NCBI GenBank assembly: GCA_037128595.1
Contig: JBAXWB010000011.1
Location: 17,714-81,713 of the forward strand
Direction of reading: 5' to 3'
DNA length: 64,000 nucleotides
Source of the DNA: a bacterium
Lineage (GTDB): Bacteria; Verrucomicrobiota; Kiritimatiellia; CAIKKV01; CAITUY01
Part shown: positions 1-64,000 of the stretch, one piece after another
Layout of the letters: the number at the start of each line of letters is the position of its first letter
How positions within the stretch are numbered: the first letter of the stretch is position 1
The notes under the pieces: model-generated
Database searches by the model: none
What the model saw: the letters and a program-made list of their open reading frames with translations, nothing else
Told to the model about the DNA's origin: nothing
Program-made: the position numbers and the translations under genes

Positions 1-2
1 TG

Positions 3-434
3 GCGCACTGGGAGTCGCAACTGACCGGAAAAAAGAAGGAATACCCCATTGAGGCTGAAACACGAGATATCCCCTCTTTAATGTATTACTTGAGAAACCA
101 GACCTTTAATGTCGGGACCCAGCAGCATTTCCGGGTTCAGGCGGACGAAAAAGTCTACGACCTGTGGCTCAACGTCCAAAAGAAAGAAAAGATCGACACC
201 CCGAACTATGGCAAAGTGGCCAGCATCAAGGTGGAACCGGAAGCCGCCTTTAATGGACTCTTTGTCCGCAAGGGGAAACTCTGGATCTGGATATCCGATG
301 ACCCGCGCGCCGTGGGTACCCGGATCGAGGCAAGCATCCCGGTCGCCAATGTGCGGGCGGTGGTCATGCAGGTGGAAGGTCCGGGTACTGATTTCTGGGT
401 AAAACCCAAGGGAACCGACAAAAAAGACCCTTAA
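3..434 (+). CDS. hypothetical protein, C-terminal part (reading frame is open from the window start; gene is 5'-truncated by the window)
   Basis: Frame 3 is open from nt 3 to the stop at 432-434. An internal ATG at 81 is what the ORF track reports. No confident family assignment from sequence alone. Confidence 0.45.
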   Translation, partial: AHWESQLTGKKKEYPIEAETRDIPSLMYYLRNQTFNVGTQQHFRVQADEKVYDLWLNVQKKEKIDTPNYGKVASIKVEPEAAFNGLFVRKGKLWIWISDDPRAVGTRIEASIPVANVRAVVMQVEGPGTDFWVKPKGTDKKDP

Positions 435-517
435 AAACAAGGGGCCGGACAGAATTATTACGTTCTTTGCTAAACGTAGTGGATTTCACCCGAAAAAAAG
501 TTTACTCTTAGGTCGTT

Positions 518-1951
518 ATGAATATTGCGATTCCAAAAATCATTCAAGGCGGGATGGGTACCGGTGTTTCAAACTGGCGTTTGGCGCAGACGGTCTCCAA
601 ACTCGGACAACTCGGCGTCGTTTCCGGCACCGGGCTTGATCACGTGATGGTCCGCCGCCTTCAGGATGGTGACCCGGAAGGACATATTCGTCGTGCCTTG
701 AGCCATTTTCCTTTCCAGAAGATGGTCCAGACCATCCTGAATAATTATTTTATTCCCAACGGGAAGGCCCCCGACGCGCCCTATCGCAATTTCGGTCCGC
801 ACGCCGTGTCAGGCAAACGGGAACCCCAGGAGCTCTGTATCGCCGCCAATTTCGTGGAAGTCTTCCTCGCCCGCGAGGGACACACCAATCCTGTCGGCAT
901 CAATTATCTGGAGAAAATCCAGTTGCCACATCTCCCCTCGATTTACGGGGCCATGCTGGCCGGTGTCAGTGTTGTCATTATGGGCGCCGGCATCCCCATC
1001 GAAATTCCAGGCATTCTGGACGTTCTCGTCAACCACGAAGCCGTCTCCTACCCGATCCATGTAACGACGCAGAAGGCCGGCGGCGAAATGATCCGGCTCG
1101 AGTTTAACCCGCACGATTTCCAGGAAGATACCACCACCCCGTTGGCCGCCCTGCATCGCCCGGCCTTTCTGCCCATCGTGTCCTCCGATACTCTGGCCAC
1201 CATGCTGATTCGGCGTTCCACCGGGAGCATCCAGGGCTTTATCATTGAGGGGCCCCTGGCTGGCGGTCACAATGCCCCTCCCCGCGGCAAACTCCAGTTA
1301 TCCGCGCTTGGCGAACCGATCTATGGCCCGCGTGATACCGTTGATCTGGCGGCCTTCCGTGAGATGAAATTGCCCTTCTGGCTGGCCGGCAACTACGGGT
1401 CCGCCGCTAAACTCGCCGCCGCCCTGGCAGAAGGCGCCTCCGGGGTTCAAGTGGGAACCGCCTTTGCCTTGTGTGTTGAATCCGGAGTGACCCCGGAATT
1501 ACGGCGGGCCCTGGTTCAAAAGGCACTGGATGGCAAGGCGAAAATTTTCACGGATCCCCTGGCTTCACCGACCGGGTTCCCCTTCAAAGTCGCCTGTCTG
1601 GAAGGAACGCTTTCAGAGCCTGAAATATACAATCAGCGAAAACGGGTCTGCGACCTGGGCTTCCTGCGCGAAGTGTATCGCAAGGATGACGGCACCATCG
1701 GCTATCGTTGCCCGGCGGAACCCGTCGCGTCCTATGTGGCCAAAGGCGGCAAAGTCGAGGATACGGTCAACCGGAAATGCCTCTGCAATGGACTGGTCTC
1801 GGACATCGGGTTCCCGCAGCATTTCAGGGGCGGCGGCCACGAATGGCCGATCCTCACCCTGGGCGATGACTACGTCAACATTAGCCAATTCTGCAAGCCC
1901 GGTAGCCTCGATTTCACCGCCGCTGATGTCATTAGAACCATCCTCGGGTAA
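518..1951 (+). CDS. nitronate monooxygenase / 2-nitropropane dioxygenase (NMO) family flavoprotein with a roughly 120-aa Cys-containing C-terminal extension
   Basis: N-terminal IIQGGMG..VS..LA.AVS..G.LG motif and TIM-barrel FMN oxidoreductase pattern. At 477 aa it is longer than typical NMOs. Confidence 0.7.
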   Translation: MNIAIPKIIQGGMGTGVSNWRLAQTVSKLGQLGVVSGTGLDHVMVRRLQDGDPEGHIRRALSHFPFQKMVQTILNNYFIPNGKAPDAPYRNFGPHAVSGKREPQELCIAANFVEVFLAREGHTNPVGINYLEKIQLPHLPSIYGAMLAGVSVVIMGAGIPIEIPGILDVLVNHEAVSYPIHVTTQKAGGEMIRLEFNPHDFQEDTTTPLAALHRPAFLPIVSSDTLATMLIRRSTGSIQGFIIEGPLAGGHNAPPRGKLQLSALGEPIYGPRDTVDLAAFREMKLPFWLAGNYGSAAKLAAALAEGASGVQVGTAFALCVESGVTPELRRALVQKALDGKAKIFTDPLASPTGFPFKVACLEGTLSEPEIYNQRKRVCDLGFLREVYRKDDGTIGYRCPAEPVASYVAKGGKVEDTVNRKCLCNGLVSDIGFPQHFRGGGHEWPILTLGDDYVNISQFCKPGSLDFTAADVIRTILG

Positions 1952-1962
1952 CCCCCCTCCGG

Positions 1963-3246
1963 ATGAACCCGACCGTCTCATTCAAAACCATTGGGTGCCG
2001 GCTGAATCAGGCGGAAACCGCCGCCATGACGGCCAGCTTTACCCGGGCGGGCTACCAGCCTACCCCTTTTGGCACCCCGTGTGATGTCACCATCATTCAC
2101 GGCTGCGCGATCACCGGAAAAGCCGAACACAGCTCCCTTTACGCGGCCCGGCAGGCCAAACGTACCAACCCCGGAACGCTGGTGATTCTCGCCGGATGCC
2201 CCGCCGAAACCCTGGGCCCAACCTTGGAGCATCATCCCAGCGTGGACCTGACGGTCGGCCAAACTGAGAAATTCTCTATTCCGGAGAGGCTCCACCGCCT
2301 CCAGCCGGAACGATTTCCCCGCCCCCCGGCGACATGCCCCGACCCGCCTGTCCCTCACTTCGAAACCCAGCGCGCGCTCATCAAGGTACAGGATGGCTGC
2401 GACTTCCATTGCGCCTATTGCATTGTTCCCACCGCACGGGGTAACCCTGTGAGCCGCCCGTTAGCGGAAATCAGGGATGAAGTTCATCGCGTCGTCGAGG
2501 CCGGGTTCACCGAAATCATCCTGACGGGCGCCAATCTGGGCCGCTATCAGGATGGGCCCCATCCCTTGGTCGACCTGATCCGCACGCTCGAAGCGCTTCC
2601 CGCCCTCAAGCGAATCCGGCTCAGTTCCGTCGAAATCACCACCACAGAAGCGTCCATCATTGATCACATGGCGGCCTCTTCCAAACTCTGTCACTTCCTG
2701 CACATCCCGCTCCAAAGCGGAGACGATCGCACCCTGGCCGCCATGGGGCGCCGGTATGATGCGACGGCCTTTCGCAAAACCATTGACTACGCCGTCAGCC
2801 GGATTCCCGACCTGGGCCTGGGCACGGATATCATTGTGGGGTTCCCGGGCGAAAATGACGGCGCGTTTGACAACACCGTTAAACTGGTGCGCGACCTGCC
2901 GTTCAGTAATCTCCATATTTTCCCGTATAGCCGGCGCTCAGGGACCCGAGCCGATACCATGACGGACCAGATCCCCGATGCCAAAAAGAAGGAGCGCCTG
3001 CAGGCCTTAACCGTCATCGGCGAGACCAAGCGCCAGCTCTACGCCGAAAGCTTTATCGGCAAGCAGGTCAGCGTCTTGATCGAACGGGTCGACAAGGAAG
3101 GAAACGGCCATGGCTGGACGGGGCAATATGTTCAAGCCAGAATCACGGGCGCAGGCTTTGAGCCTCGCCAGATCGTCACCGCCTGCGTTACCCGGGCCGA
3201 AGCCGGGGCAATCGAGGCCCACATCAGGTCTTGTGACGGTAGGTAA
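1963..3246 (+). CDS. mtaB: tRNA methylthiotransferase, MtaB/MiaB-family radical SAM enzyme (MTTase N domain, CxxxCxxC radical-SAM motif, C-terminal TRAM)
   Basis: The protein carries the radical-SAM motif [11 protein letters not shown]. It has an N-terminal MTTase cysteine triad (C..C..C) and a C-terminal TRAM-like region. The ATG lies 11 nt after the upstream stop. Confidence 0.8.
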
Positions 3247-3454
3247 TGCGACCTTTGGTCAGGTCGTAGGGGGAAATTTCCACGGTAACCTTGTCGCCGG
3301 AAGTGATACGGATGAAATGCTTGCGCATTTTCCCGGAGATATGAGCGAGGATTTCGTGCCCGTTCTCCAATTTCACCCGATACATGGTCGCGGGCAAAAC
3401 CTTGGTCACGACTCCATCAACGCGGATCATATCATCTTTTGCTTCTTCGGCCAT
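3224..3454 (-). CDS. infA: translation initiation factor IF-1
   Basis: [21 protein letters not shown]...[13 protein letters not shown] is classic IF-1 (S1-like OB fold). Start chosen at the internal ATG preceded by AGGAG with a 6-nt spacer. The longer ORF-track start lacks an SD. Confidence 0.9.
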
Positions 3455-3622
3455 AGTCTCTCCTGAATATCCCAACCAATTAATTCGGTCGAATAGATAC
3501 CATGCCCTCCCCCTTATTGTCAATATTGAGGAAAATATCTGATTGAATCCAACCCCTCTTGATGGTACTTTCTGCCGCTCATTTCCGGAGCCAGTAACGG
3601 GCTCTCAGCCAGGAGTATTCTC

Positions 3623-6600
3623 GTGTATTTGAAATCCATTCATATGGTCGGGTTCAAGAGTTTCGCGAATCCCACAACCTTAAATTTTGAACCGGGTATG
3701 ACCGCGATTGTCGGTCCCAATGGCTGCGGCAAAAGCAATGTGTCGGACGCCGTGCGCTGGGTACTGGGTGAGACGAGCGCCAAGGCCCTCCGCGGATCCA
3801 AGATGGAAGATGTCATTTTTAACGGAACCGATACCCGCAAACCCGTGGGCATGGCCGAAGTCAGCATCACCTTTACAGATTGCGAACAAACTCTCGGCAC
3901 CGACTACCATGAAGTCACGGTCACCCGCCGGGTCTTCCGCTCAGGCGAAGGCCAGTATTTCATGAATAAAACCGCCTGCCGACTCAAGGACATCCAGCGG
4001 TTGTTCATGGATACCGGGATCGGCACCTCCTCCTACTCGTTGATGGAACAGGGCCGCATCGACCAGGTCTTGAGCTCCCGTCCCGAGGATCGCCGTGAAA
4101 TTTTCGAGGAAGCCAGCGGAATCACCCGCTTCAAGGCGGACAAAAAGGAAGCCCTGCGGAAACTGGAACAAACCGAGGCCAACCTGCTGCGTCTGGATGA
4201 CGTGGTCCGCGAAGTGAAGCGGCAGATCGGATCGCTTCAACGCCAGGCCGGCAAAGCCCGCCGCTATAAGGAACTGCGCGATCAGCTCCGGATGTTCGAT
4301 GTCTACTGGACGGCACGGAAACTGGAGAAAATGGATGGCGACCTTCAGATGCTCGACACCACCATCACCGAATTGGGTCAGAAAATCCAGGAATTGCACG
4401 AGACCCTGCAGCAGGGCGAAGCACGAGGCACCGAGTGGCGGGACGCCATCATGGAAATCGAGCAGCTGATTGGCGAGACCACCGAGGAACGCGCCACGGC
4501 CCAGACCCGGCTTGAACACAATAATGACCTGATCCGGATCAATCGTGACCGTATTGAGGAGCTCCGCAACCTGGCGGAACGCGACCGGCGCGACAGCGTG
4601 CTCGCCGCCTCCCAGGCCGAACAGCAACGGCTGACCCTGACCGCTCTCAAGGAAAACCTGCTGACCACCATTCAGGAACGGAACGACTCCGAGATCGAAT
4701 GGAACAAGAAGAACGCGGATCTGGCCAGTCATGAAGTTCAGGTCGAAGCCGCCCGCAAGGAAATCCAGACGTTACGCGCCAGCGCCATGGCACTGGACCA
4801 TACCCTCTCGCAACTCCAGAACCAGTTGACCCAGCTCGAAGCCAAGCAGCAGGCGACCATTGTCCAACGCGAGCGCATGGCCGCGGAACATGCCCAGATC
4901 GAACGGGGTGCCGCCGAAACGGAATCCCAGCTCGGCCAGATCGCGGAGCACCTTGGCTCCCTGCAGCAGGAACTTGAAACACGGGAAGGCCGCCTCGAAT
5001 CGCTTCAATCGCTCCGGCACGAAAAAACCACGGAAATCGAGGCCTTACGCAAGGAATGCAGCGAGATTCAGGGGCAATTGGCCGTTAAGAAAGCCCAGAT
5101 CGAGATTCTGGAGGCGGACGAACAGTCGGCCAAGGATTTCCCCGAGGGCGCCCGCCTTGTCATGGACGCCACCAATCCCCTCGGCGTCAACGCCAAGGCG
5201 GTGCTGGGTGCACTGGCCAGCCACATTCAAACGGAACCCGAATACCGGACGGCCCTGGAGTCTGTCCTGCGGGCCTGGCTGGATGCCGTGGTCATTGCCG
5301 ATGCCCCGGATGCCCTAGCGATCCTCAAGGAATTGCAAACGCGCAAGGCCGGGGCGATCCGCCTGCTGGCGGCCAACGCCGCCGCCGCCACTCCCGCCGT
5401 GATTCCCGCCCCACCGGGAGCGCGCCGGTTATTTGACGTCATTACCTGTACCCCGTTCGCCAAACCGGCGGTGGCCCGCTTTCTCGCCAATATCTTTGTA
5501 GTGGACTCAACCGAAGCCATTCCCTCTGAAATTCCAGAAGGCAGCGCGGTCGTCACCCTCGGCGGAGTCGTCGCCCGGGCAGATGGCGCGTTCGAATACT
5601 GGGCCACCGATGCGCGCGCCAGCAACCCCCTGACCCGGCGCCACCAATTAACCGACCTGCATCAGGGGTTGGAAGGCCTTGATGAAGGCCTCGCCCGGCG
5701 CAGCCACGCGGTGGCCTCGCTGGCCGCCGAACTGACCGATCTGAACCGCAATATTGAGGAAGCCACCCAGCAGCTCACCGCCCAACGTCGTGCCGTGGCC
5801 CTGAAGGAAGGTGAATTCCAGATTGTCTCCAATGACGCCCGCCAATCGAAGCAAAAGCTGGAAGTCATGGCCTTTGAACTGGATAAACTCCGCCAGCAGT
5901 CCGGAAATGACACCGAGCGCCAGGGACTCAGCGGCCAGATCGCGGAAGGCCGCGCCAAACAGGCTGACATGCTCCGGCGTCTGGAGGAACTCACTCATTT
6001 GCTCCAGGACCTCGAGGGCCAGCGCAGTGCCTTGCAGGCGGCGGCCACCGAAGCCCGCCTCCGGTTCTCCGAAGCCCGCCAGAAAGCCGAGCACATGGAC
6101 TCACAGCTGGAGCCCATCCAACACCGGCTAGCCGAACTGGATTCCGTTATCAAGTCGCGCTCCGAGGGGCTCGTCCAGTACGAAAAGACCATTGAACAGC
6201 TCACCCATGCGACCGCCGAGGCGGAAAGCCAGCTCTCCACCCTGCAGGCCAACGCCTCCGCCCTGGCAGAGAAACTGGAATTGATCAAGCGCCAGCGCAC
6301 CGACAAGGTCAAGGAACTCTCCGTTCTGGAAGCCGAACTCATGGCCAAGCGGGAGCTCATGGACAAAATCCGGGATCAACGCTCCAAGCTGGAGGTCAAT
6401 AACGCCGAGCACAAGATGCGCCGGCAGAACCTGATCGATCGCGTCACCTCGGAGTGGACGCTGACCCTGGAAGATGTGATGCGTGCGCCCGAACCCCGAC
6501 CGGAGGGAGAAGACGCCCCACCGGTCACGGAAACACCGGCTTACGAGCAGGTCATCGCGGAGGTCCGCACCAAAATCGAGGCGATGGGCCCCGTCAATCT

Positions 6601-7237
6601 GGTGGCCATCGAGGAGTATCAGGAACATGAGGAACGCTATGCCTTCCTGACTGGCCAGCAACAGGATTTGATCAACGCCAAGGACCAGCTTATGGAAATG
6701 ATCAAAAAGATCAATCTGACCACCTCCGAACTGTTCGCCACCACCTTCGCGAAAATCAACGAGAACTTCCAGGTCATGTACGAACGTCTATTCAATGGCG
6801 GTTCGGCCAAGCTGGTCATGGTCACGGAGGACGATGTCCTGGAGAGCGGAATTGACATCATCGCCCGCCCGCCCGGGAAGCGCCTCCAAAGCGTATCCCT
6901 CCTGTCGGGTGGCGAGCGCACCATGACCGCCGTGGCCCTGCTGTTCTCTATTTACCTGATCAAGCCGAGCCCGTTCTGCCTGCTGGACGAACTGGATGCC
7001 GCGCTGGATGAATCCAACATCGGCCGATTCGTGACCGTGCTGGGCGACTTCCTCAAGATGTCGCAGTTCATCGTGATCACGCACAACCGGCGTACCATTG
7101 CGGCGGCCAGTGTGATTTACGGGGTCACCATGCAGGAGTCCGGAATTTCCCGCACCGTTTCCATGAAGTTTGCTGAATACGAACAGAGCAAGGACATGCA
7201 GCCCAATTCCAAGCGCATCATCATTCCGGTCAAGTAA
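3623..7237 (+). CDS. smc: chromosome segregation protein SMC
   Basis: N-terminal Walker A (GPNGCGKSN), long coiled-coil arms and a hinge. The C-terminal signature LSGGERTMTAVALLFSIY and a Walker B/D-loop are present. GTG start sits 8 nt downstream of AGGAG. Confidence 0.95.
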   Translation: MYLKSIHMVGFKSFANPTTLNFEPGMTAIVGPNGCGKSNVSDAVRWVLGETSAKALRGSKMEDVIFNGTDTRKPVGMAEVSITFTDCEQTLGTDYHEVTVTRRVFRSGEGQYFMNKTACRLKDIQRLFMDTGIGTSSYSLMEQGRIDQVLSSRPEDRREIFEEASGITRFKADKKEALRKLEQTEANLLRLDDVVREVKRQIGSLQRQAGKARRYKELRDQLRMFDVYWTARKLEKMDGDLQMLDTTITELGQKIQELHETLQQGEARGTEWRDAIMEIEQLIGETTEERATAQTRLEHNNDLIRINRDRIEELRNLAERDRRDSVLAASQAEQQRLTLTALKENLLTTIQERNDSEIEWNKKNADLASHEVQVEAARKEIQTLRASAMALDHTLSQLQNQLTQLEAKQQATIVQRERMAAEHAQIERGAAETESQLGQIAEHLGSLQQELETREGRLESLQSLRHEKTTEIEALRKECSEIQGQLAVKKAQIEILEADEQSAKDFPEGARLVMDATNPLGVNAKAVLGALASHIQTEPEYRTALESVLRAWLDAVVIADAPDALAILKELQTRKAGAIRLLAANAAAATPAVIPAPPGARRLFDVITCTPFAKPAVARFLANIFVVDSTEAIPSEIPEGSAVVTLGGVVARADGAFEYWATDARASNPLTRRHQLTDLHQGLEGLDEGLARRSHAVASLAAELTDLNRNIEEATQQLTAQRRAVALKEGEFQIVSNDARQSKQKLEVMAFELDKLRQQSGNDTERQGLSGQIAEGRAKQADMLRRLEELTHLLQDLEGQRSALQAAATEARLRFSEARQKAEHMDSQLEPIQHRLAELDSVIKSRSEGLVQYEKTIEQLTHATAEAESQLSTLQANASALAEKLELIKRQRTDKVKELSVLEAELMAKRELMDKIRDQRSKLEVNNAEHKMRRQNLIDRVTSEWTLTLEDVMRAPEPRPEGEDAPPVTETPAYEQVIAEVRTKIEAMGPVNLVAIEEYQEHEERYAFLTGQQQDLINAKDQLMEMIKKINLTTSELFATTFAKINENFQVMYERLFNGGSAKLVMVTEDDVLESGIDIIARPPGKRLQSVSLLSGGERTMTAVALLFSIYLIKPSPFCLLDELDAALDESNIGRFVTVLGDFLKMSQFIVITHNRRTIAAASVIYGVTMQESGISRTVSMKFAEYEQSKDMQPNSKRIIIPVK

Positions 7238-7249
7238 GCCGTTCAGATT

Positions 7250-8074
7250 ATGAATACTCCGCACGAAATCGACCCGGCCCGACTCCTTGAAATCGTTGTT
7301 CTGGCTGTACGGACCGCAGGCGATCATGCCAACGCCAACCGGCATCGCAGGATGGACACAATGATGGTGGCGGCCCATGACGTGAAGCTACAGCTCGACC
7401 TGGAATGTCAGAACATCATCTGGAGCCTCGTCCGCAAACATTTCCCGCAGCATGCCATCCTGGCGGAAGAAAGCGCCGATAAAGGACAACCGGCGGATGA
7501 CCCCCACCAGTCTCCCTATACCTGGATCATTGACCCGATCGACGGAACGGTGAATTTTTCACACGGCCTGCCCTGGTGGTGCTGTTCGGTGGCCGTAACC
7601 TATCAGGGCCAGACCGTGGCGGCGGCCGTCTATTCCCCCGCCACCCATGAGCTGTTCACGGCCGCCCGTGGCGGGACCGCCTGCTGCAACGGTCTTCCCC
7701 TCGCCGTCGCCGGGACCAAGGCACTCCGGGACTCCATGGTGCTGACCGGCCTGGATCAGAAGTCCACGGAACTCCCTCAGCGCTTGTCGCGTTTTCAGGC
7801 CATTTCAGACGCGGTTCAAAAAACACGCGTCATCGGGGCCGCCGCATTGGATATGTGCCGCGTGGCCGCCGGCCAGGCGGATGGCTATTTTGAAGCGGGC
7901 ATCTACACCTGGGATGTGGCCGCGGCCGGCCTGATCGTTGAACTCGCAGGCGGGCGCGTTGAAATTCTGGACAACCCCTCCCCCCATCGCCTCGTCTATA
8001 TGGCCACCAATGGCCACATCCACGACGAATTAAAAGCCCTGATTAACGGACTGGATTGCAAACGGAAAACCTGA
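7250..8074 (+). CDS. inositol monophosphatase family protein (SuhB-like)
   Basis: WIIDPIDGTVNFSHGLPWWCCSVAV matches the IMPase motif (DPIDGT). The C-terminal WD..AG motif is present. Confidence 0.8.
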   Translation: MNTPHEIDPARLLEIVVLAVRTAGDHANANRHRRMDTMMVAAHDVKLQLDLECQNIIWSLVRKHFPQHAILAEESADKGQPADDPHQSPYTWIIDPIDGTVNFSHGLPWWCCSVAVTYQGQTVAAAVYSPATHELFTAARGGTACCNGLPLAVAGTKALRDSMVLTGLDQKSTELPQRLSRFQAISDAVQKTRVIGAAALDMCRVAAGQADGYFEAGIYTWDVAAAGLIVELAGGRVEILDNPSPHRLVYMATNGHIHDELKALINGLDCKRKT

Positions 8075-8116
8075 AGTCCGGCCACCGGAGTCAGGAGACA
8101 GGATTCAGGAAACACC

Positions 8117-9625
8117 ATGAGTTTTAGAACACCTTTGATTCATCACACGATCCGGGCCCTGGTGCTGAGCATCATGCTGGGGCTCCCTTTGACCAGCCTG
8201 GCAGGGATTGACCGTCAGCGCCAGTCCGTCGCCAAGATCTACGTCACTGTGCAGCAGGAGGATTTCCGCCAGCCCTGGCAGTCCAGCCCGCCGATGAGCG
8301 GCAATGGCTCGGGCTTCATTATCAAGGGAAAGCGCCTGATGACCAACGCCCACGTCGTCTCTGATGCCCGCTTCATTGAAGTCCAGCGCGAAGGCGACAC
8401 CCGTAAATTTCCGGCGCACGTCCGGTTCATTGCCCACGACTGCGACATTGCCGTACTGGAAGTCAATGATGAAGCGTTCTTCGAAGGAACCAAACCCCTG
8501 ACGTTCGGCACCACCCTCCCCAGCCTGAATGACGCCGTGATCGTGCTGGGCTACCCCATGGGGGGCGGCCGCCTGTCTCTCACCAAAGGCGTGGTTTCCC
8601 GCATTGACTACAACCTCTATGCGCACAGTTCCATCGACTCCCACCTGGTGATGCAGGTGGATGCGGCGATCAATCCCGGCAATAGCGGCGGACCGGTGCT
8701 CTTCGACAACAAAGTCATCGGGATCGCGTTCCAGGGCATCGAGGCCTCGCAAAACATCGGCTATACCATCCCGCTCCCGGTCATCGAGCACTTCCTCAAG
8801 GATATTGACGACGGGACCTACGATGGTTACCCGGAACTGGGCGTGGACCATCTCCGCACCGAAAACCCGGCCTTACGCGTGAACCTCGGGCTCCCTAACG
8901 GGAGCAGCGGGGTGGTCGTCGCCAATGTGGACCCTTATGGGGCGGCGGCGGGACTGCTTAAGCCCCGCGATGTACTGCTGGCCATTGACGGCCACCCCAT
9001 TGCCAATGATGGTTCCGTCCGTCTGGATAACAACACGGTGGAATACACGGAGTTCGTGGAGCGCAAGCAATGCACCGAGAGCATCAATTTCACCATCTGG
9101 CGCGAGGATCAAACGCTCGCGATCGTGGTCCCCTTGAGGCGCAAGCCGGACCCGTTCATCTTCCGCCAAACCTATGACCAGAAGCCGGAGTACTTTATTG
9201 CCGGGGGCCTGATTTTCTCCCCCCTCAGCCGTGGCTATCTGGCCACACTGGGCACCGAACTCAATACCCCGCCGGCCCAGCACCTGCTTTACACCGCCCG
9301 CTACGCCAAACTCGACAACCTGATCAAGGATCGCAGTCAGTTCGTCCTGCTCACCGGACGCCTGCCCCACCCCGTCAACACCTATTGCACCAGTCACTTC
9401 AACCAGATTCTGGCCTCCGTCAATGGCCAGCTGATCCGTTCGATCGGTGACCTGCCTGAAGCCCTGAAAAAACCGGTTCAAGGCTTCCATGTCTTCCGCT
9501 TTGAAGGCCAGGATGACCCCCTGATCATGGATGCAGGGCAGGCCGCCAAAGCTGACTCTGAGATACTGACCCATTATAGCATCCCCTCCCTCTCCCGTAT
9601 TCTCCCAGCCCAGGAGGCCAAATAA
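8117..9625 (+). CDS. secreted trypsin-like serine protease, S1C/HtrA-like (catalytic His-Asp-Ser intact, PDZ domain, roughly 170-aa C-terminal extension)
   Basis: Signal peptide present. Triad motifs are TNAHVV (His), DCDIAVL (Asp) and GNSGGPV (Ser). A PDZ-like segment GSSGVVVANVDPYGAAAGLLKPRDVLLAIDG follows. Confidence 0.8.
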   Translation: MSFRTPLIHHTIRALVLSIMLGLPLTSLAGIDRQRQSVAKIYVTVQQEDFRQPWQSSPPMSGNGSGFIIKGKRLMTNAHVVSDARFIEVQREGDTRKFPAHVRFIAHDCDIAVLEVNDEAFFEGTKPLTFGTTLPSLNDAVIVLGYPMGGGRLSLTKGVVSRIDYNLYAHSSIDSHLVMQVDAAINPGNSGGPVLFDNKVIGIAFQGIEASQNIGYTIPLPVIEHFLKDIDDGTYDGYPELGVDHLRTENPALRVNLGLPNGSSGVVVANVDPYGAAAGLLKPRDVLLAIDGHPIANDGSVRLDNNTVEYTEFVERKQCTESINFTIWREDQTLAIVVPLRRKPDPFIFRQTYDQKPEYFIAGGLIFSPLSRGYLATLGTELNTPPAQHLLYTARYAKLDNLIKDRSQFVLLTGRLPHPVNTYCTSHFNQILASVNGQLIRSIGDLPEALKKPVQGFHVFRFEGQDDPLIMDAGQAAKADSEILTHYSIPSLSRILPAQEAK

Positions 9626-11145
9626 TGAACTGCTCCACACGTTCTGCCCGATTCGCGACGGTGATGCTGCTGGCCGCGACCAGTCTGGGCGCCCTGATCA
9701 GTCAGGCAACCCTCGCTGACACCAATATCCTGTCCGGCTGCGTGGCCGAAGTGCTTGTGACCGCCCAGAAGTTCGACTCCCACTTCCCCTGGAAAAAAGG
9801 GCGGCCGGAATCACGCGCCGGGTACGGAATCGTCATGGAGAACGGCCGCTTGATCACCACGGAGGATCTCGTCCGGAATGCCATGCTCATTGAAATTCAG
9901 CACCCCGGTGGCGCCACCAAAACAACGGCACGGGTGATCGAGGCGGATCCCCGGATCAATGCGGCCCTGCTGGAGGCCGATACCGGTGGATATACCGCCG
10001 CACAATGGGGTGCGCCGGTCGGGACGGGGGCCAAAGTCCAGATTATCCAATTTGACGAGGCCGGTCAGTTGCAAAGCGGTGATGGCCGGATCACCGGCAT
10101 CAAGGTATCCTCCCTCCCCAATGCCCCTCTCAGCATCCTGGCCTTTCAGGCCCTGACAGATCTCAAATTGGAACGGGTTGGCTCACCCGCCTTCCATGAG
10201 GGAAAACTGGCAGGCCTAATTATGGAATATGATGATGCCACGCAAACGAGTCTGGTCCTGCCGACGGCTATCCTCAAACGCTTTATCGAGGATATCAATG
10301 CCGCGCCCTACCGCGGCATTGCGGTGGCCGGAATGACCTGGGCACCCCTGATCGCTCCCGCCAACCGGAAATTTTACGGCCTGGCCGATGATGACCAGGG
10401 CATCTTGGTTCTGCGAACCATCCCCGGCAGCGGCGCCTCTGCGGTCCTGCAGTCTGGCGATGTCATTTTGAAGTGGGACGGGTATGCCATTGATTCCCAA
10501 GGATATTATACTGATCCGGACTTCGGGCGACTGGTTCTAATCCACCAGATTTCAGGCCGGCGCCATCCCGGTGATGTCATCACCATTACCCGCTGGCGCA
10601 ATCAGAAAAGCGAAGACGTGCCTCTCAAACTGGATGCCTACAGCGATTCCCGCTCCCTGGTACCACTGAACATTGAGGGGAACCAGGCGGAATACCTGGT
10701 GGAGGGAGGCTTTATCTTCCGCGAATTATCCGCTGATTATCTGCTCGCCAACGGGGCCCAGTGGATGGTCCGCTCCAATCCACGCCTGGTTGACCTCTAC
10801 CTGACGCGCGCCCAAGCCCCCGCCAAACCCGGCGAGCGGGTGATCATCCTCACCGGGGTCCTGCCGGACCCTATCAACGTGGGATATCAGGAAATTCGGG
10901 ATGAATGGGTCACGCAACTCAACGGTAAACCTGTATCAAACATGCGGGAGGTCTTTGCGATTCGCGATCAGGATGGCGGCCTCACCCGCATCCGCCTGAA
11001 AACACTAGGCCTGGATCTCGTGATGGATAAGGCGCTGCTCCCGGATGCCAATCGCCGGATCGCCATGCTCTACGGCATTCCGAAACGGGAACACCGGAAG
11101 CCACTTCCCGCCCTGGGCCCACTCCGCAGCGGCACCGGAAAATAA
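9625..11145 (+). CDS. HtrA-like pseudoprotease: secreted paralog of the upstream protease with the catalytic triad replaced
   Basis: Same architecture (signal peptide, protease fold, PDZ-like, homologous C-terminal domain EYLVEGGFIF...). The aligned His position reads TTEDLV and the Asp position reads NAALL, with no GNSGGP. Its start ATG overlaps the upstream stop (TAATG). Confidence 0.65.
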   Translation: MNCSTRSARFATVMLLAATSLGALISQATLADTNILSGCVAEVLVTAQKFDSHFPWKKGRPESRAGYGIVMENGRLITTEDLVRNAMLIEIQHPGGATKTTARVIEADPRINAALLEADTGGYTAAQWGAPVGTGAKVQIIQFDEAGQLQSGDGRITGIKVSSLPNAPLSILAFQALTDLKLERVGSPAFHEGKLAGLIMEYDDATQTSLVLPTAILKRFIEDINAAPYRGIAVAGMTWAPLIAPANRKFYGLADDDQGILVLRTIPGSGASAVLQSGDVILKWDGYAIDSQGYYTDPDFGRLVLIHQISGRRHPGDVITITRWRNQKSEDVPLKLDAYSDSRSLVPLNIEGNQAEYLVEGGFIFRELSADYLLANGAQWMVRSNPRLVDLYLTRAQAPAKPGERVIILTGVLPDPINVGYQEIRDEWVTQLNGKPVSNMREVFAIRDQDGGLTRIRLKTLGLDLVMDKALLPDANRRIAMLYGIPKREHRKPLPALGPLRSGTGK

Positions 11146-11245
11146 GAAGGAACGATCAATTCCCGATGACCCGGAAGACAACCCTCTTTACCGTCCCTCT
11201 CCAATCAGGTATAGTTAAAGCCATTTTTAACGGAGGAATATAATT

Positions 11246-12895
11246 ATGCAGGCATTGAAGAAATTAGCTTTCCCGGGACCCAAAGGCCCGGTGGTTCTGG
11301 TGATCATGGATGGCGTGGGCATCGGAAAATACGAAGAGGGCGATGCCGTCCGTTCCGCCCTGACCCCGAATCTCGACTGGCTGAAGGCGAATGCCCTCTC
11401 CAGCCAGCTCAAAGCGCACGGCATTGCCGTCGGCCTTCCCAGTGATGAGGATATGGGAAACAGCGAAGTGGGCCATAATGCCATCGGTTGTGGCCGCGTG
11501 TTTGCCCAGGGGGCCAGCTTGGTCAGCGACGCCATCAGCTCCGGCGCCATGTTCCGCGGCGAAGTCTGGAAAGCCCAGATTGCCAATTGCCTCAAATACA
11601 ACACTCCGCTCCATTTTATCGGCCTGTTTTCCGATGGCAATGTCCATAGCCATGTGGATCATCTCAAGGCCATGCTCACCCGGGCCAAGGCCGAAGGCGT
11701 GAAGTGCGCCCGGATTCATATCCTGTTGGATGGCCGGGATGTCGGCGAGACGTCCGCCCTGGATTATGTCGACCCCTTTGAACAATTCCTGGCAGGTCTC
11801 AATGCGGAGGGGACCGTGGACTACCGGATTGCTTCCGGTGGCGGACGGATGAACATCACGATGGATCGGTATAACGCCAACTGGGATATGGTTAAGCGCG
11901 GCTGGGATACCCATGTGCGCGGTCTGGGGGCCCAGTTCCCCTCGGCACGCACCGCCATCGAATCCCTGCGCCAAGCGACCCCGGGCGTCATTGATCAGGA
12001 TCTCCCGGCCTTCGTCATCGCGGACAAGGGGCACCCGATCGGCACGATTACCGACCACCACAGTGTGATCTTCTTCAACTTCCGCGGTGACCGGTCCATC
12101 GAAATCACCCGGGCATTCGAAGATGACGGCGTGACCGAGTTCGATCGGACCCCGCGTCCGAAGGTGCTGTTCGCCGGCATGATGCAATATGACGGGGATT
12201 TGAAGCTCCCGAAACACTATCTGGTTGAACCCCCGGCCATTGCCGAGACCATGGGCGAATATCTGGCCAAGGCCGGCATTAAGCAAATGGCCATCAGCGA
12301 AACGCAGAAATATGGACATGTCACCTATTTCTTCAATGGCAACCGCTCCGGGAAGTTTGATGCCACCCTGGAAGATTATTACGAAATCACGTCCGATATC
12401 CTCCCCTTTGAACAACGTCCCTGGATGAAGGCGGCGGAGATCACGGATGCCGTCCTGAAGGCCATTGCGGGAAACACGCACCGCTTCATCCGCCTGAACT
12501 TCCCCAATGGTGACATGGTCGGCCACACCGGGGTCTATCAGGCCACCCAGATCGCCGTGGAAACAGTGGATTTGTGCATTGGCCGCATGCTCCCCGCCAT
12601 TCAGGCGGCGGGCGGAATCCTGGTAATTTCAGCGGACCATGGAAATGCCGATGACATGTATGAGCATGACAAGAAATCAGGCAAAACGAAAACGGAGAAC
12701 GGCAAGATCAAAGTCAAGACCGCCCACTCACTGAATCCGGTCCCGGTGATCGTGTATGACCCGACCCACTGCGGAAAACTGAAACTCAGCACCCATCAGG
12801 GGCTCGGCATCAGCAGTCTGGCCGCCACCTGTCTCAACCTGCTCGGATTCGAGGCCCCGGCCAATTATGATCCCAGTGTGATTGAAGTCGGGTGA
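11246..12895 (+). CDS. gpmI: 2,3-bisphosphoglycerate-independent phosphoglycerate mutase
   Basis: VVLVIMDGVGIG... N-terminus and full-length iPGM pattern (Ser phosphatase domain, ADHGN motif). GGAGG RBS present. Confidence 0.93.
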   Translation: MQALKKLAFPGPKGPVVLVIMDGVGIGKYEEGDAVRSALTPNLDWLKANALSSQLKAHGIAVGLPSDEDMGNSEVGHNAIGCGRVFAQGASLVSDAISSGAMFRGEVWKAQIANCLKYNTPLHFIGLFSDGNVHSHVDHLKAMLTRAKAEGVKCARIHILLDGRDVGETSALDYVDPFEQFLAGLNAEGTVDYRIASGGGRMNITMDRYNANWDMVKRGWDTHVRGLGAQFPSARTAIESLRQATPGVIDQDLPAFVIADKGHPIGTITDHHSVIFFNFRGDRSIEITRAFEDDGVTEFDRTPRPKVLFAGMMQYDGDLKLPKHYLVEPPAIAETMGEYLAKAGIKQMAISETQKYGHVTYFFNGNRSGKFDATLEDYYEITSDILPFEQRPWMKAAEITDAVLKAIAGNTHRFIRLNFPNGDMVGHTGVYQATQIAVETVDLCIGRMLPAIQAAGGILVISADHGNADDMYEHDKKSGKTKTENGKIKVKTAHSLNPVPVIVYDPTHCGKLKLSTHQGLGISSLAATCLNLLGFEAPANYDPSVIEVG

Positions 12896-12983
12896 GGCTG
12901 GGGATCTCACGCGGAGGCGCGAAGAGCGCAAAAAACAAAAACATTTCCTTTCGTGCCTTCGCGGCTTCGCGTGAAAATCTGAT

Positions 12984-13385
12984 ATGACTGACCTTTTTCA
13001 ATGTCTCCGCTGTGGCAATTGCTGTCGGCATGAGGGAGAAGTGCGCCTTGACGACGGTGAGGCGGAGACCATTGCCGCGGGATTGGGATTGGATATTGCC
13101 ATCTTCACCGCTCAATTCACCCGGCTCAGGGATGACCGGCGCGGGTTATCCCTGAAGGATCAGCCGGACGGCGCCTGTATTTTTCTGGAAGGCACCCCAC
13201 CCGCCTGCCACATTCAAGCGGATAAGCCCCGCCAATGCCGCGACTTCCCCATGCACTGGAAGTATAGGGATTTGGAGGCGATCTGCCCCGCCGCCCGCGG
13301 ATGTGAAATTACGGGGAAACGCCTCACACCCCCGTCTTGGCAGTCCGCGCAAACGCCCGTTTCTCACGGGGCGTCAGCTGTTTGA
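12984..13385 (+). CDS. YkgJ-family cysteine-cluster protein (UPF0153 / putative Fe-S or Zn binding)
   Basis: CLRCGNCCRHEG ... CIFLEGTPPACHIQADKPRQCRDFP is the typical CxxCxxCC plus second Cys cluster. Confidence 0.65.
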   Translation: MTDLFQCLRCGNCCRHEGEVRLDDGEAETIAAGLGLDIAIFTAQFTRLRDDRRGLSLKDQPDGACIFLEGTPPACHIQADKPRQCRDFPMHWKYRDLEAICPAARGCEITGKRLTPPSWQSAQTPVSHGASAV

Positions 13386-13617
13386 TCTGATACTCCGCCT
13401 GGGAGGCCACCGAGCGGCTGGCAAATTCAACCACCGCCAGGAGTTTCCGGGGAGGGTGGGAACGGGTATAACGGGCCCCCGTCCCCTTCTGGTGTGCCTC
13501 ATAACGGGCGTCCACATCCACTGCAATGCCGGTGTAAATACTCCGGTCCACACATTCAATCAGGTAGAGAAACCAGGGCTTTCGCCCCTTCACCCCCACT
13601 TTTTTATCAACCTTCAT
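13324..13617 (-). CDS. GIY-YIG nuclease family protein (UPF0213/YhbQ-like)
   Basis: WFLYLIECVDRSIYTGIAVDVDARYEAHQKGTGARYTR matches the GIY-YIG core. It is convergent with ykgJ and overlaps its 3' end by 62 nt. Confidence 0.75.
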   Translation of the reverse strand: MKVDKKVGVKGRKPWFLYLIECVDRSIYTGIAVDVDARYEAHQKGTGARYTRSHPPRKLLAVVEFASRSVASQAEYQIKQLTPREKRAFARTAKTGV

Positions 13618-13633
13618 TCTGACTCCTTCACCC

Positions 13634-14854
13634 TCACCCCAATGTCTGATTCAGGGAGATAATCGGGAGAAGAACCGACAAGGTGACCAGCAGGACAAAA
13701 ATACCGATAGCGAGGATCAATATGGGCTCCAGCCAGCTCAAGGTCCGGCTGACATAGCGATTCCATTGATGCTGATAGGCATTGCCGGCCGTATCCAACA
13801 ACCGCTCCAGGGCACCACTGGCCTCACCTGCTTGAATCCAGGCTGGCAGGGAGCGGGCCAGCGGCGGGATACGCCGCATGGCGTCAGCCAGACTGCTTCC
13901 ATGCCGGATGGATTCCGCTTCCGCCTCCATCAAATGCGCCACCCAGACACTGCCGGTCGAACGGCCTGCCAACGCCATGGCATCCACCAACCCCACCCCG
14001 CCCTGGAGCAGAATGGATAATGTTCTGGCGCACCGGAGATTGACCGCAATGGTGTAGCCTCGGCCCACCAAGGGTACTTGAAATAGCCATTGATCCAACC
14101 GGTAACGCAACGCAGGCTCCGTGGCCATGCGCTGCATCAGATAGGACCGGCCAAACAAGCCGGCCAGCAGGGCGACCGGCAAACCGAACAGCAGTCCCCG
14201 TCCGAGCGCCATCATGAACCGGGTCAACAGGGGGAGTTGTAGCTTGTCGGACTGCTCAGAGATCACCGAAGCGGCGGCCGGCACAACAAACCCCAGTAAC
14301 ACCACGGCGACGATAATGGCAAAGGCCAGGATGATGGCCGGGTAAATCATCGCCGAGACAATTTTTTCGCGCAAGTGCTCCTGCTCTTCAAGGAATAACG
14401 CCAACCGCTCGAGCATGGCCTCTAAATTTCCCGACTTTTCGCCCACCTCGAGAATGGCTTTTTCGTATGGCTTGATATAGGGCGCCATTGTCATGAGAGC
14501 CCCCGCCAGGGAGGCCCCTTCGCGAATCCGATCGCGCACACCGGCCAGAAGCGAGGGCGACACACCCAATTCCGGGGACTCCATCAGGATTTCCATGGCG
14601 GCCACCAACGGGAGACCGGCCCCCAGTAGCACCCCCAGCTCGCGATAGAAGGCCACACGGCTTTCGGCCTTGAACGAAATACCGCGCCGGGCAGAAAGCC
14701 GGGAGCCGGCCACCGATTCGGAGGGGGAGACCTGCTGGGGAAGAACCCCGCGGGACATCAGCTTTTCGCGCGCCTCCTTGAGGTCCTGCGCCTCAATCAG
14801 GCCGCGTCTCACCGCGCCGGCACTATCAAAGCCTTTATAAGCAAAGGTGCGCAT
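13634..14854 (-). CDS. gspF: type II secretion system inner-membrane platform protein GspF (PilC/GspF family)
   Basis: Two GspF/T2SSF repeats with 3 TM segments. It sits directly after gspE with no gap. Confidence 0.85.
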   Translation of the reverse strand: MRTFAYKGFDSAGAVRRGLIEAQDLKEAREKLMSRGVLPQQVSPSESVAGSRLSARRGISFKAESRVAFYRELGVLLGAGLPLVAAMEILMESPELGVSPSLLAGVRDRIREGASLAGALMTMAPYIKPYEKAILEVGEKSGNLEAMLERLALFLEEQEHLREKIVSAMIYPAIILAFAIIVAVVLLGFVVPAAASVISEQSDKLQLPLLTRFMMALGRGLLFGLPVALLAGLFGRSYLMQRMATEPALRYRLDQWLFQVPLVGRGYTIAVNLRCARTLSILLQGGVGLVDAMALAGRSTGSVWVAHLMEAEAESIRHGSSLADAMRRIPPLARSLPAWIQAGEASGALERLLDTAGNAYQHQWNRYVSRTLSWLEPILILAIGIFVLLVTLSVLLPIISLNQTLG

Positions 14855-16435
14855 TTACGCTCCTGAAATTCCCAGGGCATACAAAATTTCGGCCAGACTG
14901 GTCCGGCCGGCCAGGACCTTGTCCAGTCCATCATCGAGCATGGTCAACCGGGTCTCACACCCGGGCAGATCGCGCATCTGGCGGGCGGCCGAGGCCCCGC
15001 TACGGATCAGGGCTTCAATTTCGCTATTCATCACCAGCATCTCAAAAATTCCGATTCGACCCCGATAGCCACCCAGACATTGGGGACATCCGGCCGGGGC
15101 ATAGAGGGTGGCTCCCTGTAACCGCTCGCCTGCCGCCCCCAGGAGTGACAGCTCGCGAGGCGAGACCGTGACCGGCTTGCGGCAATGGGGACATAACTGC
15201 CGTACCAACCGTTGGGCCAATACACCGCGCAAGGCAGCGGCCAGCAAATACGGTTCTACCGACATATCCATCATGCGGATCACGGCGCTGGCCGCATCAT
15301 TGGTGTGCAACGTGGTAAACACAAGATGTCCGGTCAAAGATGCCCGAACGGCAATTTCGGCCGTTTCGCTATCCCGGGTTTCCCCGACCAGCACCACATC
15401 GGGATCCTGCCGCAGGATATGTCGTAAACTACGGGCGAAGGTCAGTCCGATTTTGGGTTTCACCTGCATCTGCCCGATATCCTGCAATTGGTATTCAATG
15501 GGATCCTCAATAGTCATCACATTGCGGCCCCGGGTATCGAGTTTCTGGATGGCGGCATACAGGGTGGTCGTTTTACCGCTTCCCGTGGGACCACACACAA
15601 TGATCAAGCCGTTCGCCTCATGAAGCAGGGCGTCAAACGAATGGATCATCCCTTCAGGCATTCCCAGATCACCCAGTGTCATGACGGAAGAATCCCGGTT
15701 CAATAAACGCAAGACGACCCGTTCGCCTTCGGCCACCGGCACCGTGGAAACGCGGATATCGATTTCACGTTCCCCTACCCGCACGCGTGCCATGCCATCC
15801 TGAGGCAGCCGTTTCTCTGAAATATCCAAATGAGCCATCACCTTGATGCGGGACACCAACGTCCGCTCCAGGTGCTTGGGAGGGCTGGCCTGCTCATAGA
15901 GCACGCCATCCACCCGGTACCGGACCCGCAGACGCGAATGGAACGGTTCAAAATGGATGTCCGAAGCACGGGCCTTGACTGCTTCCAGCAGGATCACGTT
16001 GACCAATTGGGTGACAGGGGCTTCTTCCGCCGTTTTCAGGAGATCATCCGAACGCGCCTCCCCCGCCTTTTCCCCGCCATCCACCGGCTGGTCCATGTCG
16101 CGCAAAAAGTCTTCAGTCGATTCCTTTCGACTGACGTAACACCGCTCGATGGCCTTGAGGATCACTTCGGCGGGCGCGACGACGGGTCGTAATTCATTCC
16201 CTACCAACAGGGCAATATCCTGATGCTTCCCCACCTCGGCGGGATCCGTGACCAGCAGGCACAATTCGCCATCCAGACGCACCGGGAGCAACCCATGCGT
16301 ACGCGCCCATTCCACAGGAATGCCTCGCACGAGGACGGGGTCAAGCGACTCGTCACCAATCTCGGAAATGAAAACGAGACCGAATTCAAGGGCCCGTGCC
16401 CTCAACGCCTCGATGTTGTCTCTAGAATCGCTCAT
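14855..16435 (-). CDS. gspE: type II secretion system ATPase GspE
   Basis: Walker A VCGPTGSGKTTTLYA. Asp and His boxes and a tetracysteine CPHC...CPQC motif are present, with an N-terminal GspE_N domain. Confidence 0.9.
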   Translation of the reverse strand: MSDSRDNIEALRARALEFGLVFISEIGDESLDPVLVRGIPVEWARTHGLLPVRLDGELCLLVTDPAEVGKHQDIALLVGNELRPVVAPAEVILKAIERCYVSRKESTEDFLRDMDQPVDGGEKAGEARSDDLLKTAEEAPVTQLVNVILLEAVKARASDIHFEPFHSRLRVRYRVDGVLYEQASPPKHLERTLVSRIKVMAHLDISEKRLPQDGMARVRVGEREIDIRVSTVPVAEGERVVLRLLNRDSSVMTLGDLGMPEGMIHSFDALLHEANGLIIVCGPTGSGKTTTLYAAIQKLDTRGRNVMTIEDPIEYQLQDIGQMQVKPKIGLTFARSLRHILRQDPDVVLVGETRDSETAEIAVRASLTGHLVFTTLHTNDAASAVIRMMDMSVEPYLLAAALRGVLAQRLVRQLCPHCRKPVTVSPRELSLLGAAGERLQGATLYAPAGCPQCLGGYRGRIGIFEMLVMNSEIEALIRSGASAARQMRDLPGCETRLTMLDDGLDKVLAGRTSLAEILYALGISGA

Positions 16436-18363
16436 TGCGGACTAATGGCCGACGCTTCCGAATTGGTGATATTCAAACCGGTTTTCTGACTCCAGCGGTC
16501 AGTGGCCGCTTTGGCTGTCACTTCCGTTGACATCACATGCGGCGTCACAAAGATGATCAGATTTGTCCGTTGTTTGGCTTCCACCGTGCGGCGGAACAAA
16601 AACCCGATAAGCGGAATGGACCCCAACACCGGAATTTTACGGATGACATTCGACCGGTCTTCCCGGATCAGGCCGCTGATGACAATCGTGCGGCCATCCG
16701 GAACGGTCACCGTCGTTGACACTTCGCGCCTGGCAATCGTCGGGGCAAACTGAGTATCTGATGGCCCCGAATCAATGATGGCCTCTATACTGGGATTCAA
16801 GGTCATGCAGACCTCATTGGAGGGATTGATCCGCGGCGTCAGCTTGAGTTTGATGCCGACATCCAACCGGTCAATATTCTGAATGACATCACGTGACGTT
16901 CCGGAGCCGCCCTGGATGGTAGACTTGAGAATCGGGATGTTATTCACCACACTGACGCTGGCCTCCTTGTTATTCTGCGCCACCAGCGGGACACTCGAGA
17001 GGATTTTGACCTTCCCATTGGACTGCAAGGCATTGATGTTAATCATCCCCGGGAAGCTGGATACCATGTTGCCGCTACTGTCCAAGCGGGTCCCGCGCAC
17101 CACCCCCATCATGATGCCCTTGGGAAAGATCCCATTCTGGACCACGTCGTTAATACTCTTCGAATTGTCACTCAACCGGGTACTCCCCTGAATCACGGAA
17201 TCCCCCACCTTGGACGGCGCGTTCAGCGCTGTCAATTCAACGCCCACATCCAGCGAATCATCGGCGCTGACCTCGGCAATCACGACTTCAATCAGGACCT
17301 GATCCTGGAGCTGATCCAACTCGGACACGAGTGACTTCAACAACTCGAAATCCATCGGGGACGCATCCACCAACAAGGCGTTATTTGCCGTACTGGCCTC
17401 GACCGACAGTTTTTTCCGTTCACCGGCTTTGGGCGGGTCTTTGCCCATCGACCGCTCCAGCAAGGCATTCAGGCTTTTGGCCGCCTCATCGGCACTGATA
17501 TATTTCAGAAAGATGGCATGCAAATTACCGCGCCCCGTCGCAGTCTCCACATCCACGAGCGCCAGCAGTTTTTTAACCTCGGCAATTTCAGAAGCCGGCC
17601 CGATCAGGATCAGACTATTGGACTGCGGCGTGGAGACCATGACCAGTTCATTCCCGCGCGGGGCAGCCACGCCATCCCGGATCATCGGGCGCGGCCCAAT
17701 GGCTTGATTGTATTGCCGGACAAATTCCGCCGCATCCGCATTCTTGAGGAACACCACCTCACTCGTCGTTCCAACACCCGCCTTGTCAATCTCGGCAATG
17801 ATTTGTTCAAAACGCCGCACGTTATTCGCCGTATCGGTCAGGATAATGTGATTCGAGGACTCCAGAATGGCCGCCGTAGCGCCCTTTTCCCGCCCCGTCA
17901 GGGTATCAAGAATCTTCCTCAGATCCGCCACATTCGTATGCTTGAGGCGAATCACACGGGTAATGACCCCGTTCCCCTCGATGCGGCCATCCTCCCCGAT
18001 CACCGGAGCTGAGACAAGGGTCCGGGTCGGCATCACCACAATGCGGTTCAAATTGGGTTCCTCAATGACCGCACAGCCAACCGATTCCAGGATGCGCGTA
18101 AACAAGGGATAGGCCTCAGCCACGGGCACGCGGGGTGCCACCACGGTGATCTGGCCCTTCACGGCCTCATCCACAATGAACCGGCGCCCGGTCAGCTCCC
18201 CGATGATCTTCACAAAGGAGCGGATATCCACCTGACTGAAGGAGAAATTAACCGACGACTGCGGAGTGGTGATGGCTACCGGGCGTTCCTCGGCAGCAGG
18301 AAGGAAACTCCCTGACAGTGTCAGGGAGAGTCCCAGGCAAATCATTGGCAGTGATCGGTGCAT
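16432..18363 (-). CDS. gspD: type II secretion system secretin GspD
   Basis: N0/N1 domains (FSFSQVDIRSFVKIIGELTGRRFIV) and a C-terminal secretin domain. The start is placed at MHRSLPMICLGL... (signal peptide) with a GGGAGGA SD. The ORF-track start 18393 is 10 codons longer. Confidence 0.85.
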   Translation of the reverse strand: MHRSLPMICLGLSLTLSGSFLPAAEERPVAITTPQSSVNFSFSQVDIRSFVKIIGELTGRRFIVDEAVKGQITVVAPRVPVAEAYPLFTRILESVGCAVIEEPNLNRIVVMPTRTLVSAPVIGEDGRIEGNGVITRVIRLKHTNVADLRKILDTLTGREKGATAAILESSNHIILTDTANNVRRFEQIIAEIDKAGVGTTSEVVFLKNADAAEFVRQYNQAIGPRPMIRDGVAAPRGNELVMVSTPQSNSLILIGPASEIAEVKKLLALVDVETATGRGNLHAIFLKYISADEAAKSLNALLERSMGKDPPKAGERKKLSVEASTANNALLVDASPMDFELLKSLVSELDQLQDQVLIEVVIAEVSADDSLDVGVELTALNAPSKVGDSVIQGSTRLSDNSKSINDVVQNGIFPKGIMMGVVRGTRLDSSGNMVSSFPGMININALQSNGKVKILSSVPLVAQNNKEASVSVVNNIPILKSTIQGGSGTSRDVIQNIDRLDVGIKLKLTPRINPSNEVCMTLNPSIEAIIDSGPSDTQFAPTIARREVSTTVTVPDGRTIVISGLIREDRSNVIRKIPVLGSIPLIGFLFRRTVEAKQRTNLIIFVTPHVMSTEVTAKAATDRWSQKTGLNITNSEASAISPQ

Positions 18364-18389
18364 AGTCCTCCCTGCCCCGGGACAGACGG

Positions 18390-19166
18390 TCACTTAAGGA
18401 TGCCCCGCTCCGAGGTCTCAATAAACTTGATCAGATGCTCAATCTCAGGAACCTTCGGCAATTCAGCATGAATCCGCTCCATCGCCTGCCGGGTGGACAA
18501 CCCCTCCCGATAGAGAAGCTTGAAAGCTTTCTTGACGAGCGCCACGGTCTCGACCGAAACGTTCAGTCGCTGTAACTTCACTGAATTGATGCCATGCACT
18601 CCGGACGGATTGCCGTCCACGAGCATGTAGGGAGGAACATCCTGGGTGATTTTCGCCAGACCGCCAATCATCGCACAGGTGCCAATGCGGGTGAATTGGT
18701 GGATCCCGGACATGCCGCCAATCACGACATCATCCTCCACCAAAACGTCGCCCGACAGCGAGGCGTTATTCGCCATGATCACGCGATTGCCGACCTTGCA
18801 CCCATGCGCCACATGGCAATACGCCATAATGAGGGAGCCGGAACCGACCTTGGTGACTTCACCATCCATCGTGCCGGAATTGATGGTCACATACTCACGA
18901 ACCGTCGTCCGATCCCCGATCTCGACGTAGGTCTTGTTCCCGACCTTGTACTTCAGGTCCTGGGTCTGACTGCCGATACTGGCAAATGGAAAGACAATGC
19001 ATTCAGCGCCCATGCTGGTATGTCCATCAAGAAAGACCTGTGGCATCACCTTGGTCCGGTCCCCGAGTTTCACATTCGGGCCGATGATGCTATACGGGCC
19101 AATCTCAACGTCCACCCCGAGCAAAGCCCCTTCATGCACGATGGCTGAAGGATGAATCTTGGTCAT
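18390..19166 (-). CDS. lpxA: acyl-ACP--UDP-N-acetylglucosamine O-acyltransferase
   Basis: Left-handed beta-helix hexapeptide repeats with an LpxA C-terminal helical domain. Start MTKIHPSAIVHEGA overlaps the fabZ stop (ATGA). Confidence 0.9.
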   Translation of the reverse strand: MTKIHPSAIVHEGALLGVDVEIGPYSIIGPNVKLGDRTKVMPQVFLDGHTSMGAECIVFPFASIGSQTQDLKYKVGNKTYVEIGDRTTVREYVTINSGTMDGEVTKVGSGSLIMAYCHVAHGCKVGNRVIMANNASLSGDVLVEDDVVIGGMSGIHQFTRIGTCAMIGGLAKITQDVPPYMLVDGNPSGVHGINSVKLQRLNVSVETVALVKKAFKLLYREGLSTRQAMERIHAELPKVPEIEHLIKFIETSERGILK

Positions 19167-19609
19167 GCCGGCACCTTCTGATCCGCCAGCATACACATCA
19201 ATTCGGCTTCCGAGGCGAGTTCCCCGTCAACCAGAATCCGTCCAGCGAACCGGGCGATCTTGGTCTTATGCGTGATGATATCAATCTCAATGCGCAACTG
19301 GTCACCGGGCTTCACCACACGCCGGAACTTGGCTTTGTCAATGGACATAAAGAACGGAACCCGGTCGCCCGCCTTGGCCATCCGGTTGATCAGGATCCCA
19401 CCCGTCTGCGCCATGGCCTCAATCTGCAAGACCCCTGGCATCACCGGCACGCCGGGAAAATGGCCCTGGAAATAGGGCTCATTCATGGTCACGTTTTTGA
19501 TTCCCACGATGCGCTTCTGCTCATCGCACTCAATGATTTTATCCACCAGCAGGAAAGGATACCGGTGGGGTAACAACCTCATGATTTCCTGAATGTCCAT
19601 CGTCGCCAT
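19163..19609 (-). CDS. fabZ: 3-hydroxyacyl-ACP dehydratase FabZ
   Basis: LLPHRYPFLLVDKI...EPYFQGHFPGVPVMPGVL is the hot-dog fold FabZ signature. Confidence 0.93.
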   Translation of the reverse strand: MATMDIQEIMRLLPHRYPFLLVDKIIECDEQKRIVGIKNVTMNEPYFQGHFPGVPVMPGVLQIEAMAQTGGILINRMAKAGDRVPFFMSIDKAKFRRVVKPGDQLRIEIDIITHKTKIARFAGRILVDGELASEAELMCMLADQKVPA

Positions 19610-19627
19610 AAAACTCAGCCCTTCCTG

Positions 19628-20791
19628 TTAAATTGCGGCCAACAACGCCTCAACCTTGTCCACACGCTCCCAGGTAAACGACTTCAGGTTCTCCGTACGC
19701 CCGAAGTGCCCGTAGGAAGAGGTCGCCTCATAAATCGGACGAAGCAGATCCAGCGTCCGGATGATCTCGGCCGGCTTCAGGCCAAACACGGCCTTGACGG
19801 CCTTGACAATCGCCGCATCACTGACCGTACCGGTGCCGAAGGTATCAATGTGAACCGAGACAGGATCGGGATACCCGATGGCATAAGCCAACTGGAGTTC
19901 GCAACGCTGCGCCAGTTTCGCCGCCACGACATTCTTGGCCACATAGCGGGCCATATACGCCGCGCTGCGGTCGACTTTGGACGGATCCTTGCCGGAGAAC
20001 GCACCGCCCCCGTGGCGGCCCATGCCCCCGTAAGTGTCGACAATAATCTTACGTCCCGTCAACCCGCTGTCCCCGTGTGGGCCCCCAATGACAAAACGCC
20101 CGGTGGGATTGATCAGGAACTTTGTTTTTTTGAGAAGTTTCTCGGGGATTTGTTTACGGACAATCTCCTCGATGATCCCCTCCTTGAGCGCCTTGTAGGA
20201 CACATCCGGGCTGTGCTGGGAGGACACCACCACGGTATCCACACTGACCGGGCGGCCGTTTTCGTACACCACCGTCACCTGGGATTTCCCATCCGGACGG
20301 AGGAAGGGAAGGGTTCCGTCGCGACGCGCTTTCGCCAGCGCCTTGGTCAGGCGATGGGCGAACATGATCGGCATGGGCATCAGTTCACGGGTCTCATCAC
20401 AGGCATACCCGAACATCATCCCCTGGTCGCCGGCCCCCTGCTCCTTGAAAAGTCCCTGCCCCGAAGTCACCCCCTGGGAAATGTCCGGAGATTGGCGATC
20501 GATCGAAACCATGACCGCACAGCTGTCCGCAGAAAACCCGAGATCAGGATCCGTATAGCCGATCTTCCGGATCTTTTCGCGGGCAATGTCGGCAAAATTG
20601 ACAATCGCCTTGGTAGTGATTTCACCCGCAACCACCACAAGACCGGTACTCACCAGCGTCTCGCAAGCGACACGGGCCTTGGGATCCTGCTTGAGATTGG
20701 CATCCAGAATAGCGTCGGAAATGCCGTCGGCAACTTTATCAGGATGGCCTTCGGAAACTGACTCTGATGTAAACAAGTAACGATCGCTCAT
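19628..20791 (-). CDS. metK: S-adenosylmethionine synthetase
   Basis: [24 protein letters not shown] and [19 protein letters not shown] signatures are present. Confidence 0.95.
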
Positions 20792-20857
20792 ATTATTCCC
20801 CTTGGTTTAGTATTGCTCCGGCCTTTTCCAGCCACGAAATGCTTATTGTTACCTGAA

Positions 20858-22642
20858 TCACTTCACTAATTCAAGTATTTCAGGAGAGACTTTCGCAATC
20901 AACGCACGGCAATGCTTGAGGACTTCCGCCGCGGTCTCGCAGGAAAGGGCCGTCTGCGCCAGTTCGATGGCCTGGGCGCGGGTGACACTGCGAATGAGCT
21001 CCTTGACGGCCGGTACAGAGGCGGGCACCATGCTCAACTCATCGATCCCCAACCCCATCAGCAGCAGCGTCATCAGCGGGTCGCCCCCCATCTGGCCGCA
21101 GACCCCCACCCAGATCCCCCGGGCATGCCCCGCTTCCACGGTGTGCCGAATCAGCCGTAGCACCGCCGGATGCGTGGGCTCATAGAGATGGGCCACCCGG
21201 TCGTTCACGCGGTCCACGGCCAGGGTGTATTGCGCCAGGTCATTGGTCCCGATACTGAAAAACGAGACGTGCTTGGCGATAATGTCTGCCGTCAGCGCGG
21301 CCGAAGGGATCTCGATCATGACACCCACTTCAATCAGGGCATCAAAGGCGATATTTTCCTGCCGCAACTCCGCCTTGCACTCCTCCAGAATCGCATTGGC
21401 CCGGATGACCTCCCCGACGTTACTGATCATGGGGTACATGATCCTGACCTTTCCGAAAGCGCTCGCCCGCAAAATGGCCCGCAACTGGGTTTTAAACATT
21501 TCCGGCTGGGCCAGGCAGAACCGGATTGCCCGGAAACCAAGAAAGGGATTCATCTCGGGCGGCATCCTGACCGAGGAGGCGAACTTATCCCCGCCAAGGT
21601 CAACGGTCCGGATAATCACCGGCTCCGGCGCCAGTAATGAGGTCACCCCTTTATACGCGGCCAACTGCTCCGCCTCGGTCGGTAGCTCGTCGTGGGCGAT
21701 ATACAGGTACTCCGAACGCAACAGGCCCACGCCGTGGGCACCATATTTCCGGATTTCCCTGGCTTCCTCCAGAAACTCGATATTGGCCGAGAGGATCACG
21801 CGATGATGATCCAGCGTCTCGGCCGGCAGATCACACAGCTGCGTCAGCCGGGCTTCGATCATCTTGCGTTGCTGCGCCAGCTTATTATATTTCTTAAGGG
21901 TGGCCTCAGAAGGCCGCAGAATCACGACCCCTTCGGTGCCATCCATCAGGATCCAGTCACCCGGGGAAAGCTTGTGGGTCACATCGCCCAACCCGACCAC
22001 CGCCGGTATTCCCATCGCCCGGGCCATAATGGCGGAATGCGAGGTCCGGCTCCCCATGTCGGTCGCAAACCCCAGCACCAGGCTCCGTCGCAGCGTGGCC
22101 GTTTCAGAAGGAGAAAGATCGGGGGAGACCACGACGCTTTTTTCTTTCAGGCCATCCAGCGCATGGGATTTTTCACCCGTGAGATTGCGCAACACCCGGC
22201 GGGCCACATCCTTGAAGTCAGAAACACGTTCCCGGAGGTATTCGTCTTCCACGGCCGAAAGCGCTTCCACATACCGGCTCGTCACGGCGCGCACCGCAGA
22301 TTCGGCATTCAGATGATCGGATTCAATCAGCCGGATCGTTTCATCAAAAAACGCGGCATCGTCCAAAATCAATTTATGAACGTCAAAAATGGTGGCATCC
22401 TGATGGCCGATGGCACGTTTAACATTATTCTGGATGACGGTAATCTGACGCCGGGTCACCACGACGGCCGCTTTGAACCGCGCCAGTTCAGCGGCAATCT
22501 CTTCGGGCTTGAGGGTTCGTTCGGAGAATTCAGTTTCTTCGGGACTGACCTTGTAGACGGGACCGATGACCACACCTGGGGAGACCCCCACGCCATGCAG
22601 GATGATGTCTGCCAGCCCACTGGGCCCCTGCACATTCGTCAT
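20858..22642 (-). CDS. ptsI: phosphoenolpyruvate-protein phosphotransferase (PTS Enzyme I)
   Basis: EI N-terminal domain and a phospho-His region (GSRTSHSAIMARAMGIPAVVG). PEP-utilising C-terminal TIM barrel. Confidence 0.93.
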   Translation of the reverse strand: MTNVQGPSGLADIILHGVGVSPGVVIGPVYKVSPEETEFSERTLKPEEIAAELARFKAAVVVTRRQITVIQNNVKRAIGHQDATIFDVHKLILDDAAFFDETIRLIESDHLNAESAVRAVTSRYVEALSAVEDEYLRERVSDFKDVARRVLRNLTGEKSHALDGLKEKSVVVSPDLSPSETATLRRSLVLGFATDMGSRTSHSAIMARAMGIPAVVGLGDVTHKLSPGDWILMDGTEGVVILRPSEATLKKYNKLAQQRKMIEARLTQLCDLPAETLDHHRVILSANIEFLEEAREIRKYGAHGVGLLRSEYLYIAHDELPTEAEQLAAYKGVTSLLAPEPVIIRTVDLGGDKFASSVRMPPEMNPFLGFRAIRFCLAQPEMFKTQLRAILRASAFGKVRIMYPMISNVGEVIRANAILEECKAELRQENIAFDALIEVGVMIEIPSAALTADIIAKHVSFFSIGTNDLAQYTLAVDRVNDRVAHLYEPTHPAVLRLIRHTVEAGHARGIWVGVCGQMGGDPLMTLLLMGLGIDELSMVPASVPAVKELIRSVTRAQAIELAQTALSCETAAEVLKHCRALIAKVSPEILELVK

Positions 22643-22647
22643 GGTGG

Positions 22648-22965
22648 TTATCCCTCGAAGAACTTGCTGTCCATCAGCGACTGGATTTCATCAAGGGCGG
22701 CCTCGGCGTCGACTCCGTCAGCAATGATCCGCAAGACGGTCCCGAAGCCAGCCTCAAGGGTCATGAGGCCCATGATGCTTTTACCGGACACCTTGTTGCA
22801 GCCCTTCTCAACGGTGACATCGGCCATGAAGCGGTTCGCGGCCTTTACAAAAAGAGCCGCCGGCCGTGCATGAAGCCCGAGCTTATTCTGGATCTTCAGT
22901 TCACGAACCAGAATCCGTTCGGACGCTTCGCGTTTTTGGCCCGCGTTACTCATCGTGTTTGTCAT
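22648..22965 (-). CDS. ptsH: phosphocarrier protein HPr
   Basis: GLHARPAALFVKAANRF (His15 region) and KVSGKSIMGLMTL (Ser46 region). The start may be the internal MSNAG. Confidence 0.88.
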   Translation of the reverse strand: MTNTMSNAGQKREASERILVRELKIQNKLGLHARPAALFVKAANRFMADVTVEKGCNKVSGKSIMGLMTLEAGFGTVLRIIADGVDAEAALDEIQSLMDSKFFEG

Positions 22966-23920
22966 CCTTCGCCAACACGGATATCAATTTATCGTCCAAT
23001 TCCTTGGCGGCATCGTGACCCAGCCGTTTCAGCATCTGATCCAAGGCCGCCACTTCCACGATGTTGGCGACATCCCGCCCGGGGGCAACCGGAATTTCAA
23101 TGCTGGGGATATCCACCCCCAGAATGGTGCGCTTCTGGGTGATCTGGCCGCTCCGGTCCTCTGCGGAAATCATTTCCGGACTACACAAATTAATCACCAG
23201 GTCCAGTTGTTTTTCGTTGCGGACCGAAGCTACCCCGAAAAGACTGGGCACATGGATGATGCCCAGACCCCGAATCTCCATATGATAGCGGATCACCCCG
23301 ACGGGCGAACCGATCACATCATTGGAACTATCGACCCGGAGCGACGTCACATCATCCGACACCAGGCAATGACCCTTCTTGATCAGCGCCAACGCCGTTT
23401 CGCTTTTTCCCACGCCGGGTTTCCCCACAAGCAGCACCCCCACGCCCAGGATCTCCACCATCGTGCCTTGCAGCACCATGTGGGGCGCCAGCAGATTCCC
23501 CATGATGACGGTGGCGCCATTGATAAAATTCTTGGTGATCGCAGGCGTACGCAGGAGGCACGTCTTGTACTCCTCGGACAATTCGATGAGTTCCGGCAGG
23601 ATCCGATGGCGCCGGGTGACCACAATACAGGGAATGTGGCGCATGAACACCTGCTTCAACCGCTCACGACGATCCCCCTCGCTCAGGGAGGCCAGATACG
23701 CCATTTCAGCGTGCCCGAGCGTTTGAATACGGCGGGGAGCAAAATACTGGAAGAAACCCGTTAATGCCAGACCTGGCCGGTTGATGGCGGATTCTTCAAT
23801 CCGCCGGTTCAAACCGGACGCGCCTGCCACCAGGTCAAGATCCAGACGGTCTTTCGCCGCCTTTAAAAAATCCTCGACCGTCGCGAAAGACTTCTCCACC
23901 GCCGCATCGCTCATACTCAT
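22946..23920 (-). CDS. hprK: HPr kinase/phosphorylase
   Basis: Walker A GVLLVGKPGVGKSETALALIKKGHCLVSDD and the C-terminal HprK signature are present. Confidence 0.9.
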   Translation of the reverse strand: MSMSDAAVEKSFATVEDFLKAAKDRLDLDLVAGASGLNRRIEESAINRPGLALTGFFQYFAPRRIQTLGHAEMAYLASLSEGDRRERLKQVFMRHIPCIVVTRRHRILPELIELSEEYKTCLLRTPAITKNFINGATVIMGNLLAPHMVLQGTMVEILGVGVLLVGKPGVGKSETALALIKKGHCLVSDDVTSLRVDSSNDVIGSPVGVIRYHMEIRGLGIIHVPSLFGVASVRNEKQLDLVINLCSPEMISAEDRSGQITQKRTILGVDIPSIEIPVAPGRDVANIVEVAALDQMLKRLGHDAAKELDDKLISVLAKDDKHDE

Positions 23921-24255
23921 TCCACTTCCACAACTGGCTCAAGGTCACGGAGCTTGCTATTCCCCTTGTGCTCATGACGCTTGTCCAACGTCTTCCGCAG
24001 CTGGGCCTCCACTTTATCTACGGCTTCGTCAATCGAGGCATACATATTCTCGGAGGTGGCCGTCCCTTCCAGTTGAATATGACGCGCCGCATGGACAATC
24101 ACCTCGGCGAGATGGGTGAATTTCTGGATATCCAGAATCATATGGATTTTATCAATCCGCGGGAATTCAGCCACCAGCTTGTCAAGACGCTTGCCGGCGT
24201 AATCCCGCATGCTGTTACTCACATCCACATTTCTGCCTGTTATTTCGATTGTCAT
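23917..24255 (-). CDS. hpf: ribosome hibernation-promoting factor (HPF/RaiA family)
   Basis: MTIEITGRNVDVS...DYAGKRLDKL is an HPF start. Start is chosen at the ATG preceded by AGGAC. The ORF-track start is 22 codons longer. Confidence 0.85.
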   Translation of the reverse strand: MTIEITGRNVDVSNSMRDYAGKRLDKLVAEFPRIDKIHMILDIQKFTHLAEVIVHAARHIQLEGTATSENMYASIDEAVDKVEAQLRKTLDKRHEHKGNSKLRDLEPVVEVE

Positions 24256-24274
24256 AATTTTGTCCTCCCGGTAC

Positions 24275-25030
24275 TTACATACTGAATCGCGGCCCCAAAT
24301 ACAACTCCCGACTAACATCATCGTTAATCAGAAATTCACGAGGTCCCTCTCTTAATACCCGGCCTTCGCAAATCAGGTAGGCCCGATCCACAATCGCCAG
24401 TGTTTCCCTCACACTATGATCCGTAATCAGAATGCCCAGCCCCCGCTTGCGTAGACTTTTAATAATCTCCTGGACATCATAAACCGCCAGGGGATCAACG
24501 CCGCTGAAGGGCTCATCCAGCAGAATCATCGCCGGATCCGTGACCAACGCCCGGGCGATTTCCAGACGTCTCCGCTCCCCCCCACTCAACGTGAACGCCA
24601 TCTGGTTGGCCAGGCCGGAGATCCCCAGGTCCTCCATGAGTTCCCCCATCCGTTGCTTCCGCTGCCGGGAGCTGAGATTCCGGGTTTCCAGAATGGCCAT
24701 AATATTATCAGCAACGGTCAATTTGCGAAAAATAGAGGGTTCCTGGGCCAGGTACCCCATGCCCATGCGCGCCCGCTGAAACATGGGCTTGGCGGAGACA
24801 TCTTTTCCCTTGAAAAAGATTTTACCCCGGGTTGGGCGAATCAGGCCCACAATCATATAAAACGTGGTGGTTTTTCCCGCCCCGTTCGGCCCCAGCAGCC
24901 CGACAATCTCGCCCGCATTGACGTTCACACTGACGCCATGTACCACGGTTTTTCCGCGATAGGCCTTGACCAGTTCCTCGGTTCTGATTAACGGATCCAC
25001 AACATCCTCATTTCTGGGGCTTAGCCGCAC
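24275..25030 (-). CDS. lptB: LPS export ABC transporter ATP-binding protein LptB
   Basis: LVKAYRGKTVVHGVSVNVNAGEIVGLLGPNGAGKTTTFYMIVG plus LSGGERRRLEIARAL. The true start may be a GTG about 10 codons downstream. Confidence 0.88.
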   Translation of the reverse strand: MRLSPRNEDVVDPLIRTEELVKAYRGKTVVHGVSVNVNAGEIVGLLGPNGAGKTTTFYMIVGLIRPTRGKIFFKGKDVSAKPMFQRARMGMGYLAQEPSIFRKLTVADNIMAILETRNLSSRQRKQRMGELMEDLGISGLANQMAFTLSGGERRRLEIARALVTDPAMILLDEPFSGVDPLAVYDVQEIIKSLRKRGLGILITDHSVRETLAIVDRAYLICEGRVLREGPREFLINDDVSRELYLGPRFSM

Positions 25031-25604
25031 TCTTGGACTTCATCATGTCGCCGAGATCGCTTTTCCCTTCACCGGGCATAAAGGAGCCTGATGAATTGTC
25101 AATATGAACCTTGTCCTCATCACGGCTGTAAATGATACGCGAGCCGCGCAAGGTCATACCCTCCTGGGTAATCACCGGCTTATCGGTCAACACCGTGATG
25201 CCCGAGCGGACACTATACACCGCACGGCCACAAGTGGCCCGGCGGAACCCCTTGACGGGAGTCGCCTTCTTGCTGGACACGGCCGCCGGACTCAAATCCT
25301 GCTCAATGTCAACCGAACCGACGGCGGTCACCATTTCCGGTTCCCGGTTGGTCGTCATCAACATGGTAATCTGATCCGCCTTGATCGTCACCCGGGGATC
25401 ACTCACCACAACCGACCCATCCAACACCAGCACATTGCGTGAAATATCATAGTCCGCCCGTTTGGCCGAAATATGGGTTTCACTCGCGCCACTACCCATC
25501 GTCATCCCTGCTGCAGCCGAAGACTCACGCTCCTGAGCACGGGCCAGAATTGCCCCCGAAAAAATCAGGCAACCCGCCGCCATCGTTATCCATACCTTCT
25601 TCAT
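25008..25604 (-). CDS. lptA: LptA (OstA N-terminal domain) periplasmic LPS transport protein
   Basis: Signal peptide, OstA-like beta-jellyroll and position between lptC and lptB. Confidence 0.75.
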   Translation of the reverse strand: MKKVWITMAAGCLIFSGAILARAQERESSAAAGMTMGSGASETHISAKRADYDISRNVLVLDGSVVVSDPRVTIKADQITMLMTTNREPEMVTAVGSVDIEQDLSPAAVSSKKATPVKGFRRATCGRAVYSVRSGITVLTDKPVITQEGMTLRGSRIIYSRDEDKVHIDNSSGSFMPGEGKSDLGDMMKSKSAAKPQK

Positions 25605-25605
25605 G

Positions 25606-26097
25606 TCACTTTTTCTCCTTCAGCAGGGGCCACACCTTGACACGTCCTGACATCACCATATGAAAGTTATTCAGAATTTCAATCCGCTGCTTTTCGGCGG
25701 ACCATCGAAATCCCTTCCCTGTAATCTCCACATTATCCCTCACAATTTTCATGTCGGCATTGGAGAAGGCATCCTTGGTCTTCTGATCCACCGTGCAGTG
25801 CTCAGAGGTCAGGACGGCATCCACCTCATTGGTGGTACTCGTCACCAGCCGCTTCTTGTACATGATAATCTGCAACCCGGTAATCCGGATCTTGCTGTCC
25901 GCAAGCATTTTGGCTTTTTTGCCGAAAATCTCGGATTTCAGCATTCCGTTTGCATCGAATTCAGGGATGCGGAAGTCATCGATCTCCCGGTCTTCCATGC
26001 CGGCCAGCTGCTGGGAATACGCCACCGTCCCGCAGGCGAGCCACGCCAGCAGCAGAAGTCCGGTCACCCGATTACGCAAGACGCACGACATCATCAA
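25606..26097 (-). CDS. lptC: LptC-like LPS export protein
   Basis: N-terminal membrane anchor with an LptC-fold periplasmic domain. Conserved position upstream of lptA. Confidence 0.6.
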   Translation of the reverse strand: MMMSCVLRNRVTGLLLLAWLACGTVAYSQQLAGMEDREIDDFRIPEFDANGMLKSEIFGKKAKMLADSKIRITGLQIIMYKKRLVTSTTNEVDAVLTSEHCTVDQKTKDAFSNADMKIVRDNVEITGKGFRWSAEKQRIEILNNFHMVMSGRVKVWPLLKEKK

Positions 26098-26911
26098 TTT
26101 TCCTTAACGTCCGCCAGAGTTGCCCCATGGCTGAAAACGCGATTGTATTATCTTTATCGGACAGTGCCTCCTCGGGCTTGACATGGGTTTCAATAAACAC
26201 CCCGTCACATCCCGTGGCCACCGCAGCCCGCGCCAACGCCGGCGCCCAGCAGCCATCTCCACCCGTCCGGTCCCCGGCTCCCCCGGGTCGCTGCACGCTG
26301 TGGGTGGCGTCAAATATGACCGGATAGCCGAACTCACGCATTACCAAAAGACTCCGCATGTCGGCTACTAAATTATTATAACCGAATGAGACCCCGCGTT
26401 CCGTCAGGATAATCTTCCGGTTCCCGGTCGACTCGATTTTCTGGATCACGTTGCGCATATCCCCGGGCGCCATGAACTGGGCTTTCTTCACATTGACCGG
26501 AATACCCGTATTTCCGGCCGCCACCACCAGGTCGGTCTGGCGGCAGAGAAAGGCGGGAATCTGGATGATGTCGACCACTTTGGCGGCCCGGGCCGCCTCT
26601 TCCGCCGTATGGATGTCTGTCAATACCGGGACGCCATACCGGGCCTTGACCTCAGCCAGAATCTCAAGCCCACGCTCAATTCCCGGTCCACGATACGAGC
26701 GCACGGACGACCGGTTGGCCTTGTCGTATGAGGCCTTGAAGATCAGTGAAATTTTCTGAGTCTTGGCCAGGCGCACCAGTTTGCCGGCAATCTCCAGACA
26801 CCCCTCGCGACTCTCAATCACACAGGGACCTGCAATCAAGACCAACGGGCGTTTCGCCCCTACGCTCACATTCCCGACATCCACCGCTTTACTCATGGTT
26901 CCCGCTCTCAT
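26072..26911 (-). CDS. kdsA: 3-deoxy-8-phosphooctulonate synthase (Kdo-8-P synthase)
   Basis: PLVLIAGPCVIESRE and the DAHP-synthase-like TIM barrel. Confidence 0.93.
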   Translation of the reverse strand: MRAGTMSKAVDVGNVSVGAKRPLVLIAGPCVIESREGCLEIAGKLVRLAKTQKISLIFKASYDKANRSSVRSYRGPGIERGLEILAEVKARYGVPVLTDIHTAEEAARAAKVVDIIQIPAFLCRQTDLVVAAGNTGIPVNVKKAQFMAPGDMRNVIQKIESTGNRKIILTERGVSFGYNNLVADMRSLLVMREFGYPVIFDATHSVQRPGGAGDRTGGDGCWAPALARAAVATGCDGVFIETHVKPEEALSDKDNTIAFSAMGQLWRTLRKIDDVVRLA

Positions 26912-26912
26912 T

Positions 26913-27674
26913 CTATTTAAGTGTCAATCCCGCACGCCTCAAAGCCGCTTCCGCCAGCGCCACATCCTCAGGGGTATCCACCCCCAAGCCAATTTCCTGC
27001 GTCTCGACCACCTTCATCCGCGCCCCCAGATGCAACGCGCGCAGCTGCTCCAGTTTTTCCGACAACTCCAATACACAGGGAGGCGTCGCCACCAACCGAT
27101 CCAGAAAGGCGCGCCGATAGGCATAAATCCCCACATGCCGCCAATGGATCAAGCCGGCCGGCGCCGCATCCCGCACAAAGGGAATCACTGATCTCGAAAA
27201 ATATAAAGCCTGACCCTCTGCCCCAGATACCACTTTCACCACCGAGGGCTTGTTCAACTCCTCCGGCGAATGAATGGGCGTGGCGGCCGTGGCCATATCC
27301 CAGTCCCGAGCTTTCAGCATAACCTCCGCCAGTCCATTGATCAATCCCGGATCAATGAGCGGCTCATCCCCCTGAATATTGATCACAATCCCGGCGTCCC
27401 GGCCGGCCACCGCTTCGGCCACCCGGTCCGTACCTGAGGGGTGATCCACCCGCGTCATCACGGCCGTCCCGCCCAGTGACGCCACCACCGAGCGGATCCG
27501 CTCGTCATCGGTCGCGACCAACACCTCGTCCAACCGGTCCGCCTGGCGAACCCGCTCCAACACCCATTGGATCAGCGGTTTCCCGCAAATCGGGGCCAGT
27601 GCTTTGCCGGGCAACCGCGTAGAAGCCCACCGCGCAGGAATCACCCCCACCACTCGTTCGCGTTTAGAGTTCAT
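26913..27674 (-). CDS. kdsB: 3-deoxy-manno-octulosonate cytidylyltransferase (CMP-Kdo synthetase)
   Basis: VVGVIPARWASTRLPGKALAPICGKPLIQWV. Start is placed at MNSKRER. The longer ORF-track start overlaps the upstream gene by over 100 nt. Confidence 0.9.
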   Translation of the reverse strand: MNSKRERVVGVIPARWASTRLPGKALAPICGKPLIQWVLERVRQADRLDEVLVATDDERIRSVVASLGGTAVMTRVDHPSGTDRVAEAVAGRDAGIVINIQGDEPLIDPGLINGLAEVMLKARDWDMATAATPIHSPEELNKPSVVKVVSGAEGQALYFSRSVIPFVRDAAPAGLIHWRHVGIYAYRRAFLDRLVATPPCVLELSEKLEQLRALHLGARMKVVETQEIGLGVDTPEDVALAEAALRRAGLTLK

Positions 27675-28674
27675 TGGCCTCCACACTGGCGATGAGTTCT
27701 TCCGGCGAACAGGTGGCCGTCCCCAGCTTCCCCACCACCACGCCGGCGGCATTGTTGCCAAGCACCGCGGCTTCATCATAGGTCGCGCCAGCCGCCAGGG
27801 CCATCACGCAAGTGGCGATGACGGTATCCCCTGCCCCGCTGACGTCATACACTTCCCGTGCCCGGGTGGGGATCACGCGGGGAGCGCCGTGCCGGGCCAT
27901 CATGTACATTCCATTGGAACCCAGCGTCACGAGCAGCTGCTCCGGCTCCCAGATCTTCATCAGGGCTTCGGCCGCTTTCCGCAATGCCACATCATCCATG
28001 GGATTCCCGGGCGGCGGGGCCTTGGCGGGCAGACCGGCGCAGACCTGCGCCTCCTTATAGTTCGGCGTGGCCAGCGTAATACCCTTGATGGTCAGATTCA
28101 AATTGTCTTTGGGATCGAGCCCGACCGGGATCCCCTTCTTTTTGGCCGCGCGCAACACCGTGTCCATCACTTCCTGACACACAATGCCCTTGCTGTAATC
28201 TTCGATCACCACCCCGTCGCAGGTCTCCATTTCGAGGGCAATCAGCTCACAGAAGGCGTGAATATCATCCGCAGGCAGCTGGGGATCACTCTCCCAGTCC
28301 ACCCGGACCACCTGCTGGCGGTCTGCCAGCACGCGCATCTTCACGGTGGTCTGCAGGCCGGCCACGGCACGCACCGCATGGGTGCAGATTCCCTGGCCGC
28401 TCATCAGCGCCAGCAGCTCATGCCCGGCCATGTCATTCCCGACAATCCCGGCAATGACCGCCTGTCCGCCGAACGCGCAAATATTACTGGCCACATTGGC
28501 TGCGCCCCCCGGCACCTGCCGTTCCCGGCCCACCCGCACCACCGGAACCGGGGCCTCGGGGGAAATGCGATCCACCGAACCGTGAATATATTTGTCCAGC
28601 ATCAAATCCCCGACGACCAGTATCCGCTGCCGTCCGAGCCTCTTTGCCAACTGCTTTACGCGTGCGATATTCAT
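27664..28674 (-). CDS. hldE: D-glycero-beta-D-manno-heptose-7-phosphate kinase (HldE domain I / RfaE1, PfkB fold)
   Basis: ILVVGDLMLDKYIHGSVDRISPEAPVPVV with a C-terminal PfkB GAGD motif. No adenylyltransferase domain is present. Start at MNIARVKQL overlaps the upstream stop (ATGA). Confidence 0.85.
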   Translation of the reverse strand: MNIARVKQLAKRLGRQRILVVGDLMLDKYIHGSVDRISPEAPVPVVRVGRERQVPGGAANVASNICAFGGQAVIAGIVGNDMAGHELLALMSGQGICTHAVRAVAGLQTTVKMRVLADRQQVVRVDWESDPQLPADDIHAFCELIALEMETCDGVVIEDYSKGIVCQEVMDTVLRAAKKKGIPVGLDPKDNLNLTIKGITLATPNYKEAQVCAGLPAKAPPPGNPMDDVALRKAAEALMKIWEPEQLLVTLGSNGMYMMARHGAPRVIPTRAREVYDVSGAGDTVIATCVMALAAGATYDEAAVLGNNAAGVVVGKLGTATCSPEELIASVEANEL

Positions 28675-29468
28675 TTTGTTTTTCCTTGCTTGCCGGGCTC
28701 GGCGGGAATCGACCACCAATCCCTGACCGTGGAGTCGTCCCCTTCCCACACCCCGCGGTAGTCGACCTCCAGATAAGGGCTTTCCTGCGTCGTCACCCAC
28801 ATCCGGCGCAACAGTCGCCCCTTGACGCCGCCAGTCCGGAAAACACTTCGCGCGGACACCTCAAACAGCCTCACCTGCCGCTCACCCAACGATACCGGCC
28901 GCATGCTCAGGCTCAATCCGTCGACCGCCGAAAGCCGCTCCCCATCAGGAGTGCTCCACACCACCCCGCTGTCCGTAATATCCAGGCTCACCAACTTAGG
29001 GTCCTCGGCCAACAGGGCCACCGTATCGCGAACATCCGCCAGCACCGCCAGCCGGGCGAACGGGGCGGGTACCCAACCGTCCGCAATCTTGACTAATTCC
29101 AGACGCAGACCGCGAAGCACCAGATGCCACTCCCCACCCCAGCGCCACCCTATCTGGATTTCCCGGACCTTGAAATTGCCAAGGGGCGTGGTACTCGGCT
29201 TGGTCTGCACATCGGTCAGAACCAGATCCAACGGTGCGACCAGTTGTGCCCCGCCCACGGATAAATCCAGGCCGGTCTGTTTTTTCAGGGAGTTGGCCAC
29301 CAGATCGCTTCCCACTTTGGTCTGGATCCCGAAGACCGCCAGGGCAATCACAATGGCCGCACTCAACCCGGTCACGATCAGGCATCCGGCCGCCCGCGGG
29401 GGAGGGCGGTCGTTATGCGGCGATGCGGGCTTGGCTACCTCATCCCAATCAGTCGTTGCCGGACTCAT
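28671..29468 (-). CDS. hypothetical membrane-anchored (single TM) periplasmic protein embedded in the LPS core operon
   Basis: Start MSPATTDWDE is preceded by AAAGGA with a 6-nt spacer. One TM helix (CLIVTGLSAAIVIALAVFGI). No recognisable family. Confidence 0.5.
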   Translation of the reverse strand: MSPATTDWDEVAKPASPHNDRPPPRAAGCLIVTGLSAAIVIALAVFGIQTKVGSDLVANSLKKQTGLDLSVGGAQLVAPLDLVLTDVQTKPSTTPLGNFKVREIQIGWRWGGEWHLVLRGLRLELVKIADGWVPAPFARLAVLADVRDTVALLAEDPKLVSLDITDSGVVWSTPDGERLSAVDGLSLSMRPVSLGERQVRLFEVSARSVFRTGGVKGRLLRRMWVTTQESPYLEVDYRGVWEGDDSTVRDWWSIPAEPGKQGKTK

Positions 29469-30165
29469 CGATTTCCTTTCGTTTACGGGGGCCGAACAGC
29501 AGGCTGCCCACCCGGATCCAGGTCGCCCCTTCCTCAATCGCCACTTCGAAATCCTGCGACATCCCCATGGAAAGCTCGGGCATCATCACGCCAGACTCCC
29601 CCTGCATCCGGTCCCTGAGCTCCCGCAGCGCCCGGAAAAACGGACGCGCTTCCTGCGGATCTTCGGCGGCGGGAGGAATGGTCATCAGCCCGACGACCTT
29701 CACCCGGAACAACCGGTTGGCGGCCTCCAGAGCCCCAGCCACGTGCTCCGGCGCCATGCCGAATTTGCTGCGCTCCCCCGACACGTTGACCTCAAGACAG
29801 ACCGGCAGTGAACGCCCCTCCTCCCCGGCCACCCGGTCGAGCGTCTCCAGCATACGAACCGAATCCACGGAATGGATCATCTCGAACAGGCGGGCCGCCT
29901 CCCTCGCCTTATTCGATTGCAAATGACCGATTAAATGCCAGTGCAGGCGACCGGGGCACAAGGAAATCTTGCCGTGAGCCTCCTGGACCCGGTTCTCACC
30001 AAACGTCTCCACCCCCAGCGCCGCCACCGCCGCGATATCATCGGGGTGCTGCGTCTTCGACACCGCCATCAATTGCACCGAAGCCGGATCCCGCCCTGCC
30101 CTGCCGCAAGCCGCCTGCATCCGCCTCACAATATCGTCATACCGGTTTTTCAGTTCCGAACTCAT
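29449..30165 (-). CDS. yggS: YggS-family pyridoxal-phosphate homeostasis protein (alanine racemase N-terminal fold)
   Basis: MAVSKTQHPDDI...HLIGHLQSNK and the other YggS/PLPHP signatures are present. Confidence 0.88.
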   Translation of the reverse strand: MSSELKNRYDDIVRRMQAACGRAGRDPASVQLMAVSKTQHPDDIAAVAALGVETFGENRVQEAHGKISLCPGRLHWHLIGHLQSNKAREAARLFEMIHSVDSVRMLETLDRVAGEEGRSLPVCLEVNVSGERSKFGMAPEHVAGALEAANRLFRVKVVGLMTIPPAAEDPQEARPFFRALRELRDRMQGESGVMMPELSMGMSQDFEVAIEEGATWIRVGSLLFGPRKRKEIDESGND

Positions 30166-30276
30166 AGGGGGGTTATCCTTACTATTTTCAGCCGCTCATC
30201 ACAAGGTGATTCAGAGGCCGGAACGACTCGGAATTCAAACGCCATGCCCCCTCATCCAGGGGTTTCCCGGAAATGT

Positions 30277-32232
30277 TCATTTTGCCAGCTGGCGGACCTT
30301 GTCCCGATAGTCACACACGGCCGTAACATAGGCCGCGTGGCTCCAGGTCAGGGGTGAGACCGACAGCGGGGTCCCCGTCCGGGGATCAAGCTGTTCCGCA
30401 AGAACCCCGCTGGGTAGCGCATGGGCCGCCGTCCATTCAAGCAAGCTCAACGCCGGCGCCAGATCAGCCGTACCCTTTGCCCGGGCAATAAGGTACTGGG
30501 CGTACCAGAGGGTGGTGACAAACCATGGATTCCCTGGAAAATGAGGTTGAGTCCGGTAGTAAGGATCATGCTCATAGCGCGCCAATCCTCCCACCGGTGT
30601 TCCGCACCACAATTTCTGATGGAGGGAATTGAGGGTGCTGGCGACAACAGGATCGTCTGCCGGAAGCATGCCGTACGCAAATATCCCGCAAATACTGGCG
30701 TCCATAATCCGGTCCATTTCAGGAGGCCCACCCGGCGGGAACACCATGCCACGGGCAAAACAGCGGGATTCCGGCAGAACCAGATGGCGCAAGGCCGCCT
30801 CACGCATGAGTTCGGCGCCCTTCTTATAATCCCGGGCCAGCTCATGTTCACCGAAGGACGCCACAAACTGCGCCGCCGCCATCAACCCACCATATACGGC
30901 CGACACCGTGAACGTCTGCACCGACTGTCGCTCCTCCCACAGGTCATAACTGGCCAGCGGCAGTCCCGTGGATACGTCGCGGTAGTTCATCAGGAAATTG
31001 GCCCCGTTCTTGATCAATGGCCGGTACAACGGGGTGATGAATTCAATATCCCGGCAGCGGCGATAATGCTCCCAAAGTGCCCAGATCACCAAGGCAGTCT
31101 CATCCTCCTGGATCGGCAGTTGCCCGCGGCTGTTTTTGACCCAGGGATGCCAGCTGCTGGCGGGCATGCCGGACGGGGTGTACTTATGCAGGAAATACCC
31201 CTCAGGTTCGACCACCGAGGCGCAAAACTGAAAAAAGGCCCTGCTGGTCTCGGGATAACCGGCCCGATCCATCGCATGGGCCACTATGGCCCCGTCACGG
31301 GGCCATACATAGCTGTAGGTATCCCGATTATATTGGACGTTATCGGAATCATTCGCCGCCAGAATCGCCCCGTTCCGGTCGGTCTGGGTCCGGATAATCA
31401 GGAGACTCCGGCGATACAGGCGCATGACGGCTTCAGGTAACCCCACCCCATCGTCCGGCTCTTTGCGCACCCACAAACGCCAGTAGTCGTGAGTTCTCCG
31501 GAACAGCCGGACGGGGCCACGCTTAAGCACCATCCGGTTCAGGTCACGGACCTCACTCAAGTCGGTCCCCATCGCAATCCACACCCACGCCGTCTCTGTC
31601 GCCCCTGGCTCCACCGTCAGATGCAGCGCGACCACTGAATCCACGGAGCCCTGGGCAATGGCATTGCCGCTCAACTCACCATCTTCCGCATCTTTCCAGG
31701 TCCCCTCAAACTCATTCCGCCGCTTGTTGCCGGTGGCGACCTGATCAAAGCCATGCCGCCCGCATAGCAGGGCGTTCACCATGAAATAGCGGTCATTTTT
31801 ATAATGAAGCAGGCCTTCAAGCTCCGGACGAAGGGCCGCCGTATCGCCGATGTCGTTGCCCGCGATGCTGAAATCAAATCCCAGAAAAAGCCTTAGATGG
31901 CGGACGGTGGCCCCGGAATTAATGAGGGTGATCCGCCGGAGGAAAAGAGGATCATGAAAATCCACCAGATCATTGAAGGTGAGGCTGAGCCCGCGGGCGG
32001 TACTCGACCAGGTCAGTTCGGTAACCAGCGTATCAGGCAGGTAGTCAAGACGACGCTCCCAGCCAGCGGGCAACCATTCAAAAACCCCATCCTCCCAAAG
32101 ACCGACCCGGAAGCAAGCCCCGTTCACGTGATTCTCCTGCCCGATGTGGGGGTAATAGAGATCACGAACCAGCCCCTCCTGATCGTACGCCACCAGAATC
32201 TGTCCATTTGCTACGGGGATATCGCGTGCCAT
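30277..32232 (-). CDS. glycoside hydrolase family 15 protein (glucoamylase / trehalase-like (alpha/alpha)6 barrel)
   Basis: N-terminal beta-sandwich plus C-terminal GH15 catalytic barrel pattern. Roughly 650 aa, which is typical of bacterial GH15 trehalase/glucodextranase. Confidence 0.7.
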   Translation of the reverse strand: MARDIPVANGQILVAYDQEGLVRDLYYPHIGQENHVNGACFRVGLWEDGVFEWLPAGWERRLDYLPDTLVTELTWSSTARGLSLTFNDLVDFHDPLFLRRITLINSGATVRHLRLFLGFDFSIAGNDIGDTAALRPELEGLLHYKNDRYFMVNALLCGRHGFDQVATGNKRRNEFEGTWKDAEDGELSGNAIAQGSVDSVVALHLTVEPGATETAWVWIAMGTDLSEVRDLNRMVLKRGPVRLFRRTHDYWRLWVRKEPDDGVGLPEAVMRLYRRSLLIIRTQTDRNGAILAANDSDNVQYNRDTYSYVWPRDGAIVAHAMDRAGYPETSRAFFQFCASVVEPEGYFLHKYTPSGMPASSWHPWVKNSRGQLPIQEDETALVIWALWEHYRRCRDIEFITPLYRPLIKNGANFLMNYRDVSTGLPLASYDLWEERQSVQTFTVSAVYGGLMAAAQFVASFGEHELARDYKKGAELMREAALRHLVLPESRCFARGMVFPPGGPPEMDRIMDASICGIFAYGMLPADDPVVASTLNSLHQKLWCGTPVGGLARYEHDPYYRTQPHFPGNPWFVTTLWYAQYLIARAKGTADLAPALSLLEWTAAHALPSGVLAEQLDPRTGTPLSVSPLTWSHAAYVTAVCDYRDKVRQLAK

Positions 32233-32241
32233 GGCGCCTCC

Positions 32242-32874
32242 TTACCTGCTAATCCATTCTGCCGCCTCACGTGCCTTGCCCCGGGCGGCCTCAATGGTGT
32301 CTTCGACGGCCTTTGCGGAAACCCCATCCAGCGGCTCGACTTTAACGAACCGAACGTCTGTGATTCCCACAAATCCGAAAACGGCCCTCAGATGGGGTTC
32401 CACATGATCAAACAGGAGATCGGCGGGCGAGGTATACTCCCCGCCGCGGGAGGAGATCACCACCATACGCCGTCCCGTGAGAAGTCCCTCCGGGCGGCCC
32501 TTCACATAACGGAATAAGTACCGGGGCTGGATCAGGATGTCGATGTATTGCTTCAAGATGTATGGCACACCGAAATTCCACATGGGAGTACTGATCAGGT
32601 AAGCTTCAGCCGCCTTGAACCGCTCGATCTGGTGCTCGATCTCTTCCCATGTTTCACGCAACTCCCCATAGAGCTCCCGGCCGCCCAGAAGCACATATTT
32701 TCCATCCACCTGACGGGCAGTAAGGGGCGGAAGCGGTTCGTGGAACAAGTTGATCTCGTCGACCAGCCAGTCGGGATGGATCTCCCGGAACTGCCGGAGA
32801 AAAGCGGTGGCGACCTGAAGGGTTCTGGACGTCTCGCCACGTGGACTCGCGATCACATGCAGAAGCTTTTTCAT
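32242..32874 (-). CDS. azoR: FMN-dependent NADH-azoreductase (flavodoxin-like fold, AzoR/ACPD family)
   Basis: MKKLLHVIASPRGETSRT...LISTPMWNFGVPYILKQYID is typical AzoR. Confidence 0.82.
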   Translation of the reverse strand: MKKLLHVIASPRGETSRTLQVATAFLRQFREIHPDWLVDEINLFHEPLPPLTARQVDGKYVLLGGRELYGELRETWEEIEHQIERFKAAEAYLISTPMWNFGVPYILKQYIDILIQPRYLFRYVKGRPEGLLTGRRMVVISSRGGEYTSPADLLFDHVEPHLRAVFGFVGITDVRFVKVEPLDGVSAKAVEDTIEAARGKAREAAEWISR

Positions 32875-32958
32875 ACACCTCCCTTTCTGGGTGGCAGTTT
32901 ACTCCCGCGCCCTTCTTCATCCAAGAGGTTTTTGCCCCACACGTAACTGACATTCTCC

Positions 32959-32987
32959 TTGAGAAGGGAGCGAATGGAGGGTATATT
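32959..32987 (+). promoter_or_regulatory. sigma-70-type promoter candidate for rpoN (TTGAGA-N17-TATATT)
   Basis: The -35 and -10 hexamers have a 17-nt spacer and lie about 25 nt upstream of the rpoN ATG. Confidence 0.3.
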
Positions 32988-33011
32988 CGCGCCTGACACA
33001 GAGAGCATAAA

Positions 33012-34445
33012 ATGGCGGAACAAGGTTTACATTTAAGTCAGGAAATGCGCCTGCATATGGTGCTGGCGCCCCAATTGCGCCAATCCCTTGAGATGCTCCA
33101 GGCGCCCGTACTTGAGCTACGTGCCATGATCCAGGCCGAGCTGAACAGTAACCCCACGCTCGAGGAATTGCCCGCCGATGCCCCCCAAATCGAAGTGGAG
33201 AAAATCAATACGGAGCTGGAAGACCATAAGTCCATGGATTTCCGGAAAGAGTTCGAAATCCTGACGCGGCTGGACGATGAGTGGAAAGATTACTTTTTCC
33301 AGGAGCGGGAACGGAATTCCTATTCCGCCCACAGCGAGGAAAAGCGCGATTACCTCTACGAGTCCATCACCCAGACCCAGTCGCTTCAGGAGCACCTGCT
33401 CCATCAGCTGGCCCTGGCCGAATTCGGCGAGACCGACCGGGCCCTGGGGGAACTCATTATCGGCAGTATCAGTGATGATGGCTATCTCGCCTCATCCATT
33501 GAGGAACTGGCCGCCACGTGTAACGCCGATTTAGGCCACATGCAGGATATCCTCGCCATCATCCAGGACTTTGACCCGCTGGGCGTCGGCTCCCGCGACC
33601 TGCGTGAATGCCTGCTGTTCCAGTTGGAACGTCTAGGCAAGGCGGAAAGCACGGCCGGACGAATCGTCTCCGGCCATCTGGAACGGCTCGCCTCGCATAA
33701 ATTGCAGGAGATTGCCAAGGCGCTGAAGCTCCCGATCGAAGAGATTCAGGCAGCCGCCAATTTCATTGCCACCCTGGAACCCAAGCCCGGCCGCGCCTAT
33801 GGCTCTGAGTCTTCCCCCTACGTCACGCCGGAAGTGGTGGTTCAAAAGGTGGAAGGCGTTTATGTCGTCCTGATGAATGACGATGACCTCCCCCGGTTGC
33901 GGATCAGCAAGCATTACCGTTCACTGATGAATAACGAAGGCACGGGCGCCGAGGTGCGGGACTACATCCAGGACCGCGTCCGGTCCAGCGCGTTTCTCAT
34001 CAAAAGCATCCACCAGCGCCAGCAGACGATCTTCAAGATCGCGACCGAAATCGTGAAGGTGCAGCAGGACTTTTTTGATCAGGGCATCGCCCATCTCAAA
34101 CCCCTGACCATGTCCGAGGTGGCCACGGTGGTCGGTCTGCACGAGACCACGGTCAGCCGCGCCGTGGCGGGCAAACATATCCAGACCCCGCAGGGGATTT
34201 TCGAGATGAAGTATTTCTTTACGCCCGGCCTCAAAACCGATGCCGGCGGCGTCGTCTCCAATAAGACGGTCAAGGACAGCCTGGCCTCACTCGTCGCCTC
34301 GGAAGACCCGGAACACCCCCTGTCCGACCAGGAACTCCTTGAAATCCTGAATGAGCGGGGTATCCAGATCGCGCGCCGCACTGTCGCGAAATACCGGATT
34401 GCCTTGAAAATCGCCCCGTCGCATATGCGGAAGAAATACGGATAA
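33012..34445 (+). CDS. rpoN: RNA polymerase sigma-54 factor
   Basis: N-terminal activator-interacting region (LSQEMRLHMVLAPQLRQSLEMLQ), core-binding domain and C-terminal RpoN box (ARRTVAKYR). Confidence 0.95.
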   Translation: MAEQGLHLSQEMRLHMVLAPQLRQSLEMLQAPVLELRAMIQAELNSNPTLEELPADAPQIEVEKINTELEDHKSMDFRKEFEILTRLDDEWKDYFFQERERNSYSAHSEEKRDYLYESITQTQSLQEHLLHQLALAEFGETDRALGELIIGSISDDGYLASSIEELAATCNADLGHMQDILAIIQDFDPLGVGSRDLRECLLFQLERLGKAESTAGRIVSGHLERLASHKLQEIAKALKLPIEEIQAAANFIATLEPKPGRAYGSESSPYVTPEVVVQKVEGVYVVLMNDDDLPRLRISKHYRSLMNNEGTGAEVRDYIQDRVRSSAFLIKSIHQRQQTIFKIATEIVKVQQDFFDQGIAHLKPLTMSEVATVVGLHETTVSRAVAGKHIQTPQGIFEMKYFFTPGLKTDAGGVVSNKTVKDSLASLVASEDPEHPLSDQELLEILNERGIQIARRTVAKYRIALKIAPSHMRKKYG

Positions 34446-34448
34446 ATC

Positions 34449-35675
34449 ATGTGGGCGCGCCTATCGCTGGCGGTACTGGTATGGGGATTCCCGCTGATGG
34501 CCAAGGCGGTTCTGTTCGATGCCACGGGCGATCCCGGTTACAACACCAATGCACCTGCCGGCCCGCTGGAGGGAAGCGGCTGGCAGTTCGAGGGGCAGTT
34601 CGGCGGCTTTCTGGGCACCGCGGTCGACCCGCATTTCTTCCTGACCGCCAAGCACATTAATGGCGACACTAACACCCCGTTTGTTTTTGAAGGGTCCAAC
34701 TACTACCCGATCGCTTCGTTCGTAGATCCCAATCCGGACGTTGACCTCCGTCTCTGGCAGGTCGCAGACCGGCTTCCCCGTTATGCCCCCTGCTATACCG
34801 GGTCAAATGAAGTTGGGAGGGCCCTGATGGTGATTGGGCGGGGCACCCAACGCGGCAGTGAGATCATCACCGAGGGGGTGACCAATGGGTGGCACTGGGG
34901 CCCAGTCGACAGCGTCATGCGGTGGGGAGTGAATCAGGTCGACGCCATCCGGCTTGCCGGCGACGCTCCCTATTTATACGCCACCTTCACTCATGGGGCC
35001 GGTTCCAATGAATGCCACCTGTCAAGCGGTGACTCCGGCGGCGCCGCCTTCATTCAGGAAAATGGCGTCTGGCAATTAGCCGGCATCCATTACTCCGTGG
35101 ATGGCTCGTTCAACACCACCAACATCAGTGACGGAAAGTTCGACGCCAGTCTCTATGATGAGTACGGGCTCTACGTCGAAGACGGGGCTCAGTGGACAGC
35201 GGTTACCAATCATGTCGCCAGCGGATTCTACTCATCACAGGTCTCGGCTCACTATGCCTGGATGGCCAGCGTCATACCCGACTTCGACAGCGACGCCGAC
35301 GGACTTCCTGACTGGTGGGAACAACGGTATACCGGCCAGATCCATGGATTATCTGCCACCAACGATAACGACAACGATGGTCTCAGCAACTACCAGGAAT
35401 GGGTGGCCCGTACCGATCCCACCAATGCCGCCTCGGTGTTTCGTGTTGATGCCTTGCAGTGGTCAAACGGCGTAGCGGTACTGACCTTTCAAGGCTGGTC
35501 AAACCGCCTGTATGGCGTCGAGGCCCGTGAAATTCCGCTCAACACGACTGATATCTGGACCAACATGACCCCCTCCCCATTTGCAGGCGCCGAGGGGCCC
35601 ACCTCATGGAGCGACCCCCATTCCCCCACTTCCCTCACAGGCCGATGCTACAGGTTATGGGTGATTGGGTATTAG
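34449..35675 (+). CDS. secreted trypsin-like (S1 family) serine peptidase with C-terminal Ca-binding-like D-x-D-x-D-G repeats and a beta-rich C-terminal domain
   Basis: Signal peptide. Triad motifs are LTAKHI (His), DVDLRLW (Asp) and GDSGGAAF (Ser). DSDADGLPDWWE and DNDNDGLSNYQEW resemble TSP3/dockerin-type repeats. Start lies 3 nt after the rpoN stop. Confidence 0.7.
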   Translation: MWARLSLAVLVWGFPLMAKAVLFDATGDPGYNTNAPAGPLEGSGWQFEGQFGGFLGTAVDPHFFLTAKHINGDTNTPFVFEGSNYYPIASFVDPNPDVDLRLWQVADRLPRYAPCYTGSNEVGRALMVIGRGTQRGSEIITEGVTNGWHWGPVDSVMRWGVNQVDAIRLAGDAPYLYATFTHGAGSNECHLSSGDSGGAAFIQENGVWQLAGIHYSVDGSFNTTNISDGKFDASLYDEYGLYVEDGAQWTAVTNHVASGFYSSQVSAHYAWMASVIPDFDSDADGLPDWWEQRYTGQIHGLSATNDNDNDGLSNYQEWVARTDPTNAASVFRVDALQWSNGVAVLTFQGWSNRLYGVEAREIPLNTTDIWTNMTPSPFAGAEGPTSWSDPHSPTSLTGRCYRLWVIGY

Positions 35676-35684
35676 GGATGGGGA

Positions 35685-36695
35685 TTATGAACCCTGCGTC
35701 TTGCGGATCAACCCTTCAAGCACATGCCAGGCCGCCCCGCTGTCAATCGTCTTCTGAGCCAAGCGGAAGCCCTCTGCGAAGTCCCGAGCTTTCCCGCCGG
35801 CGATCAGCCCGGCCGCGGCATTCAGGCAGACAATATCCCGCCGGGGGCCCTTCTCACCCTTCAGAATCGCACTCGTGATCACCGCATTCTGTTTAGGATC
35901 CCCGCCGGCCAGGGTTGAAAGATCGGCATAGTCCTCCATCACCGTCAGGGGGTCGAAATTATAGGTCCGGACAGCCCCATCGCGTAGCTCACTGATCCGG
36001 GTCGTACCGGTCACCGTGATTTCATCCATCCCATCCTGCCCATGCACCACAAACACACGCTGACTTCCGAGATGTTTTAGGACTTCGGCAAACATCTCGG
36101 TCAATTGCGGCGCGAACACCCCCAGCACCTGACAACGAGCACCCGCTGGATTGGCCAGCGGCCCCAACAGGTTGAAAATCGTCCTGAAGCCCAGCTCCCT
36201 GCGCGGACCCATGGCATGCTTCATGGCTGGATGCAGTTTCGGCGCAAACAGGAATCCGATCCCCACCTCATGGATACATTCCTCCATGACATCGGGCGAT
36301 ACCTCCAGATTCACGCCCAACTCCGCCAACACATCCGCCGAACCGCATTTGCTGGTGATGGAGCGGTTCCCGTGCTTGGCCACGGGCACCCCGGCCCCGG
36401 CGACCACAAAGGCGGCGGTGGTTGAAATATTGAAGGTGCCCAAAGCGTCTCCGCCCGTCCCGCAGGTATCCACCACCGTCTTGCCGCGGGGATCAATAAA
36501 GACCGCATGCCGTCGCATGGAGGCGCAGGCCCCCGTCAATTCCTCAATGGTTTCGCCCTTGATCCGCAAAGCAGTGAGAAAGGCTCCCAATTGGGCCGGG
36601 GTCGCGTCCCCATCCATGATCCGGTCAAAGGCCGCCACCGTTTCCGGGGTGCTCAGGTTCTGGCCTGCGATCAACTTCTGCAGGACCTCTTTCAC
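35685..36695 (-). CDS. trpD: anthranilate phosphoribosyltransferase
   Basis: GAFLTALRIKGET...VDTCGTGGD signature. Confidence 0.93.
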   Translation of the reverse strand: MKEVLQKLIAGQNLSTPETVAAFDRIMDGDATPAQLGAFLTALRIKGETIEELTGACASMRRHAVFIDPRGKTVVDTCGTGGDALGTFNISTTAAFVVAGAGVPVAKHGNRSITSKCGSADVLAELGVNLEVSPDVMEECIHEVGIGFLFAPKLHPAMKHAMGPRRELGFRTIFNLLGPLANPAGARCQVLGVFAPQLTEMFAEVLKHLGSQRVFVVHGQDGMDEITVTGTTRISELRDGAVRTYNFDPLTVMEDYADLSTLAGGDPKQNAVITSAILKGEKGPRRDIVCLNAAAGLIAGGKARDFAEGFRLAQKTIDSGAAWHVLEGLIRKTQGS

Positions 36696-37279
36696 GACAC
36701 GGCTTTCTTTTCGGCCACAATATCCAGAAAATTCCGCAACAACCGTTTCCCGGTCGGCGTCAAAACGGACTCAGGATGGAACTGGACCCCGTAGGTCGGG
36801 TGCGTCACATGCTGCATCCCCATGATCTCATCGTCCTCACTGAAGGCATTGGCAATCAGTTCAGGCGGCAGCGTCTCTTTCAGAACCGCCAGCGAGTGGT
36901 ACCGCCCCGCCTGAAAGGGGTTGCTCATCCCTTTGAACAGACCCTGTCCATCGTGACGCACTTGCGATACCTTGCCGTGCATAATGCGCTTGGCATTGGA
37001 AACGGTCGCCCCGAAGGCGACCCCCAGCGACTGGTGGCCCAGGCAGACCCCCAGGACCGGGATCCGTCCACTCATCCGCTTGATCAACTCCACGGAAATT
37101 CCGGCCTCTTTGGGCGTACAGGGTCCGGGCGAGACGACCACGGCCTCCGGCTTCAGCGCTTCCACGGCATCCACCGTGATGGCATCGTTCCGGAACACCC
37201 GGATATCCGCACCAATGGCCGCCATCATCTGGACCAGGTTGTAGGTAAAGGAATCGTAATTATCGATTAATATAATCAT
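36692..37279 (-). CDS. trpG: anthranilate synthase component II / glutamine amidotransferase
   Basis: MIILIDNYDSFTYNL and the class I GATase triad region. 4-nt overlaps on both sides. Confidence 0.9.
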   Translation of the reverse strand: MIILIDNYDSFTYNLVQMMAAIGADIRVFRNDAITVDAVEALKPEAVVVSPGPCTPKEAGISVELIKRMSGRIPVLGVCLGHQSLGVAFGATVSNAKRIMHGKVSQVRHDGQGLFKGMSNPFQAGRYHSLAVLKETLPPELIANAFSEDDEIMGMQHVTHPTYGVQFHPESVLTPTGKRLLRNFLDIVAEKKAVS

Positions 37280-38730
37280 ACCACCTCTCCCTCCAGCTCA
37301 AGCGCCCGGGCCGCCAGTTGCACGGCCTTCTGCATGCCCCGCGCCTTGTGGCAGGTTTCCTGATATTCCTTCACCGGGTCAGAATCATGGACAATGCCGG
37401 CACCCGACTGAATCGCGACGGTCCCTCCCTCCAGCTCCAAGGTCCGGATGGTGATCGCCAGGTCCATATTGCCATCATACCCCACATACCCCACGGCCCC
37501 ACCATACGCCCCGCGCGGCCCGGGCTCCAACTCATGGATGATCTCCATGGCGCGGATCTTCGGGGCACCGGACAGGGTCCCCGCCGGGAACGTGGCTCGA
37601 ATCACATCGTAGGCGTCGAATTCCTTCCGCAATACTCCCTGGACGTGCGACACCAGATGCATCACATGGCTGTAACGCTCGATGACCATATAATCCGTCA
37701 CCTGCACGCTGCCCATCTCCGAAAGCCGGCCGATATCATTACGCCCGAGATCCACCAGCATGACATGTTCCGCCCGTTCTTTCTCGTCCGAGAGCAATTC
37801 ATCCGCCAGGGCCCGATCCTCGGCATCGTCCTTCCCGCGGGGACGCGTTCCGGCAATGGGTCGCAACTCCACGCGACTGCCGGTCAGGCGTACCATGACT
37901 TCAGGAGATGACCCCACCAGGGTCTGGCTTCCCAGTTTCAGGAAAAACGTATAGGGCGAAGGATTCAACAGCCGCAGAGCGCGATACAGATCCAGGGGCG
38001 GCAGGTCGACCGTGGCGCAGAACCGCTGGCTTAGGACGACCTGAATGATGTCGCCGGCCGTGATATACTCCTTTGCCCGCTTGACCATCCCGCAAAACTG
38101 ATCCTGCGTCAGGTTCGATTCAAAGGCCACTTCGCCCGCACTCCGCCGGCTCACCGGCCGTGCCATCGGCTGGTTCAGGGTATGTTCAATCCCTTCAATT
38201 TCCGAAACGGCACGCCGATAGGCCGCCTCCGGCGTAGGAGATTCGGACGGTCGGGTGCAGACAACGATCTTGATCGTGTGGCGGATATTATCGAATACAA
38301 TCATCCGGTCCGCCTGAACGAACCGGCTGCGCAGCCGCATTCCCGGCCGGCCTTCCTTGGGCGCGGGCATGCGTTCAAACTCCCCCATCGCCTCGTAGCC
38401 GATGAATCCCACGGCCCCCCCGATAAAGCGGGGAAGCCCCGGAACCGCCGCCACCCGGACCCCCTTGAAGATCCGCCGGATCTCCTCCAGCCCTTTTCCC
38501 GGTTGCCGGTGGTCCACTTCCAGGAACGGACGCGGATCAATCCCGACAAAGGAATACCGTCCCCATTTTTCGCCGCCCTCCATACTTTCCAGGAGAAAGA
38601 CGTTCTCCCGGTTCATGAAACGCTGCAGCACGGAGACCGGAGTCTCCGTGTCAGCGAGGACTTCCTTGTACACCGGCACGATGTCATAGGCCCGCGCCAG
38701 TCCGGCATAATCTTTTTCATTGGGATACAT
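37276..38730 (-). CDS. trpE: anthranilate synthase component I
   Basis: Chorismate-binding enzyme signatures are present. Start is chosen at MYPNEKDYAGLA. The ORF-track start is 34 codons longer and would run into the leader repeats. Confidence 0.9.
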   Translation of the reverse strand: MYPNEKDYAGLARAYDIVPVYKEVLADTETPVSVLQRFMNRENVFLLESMEGGEKWGRYSFVGIDPRPFLEVDHRQPGKGLEEIRRIFKGVRVAAVPGLPRFIGGAVGFIGYEAMGEFERMPAPKEGRPGMRLRSRFVQADRMIVFDNIRHTIKIVVCTRPSESPTPEAAYRRAVSEIEGIEHTLNQPMARPVSRRSAGEVAFESNLTQDQFCGMVKRAKEYITAGDIIQVVLSQRFCATVDLPPLDLYRALRLLNPSPYTFFLKLGSQTLVGSSPEVMVRLTGSRVELRPIAGTRPRGKDDAEDRALADELLSDEKERAEHVMLVDLGRNDIGRLSEMGSVQVTDYMVIERYSHVMHLVSHVQGVLRKEFDAYDVIRATFPAGTLSGAPKIRAMEIIHELEPGPRGAYGGAVGYVGYDGNMDLAITIRTLELEGGTVAIQSGAGIVHDSDPVKEYQETCHKARGMQKAVQLAARALELEGEVV

Positions 38731-38733
38731 AAT

Positions 38734-38751
38734 GTTTCTATGTATAGAAAC
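38734..38751. promoter_or_regulatory. 18-bp perfect palindrome GTTTCTATgtATAGAAAC lying between -4 and -21 of the trpE start codon (candidate operator / RBS-sequestering hairpin)
   Basis: Seen directly: 8-bp arms with a 2-nt centre, covering the position where the trpE SD should be. Confidence 0.5.
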
Positions 38752-38824
38752 AACCGCGAGGAAAGTCAAAGAAAAAATCAGCACCCCCTGCCCACCCTGG
38801 CCTCCATAGCCTTGGCGACGGAGG

Positions 38825-38860
38825 CTGCTCACTGCCTACTGCCCACTGCCCACTGGCTTC
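38825..38860 (-). repeat. tandem heptad repeat array (CAGTGGG-CAGTGGG-CAGTAGG-CAGTGAG-CAG) in the trp leader; same family as 62186-62267
   Basis: Direct reading of the minus strand. It shares the flanking GAAGC (plus cactggcttc) with the second locus. Confidence 0.7.
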
Positions 38861-38862
38861 CC

Positions 38863-39282
38863 TCACGGCTCCTTCATGGAGGCCACCCGGCCGGGGAAAT
38901 TCTGGGACAACGCGTCAACCAAAGCGCGATGGAACTGCTGGTAATATTCCCGGCTGTCCAGACCGCGGGTTAACGGCATCAAATGCACCGCGATTCTGCC
39001 GCTGGTCCGCTTGGCATAAAAGGCGATGGTCAAACTCGGGGTCGGCTGATAATAGCGGATGATATCCAGATCGCTCGGCTTGGTTTTGGACATTTGGTAG
39101 GTGGTGGCCACCCGATCCAGCACCTCCTTGAGGCGCGTCTCATCCGCATCCGTCACCTTGGGCTCGCCCGCCGCAGGATAGATGAGATAATAGGCGATTT
39201 TCGGCCTTTCGCCGCATCCGGCAAGCAGCGCCAACGCGCACACCACCACACTCAGTCTAGCCAGTTTAGAAAAAAGACGCAT
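38863..39282 (-). CDS. hypothetical lipoprotein
   Basis: Start at MRLFSKLARLSVVVCALALLAGC (lipobox LAGC). No family recognised. Confidence 0.55.
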   Translation of the reverse strand: MRLFSKLARLSVVVCALALLAGCGERPKIAYYLIYPAAGEPKVTDADETRLKEVLDRVATTYQMSKTKPSDLDIIRYYQPTPSLTIAFYAKRTSGRIAVHLMPLTRGLDSREYYQQFHRALVDALSQNFPGRVASMKEP

Positions 39283-39457
39283 GCTCAGCCTCCTCTGCAT
39301 CCCGGATTCAGTCCACCACCCTTCGCGGTGATCCATCCGGTATTACGGGCCCGATGCTAACAACCCACCGGAAAGAAAGAAATGCCATTTATTGACAACA
39401 ACCGATTCCGCAATAGAGCGAAGCACAGGTGGCGGCCGACGTCCCGGCGGCTGCAGG

Positions 39458-39877
39458 CTAATAAGCAGCCTTTTGGGCGCTTTTCTCATCCGGTGAGTTG
39501 GCTTCAATTTTATGAAAGCATTCAGGACACATCGCGTGGCTGGCCTTAAGCATATGCTCTTGTAACAAGTATTCTTCAAAGGGAACCCAACGGTCGCCCA
39601 CCCACACTTTTCTGCACCATGCACATACTCGCAGGTACTTCTCCAACCGGTCTATGCGCCGTAATATCATGACAGTGCCTATGATGATCACAACCCCAAC
39701 CACCGCGCACGAAGCCGTTTCAATAATGTACTCCGCCAATCGATATGGAGTCGGCGGCGCCCCAAACAGGCGATAGGGTATATCCATGAACTCGTCCAAC
39801 CAGATGACGGCCATCATTGCCGCGAATATCAATATTTCCGCCATGACGATACTTGGGGTTCGGAAAAATCGTTTCAT
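39458..39877 (-). CDS. hypothetical two-TM membrane protein with a C-terminal Cys/His zinc-ribbon-like motif (CxxC...HxMCPxC)
   Basis: Two hydrophobic helices, then RVCAWCRKV...SHAMCPECF. It lies in the low-GC islet. Confidence 0.5.
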   Translation of the reverse strand: MKRFFRTPSIVMAEILIFAAMMAVIWLDEFMDIPYRLFGAPPTPYRLAEYIIETASCAVVGVVIIIGTVMILRRIDRLEKYLRVCAWCRKVWVGDRWVPFEEYLLQEHMLKASHAMCPECFHKIEANSPDEKSAQKAAY

Positions 39878-39890
39878 GAGACAACTCCAA

Positions 39891-40064
39891 TTATTTATTA
39901 GATCTTGTTCCGCGGGGTGGCATTAGCCCCCCGGCGGAAAACATCCGCTCGATTTCCGGATTCGCCGCATTAAAATCATCTAACACTACAAATTTTTCCT
40001 TGGCAATTCCGATGCGCTTAGCCATGGCTTTCGGGCGATTAGCGGGTGTATTTGAAAGTGACAT
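39891..40064 (-). CDS. small ORF (57 aa from MSLSN; start uncertain) with a C-terminal RIGIAKEKFVVLDDFNAANPEIERMF segment resembling the C-terminal motif of DUF2281-type antitoxin-like proteins
   Basis: The ORF track shows a 92-aa frame. There is no good SD for any start. The motif resemblance is from memory of the family, and the N-terminal part is not similar. Confidence 0.25.
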   Translation of the reverse strand: MSLSNTPANRPKAMAKRIGIAKEKFVVLDDFNAANPEIERMFSAGGLMPPRGTRSNK

Positions 40065-40265
40065 TCGGAGCAATGTACCGAAGATGAACCGGAGGGGAAA
40101 GCGGAAAGAAAGCGAAGTTATTGGTAATGGGTAATGGGTGATTTGCAACAGGGAGATGAGTTTTATCAAGAACTGAAAAGGCCCACGTACGTATGCGCGC
40201 GGGGTTTCCGGTGTCGGCAGTGGTGGCGCGGGCTCGATGACGGCTGAGGGGGCGGTTCAGTAAAT

Positions 40266-41915
40266 TCAACCTTCACGGCAGGCATCGGCACAAAGAATCC
40301 GGGCGTCGTGCTGGATCTGATGGAGATGCTCGAGGCCTTTGAAACTCTCGGCGTACAGTTTGCACACGTCCTCCGTGCCGGACGGGCGGGAGGCGAACCA
40401 GCCACTGGCCGTGGTGACCTTGAGCCCGCCAATGGGAGCACCATTTCCGGGGGCGGTAGTGAAGACACCTGTGATCGCTTCGCCCGCGAGCGTTTTCGCT
40501 GTGACGGCGGCCGGGGTCAATTTCAACAAGGCCGCTTTCTCGACGGCATTGGCCGGCGCATCAATCCGTTCATAGGCAGGTGCCCCGTATTTCTTTGTCA
40601 GATCCTGATAATGGAGCCCAGGATCGCGCCCCGTAACGGCCGTGATCTCGGCGGCCAGCAGGGCCAGGATGATGCCATCCTTGTCGGTCGTCCAGACGGA
40701 GCCGTCATGGCGGAGGAAGGAGGCACCCGCACTCTCTTCACCACCGAATCCGAACGAGCCGTCGACCAGCCCTGAGACAAACCACTTAAACCCGACCGGC
40801 ACCTCACAGAGCTTTCGTCCAAGCCCGGCCGCCACCCGATCAATCATGGAACTGCTCACCAGGGTCTTGCCCACGGCGGCATCACTCCGCCATCCCGGTC
40901 GGTTCCGATAGAGGTAATCAATGGCCACAGCCAGATAGTGATTGGGGTTCATCAGGCCGGCAGACGGCGTGACAATCCCATGCCGGTCGAAATCGGGGTC
41001 ATTGGCAAAGGCGATATCAAACCGATCCTTCAAGGCAATCAACCCGGCCATGGCGTAAGGGGATGAACAATCCATCCGGATCTTGCCATCCCAGTCCAGG
41101 GTCATGAATCCAAAGGTGAAATCAGGAATCGTGTTGAAGGTTTCGATGTTCAATTTATACAGGTCGGCAATCACCTCCCAATAGGCGGCGCCCGCCCCCC
41201 CTAGCCCGTCAGCCCCCAACTTCAGTTTGGCCCCGGCAACGGCCTCCAAGTTCACGACATTCGCGAGATCCTGCACATACGGGGTGACATAGTCGTACAT
41301 CACCGTGCTAGCGGCCTTCAACGCGCGTTCATAGGAGATGCGCTTGACGCCGTTCAACCCGTTCAGCAGGTAGTCATTGGCCCCCTTGGCGATAACCCCG
41401 GTAATCGTGGTGTCAGCCGGGCCGCCATCAGGGGGATTGTACTTGATCCCGCCATTGTCGGGTGGATTGTGCGACGGGGTGATCACCAGCCCATCGGCCA
41501 CCCCGCCGGTCCCGGCCCGGTTATGGGTAAGGATCGCATGGGAGATCACGGGCGTAGGCGTATACTGGAGCCCCTTGTGCACCATGACCGTCACCCCATT
41601 GGCCGCCAGCACCTCGATGGCGGTGATGTGGGCAGGCTCGGAAAGCGCATGGGTGTCCATGCCTAAAAAGAGCGGCCCCTGGATCCCCTTGGCTTTACGG
41701 AAATCACAGACGGCCTGAACAATCGCCAGGATATGGTCTTCGTTGAAACTCACCTTCAACGAATTACCGCGGTGCCCGGACGTCCCGAAGCTGACCTCCT
41801 GCCCGGGTATACGGACATCCGGTTTGGTTGAATAGTAGGCGGAGACAAGACGGGGGATGTTGGCAAGAAGGGTGCGGGGAACCGGTTTCCCGGCGAGAGG
41901 ATGAATGTTACTCAT
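40266..41915 (-). CDS. pgm: phosphoglucomutase (alpha-D-glucose-phosphate specific)
   Basis: GTSGHRG catalytic Ser loop, GMDTHA Mg-binding-like loop and a 549-aa Pgm architecture. Confidence 0.92.
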
Positions 41916-41949
41916 AGTGATTGACTCCTTAGCTTCTTAATCATTCAGT

Positions 41950-42786
41950 TTATCTCTGGAATTCGCGCGGATCGAGCGGCTGGATCGTGAAGTCCGGCTT
42001 CCAGTTGGGCGATTGACTGTAAAAGGCCATCGCATTGTCACAGGTCAGCCGCCGGATATCCGCATCGGGAAAACCATCCAGGCGGAGCCGCTCCACCACC
42101 TTGACCAGACTCAAGGGATCGGAGACGCCCCAATCGGCGGACCCGTTCACGATCATCCGTTCGCTGCCATACTCGCCGATAATCGCCGCGACACGCTCCG
42201 GATTGAGTTTGGAAATGGGATAGACCGTCATCCCGCAATAGCAGCCGCTCTCGCGGGCCAGCAGGATTGTCTCCTCGGTGTTGTGATCAATCACCACCCA
42301 GTCCGGATTGATCCGTTCCGCCCTGATGATTTCAATGGTCCGCTTGGTTCCCCTCAGTTTATCCACATGCGGCAGATGCACAATCACCGGCATGTGATGC
42401 TCATTCGCCAGATGAAGCTGACGGACAAAGGCGACTTCCTCATTGGGCGTGATGGCGTTGAACCCGATTTCCCCGATGGCCACACAACGCGGATGCATGA
42501 GATACGGCTCCAGGCCATCCATCACCTCTTTGGCCAAAACCATATCCTCGGCCTCTTTGGGATTGAGCGACACGGCGGCATAATGATCGATGCCAAACCG
42601 CCGCGCCCGGACCGTTTCAAACTCGAGAATCAGATCAAAGTAATCGAAGAACGTTCCTGCATACCGGCGATTGCGCCCCATCCAGAAGGAGGGCTCCACA
42701 CAAGCCCTGATACCGGCCAGGTACATGTTGATGTAATCATCGGTCGTCCGCGAATACATGTGAATATGCGGTTCAATAATGGTCAT
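41950..42786 (-). CDS. metal-dependent TIM-barrel hydrolase (TatD / amidohydrolase-2 superfamily)
   Basis: IEPHIHM N-terminal metal-ligand motif and later His/Asp ligands. The exact family is not certain. Confidence 0.5.
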   Translation of the reverse strand: MTIIEPHIHMYSRTTDDYINMYLAGIRACVEPSFWMGRNRRYAGTFFDYFDLILEFETVRARRFGIDHYAAVSLNPKEAEDMVLAKEVMDGLEPYLMHPRCVAIGEIGFNAITPNEEVAFVRQLHLANEHHMPVIVHLPHVDKLRGTKRTIEIIRAERINPDWVVIDHNTEETILLARESGCYCGMTVYPISKLNPERVAAIIGEYGSERMIVNGSADWGVSDPLSLVKVVERLRLDGFPDADIRRLTCDNAMAFYSQSPNWKPDFTIQPLDPREFQR

Positions 42787-42794
42787 AGCAGCCC

Positions 42795-43835
42795 CTATTT
42801 GGAAAAAGTTATCCTTGGATCAATCAACGTATAACAAAAATCCGAAATAATGTTACCGAGAAGTCCCAGAATGGAGGTCAGGGCCAGGATGCCCATGAAC
42901 ACCGGATAGTCACGTCCGACAATCGCCTCCAGACTCAGCCGGCCCATCCCGGGTATCTCGAAAATCTGTTCAATGATGACGGAGCCGGCAAACATGACGC
43001 CCAGAATGCCGCCGATCCCAGTCGCAATTGGAATCAACGCATTGCGCAAAGCGTGGCCCCACACCGCCCGCCGGGCTGACCCGCCCTTGGCCAGGACCGT
43101 TCGCAGATAATCCTTACCGATCTGATCCAGGAGTGAATTTTTCATCAGCAGGGTCAACACCGCAAATCCCCCGATGACATAGCAGAGCACCGGCAGCACC
43201 ATATGCCAGATCGCATCACCCACCTGCCCCAGCCAGGAGAGGGATTGATAGGACTCCGAATGAACCCCGGAGAGCGGAAAGAGATCCCATAGATTTTCCG
43301 CCGTACCGCAGAGCAGCATCTTCAGCACCATTCCAAAAGCCACGGTGGGAATCGCATAGCCGGTCAGCACGATCACACTGGACCCCAGGTCAAAGGCGCT
43401 GCCATTCTTCAGTGCCTTGCTGATTCCCAGCGGGATACAGATCAAGTAACTCAGGACCACGCCGGTCAGCCCGAAAACCAGCGACACCGGCATCCGCTCC
43501 CGGATCAATTGCCAGGCGGTCTTATTGGGATACTTGAAGGAGTCCTGCTGCATCCCCAGCCGGTCGTGGACCAGCCACTTCCAATATTGGGTAAGAAACG
43601 GCTTATCGAAGCCAAAATGCTTTTCCAGCGCCTTGCGCTGTTCCGCCGTAATGGTCCCCGAGGCGCCCGCCGCCATCTTCCCTTCCCCGGCGTTGATGCC
43701 TTTCATCTGCATGATGATCTGCTCCACCGGCCCGCCGGGCACCACCTGAACCAGGCCATAGCACATGAGGGTAATTCCCAGAAACGTGGGAATCACCAGC
43801 AACAACCGCCTGATAAAATAAGTGGTCCGCTCCAT
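42795..43835 (-). CDS. ABC transporter permease, YejB/OppB-like (long periplasmic loop between TM1 and TM2)
   Basis: BPD transport-system inner-membrane signature in the C-terminal half. Start at MERTTYFIRRLL. No partner ABC genes are adjacent. Confidence 0.7.
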   Translation of the reverse strand: MERTTYFIRRLLLVIPTFLGITLMCYGLVQVVPGGPVEQIIMQMKGINAGEGKMAAGASGTITAEQRKALEKHFGFDKPFLTQYWKWLVHDRLGMQQDSFKYPNKTAWQLIRERMPVSLVFGLTGVVLSYLICIPLGISKALKNGSAFDLGSSVIVLTGYAIPTVAFGMVLKMLLCGTAENLWDLFPLSGVHSESYQSLSWLGQVGDAIWHMVLPVLCYVIGGFAVLTLLMKNSLLDQIGKDYLRTVLAKGGSARRAVWGHALRNALIPIATGIGGILGVMFAGSVIIEQIFEIPGMGRLSLEAIVGRDYPVFMGILALTSILGLLGNIISDFCYTLIDPRITFSK

Positions 43836-43930
43836 AAAAAAACTCCGTGCCTCCCAAAAACCGGAGACACGGAGAATACTACACGCGATTAGCCCCAAGA
43901 AGAAAAATTTAACCGCGAAACACGCTAAAA

Positions 43931-43961
43931 ACGCGAAAAAGTATTAATCCCCCTTTCGCGT
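43931..43961 (-). terminator. candidate intrinsic terminator for gnd (minus strand): ACGCGAAA-15 nt loop-TTTCGCGT followed by UUUUAG
   Basis: 8-bp perfect stem seen in sequence, followed on the minus strand by TTTTAGCGTG. It lies 32-62 nt downstream of the gnd stop. Confidence 0.35.
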
Positions 43962-43992
43962 GTTTCGTAGTCGACCCCCTCCTGAATCTGAT

Positions 43993-45447
43993 TTAGACCA
44001 CGTAGGTGGTCGCCACGGTCGAGCCACCGGATCCTGTCCAATTGGTATGGAAGGCTTCCCCGCGCGGCTTGTCCACGCGCTCATACGTATGGGCGCCGAA
44101 GTAGTCGCGCTGCGCCTGCAGCAGGTTCGCCGGCAACCGCTCACAGCGGTACCCGTCATAATAATTCAGGGCCGCACTCATCGAAGGCATCGGGATTCCC
44201 AGCTTGATCGCCATGGAAAGCGTTTTCCGCCAGGAAGTCTGGGACCGCGCCGTCGCCTTCTGGAAGAAGGGATCCATCAGCAGATTATCGAGACCCGGGT
44301 TCTTGGTGAACGCCGTCTTGATCTTGCCCAGGAAGGCGGAGCGGATGATACAGCCACCGCGCCACATCAAGGCGATCCCGCCATAGTTCAGATCCCAGCC
44401 ATTTTCCTTGGCCGCCGCCCGCATTACCTGATAGCCCTGGGCATAGGACACAATCTTCGAGGCATACAACGCCTTGCGCAGATCCTTGATCATGGCCGCC
44501 TTGTTCCCCTTGAACACGGCCTTGGGGCCCACCAGCACCTTCGAGGCGGCAACGCGCTCGGACTTGATGGCTGAAATGCAGCGAGCAAACACGGCCTCGG
44601 CAATCAAGGTCAGCGGCATTCCGGAATCCAGGGCCGCAATCACGGTCCACTTACCGGTTCCCTTCTGGCCGGCTGCATCGAGGATCAGATCCACCACTTC
44701 CTGGCCCTGTTCATTCTTGTAGCCCAGGATGTCACGGGTGATCTCGATCAGATAGCTATCCAGTTCGCCCTGATTCCATTCGGTAAACACCTGATGCATT
44801 TCGGCATTGGTCATGCCCAGACCATTTTTCATCATGTGGTAGGTTTCGCAGATCATCTGCATATCACCATACTCAATCCCGTTGTGAACCATCTTCACAA
44901 AATGGCCGGCACCGTCCTGACCCACCCAGTCGCAACAGGGTTCGCCTTTGTCCGTCATGGCGCAGATCTTCTGGAAAATGGGCTTCACATGGGGCCAGGC
45001 CGCAGGCGAGCCGCCGGGCATGATGGACGGGCCCAGCAGGGCGCCTTCTTCACCGCCGCTGACGCCGGTGCCGATGTAGAGCAAGCCCTTGCTTTCAACA
45101 TATTTCGTCCGGCGCGTGGTGTCCGGGAAATGGCTGTTTCCGCCATCAATGATGATATCGCCCGCTGACAGATGAGGAATCAACTGCTCGATGAACTCAT
45201 CCACCGGCTTGCCAGCCTTGACCATCAACATGATTTTCCGGGGACTCTTGAGCTGGCTGACCAACTCGGGGATACTGTGGGCGCCGAGAAGATTCTTTCC
45301 CTTACCGCGGCCGGCGATAAATTCATCCACCTTGCTGGTGGTCCGGTTATAACACGCCACGGTGAAACCCTTGCTCTCCATATTGAGCACCAGGTTTTCG
45401 CCCATTACCGCCAACCCGATCAATCCGATATCTGCTTTTTGCATCAT
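43993..45447 (-). CDS. gnd: 6-phosphogluconate dehydrogenase (decarboxylating)
   Basis: IGLIGLAVMGENLVLNM Rossmann N-terminus and a full-length 484-aa Gnd pattern. Confidence 0.95.
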   Translation of the reverse strand: MMQKADIGLIGLAVMGENLVLNMESKGFTVACYNRTTSKVDEFIAGRGKGKNLLGAHSIPELVSQLKSPRKIMLMVKAGKPVDEFIEQLIPHLSAGDIIIDGGNSHFPDTTRRTKYVESKGLLYIGTGVSGGEEGALLGPSIMPGGSPAAWPHVKPIFQKICAMTDKGEPCCDWVGQDGAGHFVKMVHNGIEYGDMQMICETYHMMKNGLGMTNAEMHQVFTEWNQGELDSYLIEITRDILGYKNEQGQEVVDLILDAAGQKGTGKWTVIAALDSGMPLTLIAEAVFARCISAIKSERVAASKVLVGPKAVFKGNKAAMIKDLRKALYASKIVSYAQGYQVMRAAAKENGWDLNYGGIALMWRGGCIIRSAFLGKIKTAFTKNPGLDNLLMDPFFQKATARSQTSWRKTLSMAIKLGIPMPSMSAALNYYDGYRCERLPANLLQAQRDYFGAHTYERVDKPRGEAFHTNWTGSGGSTVATTYVV

Positions 45448-45469
45448 TATTTCTCCATTTAGTAATTAT

Positions 45470-46315
45470 TTATACGCCACTGAATGCGCTGAACCCGCCA
45501 TCCACGGGAATCACCGTCCCTGTCACAAATCCCGCGGCTTCCGCACTCACCAGCCACAAGAGGACCCCGACCAGATCTTCGGACGAGCCGAATTTTCCCA
45601 TGGGGGTGTGGGCAATGATCGTGTTCCCGCGCGCCGTTAAACTTCCATCCGGCTTGGTCAGCAACGCCCGGTTCTGATCCGTCAGGAAAAAGCCGGGGGC
45701 AATCGCGTTGACCCGGACCCCGACCTTCGAGAAATGAACGGCCAGCCATTGCGTGAAATTGCTCACCGCCGCCTTCGCGCCGCTATACGCCGGAATCTTC
45801 GTCAGGGGGGTAAAGGCATTCATCGAGGAAATGTTGATGACCACCCCTGCCCCGGCTTTCGCCATGGACTTGGTGAACACCTGGGTCGGCAGAAGCGTGC
45901 CCAGGAAATTCAGATTGAACACAAACTCGATGCCCTTGGGATCGAGATCATAAAACGTGGTGATCCCCTCGACCGCCTGGTTCAGATCCTCAGGCATCAG
46001 GTACTCGCGTGAGGTCGTGCCTTTGGGATGATTGCCGCCAGCGCCATTGACCAGGATCGATACCGCGCCCAGCTCTTTTTCGACGAGAACATTCGCCTGC
46101 TCCAGGCTGGCCTTGTCGAGGACATTGCACGCCACGCCGATGGCCTGGCCGCCGGCGGCCTTGATCTCGGCCGCAACCCGGTCCGCATTCTCCTGCTTGA
46201 GGTCGGCCACCGCCACCTTAGCGCCACATTGGGCCAATGCCTTGGCCATCGTACTGCACAACACTCCGCCGCCGCCGGTCACCAGCGCGACTTGTCCCTT
46301 AAGATTCACGGTCAT
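45470..46315 (-). CDS. SDR family oxidoreductase (sugar/sugar-acid dehydrogenase-like)
   Basis: TGGGGVLCSTMAKAL Rossmann motif and a YSGAK catalytic motif. Start at MTVNLKGQVALVTGG. Confidence 0.8.
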   Translation of the reverse strand: MTVNLKGQVALVTGGGGVLCSTMAKALAQCGAKVAVADLKQENADRVAAEIKAAGGQAIGVACNVLDKASLEQANVLVEKELGAVSILVNGAGGNHPKGTTSREYLMPEDLNQAVEGITTFYDLDPKGIEFVFNLNFLGTLLPTQVFTKSMAKAGAGVVINISSMNAFTPLTKIPAYSGAKAAVSNFTQWLAVHFSKVGVRVNAIAPGFFLTDQNRALLTKPDGSLTARGNTIIAHTPMGKFGSSEDLVGVLLWLVSAEAAGFVTGTVIPVDGGFSAFSGV

Positions 46316-46334
46316 CGGTACTTTCACACACACC

Positions 46335-47621
46335 TCATTTAGTTGTTTCCAAGCCACCCAGTTCCGCCGGCGCATGTTTCAGCCGGTACAGAATTTCGCC
46401 CGCTTTGGGCACATACAGAATTCCCTCATCCTCACGTCCGACATAATCTGCAGGGTTGATGGTCCGGTAATCCATCCAGCCCATATTGATCTTCCGGCAA
46501 ATGGCTTCCGGGATCCCCGTCGCCAGCACCACGTTCACACGCCCTTTTTCCACGCCATTTTCATACGTGCCAATCCCACGCACATGGGTCGAATGGGCCA
46601 GCACGCCCCAAGGGTAATTTTTAAACTTATCCCACTGTTTCAGGAAATAATCACGGGTATGATAACCCAACTCCTCAATCAACCGGCCGTGGGAGACCGA
46701 TACCTCGGTGATGTGCGGGGCATAAATAATCAGGGTCCCGCCATCCGCGACGACGGGTTCCAGTTTATACATGCACTTGGCGCCCACCCACAGGTCGTCA
46801 TACATCTTCGGCGCACAGGAGAGCACCGTATGGAACGGCTTATCCTTGAATTCAATGTGGATCTTCCGGGAGAGATCGGAAGCCTCTTCCCAGGCGCCTT
46901 CAGGCGTGCCGGCATACAGCCCGGCCAGATCATGCCCCTTCACCACCATGCATAACGCCTTGCGTTCCACCTTCAGCAGGGACGCCGCCCGGTCCACGAC
47001 CTTGCGCACCGGGGTCCATTTGCTGCCAATGATCATCGGATTGGTGATCACCGCGCCCAGCCAGTGGAAGAAATTCAGGATTTCCTCACCCGCAATGCCG
47101 GGGAACAAATATTTGTTTCCGCCGGAGAAACCGACGACTTCATGGGGGAACACCGGCCCCAGAATCACCAGCAGGTCGTAATTCTGCACCATCCGGTTGA
47201 TCGAGACGCCCACGTCCATTTCAAACAGGCCCCCCGTTAACTCCCGGACATCGGCCTTGGACAGGCGGCCGACCTCGAACAGCGCCTCCGGATTGTTCCA
47301 CTCATGATTGAAAAAGCGGGTGCGGGCATATTTCGAGCGGTGCTCTTCCTCGGTGATCTCCACGCGGGCATAGATCTGATCCATCGGCATAGGCGGATGC
47401 GTTCCCAGGGCGACCATGAAATCCAATTGCGCCGCATCCCCGGCCGCCTCCTGGACCAGCCGGAACATCATGCCCAGCGGACAGGACCGCGTGGCATCCG
47501 GAATAACAACCAGTACTTTGCGGCCGCGCACCTTCCAGGAGGCAAACGCCTCCTGACAAATCCGCCTGGCCTCCACCTCAGTGACCGCCTTATCCGAAAA
47601 TCCTAATCCGATGGTTTTCAT
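46335..47621 (-). CDS. LarA-family protein (nickel-pincer-nucleotide-dependent 2-hydroxyacid racemase/epimerase homolog, DUF2088)
   Basis: GTHPPMP and GFSGGNKYLFPG (the Lys aligns with the NPN-tethering Lys of LarA), plus His-rich C-terminal motifs. Start at MKTIGLGF. Confidence 0.65.
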   Translation of the reverse strand: MKTIGLGFSDKAVTEVEARRICQEAFASWKVRGRKVLVVIPDATRSCPLGMMFRLVQEAAGDAAQLDFMVALGTHPPMPMDQIYARVEITEEEHRSKYARTRFFNHEWNNPEALFEVGRLSKADVRELTGGLFEMDVGVSINRMVQNYDLLVILGPVFPHEVVGFSGGNKYLFPGIAGEEILNFFHWLGAVITNPMIIGSKWTPVRKVVDRAASLLKVERKALCMVVKGHDLAGLYAGTPEGAWEEASDLSRKIHIEFKDKPFHTVLSCAPKMYDDLWVGAKCMYKLEPVVADGGTLIIYAPHITEVSVSHGRLIEELGYHTRDYFLKQWDKFKNYPWGVLAHSTHVRGIGTYENGVEKGRVNVVLATGIPEAICRKINMGWMDYRTINPADYVGREDEGILYVPKAGEILYRLKHAPAELGGLETTK

Positions 47622-47672
47622 GGGAGAAATCCTATCCATTCACCTGCAAATCATGCAAGTCATATCACGATC

Positions 47673-48590
47673 TCATACGTTTGAGGTGGCTCTGAGGCCC
47701 TCTTCCAACCCGAACTTGGGGACATACCCCAGGGCCTCACGAATCTTGGAGATATCCGCGAGGGAATGTTTGATGTCCCCGGCACGTGCCTCCTTGAATT
47801 GGGGGGTGACCTGAACGCCTATGATGGTTTTCAGGGCATCCAGCAGTTGCAGCAATGACACCGTCTTGCCGGTCGCCACATTGAATACCTCACCGTGCCC
47901 CACTTTCGCCGACCGCATAGCCAGGAGATTGGCCTGCACCACATCTTTGACATACACAAAGTCACGGGTCTGCTGGCCATCGCCGAAGATGGTGGGAATC
48001 CGGCCACTCCGGAGGTCATCCGTAAACCGCGAGATCACCCCTGAGTACATCGACTTCCCGTCCTGCCGGGGGCCAAACACATTGAAATAGCGCAAGGCCA
48101 CGGTTTCGACCCCATACAGGCTGCTGTACAGTTTCAGGTAATACTCACCTGTCAATTTTCCCAGGGCATAGGGGGATTCCGGTTCAGGCAACATATCCTC
48201 GCGCTTGGGGAGCACGGGATTATTGCCATACACCGCCGCCGAGGTGGCGAACACCACGCGTTTGACCTTGGCCTCACGGGCAGCCTGCAGCACATTCAAC
48301 GTGCCGCGAATGTTGATCGAGTCATTGTCGATGGGCTTTTCAACGGAAACGCCTACGGACACCAGGGCCGCCTCATGAAACACCCGCGACACGCCCTTCA
48401 TGGCGGCACGCAACGCCTCAGGATCACAGACATCGCCGCGGATGACCTCAATCCCCTCACCAAAGCCCTTGAGGTTTTCCAGTTTTCCGCTGGAGAAATT
48501 ATCAAAGACCCGGACCTTCGTTCCCTCTGCCACTAACGCTTCAGCGATGTGCGAGCCAATAAATCCACAACCACCTGTAATTAATATCAT
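47673..48590 (-). CDS. NAD-dependent epimerase/dehydratase family protein (UDP-sugar 4-epimerase-like)
   Basis: ILITGGCGFIGSH and YALGKLTGEYY (YxxxK). Start at MILITGG, because the longer ORF-track start would overlap the upstream gene by 50 nt. Confidence 0.8.
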   Translation of the reverse strand: MILITGGCGFIGSHIAEALVAEGTKVRVFDNFSSGKLENLKGFGEGIEVIRGDVCDPEALRAAMKGVSRVFHEAALVSVGVSVEKPIDNDSINIRGTLNVLQAAREAKVKRVVFATSAAVYGNNPVLPKREDMLPEPESPYALGKLTGEYYLKLYSSLYGVETVALRYFNVFGPRQDGKSMYSGVISRFTDDLRSGRIPTIFGDGQQTRDFVYVKDVVQANLLAMRSAKVGHGEVFNVATGKTVSLLQLLDALKTIIGVQVTPQFKEARAGDIKHSLADISKIREALGYVPKFGLEEGLRATSNV

Positions 48591-48642
48591 GGCCGTACTG
48601 TTCCATTTAGAACGTTTATGCGCAAATACAATGTCATCCAGG

Positions 48643-49722
48643 TCAGCGTTTAACGCGCGCGTTACCCTGCCAGATACTCCAGATCTGTTCTTCATCCGCC
48701 GGTTGCCCGTAGTCCGTCAGAACCGTCGTGGCAAAGGCCCCGCTAGCCCAGCCGAACTCGATCCACTTCTGCGGCGCCCACCCCTTGAGGATGGCATACA
48801 GCATTCCGCCCACAAAGCCATCACCGCCGCCAATCCGGTCCAATACCCCGATTTCACGCGGCTCGACGACATGCCAGTCATCCCCGGCCAGCATGACGGC
48901 CCCCCACAGATGCTGCTGGGCACTGATGACCTCACGCAACGTCGTGGCAAAAACGGAGGCATTCGGGTAGGCCACTCTGACGCGTTCGATCATCCCCTTA
49001 AATCCCGCCATCTTGGCGGCCAGCCCTTTACCCCCGGCTTCCGGGCCCTCAATCCCCAAGCAAAGCTGGAAGTCCTCTTCGTTCCCGACCAGGATATCGG
49101 AAACACTGGCGATTTCGCTGAAGATCCCGCGGAGTTCCTTCTCCCGGTTCTTCCAGAACGAGGCGCGGTAGTTCAAGTCAAAGGAGATGCGGGTGCCATG
49201 CTTTTTCGCGGCACGGGCCAGCGCCAGACAGAAGGCACCGGTTTCCGGCGACAAGGCTCCGACCAATCCGGACAAATGCACGATCTGCACCCCCTCTTTA
49301 CCGAAGATCCGGTCCAGATCGAAATCTTTCACATTCAGCGTGCGACCGACTTCACCCGCGCGATCATTGTACACGCGCGGTCCACGGGACCCGTACCCGC
49401 TATCGGCGATGTTGATCTGGTGCCGGTAGCCCCAGGGTCCGTCCTGCACCACTTCTTTGCCTTCGTAAAGCATATGCCGGCTGGCCAGGTTGTCCTTGAT
49501 GATCTGGGCCATCGGGCTGTCCTTGACAAAGGTCGTCAGGATTTTGACCGGAAGCCCGAGATAGGAGGCCACGCTGGCCACATTGGTCTCGGCACTGGTG
49601 GCCTGAAGGGTGAAGGTGTTACTGCAATGCACCGGCTGGCCGTTGATCGGGGTCAGGCGGAGCCCCATGCTGGTGGGGACAAGAAGTGAATACTTGAACT
49701 CTTTTTTCAACTCGATCTTCAT
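48643..49722 (-). CDS. PfkB-family sugar kinase (2-dehydro-3-deoxygluconokinase-like)
   Basis: Ribokinase-like fold with a C-terminal GGGDGFVGGMLYA anion-hole/GAGD-type motif. Confidence 0.75.
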   Translation of the reverse strand: MKIELKKEFKYSLLVPTSMGLRLTPINGQPVHCSNTFTLQATSAETNVASVASYLGLPVKILTTFVKDSPMAQIIKDNLASRHMLYEGKEVVQDGPWGYRHQINIADSGYGSRGPRVYNDRAGEVGRTLNVKDFDLDRIFGKEGVQIVHLSGLVGALSPETGAFCLALARAAKKHGTRISFDLNYRASFWKNREKELRGIFSEIASVSDILVGNEEDFQLCLGIEGPEAGGKGLAAKMAGFKGMIERVRVAYPNASVFATTLREVISAQQHLWGAVMLAGDDWHVVEPREIGVLDRIGGGDGFVGGMLYAILKGWAPQKWIEFGWASGAFATTVLTDYGQPADEEQIWSIWQGNARVKR

Positions 49723-49741
49723 GATGGGAACCTTTCTCTAA

Positions 49742-51001
49742 TTACTTCGTTACCGGGAAAACAAGTTTAATATGCCGTCCGTAAAAGTTGGCTTCCACAT
49801 TGCGTGCCACACTGCCCCGGTGCGTCTCCAACGCATTCAGGAACCGGTCGCCCATTTCCGCCGCCACCTTATAACCGACATGCAACAGCTGCCTGAGATT
49901 GGGGTTATAGCCGGGCACCATCTTGTTGTGACGCAACGCCGCCACAAACGCGGCACTGTTCCATTGCGCCACCTGTTCAGCCGAAGGCAGTGCCTTACGG
50001 TCAATATCAATCACTTCGGCATAAGGCCCGCACAGTTCATCAAACCGGCCGAGCGCCGCCGTGTAGACCTCCTTGGCAATCACCAGCCCATCGCCGCCCG
50101 CCTCCGCCAGCCCGATCACTTCCTCAAGCCAGGTCGTACCGGCCGTCTTCAGGTGCAGTCCGGCGCCGGTTTTCTGCAAGATTTCCCGGATCGGGCCATA
50201 AATCTCGAATTTATCACTTCCCGAATGGACACTCAGCTTCAGGTTGGCCGGCAGGTTGAACCGCTGACAGGCGAGCCGGATCACGGCCACATCCGCCTCA
50301 AACTCACGGGCGAACTGCGTCACGTCCCCGACATAGTCCACCCCCTTGTTAAAACGACCGGAGAAACGCGGCGCGATCGTCTGGGCCGGAATCCCCTCAT
50401 CCGCGATGGCCGCGAGAATCAGAAGCAACTCGGGCGGCGTCTGCGGCGTCATGGTTTCATCCATGGACACTTCCGTCACAAATTTGCCAGCCCCTTTCTG
50501 CGCCTCGATTTTACGGTAAATCCGGCCGGCCTCCTGGATGGCAAACAGATATTTCCCGGCCACCCGTTCGAGCAGGTCACGGGTAATGACCAGCGGCTCG
50601 GCGAGCCCTTCGACCGGCAACTCCCCGCACCAGCTGCTGTATTTTTCCACGAACGCCTTGACTGCGGCGGGCTCGGCGGCCGTCCCGATCGCGCTGGCGA
50701 CGTCAAGGGTGAAAAAATCGCTGGAGGAGATAAACCCGTCCACCGTTTTAAAGTTGATGTGGTCGGCATCGACAAAGTAAGGGAAAGACCAGCCCATGGC
50801 CGCCACGGCCGCATCGGCCGCCTTGCGCACACTCGGAGGCTCGGTATGGATGATGGAGTGTTCGCGGAATGACTTGTTCCAGACCGGCGAGACTTCAATC
50901 CCCTCTTCCCGGGCGCGGAGTAAGGCCGTCAACTGGGCATTCCCCTCCCGCGCGAAACGATCGCCCACACCCATGGTAAATTTCGGTAGTTTCATCTGCA
51001 T
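49742..51001 (-). CDS. putative sugar-acid epimerase/isomerase, TIM-barrel (possibly UxaE tagaturonate/fructuronate epimerase family)
   Basis: 419 aa, DADHI metal-ligand-like motif, and hexuronate/gluconate-type neighbours. The family call is tentative. Confidence 0.35.
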   Translation of the reverse strand: MQMKLPKFTMGVGDRFAREGNAQLTALLRAREEGIEVSPVWNKSFREHSIIHTEPPSVRKAADAAVAAMGWSFPYFVDADHINFKTVDGFISSSDFFTLDVASAIGTAAEPAAVKAFVEKYSSWCGELPVEGLAEPLVITRDLLERVAGKYLFAIQEAGRIYRKIEAQKGAGKFVTEVSMDETMTPQTPPELLLILAAIADEGIPAQTIAPRFSGRFNKGVDYVGDVTQFAREFEADVAVIRLACQRFNLPANLKLSVHSGSDKFEIYGPIREILQKTGAGLHLKTAGTTWLEEVIGLAEAGGDGLVIAKEVYTAALGRFDELCGPYAEVIDIDRKALPSAEQVAQWNSAAFVAALRHNKMVPGYNPNLRQLLHVGYKVAAEMGDRFLNALETHRGSVARNVEANFYGRHIKLVFPVTK

Positions 51002-51089
51002 TGCGCTCTCCCTTTTAATCGCATCTGTTAGAAATTAAAAACTGTTTCTGAATATTTTTTGCGCCCTTCGCCGTCTTTCGCACAAAATC

Positions 51090-52019
51090 CTATCTCCCGA
51101 GAAACCGAAGCGGGTTGTCCCGCCCAAGCCGGAGCATGTTTGCCTCAGACAAATCGCTCCATGATCGTAACCAGGCGATACAGTCCGCCATAGTGGCAGA
51201 GGAGCCGGCCAGGGAAGACCCATTTGCCAAAGCGATCCGGCCTGATGGTTCACTGACAAGCTCAGTCCCCATCCAGTTATAGCGGCCGGGCGGAAGTCCC
51301 GCAATCGGCGCCGCATCGCTGGTCACAATGCACCGGTCAAGCCCTTTGGCGCGCAACGCCACGGACACAAACTCCTTGGGCAAGTGGTGGCCATCCGTGA
51401 TCAACAGTGCGGATAACCGGTCCTCGGCCAACTGGCACCAGATCGGGTTCGGATGCCGGGGCAACGTGTTCGGGATACCGTTCCCCAGATGGGTACAACC
51501 GCGGGCGCCCGCCCGGACCGCCCGGTCAATACTCGCCCCATCTGCAACATGATGTCCAAGCAGAACCACCACGCCACGGGTCACCGCGTGCCTGATCAGC
51601 GTTTCGGCCCCTTCAATTTCCGGGGCCACCGTCAGTAAGGCAATGTGCCCCTTTGCCAGCGTCAGCCAATGGTCCAGCAGCTGCACATCGGGCTTCTTCA
51701 GCAGTGCCGCCTGATGGGCACCCCGGCCGTCGAGCGATAAAAAAGGCCCTTCCAGATGAACCCCGAGCAGGTGGGGCTGGAGATCCGGCTCCTCCATCGC
51801 AGCGGCCAGAACGGGCAGATTTTCCTCATACCGCGCCAGCTCGGCGGTCACGATCGTAGGGCAATACGCGGCCGTCCCACGCTTCACCAGATCCACGGTC
51901 GCCCGGCGAACATCCGCCACCGTCAGGCCGGGGGAGGAAAAATCCACCCCGACATGACCGTTAACCTGGAGGTCAACCCAGCCATCCGGCACCACACGGT
52001 TCATCGGCAGGTTGCTCAT
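51090..52019 (-). CDS. amidohydrolase, N-acetylglucosamine-6-phosphate deacetylase (NagA)-like but short (309 aa, lacks the N-terminal beta-sandwich)
   Basis: VDLQVNGHVGVDF matches the NagA HxH/GxDF region. 4-nt overlap with the upstream aminotransferase. Confidence 0.55.
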   Translation of the reverse strand: MSNLPMNRVVPDGWVDLQVNGHVGVDFSSPGLTVADVRRATVDLVKRGTAAYCPTIVTAELARYEENLPVLAAAMEEPDLQPHLLGVHLEGPFLSLDGRGAHQAALLKKPDVQLLDHWLTLAKGHIALLTVAPEIEGAETLIRHAVTRGVVVLLGHHVADGASIDRAVRAGARGCTHLGNGIPNTLPRHPNPIWCQLAEDRLSALLITDGHHLPKEFVSVALRAKGLDRCIVTSDAAPIAGLPPGRYNWMGTELVSEPSGRIALANGSSLAGSSATMADCIAWLRSWSDLSEANMLRLGRDNPLRFLGR

Positions 52020-53392
52020 GAGTGACTTTTCATCACCTCGTCAACCGCCGCTTCAAACACCACCAGGGACTCACGCAAGGCCTCTTCATCAATGCTGAGC
52101 GGAGGCGCAATCTTGATGCACTCCCCTGCAATTCCCACCGGGGCGAACATCATCAGCCCGCGGTACAGACAGGCGAGGTTGATCTTCAGTGCCAGAGCCG
52201 GATCCGGCGTCCGGGTTCCCGCCTTGACCGCCTGGATACCGGCGACCATGCCCTTGCCCTGACAGCAGCCCAACACGGACGGATAGCGCCCCTGGATGCG
52301 GCGCAGTTCGGCCACAAACCAGGTGCCCAACCGCTCCGCACGCTCCACCAGTTTCTCGTCCTTGAGCACCTTCAGGTTGGCAATGGCCGCAGCGACGGCC
52401 AGCGGCGACGCGGAATGGGTGGAGGTCATGGAGCCCGGAGGATAGAGGGACATGATGTCCTTGCGCCCGATCACCGCCGAGATCGCCAGCGAAGAGGAGA
52501 TGCCCTTACCGCAGGCAATCAGGTCGGGGGTGATCCCGTAATGCTGGAAGCAGAATAGTTTGCCCGTCCGGCCAAACCCGGCCTGAACCTCATCCATCGT
52601 GAGGACGATATCGTGTTCGCGACAGAAGGCGGCCATTTTCTGGGCATACTCCACCGGCAGGAAATCAGGGCCAATCCCCTGATAACTCTCCACCATCACG
52701 CCGGCGATCTCTTTCGGGGTGACGCCCTTCTCTTTCAACGTCTTCAGGAACAGGTCAAAGGAGACATCCTGGTTCTTATACCCATCCGGGAAAGGCACCT
52801 GCACAAACGACGCATCCGGCTCGCCCATCCAGATTTTCAACTTCGCCATGCCGCCCGCCAACTGGGCGCCCATCGTGCGGCCATGGAAGGCATTGTTGAA
52901 GGTAACCATGTACTTCTTGCCCGGCCCGTGCTTCTCGAGGGCATAGGTCTTGGACAGCTTGATGCAGTTTTCCGTGGCTTCGCTACCCGTGCTGAGCAGG
53001 AAGGCCAGGTAATTATCCGGATCCGGGGCCAGATCGCTCAGCATCTTGACCAGGGTGGCCCGCCCTTCATGAGGAAACACGTAGGTGGCCAGCAGGGGGC
53101 GGTCCAGCACTTCACGGATGGCCTTACAGATCGCGGGATGCCCATGCCCCGCGTTGGTGATCAAGACCCCTGACGACCAGTCAATCCACCGGTTCCCCCA
53201 GCGGTCCGAGATGGTGGCGCCTTCGGCCTTGTGCCAGACAATCGGCGGTTGACCGGCCATCGATCGCGGCTCGGAGATGCGCAACGCCTCGAAGACCGGT
53301 AACGATTCCGGCACCGGAATCGCCGTGCAAATCGTGCGGAACTTTGTGTTTACATGCGGAACAACAACTGGAGTCAGACTATATTCAGCCAT
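52016..53392 (-). CDS. class-III (PLP fold type I) aminotransferase
   Basis: GSEATENCIKL and DEVQAGFGRTGKLF (PLP-Lys) motifs. Confidence 0.8.
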   Translation of the reverse strand: MAEYSLTPVVVPHVNTKFRTICTAIPVPESLPVFEALRISEPRSMAGQPPIVWHKAEGATISDRWGNRWIDWSSGVLITNAGHGHPAICKAIREVLDRPLLATYVFPHEGRATLVKMLSDLAPDPDNYLAFLLSTGSEATENCIKLSKTYALEKHGPGKKYMVTFNNAFHGRTMGAQLAGGMAKLKIWMGEPDASFVQVPFPDGYKNQDVSFDLFLKTLKEKGVTPKEIAGVMVESYQGIGPDFLPVEYAQKMAAFCREHDIVLTMDEVQAGFGRTGKLFCFQHYGITPDLIACGKGISSSLAISAVIGRKDIMSLYPPGSMTSTHSASPLAVAAAIANLKVLKDEKLVERAERLGTWFVAELRRIQGRYPSVLGCCQGKGMVAGIQAVKAGTRTPDPALALKINLACLYRGLMMFAPVGIAGECIKIAPPLSIDEEALRESLVVFEAAVDEVMKSHS

Positions 53393-53394
53393 AA

Positions 53395-54666
53395 TTACTT
53401 CCTTCTTGCTTCAACGTGCGGTTGATCACCATAGACAATATTTACCCATTCCCCATCGGCCACAATCGATAGACGTGCCGCCTCAACGACCAGTTCATTG
53501 ATGTAACTGTTGGCCGGAGTGGCGAGCAACCCGGCCGCATCGACCTCACGAATGAGCTCGCGGCGTTTCGGCAAGGCGGTTTTTTCAGGGAGACTCACGG
53601 TCTCATTTTCAATCCGGCTCATGGTCTCGATGCTGGCGGCCACCGACGCATATCCGTAACCGACCGGCTTGTATCCCGCCCCTTCCCAGGGCACCAGCCG
53701 ATAGAAGTCCGGGCTGACATAGTTGTAGCGTGTCCCTGCGCATCCGATCTCCTCAAGGTAATTGTGGCGCACCCCGCGATCCTGGTCATTATGCTGGATC
53801 ATGCCCGTCCGGTCTTTCCCTTCGCAGTACATCAGCAGCCCCTGATCATTGCTGCCCGCGGCGGAATCCGGATAACCCAGCCCGTCACTCACCGTCAGGA
53901 GGGCCCCATTCTCATACCGGATCCGGCCATTGGCCCAGAGATAGCCCTCTTTCCCGTTGGGGAACAGGCCCTTGACACCCGAGACGGACACCGAGACCGG
54001 CTTGAGCCCGGTGATGAAATAGACCAGGTCAACATAGTGGCAGCCCACATAAACAAAGGGATCGGTCTTGTCGCAGGTGAACCAGTTCTGGAAATTGGAA
54101 TGCCGGTAATAGTAGGGCTCATACAATTTGGCATCGCCCATTTTGAACTCGCCGAACTGCCCCAACGCATACTGGCGCTTGGCCATCAGCGAGCGGACAT
54201 CGAACCGCTTGTGATACTCAACGCCTACAAACAATCCCCGCTCCAGGGCCAGCTTCTCAATCTCCACCGCCTGAATATAGGACAGGACCAGCGGCTTGAC
54301 GCAGAGCACATGCTGACCTTTCAGGATGGCCGCCTTCACAATCTCATAATGGAACTGGTCCGGCACCGCCACAATGACGGCCTGGCGGGGCGCCAGCGCG
54401 GCCAACCGCTCATTAAAGAGCGCAGGGAACATCCGGTCCGGCGGCTCGGTCAGGGGTGGATACGCCTCAAAATCCTGACCCGGAAACGCCTCCTTGAGTT
54501 CGCGACTGTCTTTGAGCGCCTTCAGCGGAGCGCTGTTCAACGCACAAACCTCGATCCGTCCAACGACCCCCACCCGTTGCAGATGGTACACCGAAGGGAG
54601 GATCAGATCATTGGTGATCATGCCCCCGCCCACAATCATGACATCCAACTTCACGCGCTCACTCAT
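53395..54666 (-). CDS. Gfo/Idh/MocA family NAD(P)-dependent oxidoreductase
   Basis: MIVGGGMITNDLILPS Rossmann N-terminus and a GFIM-type C-terminal domain. Confidence 0.8.
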   Translation of the reverse strand: MSERVKLDVMIVGGGMITNDLILPSVYHLQRVGVVGRIEVCALNSAPLKALKDSRELKEAFPGQDFEAYPPLTEPPDRMFPALFNERLAALAPRQAVIVAVPDQFHYEIVKAAILKGQHVLCVKPLVLSYIQAVEIEKLALERGLFVGVEYHKRFDVRSLMAKRQYALGQFGEFKMGDAKLYEPYYYRHSNFQNWFTCDKTDPFVYVGCHYVDLVYFITGLKPVSVSVSGVKGLFPNGKEGYLWANGRIRYENGALLTVSDGLGYPDSAAGSNDQGLLMYCEGKDRTGMIQHNDQDRGVRHNYLEEIGCAGTRYNYVSPDFYRLVPWEGAGYKPVGYGYASVAASIETMSRIENETVSLPEKTALPKRRELIREVDAAGLLATPANSYINELVVEAARLSIVADGEWVNIVYGDQPHVEARRK

Positions 54667-54766
54667 TCATTAACTCCTTTTTTCAAACTGATGGCCGCAC
54701 TACATCAAATCGCCGCCAACACGTCAACCTCATTCGTATGAGATATGCAAAAGGATTAAATCAACC

Positions 54767-55645
54767 TCATCCAGCCGAGGTGATGACCACCCGCCAGTCA
54801 CAGGCAAACGAGGTCCCTGGCTCCAGCATGATCAGGCCGGGTTTATTCATCAGTTCGCCATCGTGGCTGGCCGGATCGGCATGGCCATACCAGGGCTCAA
54901 TGCACACAAACGGGGCGCCGGGCTTGGCCCAGATGCCCAGATCGGGATAACCGGAAAATTCAACCGTCACCCGGCGCGGGTGCCGGCGCGAGCACAAGCT
55001 GACCTTCCGGGATTTGATTTTCAGAAAAATCAAGGCATCGCGGTCAAACAGGTCGCGCCGGAGCGGCAGCACGCTCTTATTCGACAACACCCGCTCCGTT
55101 TTACCGGATAGCAGGCCATTGGCATCGAGCAAATGGGTATCCAGCCGTTCCGCCTTTTCAAACTTCAAGGCGTAGTCCTCCACCTTGTCCCCGGCCCCCC
55201 AGGTCAACGCAAACCCCGGATGCTCGCCAATGGAAAACGGCATGACGGTGGTCCCGGTATTGGTCACCTCCGTGGTGACCTCCACCGTGCCCCCCGACAG
55301 GCGATAGTGGCGGACGAGCGAGAAATCGAAGGGATACTGCTTCCGGGTGGCAGGCGATGCCTGGAGCCGGTACGACAGGGAACTATCCGAGGCGTCCAAC
55401 AACTCGAAGTCCGTATCCCGGGCAAAGCCGTGCGGGGCCATCTCGTAGTCACGCCCCTCGAAACGATAACGCCCGCCGGCGAGTTTGCCGACAATGGGGA
55501 ACAGCAGCGGGGCATGCCGGGGCCAGATGGCCGGATCCGCCTGCCACAGGTATTCCGTGCCATCCGCCGCTTTCAACCCGCACAACTCCGCGCCATGACG
55601 TTTGACCGTCACCGACAACAGTGAATTTTTAATCGTATTCTGCAT
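54767..55645 (-). CDS. aldose 1-epimerase (galactose mutarotase-like) family protein
   Basis: YLWQADP...PLLFPIVG...HGFAR...EPW motifs of the mutarotase superfamily. Confidence 0.75.
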   Translation of the reverse strand: MQNTIKNSLLSVTVKRHGAELCGLKAADGTEYLWQADPAIWPRHAPLLFPIVGKLAGGRYRFEGRDYEMAPHGFARDTDFELLDASDSSLSYRLQASPATRKQYPFDFSLVRHYRLSGGTVEVTTEVTNTGTTVMPFSIGEHPGFALTWGAGDKVEDYALKFEKAERLDTHLLDANGLLSGKTERVLSNKSVLPLRRDLFDRDALIFLKIKSRKVSLCSRRHPRRVTVEFSGYPDLGIWAKPGAPFVCIEPWYGHADPASHDGELMNKPGLIMLEPGTSFACDWRVVITSAG

Positions 55646-55791
55646 ATTTCACTCCTCAGCTCCGTTTTGAAACCAAAGGGGTTAATTGACTCTATTTTGA
55701 AACCAACGTCGAGCCAGAACCTAGGACAGGCGAATCCAAATACTGTAAAAGTGGAATTTCGCTTATTCGCACTGACGGGAAAAGAAGGAAC

Positions 55792-56101
55792 TTTACCACG
55801 GAGGAGCGGAGATTTAGAGAGAGAGCAGGAAATGCAAATGTGGCGTTTATTTCGCCCCCATGAGTACATGTGGCCGAAATAAACGCCACGGTTTCCTTGA
55901 GGAATACAGGAGTGCCTTTCGATACCTCAAATAACTCACTGCAGGTAAACTCGCGGCACAGCACGTCATCTTTAGCTCCACTCACTTGGTATTACTCCAG
56001 AAAAACCGGTGCGGGATTTGTAATTCGGGTACTCCGGAATTACAAATCCCGCACCATTATATTTGTATTCTCTCCCTAAATCTCCGCTCCTCCGTGGTAA
56101 A
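55792..56101. mobile_element. MITE-like non-coding element, roughly 310 bp, bounded by 32-bp terminal inverted repeats (TTTACCACGGAGGAGCGGAGATTTAG[A/G]GAGAGA, 31/32 match) and containing two long perfect internal hairpins
   Basis: Seen in sequence. Left TIR 55792-55823, right TIR 56070-56101. Hairpin A has a 15-bp stem (55840-55854 / 55875-55889). Hairpin B has a 19-bp stem (56008-56026 / 56037-56055). No ORF, and lower GC than the flanks. Confidence 0.55.
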
Positions 56102-56165
56102 CGTTCTCTTTATTTTGTGCGTTTTATTGGCCCGGTTTTGCGCTATGCTTTGCGCCCTCATGACC

Positions 56166-57086
56166 ATGAAGGCTCAAATCAAGGCGCTGGCCACGGATCT
56201 CGGATACCATGCCTGCGGAATCACCGGGATGCAGCCGTTTGATGACTATCAGACGGCGCTCACCCAGCTATCCGCCCGCTTCCCGGATGCCGCCGCCCTC
56301 TATCAGGGAATGGAGCGCCGCATCAATCCCTCCACCTTTGCGCCCTGGGCAAAATCGATTGTCGTCGCCATCCGGCGCTACGGGAAATATGATGTCCCCA
56401 ATGCCATCACCCGCCATATCGGCCGCAACTATCTCTGTGACCGCCGCATCAAGGCCTGTCCGGACACTACCCTGCCCAAACGCATGAAGCAGGGACTCAG
56501 CGCACTGGGCCATCGCGTCAAAGTCGGAGGGATTCCCTGCCGCGAAGCCGCGGTGCGGGCAGGGCTGGTTCAGATTGGCCGTAACGGGTTCGCCTATGCC
56601 GAAGGGTGCGGCTCATGGTTGAATATCGAGGCGTGGTTGATAGATGCCGAAATTGAGCCCGACGCCCCTTCCGCACTGGCGGCCCCCTGCCCGCCCGGTT
56701 GCCGGGCCTGTCTGGACGCCTGCCGGACCTGCGCCCTGAGTGAACCCTATGTGGTGGACATGAAGCGCTGCATCGCTTACCTGACCTATGAGGAAGACCA
56801 GCCGATCCCCGATGAATTGTGGAATAAAATGGGGCCCTGGGTCTATGGCTGTGATGACTGCCAGAATGCCTGCCCGATGAACCGGGGGAAATGGGAGCGC
56901 CTTGAGCCGGCCTCCTGGATTGAGTCCGTCGCCAACCAGCTGACGCCGGAATCGCTCGCCAGCATGGATGCGGAGACCTACCAGAAGCTCGTCTATCCGC
57001 TCTTCTGGTACATTTCCGAAACTGACCTGGAACGATGGCACCGCAATGCCCGCCGGGCGTTACAGGCCGTTCGCGCGCCGGGCTGA
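56166..57086 (+). CDS. queG: epoxyqueuosine reductase QueG-like (4Fe-4S, DUF1730-type)
   Basis: CPPGCRACLDACRTCAL and CDDCQNACPMN ferredoxin-type clusters. N-terminal domain with IKALATDLGYHACGIT. Start uncertain (ATG 56145, 56160 or 56166) and no clear SD. Confidence 0.6.
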   Translation: MKAQIKALATDLGYHACGITGMQPFDDYQTALTQLSARFPDAAALYQGMERRINPSTFAPWAKSIVVAIRRYGKYDVPNAITRHIGRNYLCDRRIKACPDTTLPKRMKQGLSALGHRVKVGGIPCREAAVRAGLVQIGRNGFAYAEGCGSWLNIEAWLIDAEIEPDAPSALAAPCPPGCRACLDACRTCALSEPYVVDMKRCIAYLTYEEDQPIPDELWNKMGPWVYGCDDCQNACPMNRGKWERLEPASWIESVANQLTPESLASMDAETYQKLVYPLFWYISETDLERWHRNARRALQAVRAPG

Positions 57087-57944
57087 TTCGACGGTGTTAT
57101 AGAGCAGCATGGTAATCGTCATGGGCCCCACCCCGCCGGGCACCGGCGTGATCATGCTCGCCTTGGCCATGCAGCCTTCAAAGTCGGCATCGCCAACCAA
57201 CCGGAAGCCCGCCTTCTTGGTGGCGTCTTCAATGCGGTTCACCCCGACATCAATCACCACGGCGCCCTCACGGATCATATCCGCAGTCACCGTATTCGGA
57301 CGCCCCGCCGCCGCAATGACGATATCCGCCTGCCGCGTATAGTGCGCGATGTTCCTGGTCTTGGTATGACAGACCGTCACCGTCGCATTGCCCAACGGCC
57401 CCTTGGCCATCAGCATATTGGCCAACGGCTTGCCAACGATATTGCTGCGCCCGACAATGACCGCATGCGCGCCCTCGACCTTTACGCCGCTCCGGAGCAG
57501 CATCTGTAACACCCCATGCGGGGTGCAGGGCAAAAAGGCTTTTTCGCCCACGACCATCCGCCCGACATTGGTGGGGTGGAACCCGTCCACATCCTTATCC
57601 GGATCGATGGTGACCAGGACTTCACTCTCATTTAACTGCTTGGGCAGCGGCAACTGCACCAGGATGCCATTGATTTTCGGGTCGGCATTCATCTTCCGGA
57701 TCAAGGCCAGCAGTTCGGCCTGGGTGGCATCAGCCGGGAGCCGATTGTCATCCGAGAAGATCCCGATCTCATGGCAGGCTTTTTCCTTGGCTGTCACATA
57801 GGACCGCGAGGCAGGATCATCGCCGACCAGAATCACGCCCAACCCGGGCACAATCCCTTTTTCCTTCAGCTGCCTGATCTCAACCGCCAGTTCTTCACGA
57901 ATCTGCCGGGCAATCTCTTTTCCATCGATAATTTTTGCGGTCAT
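57060..57944 (-). CDS. folD: bifunctional methylenetetrahydrofolate dehydrogenase / methenyl-THF cyclohydrolase
   Basis: MTAKIIDGKEIARQIREEL and VGDDPASRSYV with a GRSNIVGKP NAD(P) motif. Its 3' end overlaps queG convergently by 27 nt. Confidence 0.93.
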   Translation of the reverse strand: MTAKIIDGKEIARQIREELAVEIRQLKEKGIVPGLGVILVGDDPASRSYVTAKEKACHEIGIFSDDNRLPADATQAELLALIRKMNADPKINGILVQLPLPKQLNESEVLVTIDPDKDVDGFHPTNVGRMVVGEKAFLPCTPHGVLQMLLRSGVKVEGAHAVIVGRSNIVGKPLANMLMAKGPLGNATVTVCHTKTRNIAHYTRQADIVIAAAGRPNTVTADMIREGAVVIDVGVNRIEDATKKAGFRLVGDADFEGCMAKASMITPVPGGVGPMTITMLLYNTVESARRANGL

Positions 57945-57957
57945 GGTTTCCTTGGAC

Positions 57958-59730
57958 TTAAAACAGGCCCTTTACCCGGCCGGACTCCACATCGATATCA
58001 ATATTATTGAAGGCTGGCTCCGATGCCGTTCCCGGCATCAGCTTGATCTCGCCCGCCACCGGCACCACAAAGCCGGCGCCCCGATAGACCAGCATGTCGC
58101 GGATCGGCAGGGTCCAGCCCTTGGGCCGTCCCTTGAGGTTGGGATCATGCGAGAGGCTGAGATGCGTCTTCACCATGCAGGTGCCCATCGCCGCCGTGGC
58201 GGGATCTGCCTCGAACTTCAACACCTTCTCCATCGCCACATCGCTGAACGTCACGCCATCAGCCCCGTAGATTTCCTTGGCGATCAACTCAATCCGCTGA
58301 CGGTGCGGGGTGGTGAGATCGTACAGGAATTTGAAGTCATTCTTTTCATTGGCCGCCGTCACCACCACTTCCGCCAGCTCGCGGGCCCCTTCGCCCCCCT
58401 TGAGCCAATGCTGGGAAAGCGCCGCATAGGCCCCATGCTGCTGAGCGATCTTCTTCACTAACGCCACTTCGGCCGGCGTGTCCGTGTAAAAGCCATTGAT
58501 GCAGACCACCGGACGGACCCCGGACTTTTTAATGATTTCAATGTGGGCAATGAGGTTCTCGCACCCCTTCTCAAGCAGCCCGAGATTCTCCCGGGTATAG
58601 GCCTCATCGAGCTTGGCGCCGGGTTTGACGGCGGGTCCCCCGCCATGCATCTTGAGCGCGCGGATCGTCGCCACCAACACCACCGCACTCGGCTTCAGGC
58701 CGGAGAACCGGCATTTCAGGTTCCAGAATTTCTCATACCCGATGTCCGCCGCAAACCCGCTTTCGGTGACATGATAGTCCGCCAGCCGGGTCCCGATTTC
58801 ATCGGCGATAATGGAGCTCTGCCCGATGGCGATATTCGCGAATGGACCGGCATGCACAAAGATCGGCTGCCCCTCAACGGTTTGCACCAGCGTGGGATGA
58901 ATGGCCTCGACCATCCAGGCCGCCATCGCCCCGTCCACCTTGAGGTCAGCGGTGGTGATTTCATTGCCATCCTTATCGCAGGCCAGGACCATCTTCGCCA
59001 GGCGCTGCCTCAAATCCTTGAGATCCTTGGAGACCGCCAGAATGGCCATGACTTCGCTGCCCACGGAAATCTGGAAGCCGGACTCCATCTCAAAGCCGTC
59101 CATCTTACTGCCCCGGCCGATGGTGATGTTGCGCAGACTCTGGGCACAGAAGTCCATACACCACTTCACGCTCACCCGCGCGGGGTCCACGTTCAGGCGG
59201 CGGATGCCGGTCCTGGCCAGACGGGCATCATCATAGTTCTGCTCGTGCTGCATGCGGGAGGTCAAGGCCACCAGCGCCAGATTGTGCGCGTTGGTGATGG
59301 AGTCGATATCCCCCGTCATGCGAATCGAAAAAGGAGCCAATGGAATACACTGAGCCAGGCCACCGCCCGCCGCAGAGCCCTTGATATTGAACGTCGGGCC
59401 CCCGCTGGGCTGGCGGATGGCGCCCGTCACACTCTTGCCCAGCACCGACAACCCCTCAATCAGCCCGATGGTGGTGGTGGTCTTGCCCTCGCCGAGCGGC
59501 GTGGGGGTAATGGCCGTGACATCGATATACTTGCCCACGGGCCTGGAGCCGATGCGCTCCATCACCGCGCGCTGGTCCACTTTGGCCAGTTGCCGGCCCA
59601 TCATGATCACTTCGCTTTCGTGAAGTCCCAACTCCGAGGCCAACTGCATGACCGGCTTCATGGTCTGCTCGGCGGCTTCGGCAATCTGCCAGTCCTTCAT
59701 CTTTGTCGGATCCAAAATCGGTCGTGTCAT
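57958..59730 (-). CDS. fhs: formate--tetrahydrofolate ligase
   Basis: [18 protein letters not shown]-loop and full-length FTHFS. Start 59730 has an AAAGGA SD with a 6-nt spacer. Confidence 0.92.
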
Positions 59731-59749
59731 AAATAGTCCTTTATTCCGC

Positions 59750-60769
59750 TCACTCCACTAATTTGCCTTCGCGATGCGCCATGATGAATTCCACCCCGAA
59801 CATATCCTCGCCCGTCAACAGCGCCCGTGCCAACGTGAACGACTCGGAGGTGGTATCCACGGCCGACAGGATTTTTGCATTCATTTGCAGGGGGTCCAAA
59901 ATCCCGCTGTCACCACCCGCCTCCACCACCATCCAGGTGAACACCTGATTGATGAGCTTACGGGCCGGCATCCCGAACGACACATTGCTCAAGCCGCCGG
60001 AGATGTGAATCTCAGGGCCATAGGCCTTCCGGATGGCGGCCACGGATTCCAGAAAGGACTGGGCGTTGTTCGAGTCCGTCGCCACCGGAAAGACCAGGGG
60101 ATCCACGTACACATCCGAACCGCGAATGCCCACGGCATCGAGGAGCGGCATGAGGCGGCTGATGTTCGCCAGCCTCTGCTCCGTGTTGCCGGGCAGGTCC
60201 TTCTCTCCTGCCGCCGAGGCAATGACCACCGCCTTGAATTCGGCCGCAACCGGAATGGACTCCTGCCGCTCGAGCGACACCGAGTTCACCATGGGCCGGC
60301 CCCGCCGGGAATCACAGGCCTGCAGACCCGCACGCAGAATCGCGGGATTGGAGGAATCAATACTCAGTGGAATCGACGCCGTGGCCTGCACCACCTCCGC
60401 CACCCACTGGATCGCACGGCACCGCTCGGCAATATCAGTGCTGAACTCGTCCACATTCACATCCAGGAATGAGGCATCGGCCCGCTCCTGCCGCATGGCC
60501 AGGTAACGGAGATAATCCACGGCCGCCGCCTTGCCGGCCGCATCCCCATACAACCCCTGCCAGACCGCCACGGCACAATGCTTGATTTTGCCGGCCTCCC
60601 AATCCGCCGTCTTTAAAAAATGCTCAGGAATGGGCAACGCGCGCGCGTCCGCCTTGCCCCCGTAGACCACCGCGAACCGGCCGTCGTCCAACTGCTTTAC
60701 AAAATTACCACCCACTTTATAAATACGGGTACAATGGATATTCTCACCCACCACAATTAATGTTTTCAA
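59750..60769 (-). CDS. pterin-binding (dihydropteroate-synthase-like TIM barrel) methyltetrahydrofolate methyltransferase, AcsE/MtrH/MetH-domain-like
   Basis: Pterin-binding barrel pattern and C1 context. TTG start preceded by GGAGGGG. Confidence 0.55.
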
Positions 60770-60797
60770 ATGCCCCTCCTGACTCGTTCTTCAAAAC

Positions 60798-60811
60798 GTG
60801 CCTAATATGGC
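60798..60811. promoter_or_regulatory. inverted repeat TGCC-TAATAT-GGCA abutting the AraC-family regulator ATG in a 42-nt divergent intergenic region (candidate autoregulatory operator)
   Basis: Seen in sequence. It occupies the place of an SD for the regulator gene. Confidence 0.3.
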
Positions 60812-62203
60812 ATGCACCTCCCCGATATTCTTGGACAAACAGGCGTGATTATTGCACAATCTGGCATTGTGAAATTAAGACCCGAGACCTCTGAGCTCAC
60901 CCATCTGCTGCAGGAAATCGAAGAGATTGCCGGACAAGGGGCCGTTTATCACGCCCTTTACGAGCGGCAGGTGCTTCTGAACAAAAAAGTCTGCACCTTC
61001 TGCCGACAGGCACTGGCCCATCCGGTCGCCGCCTCGTTATGCCGGGTGGCCTGCTGTAATGGGACCTTGCAATCAATGAGCGCGGGGGAGCCGTATTATT
61101 TCCGATGCTGGGCCAATCTGCTGGTGATCGCCATTCCGGTGGCGCCCCATGGCAAGTGCATCGGCGGCATTACGCTGGGCGGCTTCTGTGTGAGTGGCGA
61201 AAAACCGGACATCCGGGAGGCCGTTACCCAGTTGGCCCGGTCATGGCCTGACGCCCATCCCGCCACCTTCCTGAAGCAATTGGAGTCGGTGAAACTCATC
61301 ACTCCCGCCGCCTTGAGAGGCCTGGGGGCCCTGGCGATGGAGACCACCTTTTCCAATGGCATTAATTCGAGTGAGTTTTTCCGCAGGCAAAATGGGAAAT
61401 ATCTCCAGCAACGCCGGATCGCCGAGGCGGCCGCCGAGATCCGGGAGAACCCTGAGGCCACGCCGGACATCCCGGGCAATACCTATCAGCTCATTACATT
61501 TCTGAATAAGGGCAATAAGCCTGAGGCCCACACCTTCATTTCGCAATATCTCGCAAAACTCCTGCTGGCGAGTAATTGGGACCCGCTAAAATTGAAGGCC
61601 CATCTTCGCGTCCTGCTGGCCGTCATGACGAGTCAGGATATTCTGCGGGGCACCCCCTGGGCGGTCGCCACCAGCCGGGAACTGCGCAACATGGTCCGGC
61701 TGGAGCAGGCCCGCACGACGGAGGAAAGCTGTTACGAGGTGACGGAATGGATCCAGCAGTTTTTTGTCGGACAGAACACCCTGACTCACGACGGGCGCAG
61801 CCTGGCCGAGCGGGTCACCCACTGGCTTCAATCCCATTATCCGGAGAGCGTCACGCTTGACCTGGCATCAAAGGCCGTGGGGGTGAGTTCCTCAACGCTC
61901 GTGCACCGCTTACGGCAGGAAGTGGGAAAAACCTTCAAGGAAATCCTCACCGAGATCCGTATTTCAGAGGCCAAGAAATTCCTCGCCACCACCTCGCTGG
62001 ACATCAGCGGTATCGGGGACGCCTGCGGTTTCTTCGACCAGAGCCATTTTACGCGGGAATTCAAGAAAGCCATCAATCTCACCCCGGGCGCATTCCGGAA
62101 ACTGCTCCGCGTGCCCGACGAAGCCCTGAACCGGCCCGGCAGCGGAAATCTCGATGAAACCGCGCCTTTGAGAAAACGGAAGACAGTTAGCAGTAAGCAG
62201 TAG
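60812..62203 (+). CDS. AraC-family transcriptional regulator with an N-terminal Cys-rich sensory (PocR-like) domain
   Basis: C-terminal dual HTH_AraC (LASKAVGVSSSTLVHRLRQ ... ISGIGDACGFFDQSHFTREFKK). The last five codons (VSSKQ) are encoded by the heptad repeat. Confidence 0.8.
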   Translation: MHLPDILGQTGVIIAQSGIVKLRPETSELTHLLQEIEEIAGQGAVYHALYERQVLLNKKVCTFCRQALAHPVAASLCRVACCNGTLQSMSAGEPYYFRCWANLLVIAIPVAPHGKCIGGITLGGFCVSGEKPDIREAVTQLARSWPDAHPATFLKQLESVKLITPAALRGLGALAMETTFSNGINSSEFFRRQNGKYLQQRRIAEAAAEIRENPEATPDIPGNTYQLITFLNKGNKPEAHTFISQYLAKLLLASNWDPLKLKAHLRVLLAVMTSQDILRGTPWAVATSRELRNMVRLEQARTTEESCYEVTEWIQQFFVGQNTLTHDGRSLAERVTHWLQSHYPESVTLDLASKAVGVSSSTLVHRLRQEVGKTFKEILTEIRISEAKKFLATTSLDISGIGDACGFFDQSHFTREFKKAINLTPGAFRKLLRVPDEALNRPGSGNLDETAPLRKRKTVSSKQ

Positions 62204-62267
62204 GCAGATACCAAATTCTACCCACTGTCTACTGCCCACTGCTTACTGCCCACTGCTCACTGGCTTC
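62186..62267. repeat. heptad-repeat element: 2.4 CAGTRRG units on the plus strand (62190-62207) facing 6 units on the minus strand (62221-62262); forms a 17/18-bp hairpin between convergent genes
   Basis: Direct reading. Plus 62190-62207 pairs with 62232-62249. It shares cactggcttc with the 38825-38860 locus. Confidence 0.7.
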
Positions 62268-62862
62268 AATTCTTCCCGTGCGCCTGCTCATAACGCTTGA
62301 TCTCATCCCGGAGTTTGGCGGCCTCTTCGTAGTCTTCTTTGGCGATCGCCTTTTCCTGTTTGGCCTTCAACTGCTCGAGCGGAGAGCCCTTCGATTTGGC
62401 GGATTTGGCGGGTTCGCCGGCCTGCGCCTTGCCGGACGCTTCCGCCTTCGCGTCGGCCTCCTTCTCTTCCGCAATCACGACCCCCGCCTTATTCATCACC
62501 TGCGCGGTCACATAGAGCGGGGAGGAGCACCGCAACCCAAGGGCGATCGCATCACTCGGCCGGGCGTCAATCTCGGTTTCAACCCCGTCATGTTCCAACA
62601 CCAGTACCGCAAAAAAAGTATTATCCACCACATCCTTGATCACCACCCGCATTAAGCGACACTCCATGCAATCCAGTACGTTTTTGAACAGATCATGGGT
62701 CAGGGGACGGGGAATTTGAACCTTTTCAAGCCACAAGGCAATCGACTGGGCTTCCGCCCCGCCAATGAATATGGGCAGCGTCCGGGGATCGGGATCCCCC
62801 TTGAGCAGAACCACAAATCCCAGATTGGACAACGATAACCCGGCTACTTTGACATGAATCAT
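62266..62862 (-). CDS. bifunctional-nuclease (BFN/DUF151) domain protein with a C-terminal UVR (UvrB/UvrC-type) motif
   Basis: DUF151 core (VVLLKGD...PIFIGGAEAQSIA) and a C-terminal AKEDYEEAAKLRDEI UVR-like helix. Confidence 0.65.
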   Translation of the reverse strand: MIHVKVAGLSLSNLGFVVLLKGDPDPRTLPIFIGGAEAQSIALWLEKVQIPRPLTHDLFKNVLDCMECRLMRVVIKDVVDNTFFAVLVLEHDGVETEIDARPSDAIALGLRCSSPLYVTAQVMNKAGVVIAEEKEADAKAEASGKAQAGEPAKSAKSKGSPLEQLKAKQEKAIAKEDYEEAAKLRDEIKRYEQAHGKN

Positions 62863-62919
62863 AAATTACCTCGTATGGCTGCACTCTATCACCCTTTCGC
62901 GTGCCGTGAAAAGGTTCTA

Positions 62920-62948
62920 TTGAAGAGATCCACCGTAACGACTATATA
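62920..62948 (+). promoter_or_regulatory. sigma-70-type promoter candidate (TTGAAG-N17-TATATA) giving a near-leaderless GNAT transcript
   Basis: Hexamers with a 17-nt spacer. The -10 ends 10 nt before the ATG at 62959. Confidence 0.3.
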
Positions 62949-62958
62949 TAAGCCCCTG

Positions 62959-63477
62959 ATGAAACTCATTTCATGTGACGCACGCCACCTGCCGGCCATC
63001 ATGGCTATTTTTAATGAGGCCATTCTCCATTCCACCGCCCTCTGGGACGACACTACCAGATCCCTTGAAACAGTGTCAGCCTGGTTTGAGGCCAAAGCCA
63101 AGGACGGCTTTCCCGTCGTTGTAATTGAAAATGACGCCCGTGAGCTCATGGGCTTTGCCACCTACGGAGTCTTTCGCAACAAGCCGGGATACAAATATAC
63201 CGTTGAGCATTCCATCTATGTTGACGCCCGGTTCCGGGGGAAGGGCATTGGCACCCACCTGATGCAGGAGTTGATCCGCCTCGCCCAAGCCCAGCAGTTC
63301 CACACCCTGGTCGGGGCCATCGATACGACCAACGAAGCCAGCATGGCCCTCCATCGCCGCCTCGGGTTTGAGTACTGCGGCACCATCAAACAGGCGGGCT
63401 TCAAGTTCGGCCGCTGGCTTGACATGGCCTTCTATCAGCTCCTCCTCCCCACCCCCACCGCGCCGGTCAGCAGATAA
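62959..63477 (+). CDS. GNAT family N-acetyltransferase (phosphinothricin/YncA-like)
   Basis: MGFATYGVFRNKPGYKYTVEHSIYVDARFRGKGIGTHLM (acetyl-CoA-binding motif A). Start at MKLISCDARHL. Confidence 0.8.
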   Translation: MKLISCDARHLPAIMAIFNEAILHSTALWDDTTRSLETVSAWFEAKAKDGFPVVVIENDARELMGFATYGVFRNKPGYKYTVEHSIYVDARFRGKGIGTHLMQELIRLAQAQQFHTLVGAIDTTNEASMALHRRLGFEYCGTIKQAGFKFGRWLDMAFYQLLLPTPTAPVSR

Positions 63478-63528
63478 TTTGTAATATCTCATCTTTTCCG
63501 CGTAATACGGACTAGAGGGTAAGATCCA

Positions 63529-64000
63529 GTGAACGAAACCGAACTCGACCAACTCATAGAACGGATCCAAAACGGGGATCGGGATGCCTTTGGCGACGTG
63601 GTGTTCGCCATCCGCAAGGAGTTACGGATCTTCCTCTCCGCCCACGCCTGTTCCATTGATATGGTCGAAGAAGTGCTCCAGCACACGCTCGTGGTCTGTT
63701 ACGAAAACATCGCGAAATATGAACGACGCGGCACCTTCCTCTCCTGGACCAAGGGCATTGCCCGGAATCTGATGCTCAAAGAGTTGAAGGCACGCTCCCG
63801 ATACGTTGCCCCCGGCGAAGATGAACTCGACCGGATCGTACTGGATGCCGCCGTGCATTCCGTGCAGGCCCAAGACCGCGAAGAGGAGTATGTGGAACGC
63901 CTCCGCCATTGTCTCACCAAACTGCCCGAAGACTCCCGCAAGCTGGTCGAACAACGTTATTTCAACCGCTTGTCCATCCGGGAACTGGCCGCCCTCACCC
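63529..64000 (+). CDS. RNA polymerase sigma-70 family ECF sigma factor (N-terminal 157 aa; runs off the window)
   Basis: GTG start after AGAGGG. Region 2 (GDRDAFGDVV...FLSWTKGIARNL) and region 4 (LPEDSRKLVEQRYFNRLSIRELA). Confidence 0.8.
   Translation, partial: MNETELDQLIERIQNGDRDAFGDVVFAIRKELRIFLSAHACSIDMVEEVLQHTLVVCYENIAKYERRGTFLSWTKGIARNLMLKELKARSRYVAPGEDELDRIVLDAAVHSVQAQDREEEYVERLRHCLTKLPEDSRKLVEQRYFNRLSIRELAALT

Follow-up and report, generated by a model that had tools for sequence, protein, structure and literature searches.

Within the bacterial envelope, ATP-independent quality control is mainly the task of HtrA proteases, and what is known about their regulation stems almost wholly from homo-oligomers (DegP, DegQ, DegS, Deg2). 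The locus described here raises the question why a gene for such a protease is directly followed by a paralog devoid of the catalytic triad, i.e., whether the second protein is a decaying duplicate, an enzyme in its own right, a chaperone, a regulator or a non-catalytic subunit of the first one.

Organization of the locus

The window, i.e., the whole stretch of 64,000 nucleotides that was analysed, carries two neighbouring genes on the forward strand: gene A (8117-9625, 502 aa), identified from its open reading frame, Pfam and PDB matches as encoding an active HtrA protease of the Deg2/Deg9 type, and gene B (9625-11145, 506 aa), which its open reading frame, Pfam, an AF2 model and Foldseek identified as encoding a triad-less paralog (pseudoprotease). 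The extent of both genes and their overlap in TAATG had been given by the first-pass annotation and were confirmed. Reading of the A/B junction (9612-9627, forward strand) revealed a Shine-Dalgarno-like AGGAGG (9612-9617) within the 3' end of A, followed by the A stop codon TAA (9623-9625) and the B start codon ATG (9625-9627), which have one base in common. A and B lie in different frames and are two separate genes, and the 38 related loci whose A-B junction is uninterrupted likewise all have two separate ORFs. When in each related locus the B start was chosen by proximity as the candidate nearest to the A stop, stop and start overlapped in 31/38 loci (ATGA/GTGA in 24, TAATG/TGATG in 4 and an 8-nt overlap in 3), and a spacer was found instead in 7/38 (3 nt in three, 25-137 nt in four). 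From the overlapping stop and start codons we infer that translation of A and B would be coupled. A candidate natural A-B fusion, a 1114-aa ORF in locus L026, spans 10 N replacing the end of A and was rejected as an assembly artefact; no protein of fusion length was found among the listed homologs.

A promoter and terminator scan of positions 7000-11600 gave counts at or below the shuffled expectation, with nothing between A and B or just past B, and Rfam and tRNA scans of the entire window gave no matches. In the window the pair is neighboured by genes for SMC, an inositol monophosphatase (suhB-like) and a phosphoglycerate mutase (gpmI). A conserved third gene or neighbourhood was rejected, as SMC and the suhB-like gene lie upstream in L001 and L003 only, and so was a conserved downstream gpmI, which was found only in L001 (plus L042).

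The active protease A

Protein A was found to consist of a signal-like segment (aa 1-30), the protease domain (aa ~37-230), PDZ1 (aa ~231-345) and PDZ2, which is of the PDZ_3 type (aa ~346-492). An NCBI MAG protein, P0093, which bears the name 'trypsin-like peptidase domain-containing protein', has the identical sequence (100%). Pfam identified Trypsin_2 (4.6e-24), Trypsin (1.4e-15) and PDZ_3 (2.4e-24, aa 351-491), and comparison with the PDB gave Deg9 (5il9, E 8e-77) and Deg2 (4fln, E 6e-75) over aa 35-492. The catalytic residues are His79 (TNAH79VV, codon 8351-8353), Asp110 (HDCD110IAVL, codon 8444-8446) and Ser190 (GNS190GGP, codon 8684-8686), all on the forward strand, which align to Deg2 His159, Asp190 and Ser268, respectively, and this triad is 100% conserved in 44 A-type partners. 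As A thus carries both the triad and the GNSGGP oxyanion loop by which HtrA/DegP (S1C) proteases are recognized, it is, as judged from its sequence, a catalytically competent HtrA protease of the Deg2/Deg9 subtype.

The triad-less paralog B

B possesses the same succession of domains, namely a signal-like segment (aa 1-31), a degenerate protease domain (aa ~39-224), PDZ1 (aa ~225-343) and PDZ2 of the PDZ_3 type (aa ~344-488). The two proteins had been proposed to be clear paralogs over protease, PDZ and C-terminal domain, and BLASTP bears this out with 24% identity over 460 aa (E 1e-30), spanning the protease domain, PDZ1 and the C-terminal domain. The latter had been described as unassignable, which does not hold true: the profile search that the first-pass annotation suggested assigned it in both proteins to Pfam PDZ_3 (PF17815, ~145 aa), the E-values being 2e-24 for A and 3e-22 for B (aa 346-488) and both matches greatly exceeding the cut-off of 22.8 bits. 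The Trypsin_2 match of B (9e-06) lies under its cut-off, and no NCBIfam model reached its cut-off for A or B. The AF2 model of B (pLDDT 92, pTM 0.86) was matched by Foldseek to Deg2, Deg9, DegP and DegQ, whereby superposition with the Deg2/Deg9 chains gave TM 0.83-0.91 at an rmsd of 2.2-2.9 A; at the level of the model this confirmed that B keeps a chymotrypsin-fold protease domain followed by PDZ, i.e., the HtrA/DegP architecture.

Within this fold, alignment placed Asp81 at the catalytic His position (TTED81LV, codon 9865-9867), Asn112 at that of the catalytic Asp (RIN112AALL, codon 9958-9960) and Val185 at that of the catalytic Ser (ERV185GSP, codon 10177-10179; all forward strand), and the GNSGGP L1/oxyanion loop is gone, ERVGSP standing in its place. 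BLASTP, HMMER alignments to Deg9/Deg2 and MAFFT alignments were consistent in these columns. The replacement of His and Asp (TTEDLV, NAALL) and the missing GNSGGP, as noted in the first-pass annotation, were hence upheld, and the triad, whose retention had been named there as a possible refutation, is absent from B with proper alignment tools too. The loss holds for the B relatives examined as well. None of 92 close B relatives has both His and Ser; among the 150 best 50%-identity cluster representatives, 145 were scorable and 143 of these lack the combination of both, the remaining two being A-type. In a pooled alignment of 466 sequences, 120 were defined as A-type by their His/Asp/Ser triad, and not one of the other 346 has both His and Ser.

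It might be argued that B is enzymatically active via non-canonical residues, or that its triad was missed by misalignment, as a few relatives in the pooled alignment do carry His (6) or Ser (8) at the canonical column and in the close B clade an acidic motif, TTEDLVR, is conserved where the active site used to be. However, four independent alignment methods were concordant, the two residues never occur together in the triad-less sequences (0/346), the residue in the His column differs freely between B subfamilies, GNSGGP is lost, and the 70-sequence B-family alignment holds no invariant His, Ser, Cys or Lys, which renders an active B very improbable. Because the triad and the GNSGGP loop are lacking, B is, as far as its residues tell, a homolog of the HtrA/DegP family and not a protease member of it. 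Public names of B-family members are only 'hypothetical protein', 'PDZ domain-containing protein' or 'S1-C subfamily serine protease', and naming B a serine protease, as automated annotation does, is wrong.

Inspected by eye, both N-termini consist of charged residues followed by a hydrophobic stretch and a putative cleavage site (SLA|G in A, TLA|D in B), and A and B are probably exported to the periplasm. The idea of B being a lipoprotein (LSGC, aa 36-39) was rejected, as conservation of the Cys is lacking (family consensus SVVEV) and its position is ~13 residues past the hydrophobic core.

Conservation and evolution of the pair

B was found to evolve with a dN/dS of 0.09-0.12 at dS 0.2-0.9, similar to the suhB-like neighbour and to A, and low values were obtained for each of its domains (protease 0.074, PDZ1 0.085, PDZ2 0.059); its ORF is intact in every complete locus examined. 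A neighbour-joining tree of 44 A/B pairs separated A from B with 100/100 bootstraps, a split that points to one ancient duplication, older than the divergence of all 44 lineages, with the caveat that long-branch attraction could exaggerate the monophyly of fast-evolving dead copies in such a tree. A-A and B-B distances are correlated (r = 0.94), with B evolving ~1.6 times faster. Of the domains of the B family, the protease domain is conserved least, whereas in the A family it is conserved most, and the PDZ domains of the B family are conserved at least as well as those of A.

An A-type gene lies directly upstream of B on the same strand in 39/39 informative loci (Kiritimatiellia, Lentisphaerota and Verrucomicrobiota genomes), while the genes flanking the pair differ in all but 2-3 of them, and when A-type genes served as the starting point, B was found downstream in 7/7 loci. 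The same A-B order was found for distant triad-less subfamilies in 8/8 loci plus L056, i.e., nine in total (L044-L048, L056 and L059-L061, GC 27-66%), and the triad-less family as a whole comprises well over a hundred 50%-identity clusters. Adjacency and correlated rates would, however, equally be expected from co-regulation and a common phylogeny alone. A strict A-then-B order with overlapping stop and start codons in very divergent genomes is more typical of the subunits of one complex.

These data were brought to bear on the idea that B is a recently inactivated duplicate becoming a pseudogene. The loss of all three catalytic residues and the ~1.6-fold faster evolution of B would be in line with it, but intact ORFs, a dN/dS of ~0.1 in every domain, a duplication predating 44 lineages and a triad-less family of more than a hundred 50%-identity clusters already refute this reading, the probability of which is next to nil. 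The pair was hence shown to be a conserved protease/pseudoprotease pair in which B is not a decaying duplicate, as the first-pass annotation had suggested (dN/dS ~0.1, adjacency 39/39); absence or pseudogenization of B in relatives, which it had considered as a second possible refutation, was contradicted, as relatives do carry B, with its reading frame intact and purifying selection acting on it. Rather than decaying, the dead copy probably serves A as a non-catalytic partner subunit.

Retention of the Deg2 cage interface

Which kind of partner B may be was approached by mapping the residues that build the Deg2 cage onto A and B via the 4fln alignment, whereby all checked residues match the numbering of the Deg2 paper (PMC3481350). 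Within the Deg2 hexamer a PDZ1 loop with Asn332 contacts PDZ2 of the opposite trimer, where the turn Ile497-Gly498-Tyr499 receives it, and loop-LA Trp134 stacks on the internal PDZ2 ligand Tyr440, locking the protomer as a rigid cage block (PMC3481350). Deg9, an equally close homolog, is an octamer and not a hexamer, and its geometry may differ. The lock residues, scored by their presence in the alignment, were found in both proteins (Trp54/Tyr359 in A, Trp56/Tyr357 in B), at 93-100% in the 44 pairs and 82-100% in the 466 sequences. The PDZ1 'donor' equivalent to Deg2 Asn332 is Asn250 in A (LRTENPALR, codon 8864-8866, forward strand); this position is Asn in 97-100% of A-type and Asp in 78% of B-type sequences. 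The PDZ2 'acceptor' equivalent to Ile497-Gly498-Tyr499 is Val419-Gly420-Tyr421 in B (codons 10879-10887, forward strand), with Gly and Tyr each at 95-100% in B-type sequences, whereas A-type sequences have Thr-Tyr-x there; the Deg2 Val490 equivalent (B Val412) is V at 0.81 in B-type and R at 0.94 in A-type sequences. As a consequence, both halves of the PDZ1-PDZ2* contact, which are united in Deg2, appear to be divided here, A keeping only the PDZ1 side and B only the PDZ2 side. This pattern argues against two independent Deg2-like homo-hexamers, a hetero-hexamer not thereby being proven, and as the Deg2 'acceptor' contacts are partly backbone hydrogen bonds, side-chain conservation at this site is only suggestive.

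The same residues bear on the possibility that B acts alone as a periplasmic chaperone or holdase in a homo-oligomeric cage of its own, which would merely be co-expressed with A, folding and degradation being divided between the two proteins, without forming an A-B complex. An HtrA protein without nucleophile keeps chaperone activity, and Deg2 itself is a dual protease-chaperone (PMC3481350); moreover, B keeps its fold, the LA-PDZ2 lock residues and the PDZ1 binding loop, all three of its domains are under purifying selection, and co-regulation alone would explain the adjacency. Against this stand the replaced donor Asn of B (D 0.78) and the replaced acceptor turn of A, as expected if neither protein closes a Deg2-like cage alone, and also the strict gene order with overlapping stop and start codons in divergent genomes, which is more typical of complex subunits. 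A stand-alone chaperone is hence considered unlikely.

B as a proposed partner subunit in a hetero-oligomeric cage

The complementary retention of donor and acceptor favours a hetero-oligomeric A/B cage, and we see a slightly better than even chance that the two genes, inherited together as an ancient module, yield such a Deg2-like cage, with B as its non-catalytic subunit. The suggested model assumes that the overlapping stop and start codons would keep A and B at near equal amounts, and that both would then combine into a hetero-oligomeric cage of the Deg2 kind, in the simplest case an A trimer on a B trimer. Here, the conserved loop ENPALR in PDZ1 of A, with Asn250, would dock on the conserved turn in PDZ2 of B (V-G-Y, Val412). 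B, which retains the full three-domain fold, the Trp/Tyr lock and the PDZ1 binding loop, would serve as non-catalytic wall and as substrate-holding or gating subunit, thereby controlling access to, or activation of, the active sites of A. The hetero-oligomeric or regulatory partner proposed by the first-pass annotation gains support from the interface pattern; the physical association of A and B, its stoichiometry and a gating or chaperone role of B are what we infer.

Alternatively, B may be a transient allosteric regulator of A, i.e., an activator or inhibitor acting as MamO does on MamE, with its PDZ domains as signal-peptide sensor and without being a stable subunit. MamO activates MamE-dependent proteolysis and active/inactive HtrA pairing evolved repeatedly (PMC4794232), and a relaxed protease domain next to PDZ domains conserved at least as well as those of A would fit a sensor of this kind. 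Yet the dead protease domain of B is tightly constrained (dN/dS 0.074) and B keeps the residues of the rigid Deg2 cage module, which together favour a structural role of the whole of B, and coupled synthesis at ~1:1 is unnecessary for a catalytic regulator. A transient regulator is therefore regarded as somewhat less likely still than the stand-alone chaperone.

The hetero-oligomeric cage may be specified further as the founding case of an obligate heteromeric bacterial HtrA cage in which a non-catalytic trimer is dedicated to closing the catalytic one, the contact running one way from PDZ1 of A to PDZ2 of B, with both proteins encoded by an ancient bicistronic module of Kiritimatiellota, Lentisphaerota, Verrucomicrobiota and other lineages of 27-66% GC, and representing the unfused counterpart of eukaryotic DEG7/Nma111. 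This fuller version is put forward tentatively, its chances being a little below even. Were A and B to work in this manner, a sizeable bacterial group, among them abundant PVC lineages (freshwater, soil and gut-related), may use two-component active/inactive envelope proteolysis.

Comparison with known systems

The closest structures are those of plant Deg2 and Deg9 (PDB 4FLN, 5IL9), which share with A and B the succession of protease domain, PDZ1 and an unusual PDZ2 (PDZ_3); the atypical PDZ_3 following a conventional PDZ1, a feature of the Deg2/Deg9 subfamily, is present in both A and B. A matched Deg2/Deg9 at E 1e-75 to 1e-77 and B alone at 3e-30 to 5e-36, while the B-family profile reached 1e-82. 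However, Deg2 and Deg9 are single-gene homo-oligomers of eukaryotic organelles or the nucleus and possess the full triad, whereas here two bacterial genes are found, one of them triad-less.

DEG7/Nma111 (Ynm3) of plants and fungi resembles the pair in that an active HtrA unit comes first and a dead one second, with PDZ domains after each. DEG7 is, however, a single fused polypeptide, whereas A and B are separate, overlapping bacterial genes. Pfam gave no PDZ_1 match at E <= 0.1 for A or B, PDZ_1 being the Nma111-type domain, while PDZ2 is PDZ_3 here. The degenerated protease domain of DEG7 has a structural role, namely in trimerization, and the orthologues described are from eukaryotes only (PMC3194040); the Deg2 paper does not put Deg7 in the Deg2 subfamily (PMC3481350). 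No DEG7/Nma111 structure was found among the 60 listed PDB matches of the B-family profile, the 11 of B and the best 60 of 104 of A. Within the heteromeric-cage case, an evolutionary relationship of the pair with DEG7/Nma111 is less probable and held to be improbable. A/B would supply a separately encoded analogue for the origin of DEG7/Nma111.

Among bacteria, the pseudoprotease MamO of magnetotactic species activates its active partner MamE and binds metal through a di-histidine motif, and active/inactive HtrA pairs, including MamE1/MamE2, arose repeatedly by duplication (PMC4794232). Active/inactive pairing is hence already documented for the HtrA family, and the pair described here opens no new category; no paper on this bacterial A/B pair was found in the literature searched. 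MamE/MamO resembles A/B in being a bacterial HtrA-family protease with a separately encoded pseudoprotease, but MamO is restricted to magnetosome islands and stems from another lineage of HtrA proteins, whereas B lies among housekeeping genes and represents a much older and broader family. MamO carries a TauE-like transporter domain, whereas B has the architecture of its partner, Pfam showing only Trypsin_2 and PDZ families and no TauE-like domain. B as a MamO-type pseudoprotease was rejected in view of the lacking invariant His, the lacking transporter domain and its non-magnetosome neighbours.

In the thylakoid lumen, Deg5 and Deg8 form a hetero-complex. Deg5-Deg8 and ClpP/ClpR are hetero-oligomeric proteases built from paralogs, an arrangement that is proposed here for A and B. 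Both Deg5 and Deg8 have the catalytic serine (their structures are those of the S266A and S292A mutants, PMC3640471), and Deg5 lacks a PDZ domain. ClpR is a triad-less ClpP paralog inside one ring (PMC3194040), and the Clp fold is unrelated to that of A and B.

Gene pair and domain architecture

Gene A (8117..9625, + strand, 502 aa) encodes an active Deg2/Deg9-type HtrA protease and is followed on the same strand by gene B (9625..11145, 506 aa), both open reading frames being located exactly where the first-pass annotation had placed them. The TAATG overlap described therein was likewise found, as the TAA stop codon of A (9623-9625) has one base in common with the ATG start codon of B (9625-9627), and an AGGAGG motif (9612-9617) lies seven bases 5' of this ATG, within the coding end of A. 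The two products had been taken for paralogs, and as BLASTP aligned them with 24% identity over 460 residues (E 1e-30), their paralogy is full-length and not due to chance. The triad motifs of A are TNAH79VV, HDCD110IAVL and GNS190GGP, and at the corresponding positions B possesses TTED81LV, RIN112AALL and ERV185GSP; this replacement, and with it the loss of catalytic residues described earlier, was obtained consistently in BLASTP, in HMMER alignments to the solved Deg9 and Deg2 proteins and in several MAFFT alignments. Read by eye, both N-termini look like cleavable signal peptides, in which basic residues and a hydrophobic core precede SLA and then G in A, or TLA and then D in B.

The C-terminal domain had been considered not assignable to a known family, which did not hold true: a Pfam profile search identified PDZ_3 (PF17815, referred to as PDZ2) to cover the last ~145 residues of A (E 2.4e-24) and B (E 3e-22). 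In Deg2, PDZ2 was reported to be unusual, harbouring an internal ligand and being responsible for the organisation of the hexameric cage (PMC3481350). Among solved structures, the plant proteases Deg9 (5il9) and Deg2 (4fln) are the best relatives of A and of B alike; the E-values were ~1e-75 to 1e-77 (A), 5e-36 to 3e-30 (B) and 1e-82 (B-family profile). The AlphaFold2 model of B, based on a 70-sequence alignment, was confident (pLDDT 92.2, pTM 0.86) and superposed on whole Deg2/Deg9 protomers with TM 0.83-0.91 and rmsd 2.2-2.9 A, the TM towards DegP and DegQ being only ~0.45. By this superposition, B as modelled is a full Deg2/Deg9-type protomer that lacks the catalytic residues. Neither A nor B reached the cut-off of any NCBIfam model, and public names of B-type proteins are 'hypothetical protein', 'PDZ domain-containing protein' and 'S1-C subfamily serine protease'.

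Conservation of the pair

Searching with B yielded 92 cluster representatives (94-40% identity), among which His at the His column was found in 0/92 and Ser at the Ser column in 2/92. When one genome per species was scanned with the B-family alignment, 41 loci were obtained from Kiritimatiellia, Lentisphaerota/Victivallales, Verrucomicrobiota-labelled and 'PVC group' MAGs. Two of these are cut by contig ends, and in 39/39 loci containing upstream DNA an A-type gene (GNSGG present, 47-85% identity to A) immediately precedes B on the same strand, which substantiates the view that the second gene is conserved in relatives. From the A side, 7/7 close relatives from metagenomes possess B directly downstream, and behind a more distant relative (L056) lies a triad-less paralog with an ATGA overlap. 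When the candidate B start nearest to the stop codon of A is taken, 31 of 38 junctions overlap (ATGA/GTGA in 24, TAATG/TGATG in 4, an 8-nt overlap in 3), the others showing a 3-nt spacer (3) or a gap of 25-137 nt (4).

The genes flanking the pair are not conserved among the loci: SMC and a suhB-like gene precede it solely in L001 and L003, and gpmI follows it solely in L001. L001 is the closest titled locus to the window (identity 83-84% in A and B, 94% in SMC and GpmI); the genes around the pair in the window are housekeeping, and the window as a whole represents ordinary chromosomal DNA from a Kiritimatiellia-like MAG. In some B-type proteins the predicted N-terminus is longer by 100-190 residues (P0214, 659 aa; P0083, 622 aa), and among the upstream A-type ORFs of L010, L017, L029 and L032 several reach 662-948 aa, well above 500 aa, when measured stop-to-stop. 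An apparent 1114-aa A-B fusion in a Victivallales MAG (L026, 2167-5511) was rejected as an artefact, as 10 consecutive N stand in place of the 3' end of the A-type gene and thereby connect the two frames.

Selective constraint

Nei-Gojobori dN/dS values of B were 0.10 (window versus L042, dS 0.30), 0.12 (window versus L001) and 0.11 (L004-L007 and L005-L009), compared with 0.05-0.14 in A, 0.11-0.12 in the suhB-like neighbour and 0.04 in gpmI. Medians over pairs with dS 0.05-1.5 were 0.074 (range 0.061-0.085) for the protease domain of B and 0.054 for that of A, 0.085 and 0.079 for PDZ1, and 0.059 and 0.092 for PDZ2, respectively. Hence, the catalytically dead protease domain of B is itself tightly constrained, which excludes that B is a decaying duplicate and agrees with the earlier interpretation on this point. 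Mean column conservation is highest in the protease domain of the A-family (0.73; PDZ1 0.62, PDZ2 0.59) and lowest in that of the B-family (0.53; PDZ1 0.58, PDZ2 0.60). Among the positions conserved in A and free in B are those of the triad, of the GNSGGP loop and of adjoining active-site loops, and the few positions conserved in B only (Trp380, Tyr421, Asn476) are all located within PDZ2. As the 70-sequence B alignment contains no invariant His, Ser, Cys or Lys, an alternative nucleophile in B appears unlikely; residual catalytic activity of B or decay were, taken together, judged very improbable.

Age and breadth of the triad-less family

Searched against 1.84 billion 50%-identity representatives, the B-family profile gave 10,084 matches at E <= 1e-3 and 1,298 at E <= 1e-30. 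Of the 150 best matches, five are fragments that do not cover the relevant region, no more than two (P0325, P0333) possess His-Asp-Ser, both clustering with A, and 143 lack His, Ser or both. These 143 form about ten sub-clusters, each with its own GNSGGP replacement (e.g., GWAEPV, SFTLPV). A few triad-less relatives, P0051 and P0062 among the 92 representatives mentioned above and P0215, P0226, P0227, P0278, P0294, P0311 and others among the best 150, have Ser at the nucleophile column or His at the His column, never both. The residue at the His column is nearly free across sub-clusters (D, S, T, R, H, N, A, E, Q, P, W and others); in the close clade of B, this site retains the acidic motif TTEDLVR. 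Representatives of eight different sub-clusters all (8/8) lie directly after a same-strand trypsin + PDZ_3 gene, usually overlapping it, in distant loci of 27% to 66% GC with unrelated neighbours. For one large sub-cluster, the names given are those of Chthoniobacteraceae, Verrucomicrobiaceae and further MAGs of the Verrucomicrobiota, and the active/dead pair occurs also in very AT-rich genomes (L047, GC 31%; L060, GC 27%). In L047 the pair is neighboured by a gene with DUF1574, a domain typical of Leptospira, which suggests that the module extends beyond the PVC group.

Among 44 A/B pairs, mean identities were 0.54 (A-A), 0.42 (B-B) and 0.24 (A-B), A-A and B-B distances correlated with r = 0.94 and a slope of 1.6, and a neighbour-joining tree separated A from B in 100/100 bootstraps. 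The simplest reading would be one ancient duplication with triad loss, followed by co-inheritance, the caveat being that a distance tree may group fast-evolving sequences.

Proposed assembly and comparison with known systems

Deg2 numbering was mapped onto A and B via the 4fln alignments (chain index + 68 = Deg2 residue), and 20/20 residues named in the Deg2 paper match by letter. Trp134 (loop LA) and Tyr440 (internal PDZ2 ligand), reported to turn the Deg2 protomer into a rigid cage module (PMC3481350), correspond to Trp54/Tyr359 in A and Trp56/Tyr357 in B and are conserved in both families (93-100% in the 44-pair alignment, 82-100% in a set of 466 sequences, i.e., 120 A-type and 346 triad-less). 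In the Deg2 hexamer, PDZ1 loop 328-332 (QKLEN, with Asn332) touches the PDZ2 turn 497-499 (I-G-Y) and beta27 of the opposite trimer, Val490 and Ala492 being part of the other interface between the trimers (PMC3481350). In the 466 sequences, Asn332 is N in A-type proteins (0.97) and D in triad-less ones (0.78), Gly498-Tyr499 is T-Y-x (Y 0.97 at the Gly position) and G 0.95/Y 0.95, and Val490 is R (0.94) and V (0.81), respectively. This pattern is suggestive only, as some contacts are backbone hydrogen bonds and the Deg9 assembly differs from that of Deg2; by it, each paralog would have retained half of an ancestral contact, the PDZ1 'donor' in A and the PDZ2 'acceptor' in B, as expected if a homotypic trimer-trimer contact became a heterotypic A-to-B contact. 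Two independent Deg2-like homo-hexamers are argued against, as A would possess only the donor and B only the acceptor.

A stable A-B assembly, a hetero-oligomeric Deg2-like cage, is the somewhat favoured reading. Therein A would be the catalytic and B the non-catalytic subunit, both made in roughly equal amounts owing to the overlapping stop and start codons, and B would supply cage walls, bind peptides by its PDZ domains, and gate or activate A. That B is an independent holdase, merely co-expressed with A, was considered rather unlikely.

Active/inactive pairing of HtrA paralogs is documented: the pseudoprotease MamO activates MamE, and duplicates of MamE lost the triad three separate times (PMC4794232). 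A transient, MamO-like regulatory role of B was rated slightly less probable still than the holdase. DEG7/Nma111 combines an active and a degenerated unit on one chain, trimerises via the dead domain and was proposed to originate from gene duplication, fusion and degeneration, its authors stating that a separate gene for an inactive HtrA domain was not yet described (PMC3194040). The A/B pair follows the same logic and order, active first and dead second, but is bacterial, consists of two unfused genes and belongs to the Deg2/Deg9 subtype. A literature search found no paper on the bacterial pair, which is a previously unnamed, ancient and widespread case of a known arrangement and not a new category; interest in it would increase if a heteromeric cage were demonstrated. 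The protease/pseudo-protease pair annotated at first pass is thus real, and its interpretation holds as far as computation reaches.

Other features of the window

Scans of the whole 64-kb window found no tRNA genes and no Rfam families. Downstream of the pair, a small CxxCxxCC zinc/iron-chelating-domain ORF (12984-13385, +) and a 97-aa GIY-YIG nuclease-domain ORF (13324-13617, -) overlap convergently (12984-13617), and the same two follow gpmI in L042. Also downstream of the pair, the opposite strand carries a block resembling type II secretion or type IV pilus genes, with a T2SS-F protein (13634-14854), a T2SS-E ATPase (14855-16435) and a GspD-type secretin (16432-18393), and next after it an LpxA-like acyltransferase (18390-19196), the whole region spanning 13634-19196. 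PTS enzyme I (PtsI, 20858-22642, -) and HPr kinase (22946-23920, -) are located ~10 kb from sigma-54 (rpoN, 33012-34445, +), so that this Kiritimatiellia-like genome possesses a regulatory set of the HprK/RpoN type. The 408-aa ORF directly 3' of rpoN (34449-35675, +) contains GDSGG, matches Trypsin_2 below threshold (E 0.0066, aa 56-204) and includes one bacterial TSP3 repeat (E 3e-05); it possibly encodes a divergent trypsin-like protease, no family exceeding the Pfam cut-off. GC skew is negative in all 2-kb blocks of 1-64000 except 40001-42000 (+0.03), the + strand being C-rich throughout.

Follow-up and report, generated by a model that had tools for sequence, protein, structure and literature searches.

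A sigma-54 gene and a secreted S1 peptidase gene are probably co-transcribed in a Kiritimatiellia-type chromosome, in a pairing that looks like an accident of gene order

The sigma-54 gene rpoN and a gene for a secreted S1 peptidase appear to form a two-gene unit in a Kiritimatiellia-type (PVC) chromosome, and we consider it about 75% probable that this is so and that the two genes came to be paired in one narrow clade by an accident of gene order. The two genes are adjacent in the window, the 64,000-nucleotide stretch of DNA that was analyzed. In the arrangement that we propose, a conserved sigma-70-type promoter would drive rpoN, and the peptidase would be read from the rpoN mRNA by ribosomes that may re-initiate at the adjacent ATG. 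The peptidase is predicted to be exported and to act outside the cytoplasm. rpoN would have become the neighbor, beside trpD, of a gene from a large, multi-copy, location-changing PVC peptidase family, and this peptidase gene would then have used the rpoN promoter. Some sister lineages may later have lost the arrangement, through deletion or separation of the peptidase gene, while rpoN and its promoter stayed unchanged. The locus contains the following features.

32949..32987, + strand: rpoN promoter, with a conserved block (GACATTCTCC), two hexamers and a variable spacer of 17 nt
33000..33005, + strand: purine-rich, Shine-Dalgarno-like AGAGAG, 6 nt 5' of the rpoN ATG
33012-34445, + strand: rpoN (sigma-54), ORF of 477 aa with a TAA stop
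34443..34451, + strand: junction TAA-ATC-ATG, comprising the rpoN stop, a 3-nt gap and the peptidase start in the same reading frame
34449-35675, + strand: peptidase ORF, 408 aa
34449..34508, + strand: putative signal peptide, residues 1-20, read from the sequence with predicted AKA/VL cleavage
34509..35288, + strand: chymotrypsin-fold (S1) domain, assigned by triad invariance, Foldseek and GDSGG alignment
35286..35432, + strand: two DxDxDG repeats of putative TSP3 type (calcium-binding-type) with short helices, assigned by motif positions
35433..35675, + strand: FN3-like beta-sandwich at the C-terminus, carrying a conserved R-[FC]-Y-R motif; the interval includes the stop codon
35685..36695, - strand: trpD (ORF list; Glycos_transf_3 in the gene calls of the relative L080)

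The identities that the first-pass annotation gave to both genes hold. RpoN contains the activator-interacting, core-binding and DNA-binding domains of sigma-54 in order (PF00309, Sigma54_AID; PF04963, Sigma54_CBD; PF04552, Sigma54_DBD), all above their gathering cutoffs, and reaches 434 bits with the TIGR02395 equivalog model (cutoff 277). The TTGAGA-N17-TATATT promoter that had been proposed upstream of rpoN (-35 hexamer, 32959-32964; -10 hexamer, 32982-32987) scores 10/12 against the sigma-70-type consensus in a consensus scan. Comparison strengthens this assignment: both hexamers, the flanking block and the Shine-Dalgarno-like sequence are invariant in seven relatives, including some without the peptidase, and the spacer between the hexamers varies.

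The peptidase is assigned on its sequence and predicted structure to a divergent S1 subfamily. Its AlphaFold2 model (pLDDT 88.7) adopts the double beta-barrel of the S1 fold, and Foldseek relates it with a probability of 1.00 to chymotrypsin, tryptase, kallikrein and Streptomyces griseus trypsin (TM-score on target 0.59-0.68). The catalytic triad follows the His-Asp-Ser order (H69, 34653-34655; D99, 34743-34745; S196, 35034-35036) and is invariant across 39 homologues, and S196 resides in a GDSGG motif whose region aligns with the Ser195 region of chymotrypsin. Although the peptidase shares the barrel, the residue order and GDSGG with S1 members such as Streptomyces griseus trypsin (1oss) and chymotrypsin, it is only 10-16% identical to them and scores below the Pfam gathering cutoffs of Trypsin_2 (17.6 vs 27.6 bits, E 0.0066) and Trypsin (13.7 vs 20.6 bits, E 0.054). 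A sequence search of solved structures with the full-length profile likewise gave marginal chymotrypsin matches only (E 0.03). The peptidase also differs from these S1 examples in its His residue, rather than Asp or Ser, at the position that aligns with chymotrypsin residue 189, in a conserved N-terminal SGWQ[FY]EG block that is specific to the PVC family, and in the addition of putative TSP3 repeats and an FN3-like domain. The DxDxDG motifs of the repeats lie at residues 280-285 and 306-311; the protein scores 24.0 bits (E 3.4e-5) with the TSP3_bac model (PF18884), whose cutoff is 25, and the repeats are conserved within the Kiritimatiellia subgroup of the family. The C-terminal domain is a seven-stranded beta-sandwich with FN3 topology, and its profile retrieved nothing meaningful from solved structures. 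At the opposite end, the N-terminus MWARLSLAVLVWGFPLMAKA/VLF resembles, by eye, a putative Sec signal peptide. N-terminal hydrophobic stretches align across the 39 homologues, and the AlphaFold2 model places a helix at residues 2-11 and low pLDDT at residues 11-18. Thus, the signal peptide, the two DxDxDG repeats and the beta-rich C-terminus that had been described for a trypsin-like peptidase are all present in the sequence.

The rpoN-peptidase pair is confined to a narrow clade in which RpoN is at least 92% identical, and the adjacency was not found beyond this immediate clade. The peptidase gene is followed, 9 nt after its stop, by the stop of trpD, which heads a convergent trpD-trpG-trpE set. 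In three relatives (L085, L086 and L088; RpoN 94-96%, TrpD 91-92%), the peptidase is absent and rpoN is itself convergent with trpD, at a distance of 7-62 nt from stop to stop. In L165, peptidase and trpD are present and the 175 nt upstream contain no rpoN. A neighbor-joining tree of rpoN, which is a single-gene, unsupported tree, interleaves the lineages with and without the peptidase. Outside the clade, 76 rpoN loci were compared (RpoN 44-89% identical; L085-L088 are counted inside the clade), and no family member was found beside rpoN in any of them. Of the 79 genome loci that contain a family member, only one has rpoN nearby. Peptidase homologues at 56-62% identity occupy unrelated gene contexts, and the genes upstream of 76 family members include those for DUF3352 (10), PolX (8), CTP synthase (7), PNPase (5) and sigma-54 (1). 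The synteny comparison thus gives the outcome that the first-pass annotation had named as refuting, a linkage that is not conserved in relatives, and a meaningful link between a sigma factor and a protease is not supported. Because close relatives lack the peptidase or carry it without rpoN, the pairing looks like a shallow, dispensable and ordinary lineage-specific accident of gene order.

The patchy distribution could instead reflect a recent, perhaps repeated, insertion of the peptidase at the rpoN-trpD junction rather than ancestral presence followed by loss, which we judge unlikely. Such an insertion would fit the presence of the peptidase in some very close relatives and its absence from others, the many contexts in which members of this multi-copy family occur, and the peptidase identity (67-70%), which is far below that of RpoN (92-93%). 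However, the lower identity can be attributed to a dN/dS in the comparison with L080 that is approximately 10 times higher for the peptidase (0.166, indicative of purifying selection) than for rpoN (0.016). The dS of the peptidase in the same comparison (0.25) equals that of its neighbors (0.23-0.39), and its GC content (0.592) matches that of the flanking genes (0.576-0.603). Moreover, four lineages hold mutually closest peptidase orthologues in the same slot, and neither repeats nor mobile-element remnants are visible by eye at the junctions. We regard the peptidase as a real, resident gene; it has no paralogue in the window. The direction of change, loss or repeated gain, rests on the unsupported one-gene neighbor-joining tree.

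Spacings of 3 nt are common between same-strand genes of operons and are unremarkable alone. At the junction of rpoN and the peptidase (GGA TAA ATC ATG TGG), a scan of positions 32700-35900 detected no terminator or promoter between the two genes, and the counts in the scanned interval are at chance level, with the exception of the rpoN promoter; an Rfam scan of the whole window gave no match. The tight junction noted in the first-pass annotation is borne out by both the sequence and the scan. Given the 3-nt gap without an intervening terminator or promoter, a shared mRNA is most likely, and rpoN and the peptidase are probably co-transcribed from the conserved sigma-70-type rpoN promoter. L080-L083 show the same 3-nt gap, and that of L167 measures 0-3 nt.

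It is unlikely that expression of the peptidase depends chiefly on a promoter of its own within the 3' end of rpoN, with an adjacency that has no consequence for expression. This alternative draws on the L001 locus, whose two genes are 14 or 45 nt apart depending on the choice of start codon, and on the L165 orthologue, whose non-rpoN upstream region contains TTGATT-N18-TACAAT just before the start codon (by eye). However, neither a sigma-70-like match on the + strand within rpoN of the window nor a match to sigma-54 promoters close to the junction was found, and read-through from rpoN is unavoidable because of the 3-nt gap and the lack of a terminator. The idea of a sigma-54-dependent peptidase was also dropped because no match to TGGCAC-N5-TTGCW (up to two mismatches) precedes the peptidase gene; window-wide, such matches are fewer than expected by chance (19 vs 32.5).

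Another alternative is a selected functional module in which the cell couples its level of exported protease to its level of sigma-54, for example within the proposed role of sigma-54 in controlling the cell exterior, and we consider such a module very unlikely. In its favor, sigma-54 has been linked to envelope functions (Francke et al. 2011, PMC3162934), the peptidase evolves under purifying selection, and the 0-3 nt junction is kept in the window, L080-L083 and L167 despite peptidases that are 70% identical. The survival of this spacing in three lineages, despite a peptidase identity of only ~70%, means that selection may to some extent have acted on the coupling inside the clade even if the pairing itself is an accident. 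However, the three relatives with 94-96% identical RpoN lack the peptidase and retain an unchanged rpoN promoter, and L165 keeps the peptidase with no rpoN immediately upstream. The association is also absent in both directions elsewhere (0/76 rpoN loci outside the clade with a family member beside them, and 0/78 other genome loci with a family member that have rpoN nearby). In addition, a peptidase that is exported and works outside the cytoplasm, as predicted here, could not meet sigma-54 and therefore could not act on it.

The first-pass annotation described rpoN as displaced from its usual site. The canonical rpoN locus of Proteobacteria and other diderms has the order kdsCD-lptCAB-rpoN-hpf-ptsN-rapZ-npr (Francke et al. 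2011, PMC3162934). In the window, the corresponding genes and those that separate them from rpoN are arranged as follows, with identities taken from Pfam or NCBIfam scans or from the gene calls of relatives' contigs.

20858..27779, - strand: kdsB-kdsA-lptC-lptA-lptB-hpf-hprK-ptsH-ptsI cluster (NCBIfam equivalog matches for 9/9 genes)
26913-27779, - strand: kdsB
26072-26911, - strand: kdsA
25606-26097, - strand: lptC
25008-25604, - strand: lptA
24275-25030, - strand: lptB
23917-~24255, - strand: hpf
22946-23920, - strand: hprK
22648-22965, - strand: ptsH
20858-22642, - strand: ptsI
30277-32232, - strand: GH15-family glycoside hydrolase (Pfam)
32242-32874, - strand: flavodoxin-like reductase (Pfam)

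The window resembles the canonical locus in that the kds, lptCAB, hpf and PTS genes (hprK, ptsH and ptsI) follow the same order and rpoN lies within ~8 kb of them; the annotated genes of the cluster include neither ptsN nor rapZ. It differs in that rpoN is located outside the lptB-hpf interval, on the opposite strand and beyond yggS, and no lptB-rpoN-hpf operon is present. The NCBIfam matches confirm the earlier observation that lptCAB runs directly into hpf-hprK-ptsH-ptsI, and the lptB-hpf gap of only ~19 nt (by analogy with the L080 gene calls) leaves no room for rpoN. The cluster extends as pfkB, an unknown gene and yggS, followed by the GH15 and flavodoxin-like genes, and rpoN is transcribed divergently from this extended cluster, ~8 kb from lptB. 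The GH15-flavodoxin block (30277..32874, - strand) between yggS and rpoN is shared by the window and L085; L080, L001, L086 and L088 lack it and have yggS as the divergent neighbor of rpoN.

The order of the kds-lpt-hpf-PTS genes is identical in L080, L081 and L001, and lptB abuts hpf without rpoN in the close relatives L001 and L080 and in the Verrucomicrobiia genome L011. No orthologue of LptB, LptA, Hpf, HprK or PtsH is encoded within 10 kb of rpoN at any of the 76 loci outside the clade. These comparisons speak against displacement as a special event. In Kiritimatiellia-type genomes, rpoN is instead followed by mfd, rpoD, trpD or the peptidase gene; mfd follows rpoN in 14 loci, and a divergent MBL-fold hydrolase gene lies upstream of rpoN in 25 loci. 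This hydrolase-rpoN-mfd context (L093-L154) is similar to the window in that rpoN is separate from lptB-hpf and a same-strand gene often follows tightly (for the majority of the 14 loci, at -1 to 125 nt). It is dissimilar in that the downstream gene encodes the transcription-repair coupling factor Mfd rather than a secreted peptidase; the window yielded no mfd and no MBL-fold hydrolase gene. We infer that an rpoN outside lptB-hpf is the lineage norm and not a peculiarity of the window genome, as judged from RpoN identity and a few named MAGs, with most comparison loci being metagenome contigs.

The proximity to envelope genes raises a further reading, to which we give very little credence, that the PVC-specific S1 peptidase family is an envelope-maintenance factor repeatedly recruited beside LPS and envelope genes and that its fusion to the rpoN transcript was selected: eight Verrucomicrobiia loci have a family member divergent from kdsB, another Kiritimatiellia contig has one after an lpxK-murJ-murG-like-...-prmC run, and that of the window lies beside the kds/lpt cluster, but the eight kdsB-divergent members group in a loose sub-clade with no sister relationship to the clade of the window, and a general link between the family and LPS genes was rejected because unrelated housekeeping genes dominate the census of upstream neighbors. 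If this envelope reading were true, the transcript fusion would tie the peptidase to sigma-54, a proposed controller of the cell exterior. A literature search combining Kiritimatiellota and sigma-54 found no papers.

With the pairing read as an accident of gene order, the value of the analysis is mainly negative and methodological, in that an apparently odd operon of a sigma factor and an exported protease dissolves on comparison with close relatives. Similarly, the rpoN that seemed to be missing between lptB and hpf would reflect the usual arrangement of these PVC genomes. The analysis also yields two by-products, a survey of the genes that surround rpoN in Kiritimatiellia-type genomes and a large, divergent and uncharacterized family of S1 peptidases in Verrucomicrobiota and Kiritimatiellota that is barely detected by the Pfam trypsin models.

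Directly downstream of rpoN, in the same orientation, lies the gene of a predicted secreted S1-type peptidase, both taken from the ORF list:

33012-34445, plus strand, rpoN (sigma-54), with three sigma-54 Pfam domains and TIGR02395
34449-35675, plus strand, peptidase ORF of 408 aa

The identity of rpoN is certain, and its product scores 434 bits against TIGR02395 (cutoff, 277). The junction (34443-34451) reads GGA TAA ATC ATG, which confirms the 3-nt gap between the rpoN stop and the peptidase ATG described in the first-pass annotation and places the two genes in the same frame. Only TAA ATC parts in-frame rpoN from the peptidase, and stop-codon read-through would yield a fused protein. In the metagenome contig L081 (8584-9997), whose layout is otherwise identical, rpoN is split between two called ORFs of 222 and 247 aa, reflecting either a frameshift or an assembly error.

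Is the rpoN-peptidase linkage conserved? The synteny comparison answers in the negative, both from the rpoN side and from the peptidase side. Scanning metagenomes with aligned RpoN sequences yielded 80 loci (L085-L164), and the peptidase is missing from three close relatives, L085, L086 and L088 (RpoN identity 95%, 96% and 94%; TrpD, 91-92%), in which the rpoN stop lies 7, 62 and 7 nt, respectively, from the convergent trpD stop with nothing between. In L087 (RpoN, 89%), rpoN is followed by rpoD; this full-length primary sigma-70 gene (674 aa) begins 112 nt after rpoN, placing two sigma factor genes in tandem (L087:176-3746). In 14 loci with RpoN identities of 52-78% (L093, L095, L097, L099, L100, L102, L105, L107, L114, L117, L118, L121, L138 and L154), rpoN is followed by mfd, and an MBL-fold hydrolase gene is divergent upstream in 25 loci. 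The mfd gene, encoding the transcription-repair coupling factor, lies on the rpoN strand, often a few bases downstream. The divergent hydrolase, rpoN and mfd look like the common Kiritimatiellia-type rpoN context. Exact-protein look-ups added L080-L083, L167 and L165. L080-L083 (RpoN, 99%) share the window layout of rpoN, 3 nt, peptidase and trpD, and L167 (RpoN, 92%; peptidase, 70%) has the junction TAG ATG ATG, likewise in the same frame, with trpD after the peptidase. L165 (peptidase, 69%; TrpD, 93%) has the peptidase-trpD pair, but the 175 nt ahead of it contain no sequence coding for RpoN.

A scan for the peptidase family in one genome per GTDB species identified 79 loci, and rpoN adjoins the peptidase in only one, the Kiritimatiellia MAG locus L001 (RpoN, 93% by tblastn; peptidase, 67%), whose peptidase is the sister of that of the window in the family tree. 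At the loci of the next-closest peptidases (L002-L005, 58-62%), rpoN is not adjacent. On the contigs of the homologues P0016 and P0021 (56-58%), the gene lies 3' of an lpxK-murJ-...-prmC run or alone. A Pfam census of upstream neighbours for 76 family members found DUF3352 (10), PolX (8), CTP synthase (7), PNPase (5), methyltransferases (5) and sigma-54 (1). In eight Verrucomicrobiia loci (L011, L021, L032, L039, L058, L067, L077 and L079), the homologue is divergent from kdsB, with kdsA upstream; its match lies at about 8001 in most of them, and L011 contains lptB-hpf too. In the peptidase tree these eight fall into a loose sub-clade, which is not the sister group of the clade containing the window, and family-level synteny with the Kdo/LPS cluster may be conserved. 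The sequence after the peptidase varies by lineage: just 9 nt precede trpD in the window, trpD in L165 is preceded by a long palindrome rich in A and T (TTAATCTTAATCGTAATC... with its complement; 1409-1546), and L001 (9210-9443) has a G/C-rich hairpin and then A-rich low-GC sequence to the contig end.

In a neighbour-joining tree of rpoN, peptidase-bearing and peptidase-less lineages are interleaved in one clade. In the simplest history, the common ancestor of this narrow clade would have had the order rpoN-peptidase-trpD, and its descendants would have cleanly deleted the peptidase at least once and separated it from rpoN once. Repeated insertion is the alternative, and a recent insertion rather than loss is a less probable rival; the peptidase matches its neighbouring genes in GC content, and its dS relative to the 92%-identical L080 orthologue is 0.25 (neighbouring genes, 0.23-0.39). 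Under either history, the pairing is dispensable. A selected functional module, which the recurrence of the 3-nt junction in L080-L083 would favour, is improbable compared with a gene-order accident: the peptidase is absent beside rpoN in the three close relatives. The peptidase gene is genuine and subject to purifying selection, with a dN/dS of 0.166 between the window and L080 (rpoN, 0.016; trpD, 0.061), and its non-synonymous evolution is roughly ten times that of rpoN.

The first-pass description of the peptidase as a trypsin-like protein with a signal peptide, two D-x-D-x-D-G repeats and a beta-rich C-terminal domain holds. H69, D99 and S196 (within GDSGG) are invariant among 39 aligned homologues, and for the confident AlphaFold2 model (pLDDT, 88.7) Foldseek gives a probability of 1.00 to chymotrypsin, tryptase, kallikrein and Streptomyces griseus trypsin. 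Pfam trypsin models match below threshold only. When solved structures were searched with a profile, GDSGG and its surroundings aligned with the chymotrypsin Ser195 region, and H190 (35016-35018), within a conserved E-C-H-L-S stretch containing the invariant E188, aligned with residue 189 at the floor of the S1 pocket. Because histidine occupies this position, the predicted substrate specificity is not trypsin-like. Judged by eye, the N-terminal sequence MWARLSLAVLVWGFPLMAKA/VLF looks like a Sec signal peptide. The S1 protease is followed by two TSP3-type repeats (DxDxDG motifs at residues 280-285 and 306-311; TSP3_bac slightly under its cutoff) and an FN3-like domain. Such a layout is ordinary for an exported bacterial enzyme, within an uncharacterised sequence family whose 589 database homologues include a few from named sources, mostly Kiritimatiellia and Verrucomicrobiota MAGs. 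Elsewhere in the window, two tandem plus-strand genes (8117-9625 and 9625-11145) each encode a trypsin-like plus PDZ_3 (Deg/HtrA-type) protein; the second, whose Trypsin_2 match is weak (E 9e-6, under cutoff), may be a degenerate protease.

The first-pass annotation also regarded rpoN as displaced from lptB-hpf, a reasonable expectation because the diderm rpoN context of lptABC, kdsCD, PTS-Ntr and hpf is documented (Francke et al., PMC3162934). Its gene order stands: NCBIfam assigns an unbroken minus-strand row from 27779 to 19628 (kdsB, kdsA, lptC, lptA, lptB, hpf, hprK, ptsH, ptsI and metK), with a lptB-hpf gap of ~19 nt (gene calls from a near-identical contig). The longest hpf ORF (23917-24321, minus strand) overlaps lptB by 47 nt; since the family match begins at residue 23 and gene calling gives the orthologue a length of 112 aa, the true start is probably near 24255. 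The displacement itself is not special. None of the 80 metagenome loci has an LptB (>=40% identity), LptA, Hpf, HprK or PtsH orthologue within 10 kb of rpoN, and none of the 76 outside the clade has a kds, lpt, hpf or PTS neighbour; the contigs of the four inside (L085-L088) stop short of where lptB would come, and that of L088 retains kdsA and kdsB. In addition, lptB directly abuts hpf in L001, L080, L081 and L011. The lptB-rpoN-hpf expectation thus appears not to apply to this lineage. As a divergent neighbour of the kds/lpt cluster, rpoN is not distant from it, and lies closer to it in the window's clade than in its relatives. The cluster continues with pfkB, an unknown gene and yggS, and in the window also with:

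30277-32874, minus strand, GH15 glycoside hydrolase and flavodoxin-like reductase, between yggS and rpoN

With this pair, found in the window and L085 and missing from L080, L001, L086 and L088, the rpoN locus shows another presence/absence difference, one distributed unlike that of the peptidase.

Within the region, the promoter proposed earlier, TTGAGA-N17-TATATT, is the top sigma-70-like match. Comparison gives stronger evidence: across seven aligned rpoN upstream regions, GAC(A/T)TTCT(C/A)C-TTGAG, GG(G/C)TATATTC and a Shine-Dalgarno sequence, AGAGAG, are all but invariant, and the spacer and sequence farther upstream diverge. Because relatives without the peptidase also carry it, this predicted promoter is assigned to rpoN. 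No terminator-like or promoter-like site was found between rpoN and the peptidase, and no sigma-54 promoter ahead of the peptidase. A peptidase promoter inside rpoN is a less economical reading than co-transcription, with which translational re-initiation at the peptidase would probably occur. Thus, we propose, with a probability of about three in four, that a bicistronic transcript from the conserved rpoN promoter carries an exported S1 protease functionally unrelated to sigma-54 through a lineage-specific accident of gene order. The rpoN-peptidase arrangement is real, yet ordinary.

Follow-up and report, generated by a model that had tools for sequence, protein, structure and literature searches.

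In the trp promoter of Escherichia coli, the operator is centred on the -10 element, which a 17-bp spacer separates from a TTGACA-type -35 box, and the trp mRNA has a long leader containing trpL. Tryptophan is bound in E. coli TrpR by T44, R54, R84 and G85. This operator/promoter and its repressor (PF01371; PDB 1TRO and 1TRR) are among the known systems closest to the locus reported here. The operators of TrpR and HisR, two members of the same family, are 20-bp palindromes with a lineage-specific consensus (PMC9413887), and the conserved core of the TrpR regulon consists of trpR and trpE (PMC5343134). HisR (YerC/YecD) of Firmicutes is a small PF01371 protein, often autoregulated, whose palindrome lies over biosynthetic promoters (PMC9413887); it recognises the consensus cacTTTAnnnnnnTAAAgtg and acts on his genes. 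Two other kinds of system bear on the locus. In the trpL attenuation of Proteobacteria, a short ORF with Trp codons lies upstream of trpE. In leaderless mRNAs, as in Actinobacteria and Deinococcus (“TA-led” genes), a TA-like signal about 10–12 nt before the start codon is the mark of the leaderless gene (PMC3160421).

The locus is a trpEGD operon in a window of 64 kb (the whole stretch of DNA that was analysed), and its features are listed in Table 1. Besides trpEGD, no other trp gene and no DAHP synthase gene was found within the 64-kb window. We would divide the 135 bases before trpE into the 3′ end of the upstream gene (heptad repeat, hairpin and U-tract) and the trpEGD promoter, with no mRNA leader. 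The palindrome in this region is probably the operator of a TrpR-family repressor, placed on trpE’s own promoter, and the mRNA would have almost no leader. Control of trpE here thus most likely follows the classical TrpR design of operator and promoter in a lineage-specific form, an ordinary kind of control in a little-studied bacterial group, and the understanding of tryptophan regulation in principle is unchanged.

Table 1 Features of the trpEGD locus and of the region upstream of trpE (positions in the window)
Feature	Position	Strand	Basis or remark
trpD, anthranilate phosphoribosyltransferase	35685..36695	-	Pfam; last gene of the operon
trpG, glutamine amidotransferase	36692..37279	-	Pfam; start overlaps the trpE stop; own Shine-Dalgarno
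trpE, anthranilate synthase component I, 484 aa	37276..38730	-	Pfam PF00425/PF04715; ATG at 38730-38728
Transcription start, predicted (7th-8th nt past the -10)	38733..38734	-	Geometry; 5′-AUUAUG or similar, 3-4 nt leader
20-bp inverted repeat TGTTTCTAT-AC-ATAGAAACA (minus-strand reading), proposed TrpR-family operator	38733..38752	.
-10-like hexamer TATACA, palindrome positions 7-12	38741..38746	-	Predicted from comparative geometry
-35 box TTGACT of the predicted trpE promoter	38764..38769	-	TTGACN 17 bp upstream of TATANN in relatives
42-codon ORF called mechanically (uORF), judged a non-gene	38738..38866	-
Imperfect G+C-rich hairpin (38780-38829) followed by U6 (38772-38777)	38772..38829	-	Fold -29 kcal/mol, z = -1.7
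GGCAGTG heptad repeat, 4.4 copies, period 7	38825..38855	-	TRF
Lipoprotein-like gene upstream of trpE	38863..39336	-	Signal peptide ending ...LLAGCG; no Pfam family

An initial annotation of this DNA had described a perfect 18-bp palindrome at -4 to -21 from the trpE ATG. The 18-mer GTTTCTATGTATAGAAAC indeed occupies this place (38734-38751), but it is symmetric at only 16 of 18 positions. Its centre, AC/GT, is non-self-complementary, and the arms reach one base beyond the 18-mer, giving 9-bp arms and symmetry at 18 of 20 positions. The pattern has a single match in the window at three or fewer mismatches (0.09 expected), as do the arms when up to three of the 16 arm positions may differ. Looser sites (up to five of 16 mismatches, whole window) were chance-like only, and none lay before a trp gene. 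Comparison with orthologous leaders, which the initial annotation had suggested for the palindrome, found it kept in 19 relatives. The 20-mer is invariant in 14 relatives (L001–L014; TrpE 80–96% identical), where the DNA further upstream is unrelated, and has one mismatch in L024 and L028. Each relative locus of about 9 kb holds one copy. L024 has its palindrome on the upstream side of the -35 box, outside any trpE transcript, which argues for action at the DNA level rather than at the RNA level.

The promoter was predicted by comparing the window with 29 Kiritimatiellia-type relatives whose TrpE proteins are 66–96% identical. Of these 30 sequences, 23 share the layout TTGACN, 17 bp, TATANN, 6–10 nt, ATG, and everything further upstream diverges and is unalignable; the window itself reads TTGACT, 17 bp, TATACA, 10 nt, ATG. 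In ten relatives the ATG follows exactly 7 nt after the -10 hexamer and in two more after 6 or 8 nt, so that in these twelve the distance is an exact geometric fit to a transcription start at the ATG. The clade of the window differs in having the ATG 10 nt past the hexamer (ATTATG or ATCATG), and therefore a 3-nt leader is predicted here rather than a strictly leaderless mRNA. Judged from sequence comparison, the conserved geometry implies a trpE mRNA that is leaderless or has a 3-nt leader. Such an mRNA would account for the lack of a Shine-Dalgarno sequence at trpE, which the initial annotation had pointed out and which contrasts with the clear ones at trpG (GGAGGGAGAGG) and at the phosphoglucomutase gene. 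The trpE start shows the features by which leaderless genes are recognised, namely no Shine-Dalgarno sequence and a -10-like element about 7–12 nt before the start codon (PMC3160421), and in this it resembles the “TA-led” genes, with the TA element 7–10 nt before the start. It departs from them in the 10 nt between hexamer and ATG, in the predicted 3-nt leader, and in the last base of the hexamer, which is A instead of T.

Exact copies of the palindrome occur outside these relatives as well. A metagenome scan found at least 120, and 62 of the 120 copies listed have a trp, DAHP synthase or TrpR-family gene as their first ORF in the next 200 nt downstream (25 TrpE, 21 TrpR, 8 TrpB, 6 TrpD and 2 DAHP synthase). 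For a single-copy trpR gene, about 0.1 such neighbours would be expected by chance, against the 21 observed among the copies listed. When the 145 first flanking ORFs of the listed copies were searched with Pfam, they yielded 24 Anth_synt_I_N, 21 Trp_repressor (PF01371), 20 Chorismate_bind, 6 TrpD, 6 PALP and 2 class-II DAHP synthase matches. Many of the metagenome copies follow a TTGACA box at a distance of 9–15 nt, and the start of the gene is often -1 to +7 nt past the palindrome. On the other side, about half of the listed copies have a first neighbour that is not trp-related, which counts against the model. The initial annotation had offered a repressor operator as its second choice for the palindrome, and this choice is strongly supported by the exact copies that precede trpE, trpD, trpB, DAHP synthase and TrpR-family genes.

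The protein that would read this operator is best seen in relatives. Two of them with an identical operator and TrpE proteins 86–87% identical (L006 and L007) encode a 110-aa TrpR-family protein whose match to structures of the E. coli Trp repressor has E = 3e-7. The TrpR homologues pass Pfam PF01371 (64 bits against a cut-off of 27) and score higher on the NCBIfam TrpR model than on YerC/YecD, TrpR being their best-scoring family. They align with E. coli TrpR, and the equivalents of its T44, R54, R84 and G85 are kept, being invariant in the subfamily. Unlike the E. coli repressor, however, they reach only 46–61 bits on NCBIfam TIGR01321, below the equivalog cut-off of 67.25, and their recognition helix begins with SLCK instead of GIAT. 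The source annotation names 212 homologues as trp operon repressors, one of them in a Verrucomicrobia MAG. In many related MAG contigs the gene stands in an rsmE-hypothetical-trpR-ileS cluster. When the 64-kb window was searched by tblastn with E. coli TrpR and 20 TrpR-like proteins, no TrpR-family gene was found, and the window also lacks the two neighbours of trpR in relatives, IleS and the hypothetical protein. We infer that this genome has a trpR gene because relatives have one; it would lie outside the window. No operator copy was found upstream of trpR in L006, L007, L201, L202, L206 or L207, the closest relatives included, so that the autoregulation of the E. coli system is not visible in them, a point against the model. 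In L203 and L204, only a degenerate copy, with three mismatches, stands before the trpR-trpB operon. Tryptophan is the presumed effector rather than a proven one, because the homologues do not reach the equivalog cut-off for TrpR and the family member HisR senses histidine.

With these elements, repression might work as follows. The -10 hexamer TATACA would sit at the centre of the 20-bp operator, 17 bp from the -35 box TTGACT, and a divergent TrpR subfamily with the recognition helix SLCK(I/V)TRGS would read the operator. When tryptophan is plentiful, a Trp-bound dimer would occupy it, covering the -10 and the start site and blocking RNA polymerase, as the tryptophan-loaded repressor does at the E. 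coli trp promoter. When tryptophan runs low, transcription would begin from, or adjacent to, the last base of the palindrome, and the resulting trpE mRNA would have from zero to about three untranslated bases and hence no Shine-Dalgarno sequence. As in E. coli, the palindrome is about 20 bp long, has TGT...ACA ends (the format in PMC9413887) and is centred on the predicted -10 of trpE, and the core of the regulon is trpE and trpR, additional targets being trpB, trpD and a DAHP synthase (PMC5343134). In contrast to E. coli, the half-site is TGTTTCTAT instead of TGTACTAGT, no trpL attenuator follows downstream, and the mRNA apparently has essentially no leader. The gammaproteobacterial consensus TGTAcTnGTnnACnAgTACA is not matched either, as only the length and the outer TGT/ACA agree and the inner half-site is TTCTAT here versus ACTAGT. 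The palindrome thus represents a lineage-specific consensus, as is known for the TrpR family. No comparable operator sequence was found in papers on Chlamydia TrpR, and searching the literature for the motif string yielded nothing beyond influenza primers and unrelated papers.

More tentatively, the palindrome may define the operator (consensus TGTTTCTAT-N2-ATAGAAACA) of an undescribed and widespread TrpR subfamily marked by SLCK(I/V)TRGS. Such an operator would itself supply the -10 and end at the transcription start, and the genes that it represses (trpE in Kiritimatiellia, many trpR genes elsewhere) would be leaderless or nearly so. If this is true, promoter, operator and translation start are fused into about 40 bp, leaving no room for attenuation. 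The apparent fusion of operator, -10 and start codon would be a compact case of repression on a leaderless gene. The motif and promoter model may be the first concrete ones for a transcription factor in Kiritimatiellia-type bacteria, a group known almost entirely through metagenomes. A divergent TrpR subfamily is also indicated, through whose operator the trp regulons of many uncultured lineages could be predicted.

The principal reading of the initial annotation was a different one, namely a 42-codon uORF that couples or occludes trpE translation and so senses Trp-tRNA. In such a model the leader would be transcribed and the uORF translated up to its TAG within the palindrome, with the charging of tRNA-Trp setting trpE initiation through coupling or opening of the hairpin. 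The ORF is real, and its anatomy was described correctly: its GTG overlaps the upstream TGA and follows AAGGAG, it has three TGG codons, and its TAG stands 7 nt before the trpE ATG. A short ORF with Trp codons upstream of trpE also recalls trpL attenuation. The AAGGAG, however, falls inside the coding sequence of the upstream gene, and the Trp residues (positions 8, 21 and 25) are dispersed and never adjacent, unlike the tandem codons of trpL. All three codons had been attributed to the heptad repeat. This holds for the first, which lies in the array; the other two are in the 3′ half of the hairpin. The repeat alone accounts for the codon in the array, because every reading frame across a repeat of the 7-nt unit GGCAGTG stays open and includes TGG, and a second array (62224-62264) directly follows the stop codon of another, unrelated gene, where it pairs with its own inverted copy. 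The initial annotation had proposed to follow the frame in relatives that keep the repeat. In L001 and L002, which do so, it is open with 4 and 3 Trp codons, so that this narrower test does not refute the uORF, but of the 19 relatives in which the palindrome is kept, 7 lack any ORF in the frame and the others have ORFs of 14–78 codons, mostly with 0–1 Trp and encoding unrelated peptides. The only conserved residues, FDF...CFYT, are the translation of the -35 box and the operator. The conserved -35 and -10 lie downstream of most of the uORF, which moreover contains the terminator-like hairpin with its U6; one would therefore not expect to find the uORF in trpE transcripts. That no canonical attenuator terminator is present, as the initial annotation stated, is correct, this hairpin inside the uORF notwithstanding. 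There is no terminator/antiterminator pair between ORF and trpE, no U-run follows the palindrome, and no Rfam leader was detected: at the gathering score Rfam gave no matches in the whole window, and at E ≤ 1 over 38500-39100 it gave only a spurious nuclear RNase P match of 13.9 bits. With its frame unconserved and upstream of the predicted promoter, a uORF that senses Trp-tRNA is contradicted by the comparison with relatives, and we regard it as highly improbable. The Trp-containing uORF is a by-product of the repeat and the hairpin at the end of a neighbouring gene. A tempting mechanism is thereby removed, and a conventional, testable reading takes its place.

The palindrome might also act in RNA, on upstream-started or read-through transcripts, with a hairpin that masks the AUG region or serves processing or stability without a DNA-binding protein. 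It can fold in RNA (-5.9 to -8 kcal/mol), and the hairpin is predicted in a 151-nt fold. In L003, moreover, 12 nt separate the end of the upstream gene from the -35, with no terminator, so that read-through transcripts must exist there. Yet the stem is weak and A+U-rich (-5.9 kcal/mol), transcripts from the predicted start would include no more than the final one or two bases of the palindrome, and in L024 the element is upstream of the -35. The metagenome copies lie between TTGACA boxes and the starts of many genes and co-occur with a DNA-binding repressor family, which is the pattern of an operator. The arms never vary and so offer no covariation for or against pairing. We consider action in RNA improbable, though a little less so than the uORF. 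An operator of a regulator outside the TrpR family, or of a TrpR-family protein sensing another ligand, is unlikely too, but it comes nearest to the TrpR reading. The lack of trpR within the window, the equivalog scores and the listed copies that flank unrelated genes (FBPase, NadA, ABC substrate-binding protein and Gp49) would suit another regulator, and family members such as HisR do sense another amino acid (PMC9413887). A PF01371 gene directly after 21 of the 120 listed copies is, however, the pattern of autoregulation typical of the family, and a 20-bp palindrome with TGT...ACA ends is the format of its operators. The other enriched neighbours are trpE, trpD, trpB and DAHP synthase, that is, trp and aromatic-pathway genes and not his genes, and the invariant equivalents of T44, R54, R84 and G85 also speak against another ligand. 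The higher scores on the TrpR than on the YerC/YecD model further separate these proteins from HisR. A TrpR-family operator that responds to tryptophan thus appears to be the best explanation of the palindrome.

Some further observations concern the region before trpE. The final T of a -10 element is usually invariant and is missing from TATACA, which counts against the predicted promoter, and for efficient initiation of the leaderless type a leader of 3 nt is unusual, which counts against the model. A generic promoter/terminator scan of 38400-39400 listed nothing; its rule, a T at the last -10 position and a loop of 3–8 nt, is blind to TATACA and to a long imperfect hairpin. TRAP is a protein of Bacilli, and control of the TRAP type was rejected for this locus, where only two or three (G/U)AG triplets stand at heptad spacing. 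A longer trpE ORF from GTG 38832 was likewise rejected, since relatives do not share the extension except for a part that is the operator in translation; relatives align with TrpE from residue 1 of its N-terminus, MYPNE.... The heptad repeat is also found in L001, L002 and L089, and it is a dispersed post-gene repeat, not a coding feature. Equivalent and stronger hairpins exist in L002 (z = -3.1) and L089 (z = -5.4). There is modest support for the hairpin and U6 as a terminator-like structure that ends the upstream gene, as a T-tract immediately before the -35, or as both. Among the relatives, the lipoprotein-like gene stands in front of trpE only in L001 and L003. At the other end of the operon, trpD is convergent with the end of a plus-strand TSP3-repeat gene (34449-35675), which itself comes after rpoN.

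The DNA in front of trpE in the window carries an inverted repeat, which most likely serves a TrpR-family repressor as its operator at the trpE promoter. The initial annotation had described a perfect 18-bp palindrome in this place. The 18-mer was found at 38734-38751 (-4 to -21 from the trpE ATG), but its central AC is not self-complementary, and the symmetry reaches one base beyond it on both sides. The element is therefore 20 bp long with 9-bp arms. At up to 3 mismatches, it matched once in 64 kb against 0.09 matches expected. TrpE proteins 66-96% identical to that of the window occur on about 30 MAG contigs labelled Kiritimatiellia, Verrucomicrobia or Lentisphaerota, with one Kiritimatiellia MAG at 96%. 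The 160 nt preceding trpE were compared across 29 of these contigs. The 20-mer was invariant in the 14 closest relatives (TrpE 80-96%), and was lost in distant ones (TrpE 66-71%).

Features of the trpEGD region and of the heptad arrays in the window
Feature	Position	Strand	Remark
trpE	37276-38730	minus	clear Pfam assignment; ATG at 38730
trpG	36692-37279	minus	clear Pfam assignment
trpD	35685-36695	minus	clear Pfam assignment
Lipoprotein-like gene upstream of trpE	3' end 38863, ORF from 39336	minus	sequence reading
GGCAGTG heptad array	38825-38855		
Second GGCAGTG heptad array	62224-62264		
20-bp inverted repeat	38733-38752		TGTTTCTAT-AC-ATAGAAACA, 9-bp arms
-35 TTGACT	38769-38764	minus	
-10 TATACA	38746-38741	minus	

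Public metagenome contigs scanned for TGTTTCTATNNATAGAAACA gave at least 120 exact copies, and their habitats of origin differed widely. A TTGACA box stands 9-15 nt before many of the listed copies, and the following gene often starts -1 to +7 nt from the palindrome. A Pfam search of 145 distinct first ORFs on both sides of the listed copies found 24 Anth_synt_I_N, 20 Chorismate_bind, 21 Trp_repressor (PF01371), 6 TrpD, 6 PALP (TrpB) and 2 class-II DAHP synthase domains. By locus, 62 of the 120 listed copies had a gene of one of these kinds as first neighbour. Such a set, trp genes together with an autoregulated repressor gene, is characteristic of a TrpR regulon and agrees with the conserved core of trpR and trpE in Proteobacteria (PMC5343134). 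The palindrome also agrees with TrpR/HisR family operators, which are 20-bp palindromes of lineage-specific consensus (PMC9413887). Other flanks of the listed copies encode an ABC substrate-binding protein (L103, L114), NadA (L085) and FBPase (L082, L176, divergent from trpE). The ABC substrate-binding protein and quinolinate synthase are possible extra regulon members elsewhere, for uptake and NAD synthesis.

No PF01371 gene was found in the 64-kb window. In two close relatives with an identical operator (L006, L007), a gene for a TrpR-family protein of 110 aa lies 3.2 kb upstream of trpE. The gene order there is hypothetical-trpR-ileS-trpE, and the cluster rsmE-hypothetical-trpR-ileS is also present on other contigs. 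This protein matched E. coli Trp repressor structures (E = 3e-7), and the NCBIfam TrpR model outscored YerC/YecD, with a score under the equivalog cut-off. Several of its 212 homologues, one from a Verrucomicrobia MAG, are named trp operon repressors in their source. In E. coli TrpR, T44, R54, R84 and G85 contact tryptophan. Their equivalents were invariant in an alignment of the protein with 13 TrpR-like proteins whose genes directly follow exact palindrome copies. The recognition helix starts with SLCK(I/V)TRG(S/A) versus GIATITRGS in E. coli, and this alteration, as read from the alignment, fits the changed half-site. The repressor operator that the initial annotation had named as an alternative is strongly supported by the regulon pattern and the TrpR-family neighbours. 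A trpR-trpB operon of a Verrucomicrobia MAG (456-aa PALP protein) is preceded by TTGCAT-17-TAGAAT and, just after the TAGAAT box, by a degenerate operator TGTTTCTATGCATAATAACC (L203:1168-1187, L204:1150-1169).

Judged by its sequence, the region before trpE is a promoter, not a leader. The upstream DNA of the relatives diverges fully within tens of bases into other genes, repeats and even tRNA-like sequence, while a block of TTGACN, exactly 17 bp, TATANN, 6-10 nt and ATG is fixed in 23 of 30 sequences (window included). Distant relatives without the palindrome keep TTGACC-17-TATA(C/G)N, with the ATG after 6-8 nt. As had been noted, no Shine-Dalgarno sequence precedes trpE; that of trpG is GGAGGGAGAGG and that of the phosphoglucomutase gene AAGGAG. 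A -10-like element 7-12 nt before the start codon without a Shine-Dalgarno sequence is the signature of leaderless genes (PMC3160421). The last palindrome base, A38733, aligns with the A of the ATG in 7-nt relatives, suggesting transcription from A38733 and an mRNA beginning 5'-AUUAUG; three or fewer untranslated bases are moderately probable. The -10 hexamer of the window ends in A, not the usual T, and a generic promoter scan did not call TATACA. At the putative start position, L009 and L012-L014 have ATG (ATGATG, ATGACA and others), and in the window clade this triplet is ATT or ATC, followed by the ATG that would then be used. When this triplet (38731-38733) was compared with L009, L012-L014 and L028, ATG occurred in some relatives; the extended operator arm (GAAACAT) dictates the first two bases of the triplet. 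In the distant relatives L025 and L026, which lack the TGTTTC palindrome, other short inverted repeats (CGTAC-N8-GTACG and AGCGTA-N4-TACGCT, respectively) surround the same -10 about 10-30 nt before the trpE start, and may reflect turnover of the operator along with a changed specificity of the repressor.

The longest mechanical trpE ORF starts at GTG 38832 (518 aa, 37276-38832, minus strand). We rejected this start, whose 34 extra codons cross hairpin, promoter and operator without conservation; automatic annotation could mis-call it.

The 20-mer spans the -10, and its last base is the putative start site; a tryptophan-bound TrpR dimer seated there would exclude RNA polymerase. When tryptophan is absent, trpEGD mRNA would be made with essentially no leader, leaving no room for attenuation. 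The E. coli trp operator is likewise centred on the -10 of its promoter (TTGACA-17-TTAACT), but it has another half-site sequence, another repressor subfamily and a leader, whereas trpE of the window would have essentially none. The system would be a classical case of repressor-operator control, found in an unstudied phylum and built on a motif specific to the lineage; a literature search, with curated regulon databases outside it, found no paper on this consensus.

The initial annotation had instead proposed a tryptophan-sensing leader ORF, a reading that is very improbable. The 42-codon ORF with three TGG codons is indeed present (GTG 38866 to TAG 38738). In 19 palindrome-bearing relatives we traced the frame ending at the right-arm TAG. 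It had no start codon in seven of them, and the remaining ORFs (14-78 codons) encode unrelated peptides with 0-1 Trp, L001 and L002 excepted. Only these two have at least three Trp codons, and both carry GGCAGTG heptads like the window. A 7-nt repeat that cycles all three frames without a stop and contains TGG automatically yields an open Trp-bearing frame. The Trp codons had been ascribed to the heptads; the first TGG does lie in the array, but the other two are in the following hairpin. Residues common to the frames (…FDF…CFYT) are only the translated -35 box and operator. The repeat can be assigned to the 3' end of the gene before trpE, and the greater part of the ORF is upstream of the trpE promoter. 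Rfam gave no family match in the region or the window. Action of the palindrome as an RNA hairpin is improbable: such a hairpin would be weak (-5.9 kcal/mol) and nearly all untranscribed at the predicted start. Moreover, L024 (TrpE 70%) has the palindrome, with 1 mismatch, not over the -10 but 7 nt before the -35 (L024:3927-3946). There the site thus serves at another promoter position, which argues for action on DNA rather than as an RNA hairpin.

The lipoprotein-like ORF matched no Pfam family. Its probable start is not 39336 but the second ATG (MRLFSKLARL..., 39282-39336 region, minus strand), which follows AGGAGG. The window hairpin behind it (38780-38829, -29 kcal/mol, then U6 at 38772-38777) is only modestly better than shuffled sequence (z = -1.7); heptad matches in the window number 9 versus 1.9 expected. 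Each of the two window arrays directly follows a stop codon, and the second one pairs with an inverted copy of itself ahead of a T-rich run. In L002 and L089, the same heptads pair with an inverted copy into strong hairpins (z = -3.1 and -5.4), which are followed by T-runs and immediately precede the trpE promoter; these arrays, too, come straight after stop codons (L002:90-180, L089:5080-5170). By their appearance, the heptad arrays form a lineage-specific family, either of terminators built from repeats or of REP-like elements. Another REP-like repeat family of the clade occurs in L010 and L011, where two or three units of about 28 nt (CACCCGTGACGCGAGGTCACGGGGATCG), each containing a hairpin, stand upstream of the trpE promoter, 60-160 nt before trpE.

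Follow-up and report, generated by a model that had tools for sequence, protein, structure and literature searches.

The stretch of DNA analysed here, 64,000 nt long and called the window below, carries tandem arrays of a seven-nucleotide unit, CAGTRRG, at two places. At the first (locus 1), a single array lies on the minus strand in the 132-nt gap between the stop codon of a lipoprotein-like gene (38863–38865) and the ATG of trpE (at 38730); an earlier reading made from the letters of this DNA, referred to as the sequence-only reading, had given the length of this gap correctly. The lipoprotein-like product has a signal peptide and an LLAGC lipobox, and its protein family is narrow, with 22 homologues. 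At the second (locus 2, 62184–62262), two CAGTRRG arrays that are mutually inverted and separated by a 13-nt gap lie where a PocR/AraC-family regulator gene and a bifunctional nuclease gene converge. In all arrays of both loci, the purine-rich strand, CAGTRRG, coincides with the sense strand of whichever gene ends at the array. The coordinates of the features are collected in Table 1.

Table 1. Genes, arrays and predicted structures at the two CAGTRRG loci of the window.
Feature	Position	Strand	Basis or detail
trpE (anthranilate synthase component I), then trpG and trpD	37276–38730	−	Chorismate_bind, GATase, Glycos_transf_3
Promoter-like block: TTGACT (38764–69), 17 nt, TATACA (38741–46)	38734–38769	−	Conserved in five spacers
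Predicted stem-loop using the last heptad unit, then UUUUUUCUUU (38768–38777)	38768–38833	−	Folding
Dispersed palindromic element CCTCCGTCGCCAAGGCTATGGAGGCCAGGGTGGGCAG, 37 nt	38788–38824	−	In or beside the locus 1 array
Locus 1 array: CAGTGGG CAGTGGG CAGTAGG CAGTGAG CAG	38825–38855	−	Sequence, Tandem Repeats Finder, pattern count
Junction GGGAAGC from stop codon to array	38856–38862	−	Contains the GAAGC flank; sequence
Lipoprotein-like gene, 139 aa, stop TGA 38863–38865	38863–39279	−	ORF list; gene call in L126
PocR/AraC-family regulator gene	60812–62203	+	TAG stop (62201–03) within the plus-strand array
Locus 2 array arm: CAGTTAG CAGTAAG CAGTAGG CAG	62184–62207	+	Sequence, Tandem Repeats Finder, pattern count
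Loop separating the inverted arrays	62208–62220	.	Folding
Locus 2 six-unit array arm: CAGTGAG CAGTGGG CAGTAAG CAGTGGG CAGTAGA CAGTGGG	62221–62262	−	Sequence, Tandem Repeats Finder, folding
Bifunctional nuclease gene (BFN and UVR domains), stop TGA 62266–68	62266–62862	−	Convergent with the PocR/AraC gene

All three arrays are resolved by Tandem Repeats Finder with a period of 7, giving 4.4 copies at locus 1 (38825–38855, 87% matches), 3.4 copies on the plus-strand arm of locus 2 and 6.0 copies on its minus-strand arm. When the minus strand of locus 1 is read from the TGA of the lipoprotein-like gene, the 7-nt junction GGGAAGC is followed by CAGTGGG twice, then by CAGTAGG, CAGTGAG and a final CAG, which bears out the roughly four and a half units originally described there. 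A search of the window for CAGTRRGCAGTRRG (two adjacent CAGTRRG units) with at most one mismatch returned 10 matches against 0.17 expected, and none of 100 shuffles reached 10; a looser pattern search found no third CAGTRRG locus in the 64-kb window. Arrays of other heptads, CAGGANN and GGTAATG, also occur in the window, and further heptad units are present in relatives (64 kb plus relatives).

The two loci share more than the unit. The flank GAAGC-CAGTG is common to both (38856–38860 and 62263–62267), so that the recurrence of unit and flank about 23 kb away, on which the sequence-only reading had built, is upheld, and the inverted pairing at locus 2 is an addition to it. At locus 2 this flank overlaps the stop codon (TGA-AGC), and relatives read GAAGA where locus 1 has GAAGC. 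In the wider survey presented below, the 7 nt that precede the arrays usually resemble a decayed unit among the matches listed, and the GGGAAGC junction of locus 1 is probably a decayed unit as well. Other public assemblies of this organism, made independently, have identical sequence at both loci, and the arrays are hence not assembly artefacts. Variation in copy number, which the sequence-only reading had raised, is seen between related genomes, whereas no such polymorphism was seen within the organism among 5 and 2 assemblies.

The arrays stand in a close relation to stop codons. On the sense strand, the gap between the stop codon and the first unit is 7 nt at the lipoprotein-like gene and 3 nt at the nuclease gene. 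The PocR/AraC open reading frame enters the array itself: its last 7 codons are array-encoded, and the TAG in the third unit serves as its stop codon. The orthologous regulators match through ...APLRKR and then diverge exactly at the start of the array, the tail in the window being KTVSSKQ*. At locus 1, the array holds a TAG in the frame of the upstream gene, 8 codons past the stop of that gene, and a TGA that closes the +1 frame; in the minus-strand arm of locus 2, all three frames are closed within 37 nt. The arrays provide backup stop codons and, at the PocR/AraC gene, the actual stop codon together with the C-terminal tail.

The lipoprotein–trpE spacer of the window was compared with those of four related genomes, at 71–88% protein identity. 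Common to all five spacers are TTGACT, 17 nt and TATA(C/T)A together with the palindrome GTTTCTATAYATAGAAAC, directly before the trpE ATG; in the window, this promoter-like block overlaps the palindrome GTTTCTATACATAGAAAC (38734–38751) and ends 3 nt from the ATG. The whole stretch from the stop codon to the block, by contrast, is variable across the five genomes. The window has 4 direct units and the 37-nt palindromic element upstream of the conserved block. In relative L153, three CAGTGGG/CAGTGGA units face about five CTGCNNA units, and in L154 4 units face 4. Relative L158 has direct CAGTTGT/CAGTTAC units followed by T8, and the 58-nt spacer of L156 contains neither an array nor a hairpin. 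In short, the array site of locus 1 is kept in four of five lineages despite turnover of the unit sequence, and the structure is dispensable in L156, where array and hairpin are both absent. Because the spacer is variable upstream of the block while the block is conserved, the array is part of the upstream gene's 3' flank. The designation as a trp leader, under which this array had been introduced, does not hold, since the trpE promoter-like block that five genomes conserve lies downstream of the array, and the array's own stretch is hypervariable and, in one relative, absent.

Locus 2 is equally changeable between relatives. In the closest one, where the nuclease is 92% identical and gene order is kept, there is no array, and the TGA is followed by GGCGGCTGCCCACTTTCTTCCG, with at most one unit. 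A heptad hairpin is present but decayed at this site in an 84% relative, and a third relative has another neighbouring gene and no array. The arrays consist of head-to-tail 7-nt units in at least 3 copies, arrays of several different units occur at several intergenic loci (64 kb plus relatives), and both copy number and sequence differ at orthologous sites (five genomes for locus 1, three for locus 2), all of which define the heptanucleotide class of simple-sequence repeats (SSRs). The CAGTRRG arrays are heptanucleotide SSRs with a GCAGT core plus two purines, and the class is widespread and already described.

A different kind of repeat is found next to the heptads. The decayed heptad hairpin at locus 2 of the 84% relative has its 5' arm interrupted by CCTCCGTCGCCGAGGCTATGGAAGCCAGGGTAGGCAG, which is nearly identical to positions 38788–38824 of the window, i.e., to the 37-nt palindromic element at locus 1. 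In a metagenome scan, the 22-nt core of this element was present at 18 loci with unrelated flanks; some loci are framed by outer inverted repeats, the 37 nt occur as two tandem copies at one, 122-nt tandem arrays are present at two, and diverged copies also exist. No credible Rfam match was obtained for the five loci that carry the hairpin element, and a literature string search for it returned no bacterial papers. The element is a separate small family of dispersed palindromes, which in this lineage has inserted within or next to heptad arrays at two different sites, and it is closer to REP elements than the heptads are.

Folding predictions differ between the two loci. At locus 1, the predicted stem (38776–38833, ViennaRNA) has −29 kcal/mol with a z of −1.7, which is not significantly better than shuffles, and is followed by U6CU3; in this prediction the stem-loop looks like an intrinsic terminator of the upstream gene. 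At locus 2, the hairpin reaches −47 kcal/mol (z −5.4) as minus-strand RNA and −38.8 kcal/mol (z −5.5) as plus-strand RNA, an energy difference that comes from G·U pairs of one strand being A·C mismatches in the other; the tail of the minus-strand hairpin is moderately U-rich. The locus 1 hairpin of L154 has −39.2 kcal/mol (z −5.6) and is followed by AUUAUUUCUUU. Arrays that face each other, as they do at locus 2 of the window and, in two relatives, at locus 1, form a long stem-loop in the prediction. A consensus terminator scan flagged nothing at locus 1 or locus 2.

How general are these arrangements? We scanned species-representative genomes for (CAGTRRG)3 and obtained at least 120 loci, and viral contigs likewise gave at least 120 loci; by a rough estimate, about 17 would be expected by chance in the whole genome collection. 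The genome matches listed come from Acidobacteriota, Planctomycetota, Chloroflexota, Bacteroidota, Cyanobacteria, Verrucomicrobiota, Gemmatimonadota, Nitrospirota, Desulfobacterota, Campylobacterota and Spirochaetota as well as from Streptomyces, Cryobacterium and Mesorhizobium, and the cyanobacterial ones among them mix CAGTGAG with CAGTTAA and CAGTTAT. Cultured organisms among these matches include Algivirga pacifica JCM 18326, Maribacter polysiphoniae DSM 23514, Hymenobacter arizonensis, Algoriphagus kandeliae and Mesorhizobium jarvisii. The unit recurs at both loci of the window, in relatives at the orthologous sites, and in many further genomes, and the original argument that it is more than local low complexity stands. 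Other heptads were also counted in viral contigs, with at least 120 loci for CTGARRG, 47 for GACTRRG and 10 for ACGTRRG. GACTRRG and CTGARRG are themselves heptad families, and only ACGTRRG, with its 10 loci, is therefore usable as a low baseline; the CTGARRG arrays listed for viral contigs follow a start-proximal pattern. Among the genome matches listed, arrays mostly have 3–6 units, and the units are CAGTAGG (188), CAGTGAG (175), CAGTGGG (119) and CAGTAAG (84).

The position of the arrays relative to genes was determined with a simple greedy ORF caller for the matches listed in each collection. In genomes, the distance from a co-oriented upstream stop codon to the array start is within 20 nt for 40 of 65 arrays (median 12 nt), whereas only 5 of 53 arrays end within 20 nt of the next start codon (Fisher, 3.5e-9); in viral contigs, the corresponding numbers are 52 of 74 (median 8 nt) and 13 of 69 (Fisher, 6e-10). 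For the matches listed, stop-adjacent arrays on the sense strand thus make up 62–70%, while 3–10% abut the stop of a convergent gene on their 3' side. The association with gene ends and the strand bias that had been suspected are borne out by these counts, and an association with operon leaders is not. When an inverted partner is present within 150 nt, it is always downstream among the matches listed (14:0 in genomes and 31:0 in viral contigs, 45:0 in total), so that, on both strands, the purine-rich arm comes first in every pair.

Only about 10–20% of the arrays listed have such a partner, and T-runs after array hairpins are few and not general among the survey matches listed. Every frame can be stopped in an array because TRR reads TAA, TAG, TGA or TGG and 7 is no multiple of 3; among the matches listed, 236 of 294 arrays (80%) close all three frames. 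In about one quarter of the listed cases, the gene's own stop codon is part of an array unit, often in register, e.g., TGA g|CAGTGAG. Across the survey, unit decay is symmetric at both array ends, which gives no sign of growth from one end.

With more confidence than doubt, we favour the reading that the arrays are SSRs derived by slippage, that at both loci their stem-loops serve as structures of the transcript end and that their orientation is kept by selection. The arrays would originate and change through slipped-strand mispairing, in steps of 7 nt. The stem-loops built from them would mark the end of the upstream transcript, either as a terminator or as a hairpin that protects the 3' end; at locus 1, the separately inserted 37-nt palindromic element would also be part of the stem-loop, which the U-run follows. 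Selection on the RNA or on translation termination would maintain the orientation. It is important to note that a terminator role cannot explain the class as a whole, given the few T-runs and the share of only about 10–20% of listed arrays with a partner. The strict orientation rules, for their part, are unexplained by slippage alone.

The most serious alternative is that the arrays are selectively neutral products of slippage, free of function and persisting where they are harmless. Presence, absence, unit and copy number do change freely between relatives, one of which has no array, decay is symmetric at both ends, and the literature ascribes the excess of heptanucleotides to polymerase slippage (as cited in PMC4679880 and PMC4692102). 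Neutrality predicts no orientation rule, however, and the preference for sense-strand stops (62–70% vs 3–10%) and the 45:0 order of paired arrays, both among the matches listed, run against it, as does the retention of the locus 1 array site in four of five lineages through turnover of the unit; we regard it as unlikely. Another proposal makes the arrays three-frame stop cassettes that would limit read-through or frameshift products and keep ribosomes off the downstream hairpin. It draws on the frame closure and the shared stop codons in the matches listed (80% of 294 arrays; about one quarter), on the minus-strand arm of locus 2 with its three closed frames, on the in-frame TAG and +1 TGA of locus 1, and on the purine-arm-first order, by which ribosomes coming from both sides meet stops first. 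TGG-only arrays are also rare among the matches listed (23 of 294), and they are stop-adjacent in 5 of 14 cases vs about 65%. Against this, no unit is more frequent at locus 1 than the stop-free CAGTGGG, which also accounts for 21% of all units among the matches listed, TAA and TGG are both depleted rather than TGG alone, and TRR is fixed by the search pattern itself. The stop-free heptads GGGAATC and GGGGAYT, moreover, share the stop-adjacent bias to the coding strand (PMC4692102). Quite unlikely is our judgement of the stop cassette as the explanation.

Under the REP-like reading, the arrays would be a mobile element, a fixed sequence family spread by a RAYT-type transposase. Unit and GAAGC flank are indeed common to two loci 23 kb apart, the dispersed 37-nt palindrome is associated with arrays in two genomes, and the units contain GTAG or GTGG, the tetranucleotide typical of REP heads. 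Locus 1, however, is a direct tandem array and no palindrome, orthologous sites differ in units, number and arrangement, and the unit is found in many phyla and in phage contigs among the matches listed, unlike the species-specific REPs, and at only two loci in 64 kb. The sequence-only reading was right that the repeat is dispersed; its comparison with REP fails on the direct tandem arrangement and on the drift of units and number between relatives, and we hold a REP-like origin to be very unlikely. A leader specific to trp, either an attenuator or TRAP-like triplets controlling trpE, could be seen in the position of the array before trpE, in the UGG, UAG and GAG triplets of its units and in a 42-aa open reading frame across the spacer with 3 Trp codons. 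TRAP sites in Bacillus are sets of 9–11 (G/U)AG triplets at a spacing of 5–6 nt. The period here is 7 nt and there are no tandem Trp codons; the same type of array also follows the unrelated nuclease gene, and the array stretch is hypervariable and absent in one relative, with the conserved promoter-like block downstream of it. Nothing credible was returned by Rfam for the whole window at the gathering threshold or for locus 1 at E up to 10. A trp attenuator, a TRAP site and a T-box are accordingly rejected for non-conservation, the 7-nt spacing, the lack of tandem Trp codons and the lack of an Rfam match, and we give a leader function next to no credence. A regulatory repeat that forms G-quadruplexes, as proposed for GGGAATC/GGGGAYT, would fit a G-rich sense strand, about 4 units and a position within 50 nt past the stop codon (PMC4692102). 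Four G3 tracts are nevertheless absent from both loci and both strands, even with loops of up to 12 nt (patterns G3+N1-7 and G3+N1-12), GGG is present in 2 of 4 units at locus 1, in 3 of 6 on the minus-strand arm of locus 2 and in none on its plus-strand arm, and most CAGTRRG units among the survey matches listed are TAGG, TGAG or TAAG, all of which leaves this reading extremely unlikely.

A bolder claim is one that we consider improbable at present: arrays with a CAGT core would be a cross-phylum 3'-end module, also present in phages and read by conserved machinery. Candidate readers may be the ribosome at termination, a protein that binds RNA or single-stranded DNA, or Rho, which would act on the C-rich transcript of the antisense strand. 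If true, such a module would explain the anchoring of the arrays to sense-strand stops, the direction of their 5' end towards the nearest gene and the 45:0 pairing. Heptanucleotide repeats have been known from cyanobacteria for decades, and by 2007 their over-representation in bacterial genomes had been noted. To this the present analysis adds a comparison of one site across related genomes, where the neighbouring promoter-like block is fixed and the repeat turns over, and a replication of the stop-codon and sense-strand rule in bacterial genomes and viral contigs, together with the handedness of the pairs. If the orientation rules are functional, translation termination or transcript 3' ends are where to look. 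For annotation, the lesson is that heptad arrays are no operon leaders and that they can supply a gene with its stop codon and a variable C-terminal tail.

Among known systems, REPs are fixed imperfect palindromes of 20–40 nt, species-specific and linked to RAYT transposases. The CAGTRRG arrays are like REP, BIME and REPIN elements in being short, extragenic, often at gene 3' ends, hairpin-forming and dispersed, and unlike them in their building block, a tandem 7-mer with drifting number and sequence; the fixed palindrome of REPs and REPINs is lacking, since locus 1 is direct and locus 2 is a palindrome of drifting heptads. With intrinsic terminators, they would share a predicted stem-loop right after the gene and a subsequent U-rich run (locus 1 and L154), or a predicted two-way hairpin between convergent genes (locus 2). 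Their stems, however, consist of repeated 7-mers and are much longer than usual, and in most survey arrays listed a partner arm or a U-run is missing. The cyanobacterial STRR units are CCCCAGT, CAACAGT and TTGGTCA. Like the arrays described here, they are tandem, intergenic and dispersed heptanucleotides, and two of them contain the CAGT core (CAGTCCC, CAGTCAA). The last three bases differ, and CAGTRRG arrays extend beyond cyanobacteria to many phyla and phage contigs among the matches listed; strict membership in the STRR family is excluded, the unit being CAGTRRG with only the CAGT core in common. Small dispersed repeats in cyanobacteria, reportedly described by Elhai in 2008, may be a further parallel to heptad arrays.

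The sequence-only reading could name no family for this repeat, but heptanucleotide repeats are a described class that comprises long SSRs, STRR, TAACTGA and GGGAATC/GGGGAYT (PMC4679880, PMC4692102). Heptanucleotides are the commonest class of long SSRs in many bacterial genomes and have been suggested to stem from polymerase slippage (Mrazek 2007, as cited in PMC4679880 and PMC4692102). A literature string search for (CAGTRRG)2 returned no bacterial papers, and the CAGTRRG unit itself, its breadth over phyla and phages and the strict handedness of its pairs, none of which was found in the searchable literature, may be new. MacGregor (2015) described TAACTGA direct repeats in marine Beggiatoaceae, cyanobacteria and Bacteroidetes, which form short intergenic sets of 2–6 copies, mostly just before start codons, with 7-nt indels between strains (PMC4679880). 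The reverse complement of this unit, CAGTTAT, has the CAGT core, and its patchy spread across phyla is similar, whereas the TAACTGA orientation lies upstream of starts and the CAGT strand here follows stops. A preprint from 2022 reported modest regulatory effects of heptamer repeats upstream of recF and recO in Nostoc, without a mechanism (10.1101/2022.06.06.494920). Rehm et al. (2015) described the heptamers GGGAATC in Xanthomonas and GGGGA(C/T)T in Nostoc, which are G-rich on the coding strand and mostly intergenic, prefer four units, lie within 50 bp past stop codons with their 5' ends towards the nearest ORF, occasionally form inverted pairs and vary in length between relatives; they were proposed to form G-quadruplexes, and no function was identified (PMC4692102). 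The CAGTRRG unit differs from these heptamers, carries stop codons and has no quadruplex motif, and its host here is a MAG; in common with them, the arrays have a G-rich sense strand, about 4 units and a place 7 and 3 nt past the stop codon.

The paired CAGTRRG arrays have a fixed handedness. Among the matches listed from genomes (L006-L125) and viral contigs (L159-L278), the purine-rich arm comes first on both strands in 45 inverted pairs and second in none, while the hairpin formed by the reverse order would be equally stable. Other heptad units occur in relatives and elsewhere in the window (see the table). For example, the CAGGANN array fills the gap between the stop at 8074 and the ATG at 8117, placing GGA/GGAG motifs at 7-nt intervals directly 5' of that start codon; a similar array is found in L132 (5361-5387). 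At the convergent gene pair, PocR/AraC orthologues are common up to ...APLRKR, after which their tails are unrelated and of unequal length.

Features located in the window and in loci from other assemblies, relatives, metagenomes or surveys (L-numbers, with coordinates within the locus)
Feature	Location	Strand	Remarks
Inverted pair, GAATCCA x4.4 facing ATTCTGG x4.6	L130 172-280		between two genes
GAATTAT x7.9	L132 4323-4389		overlaps 3' end of ABC-transporter gene on opposite strand
CAGGANN x4 (GGAGTCA GGAGACA GGATTCA GGAAACA)	window 8087-8114	+	
(GGTAATG) x2.4	window 40123-40139		perfect short heptad repeat; spacer 3' of phosphoglucomutase gene
Heptad array	window 62184-62203	+	stretch of the array that encodes PocR/AraC regulator C-terminal tail and stop codon
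PocR/AraC tail regions compared	L128 10554-10640; L132 10651-10700		
37-nt palindromic element CCTCCGTCGCCAAGGCTATGGAGGCCAGGGTGGGCAG	window 38788-38824	minus	hairpin core GCCTCC...GGAGGC
Further copies of 37-nt element	L132 10587-10623; L139 7091-7156; L135-L152		
TTGACT-17-TATA(C/T)A block	window 38734-38769	minus	overlaps perfect palindrome GTTTCTAT-AY-ATAGAAAC

The 37-nt element lies inside or adjoining heptad arrays at two separate loci in the window's lineage. Its metagenome copies (L135-L152) are dispersed and have unrelated flanks, and tandem 37-nt and 122-nt arrays of it are also present. Rfam and literature searches returned no match to it.

A gap of 3 nt separates the TTGACT-17-TATA(C/T)A/palindrome block from the trpE ATG. 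The block is kept in the orthologous spacers of all five related genomes compared, and is followed by no Shine-Dalgarno sequence before the ATG. The block may serve as promoter and operator, which would give a nearly leaderless trpE mRNA.

Among phage and prophage contigs (L159-L444), heptad arrays are a common feature, at times with several on one contig; one viral contig (L236) carries eight matches within 9.5 kb. In viral contigs the placement of CTGARRG arrays differs from that of CAGTRRG arrays: among the matches listed, 45% of the CTGARRG arrays lie 20 nt or less upstream of a co-oriented start codon.
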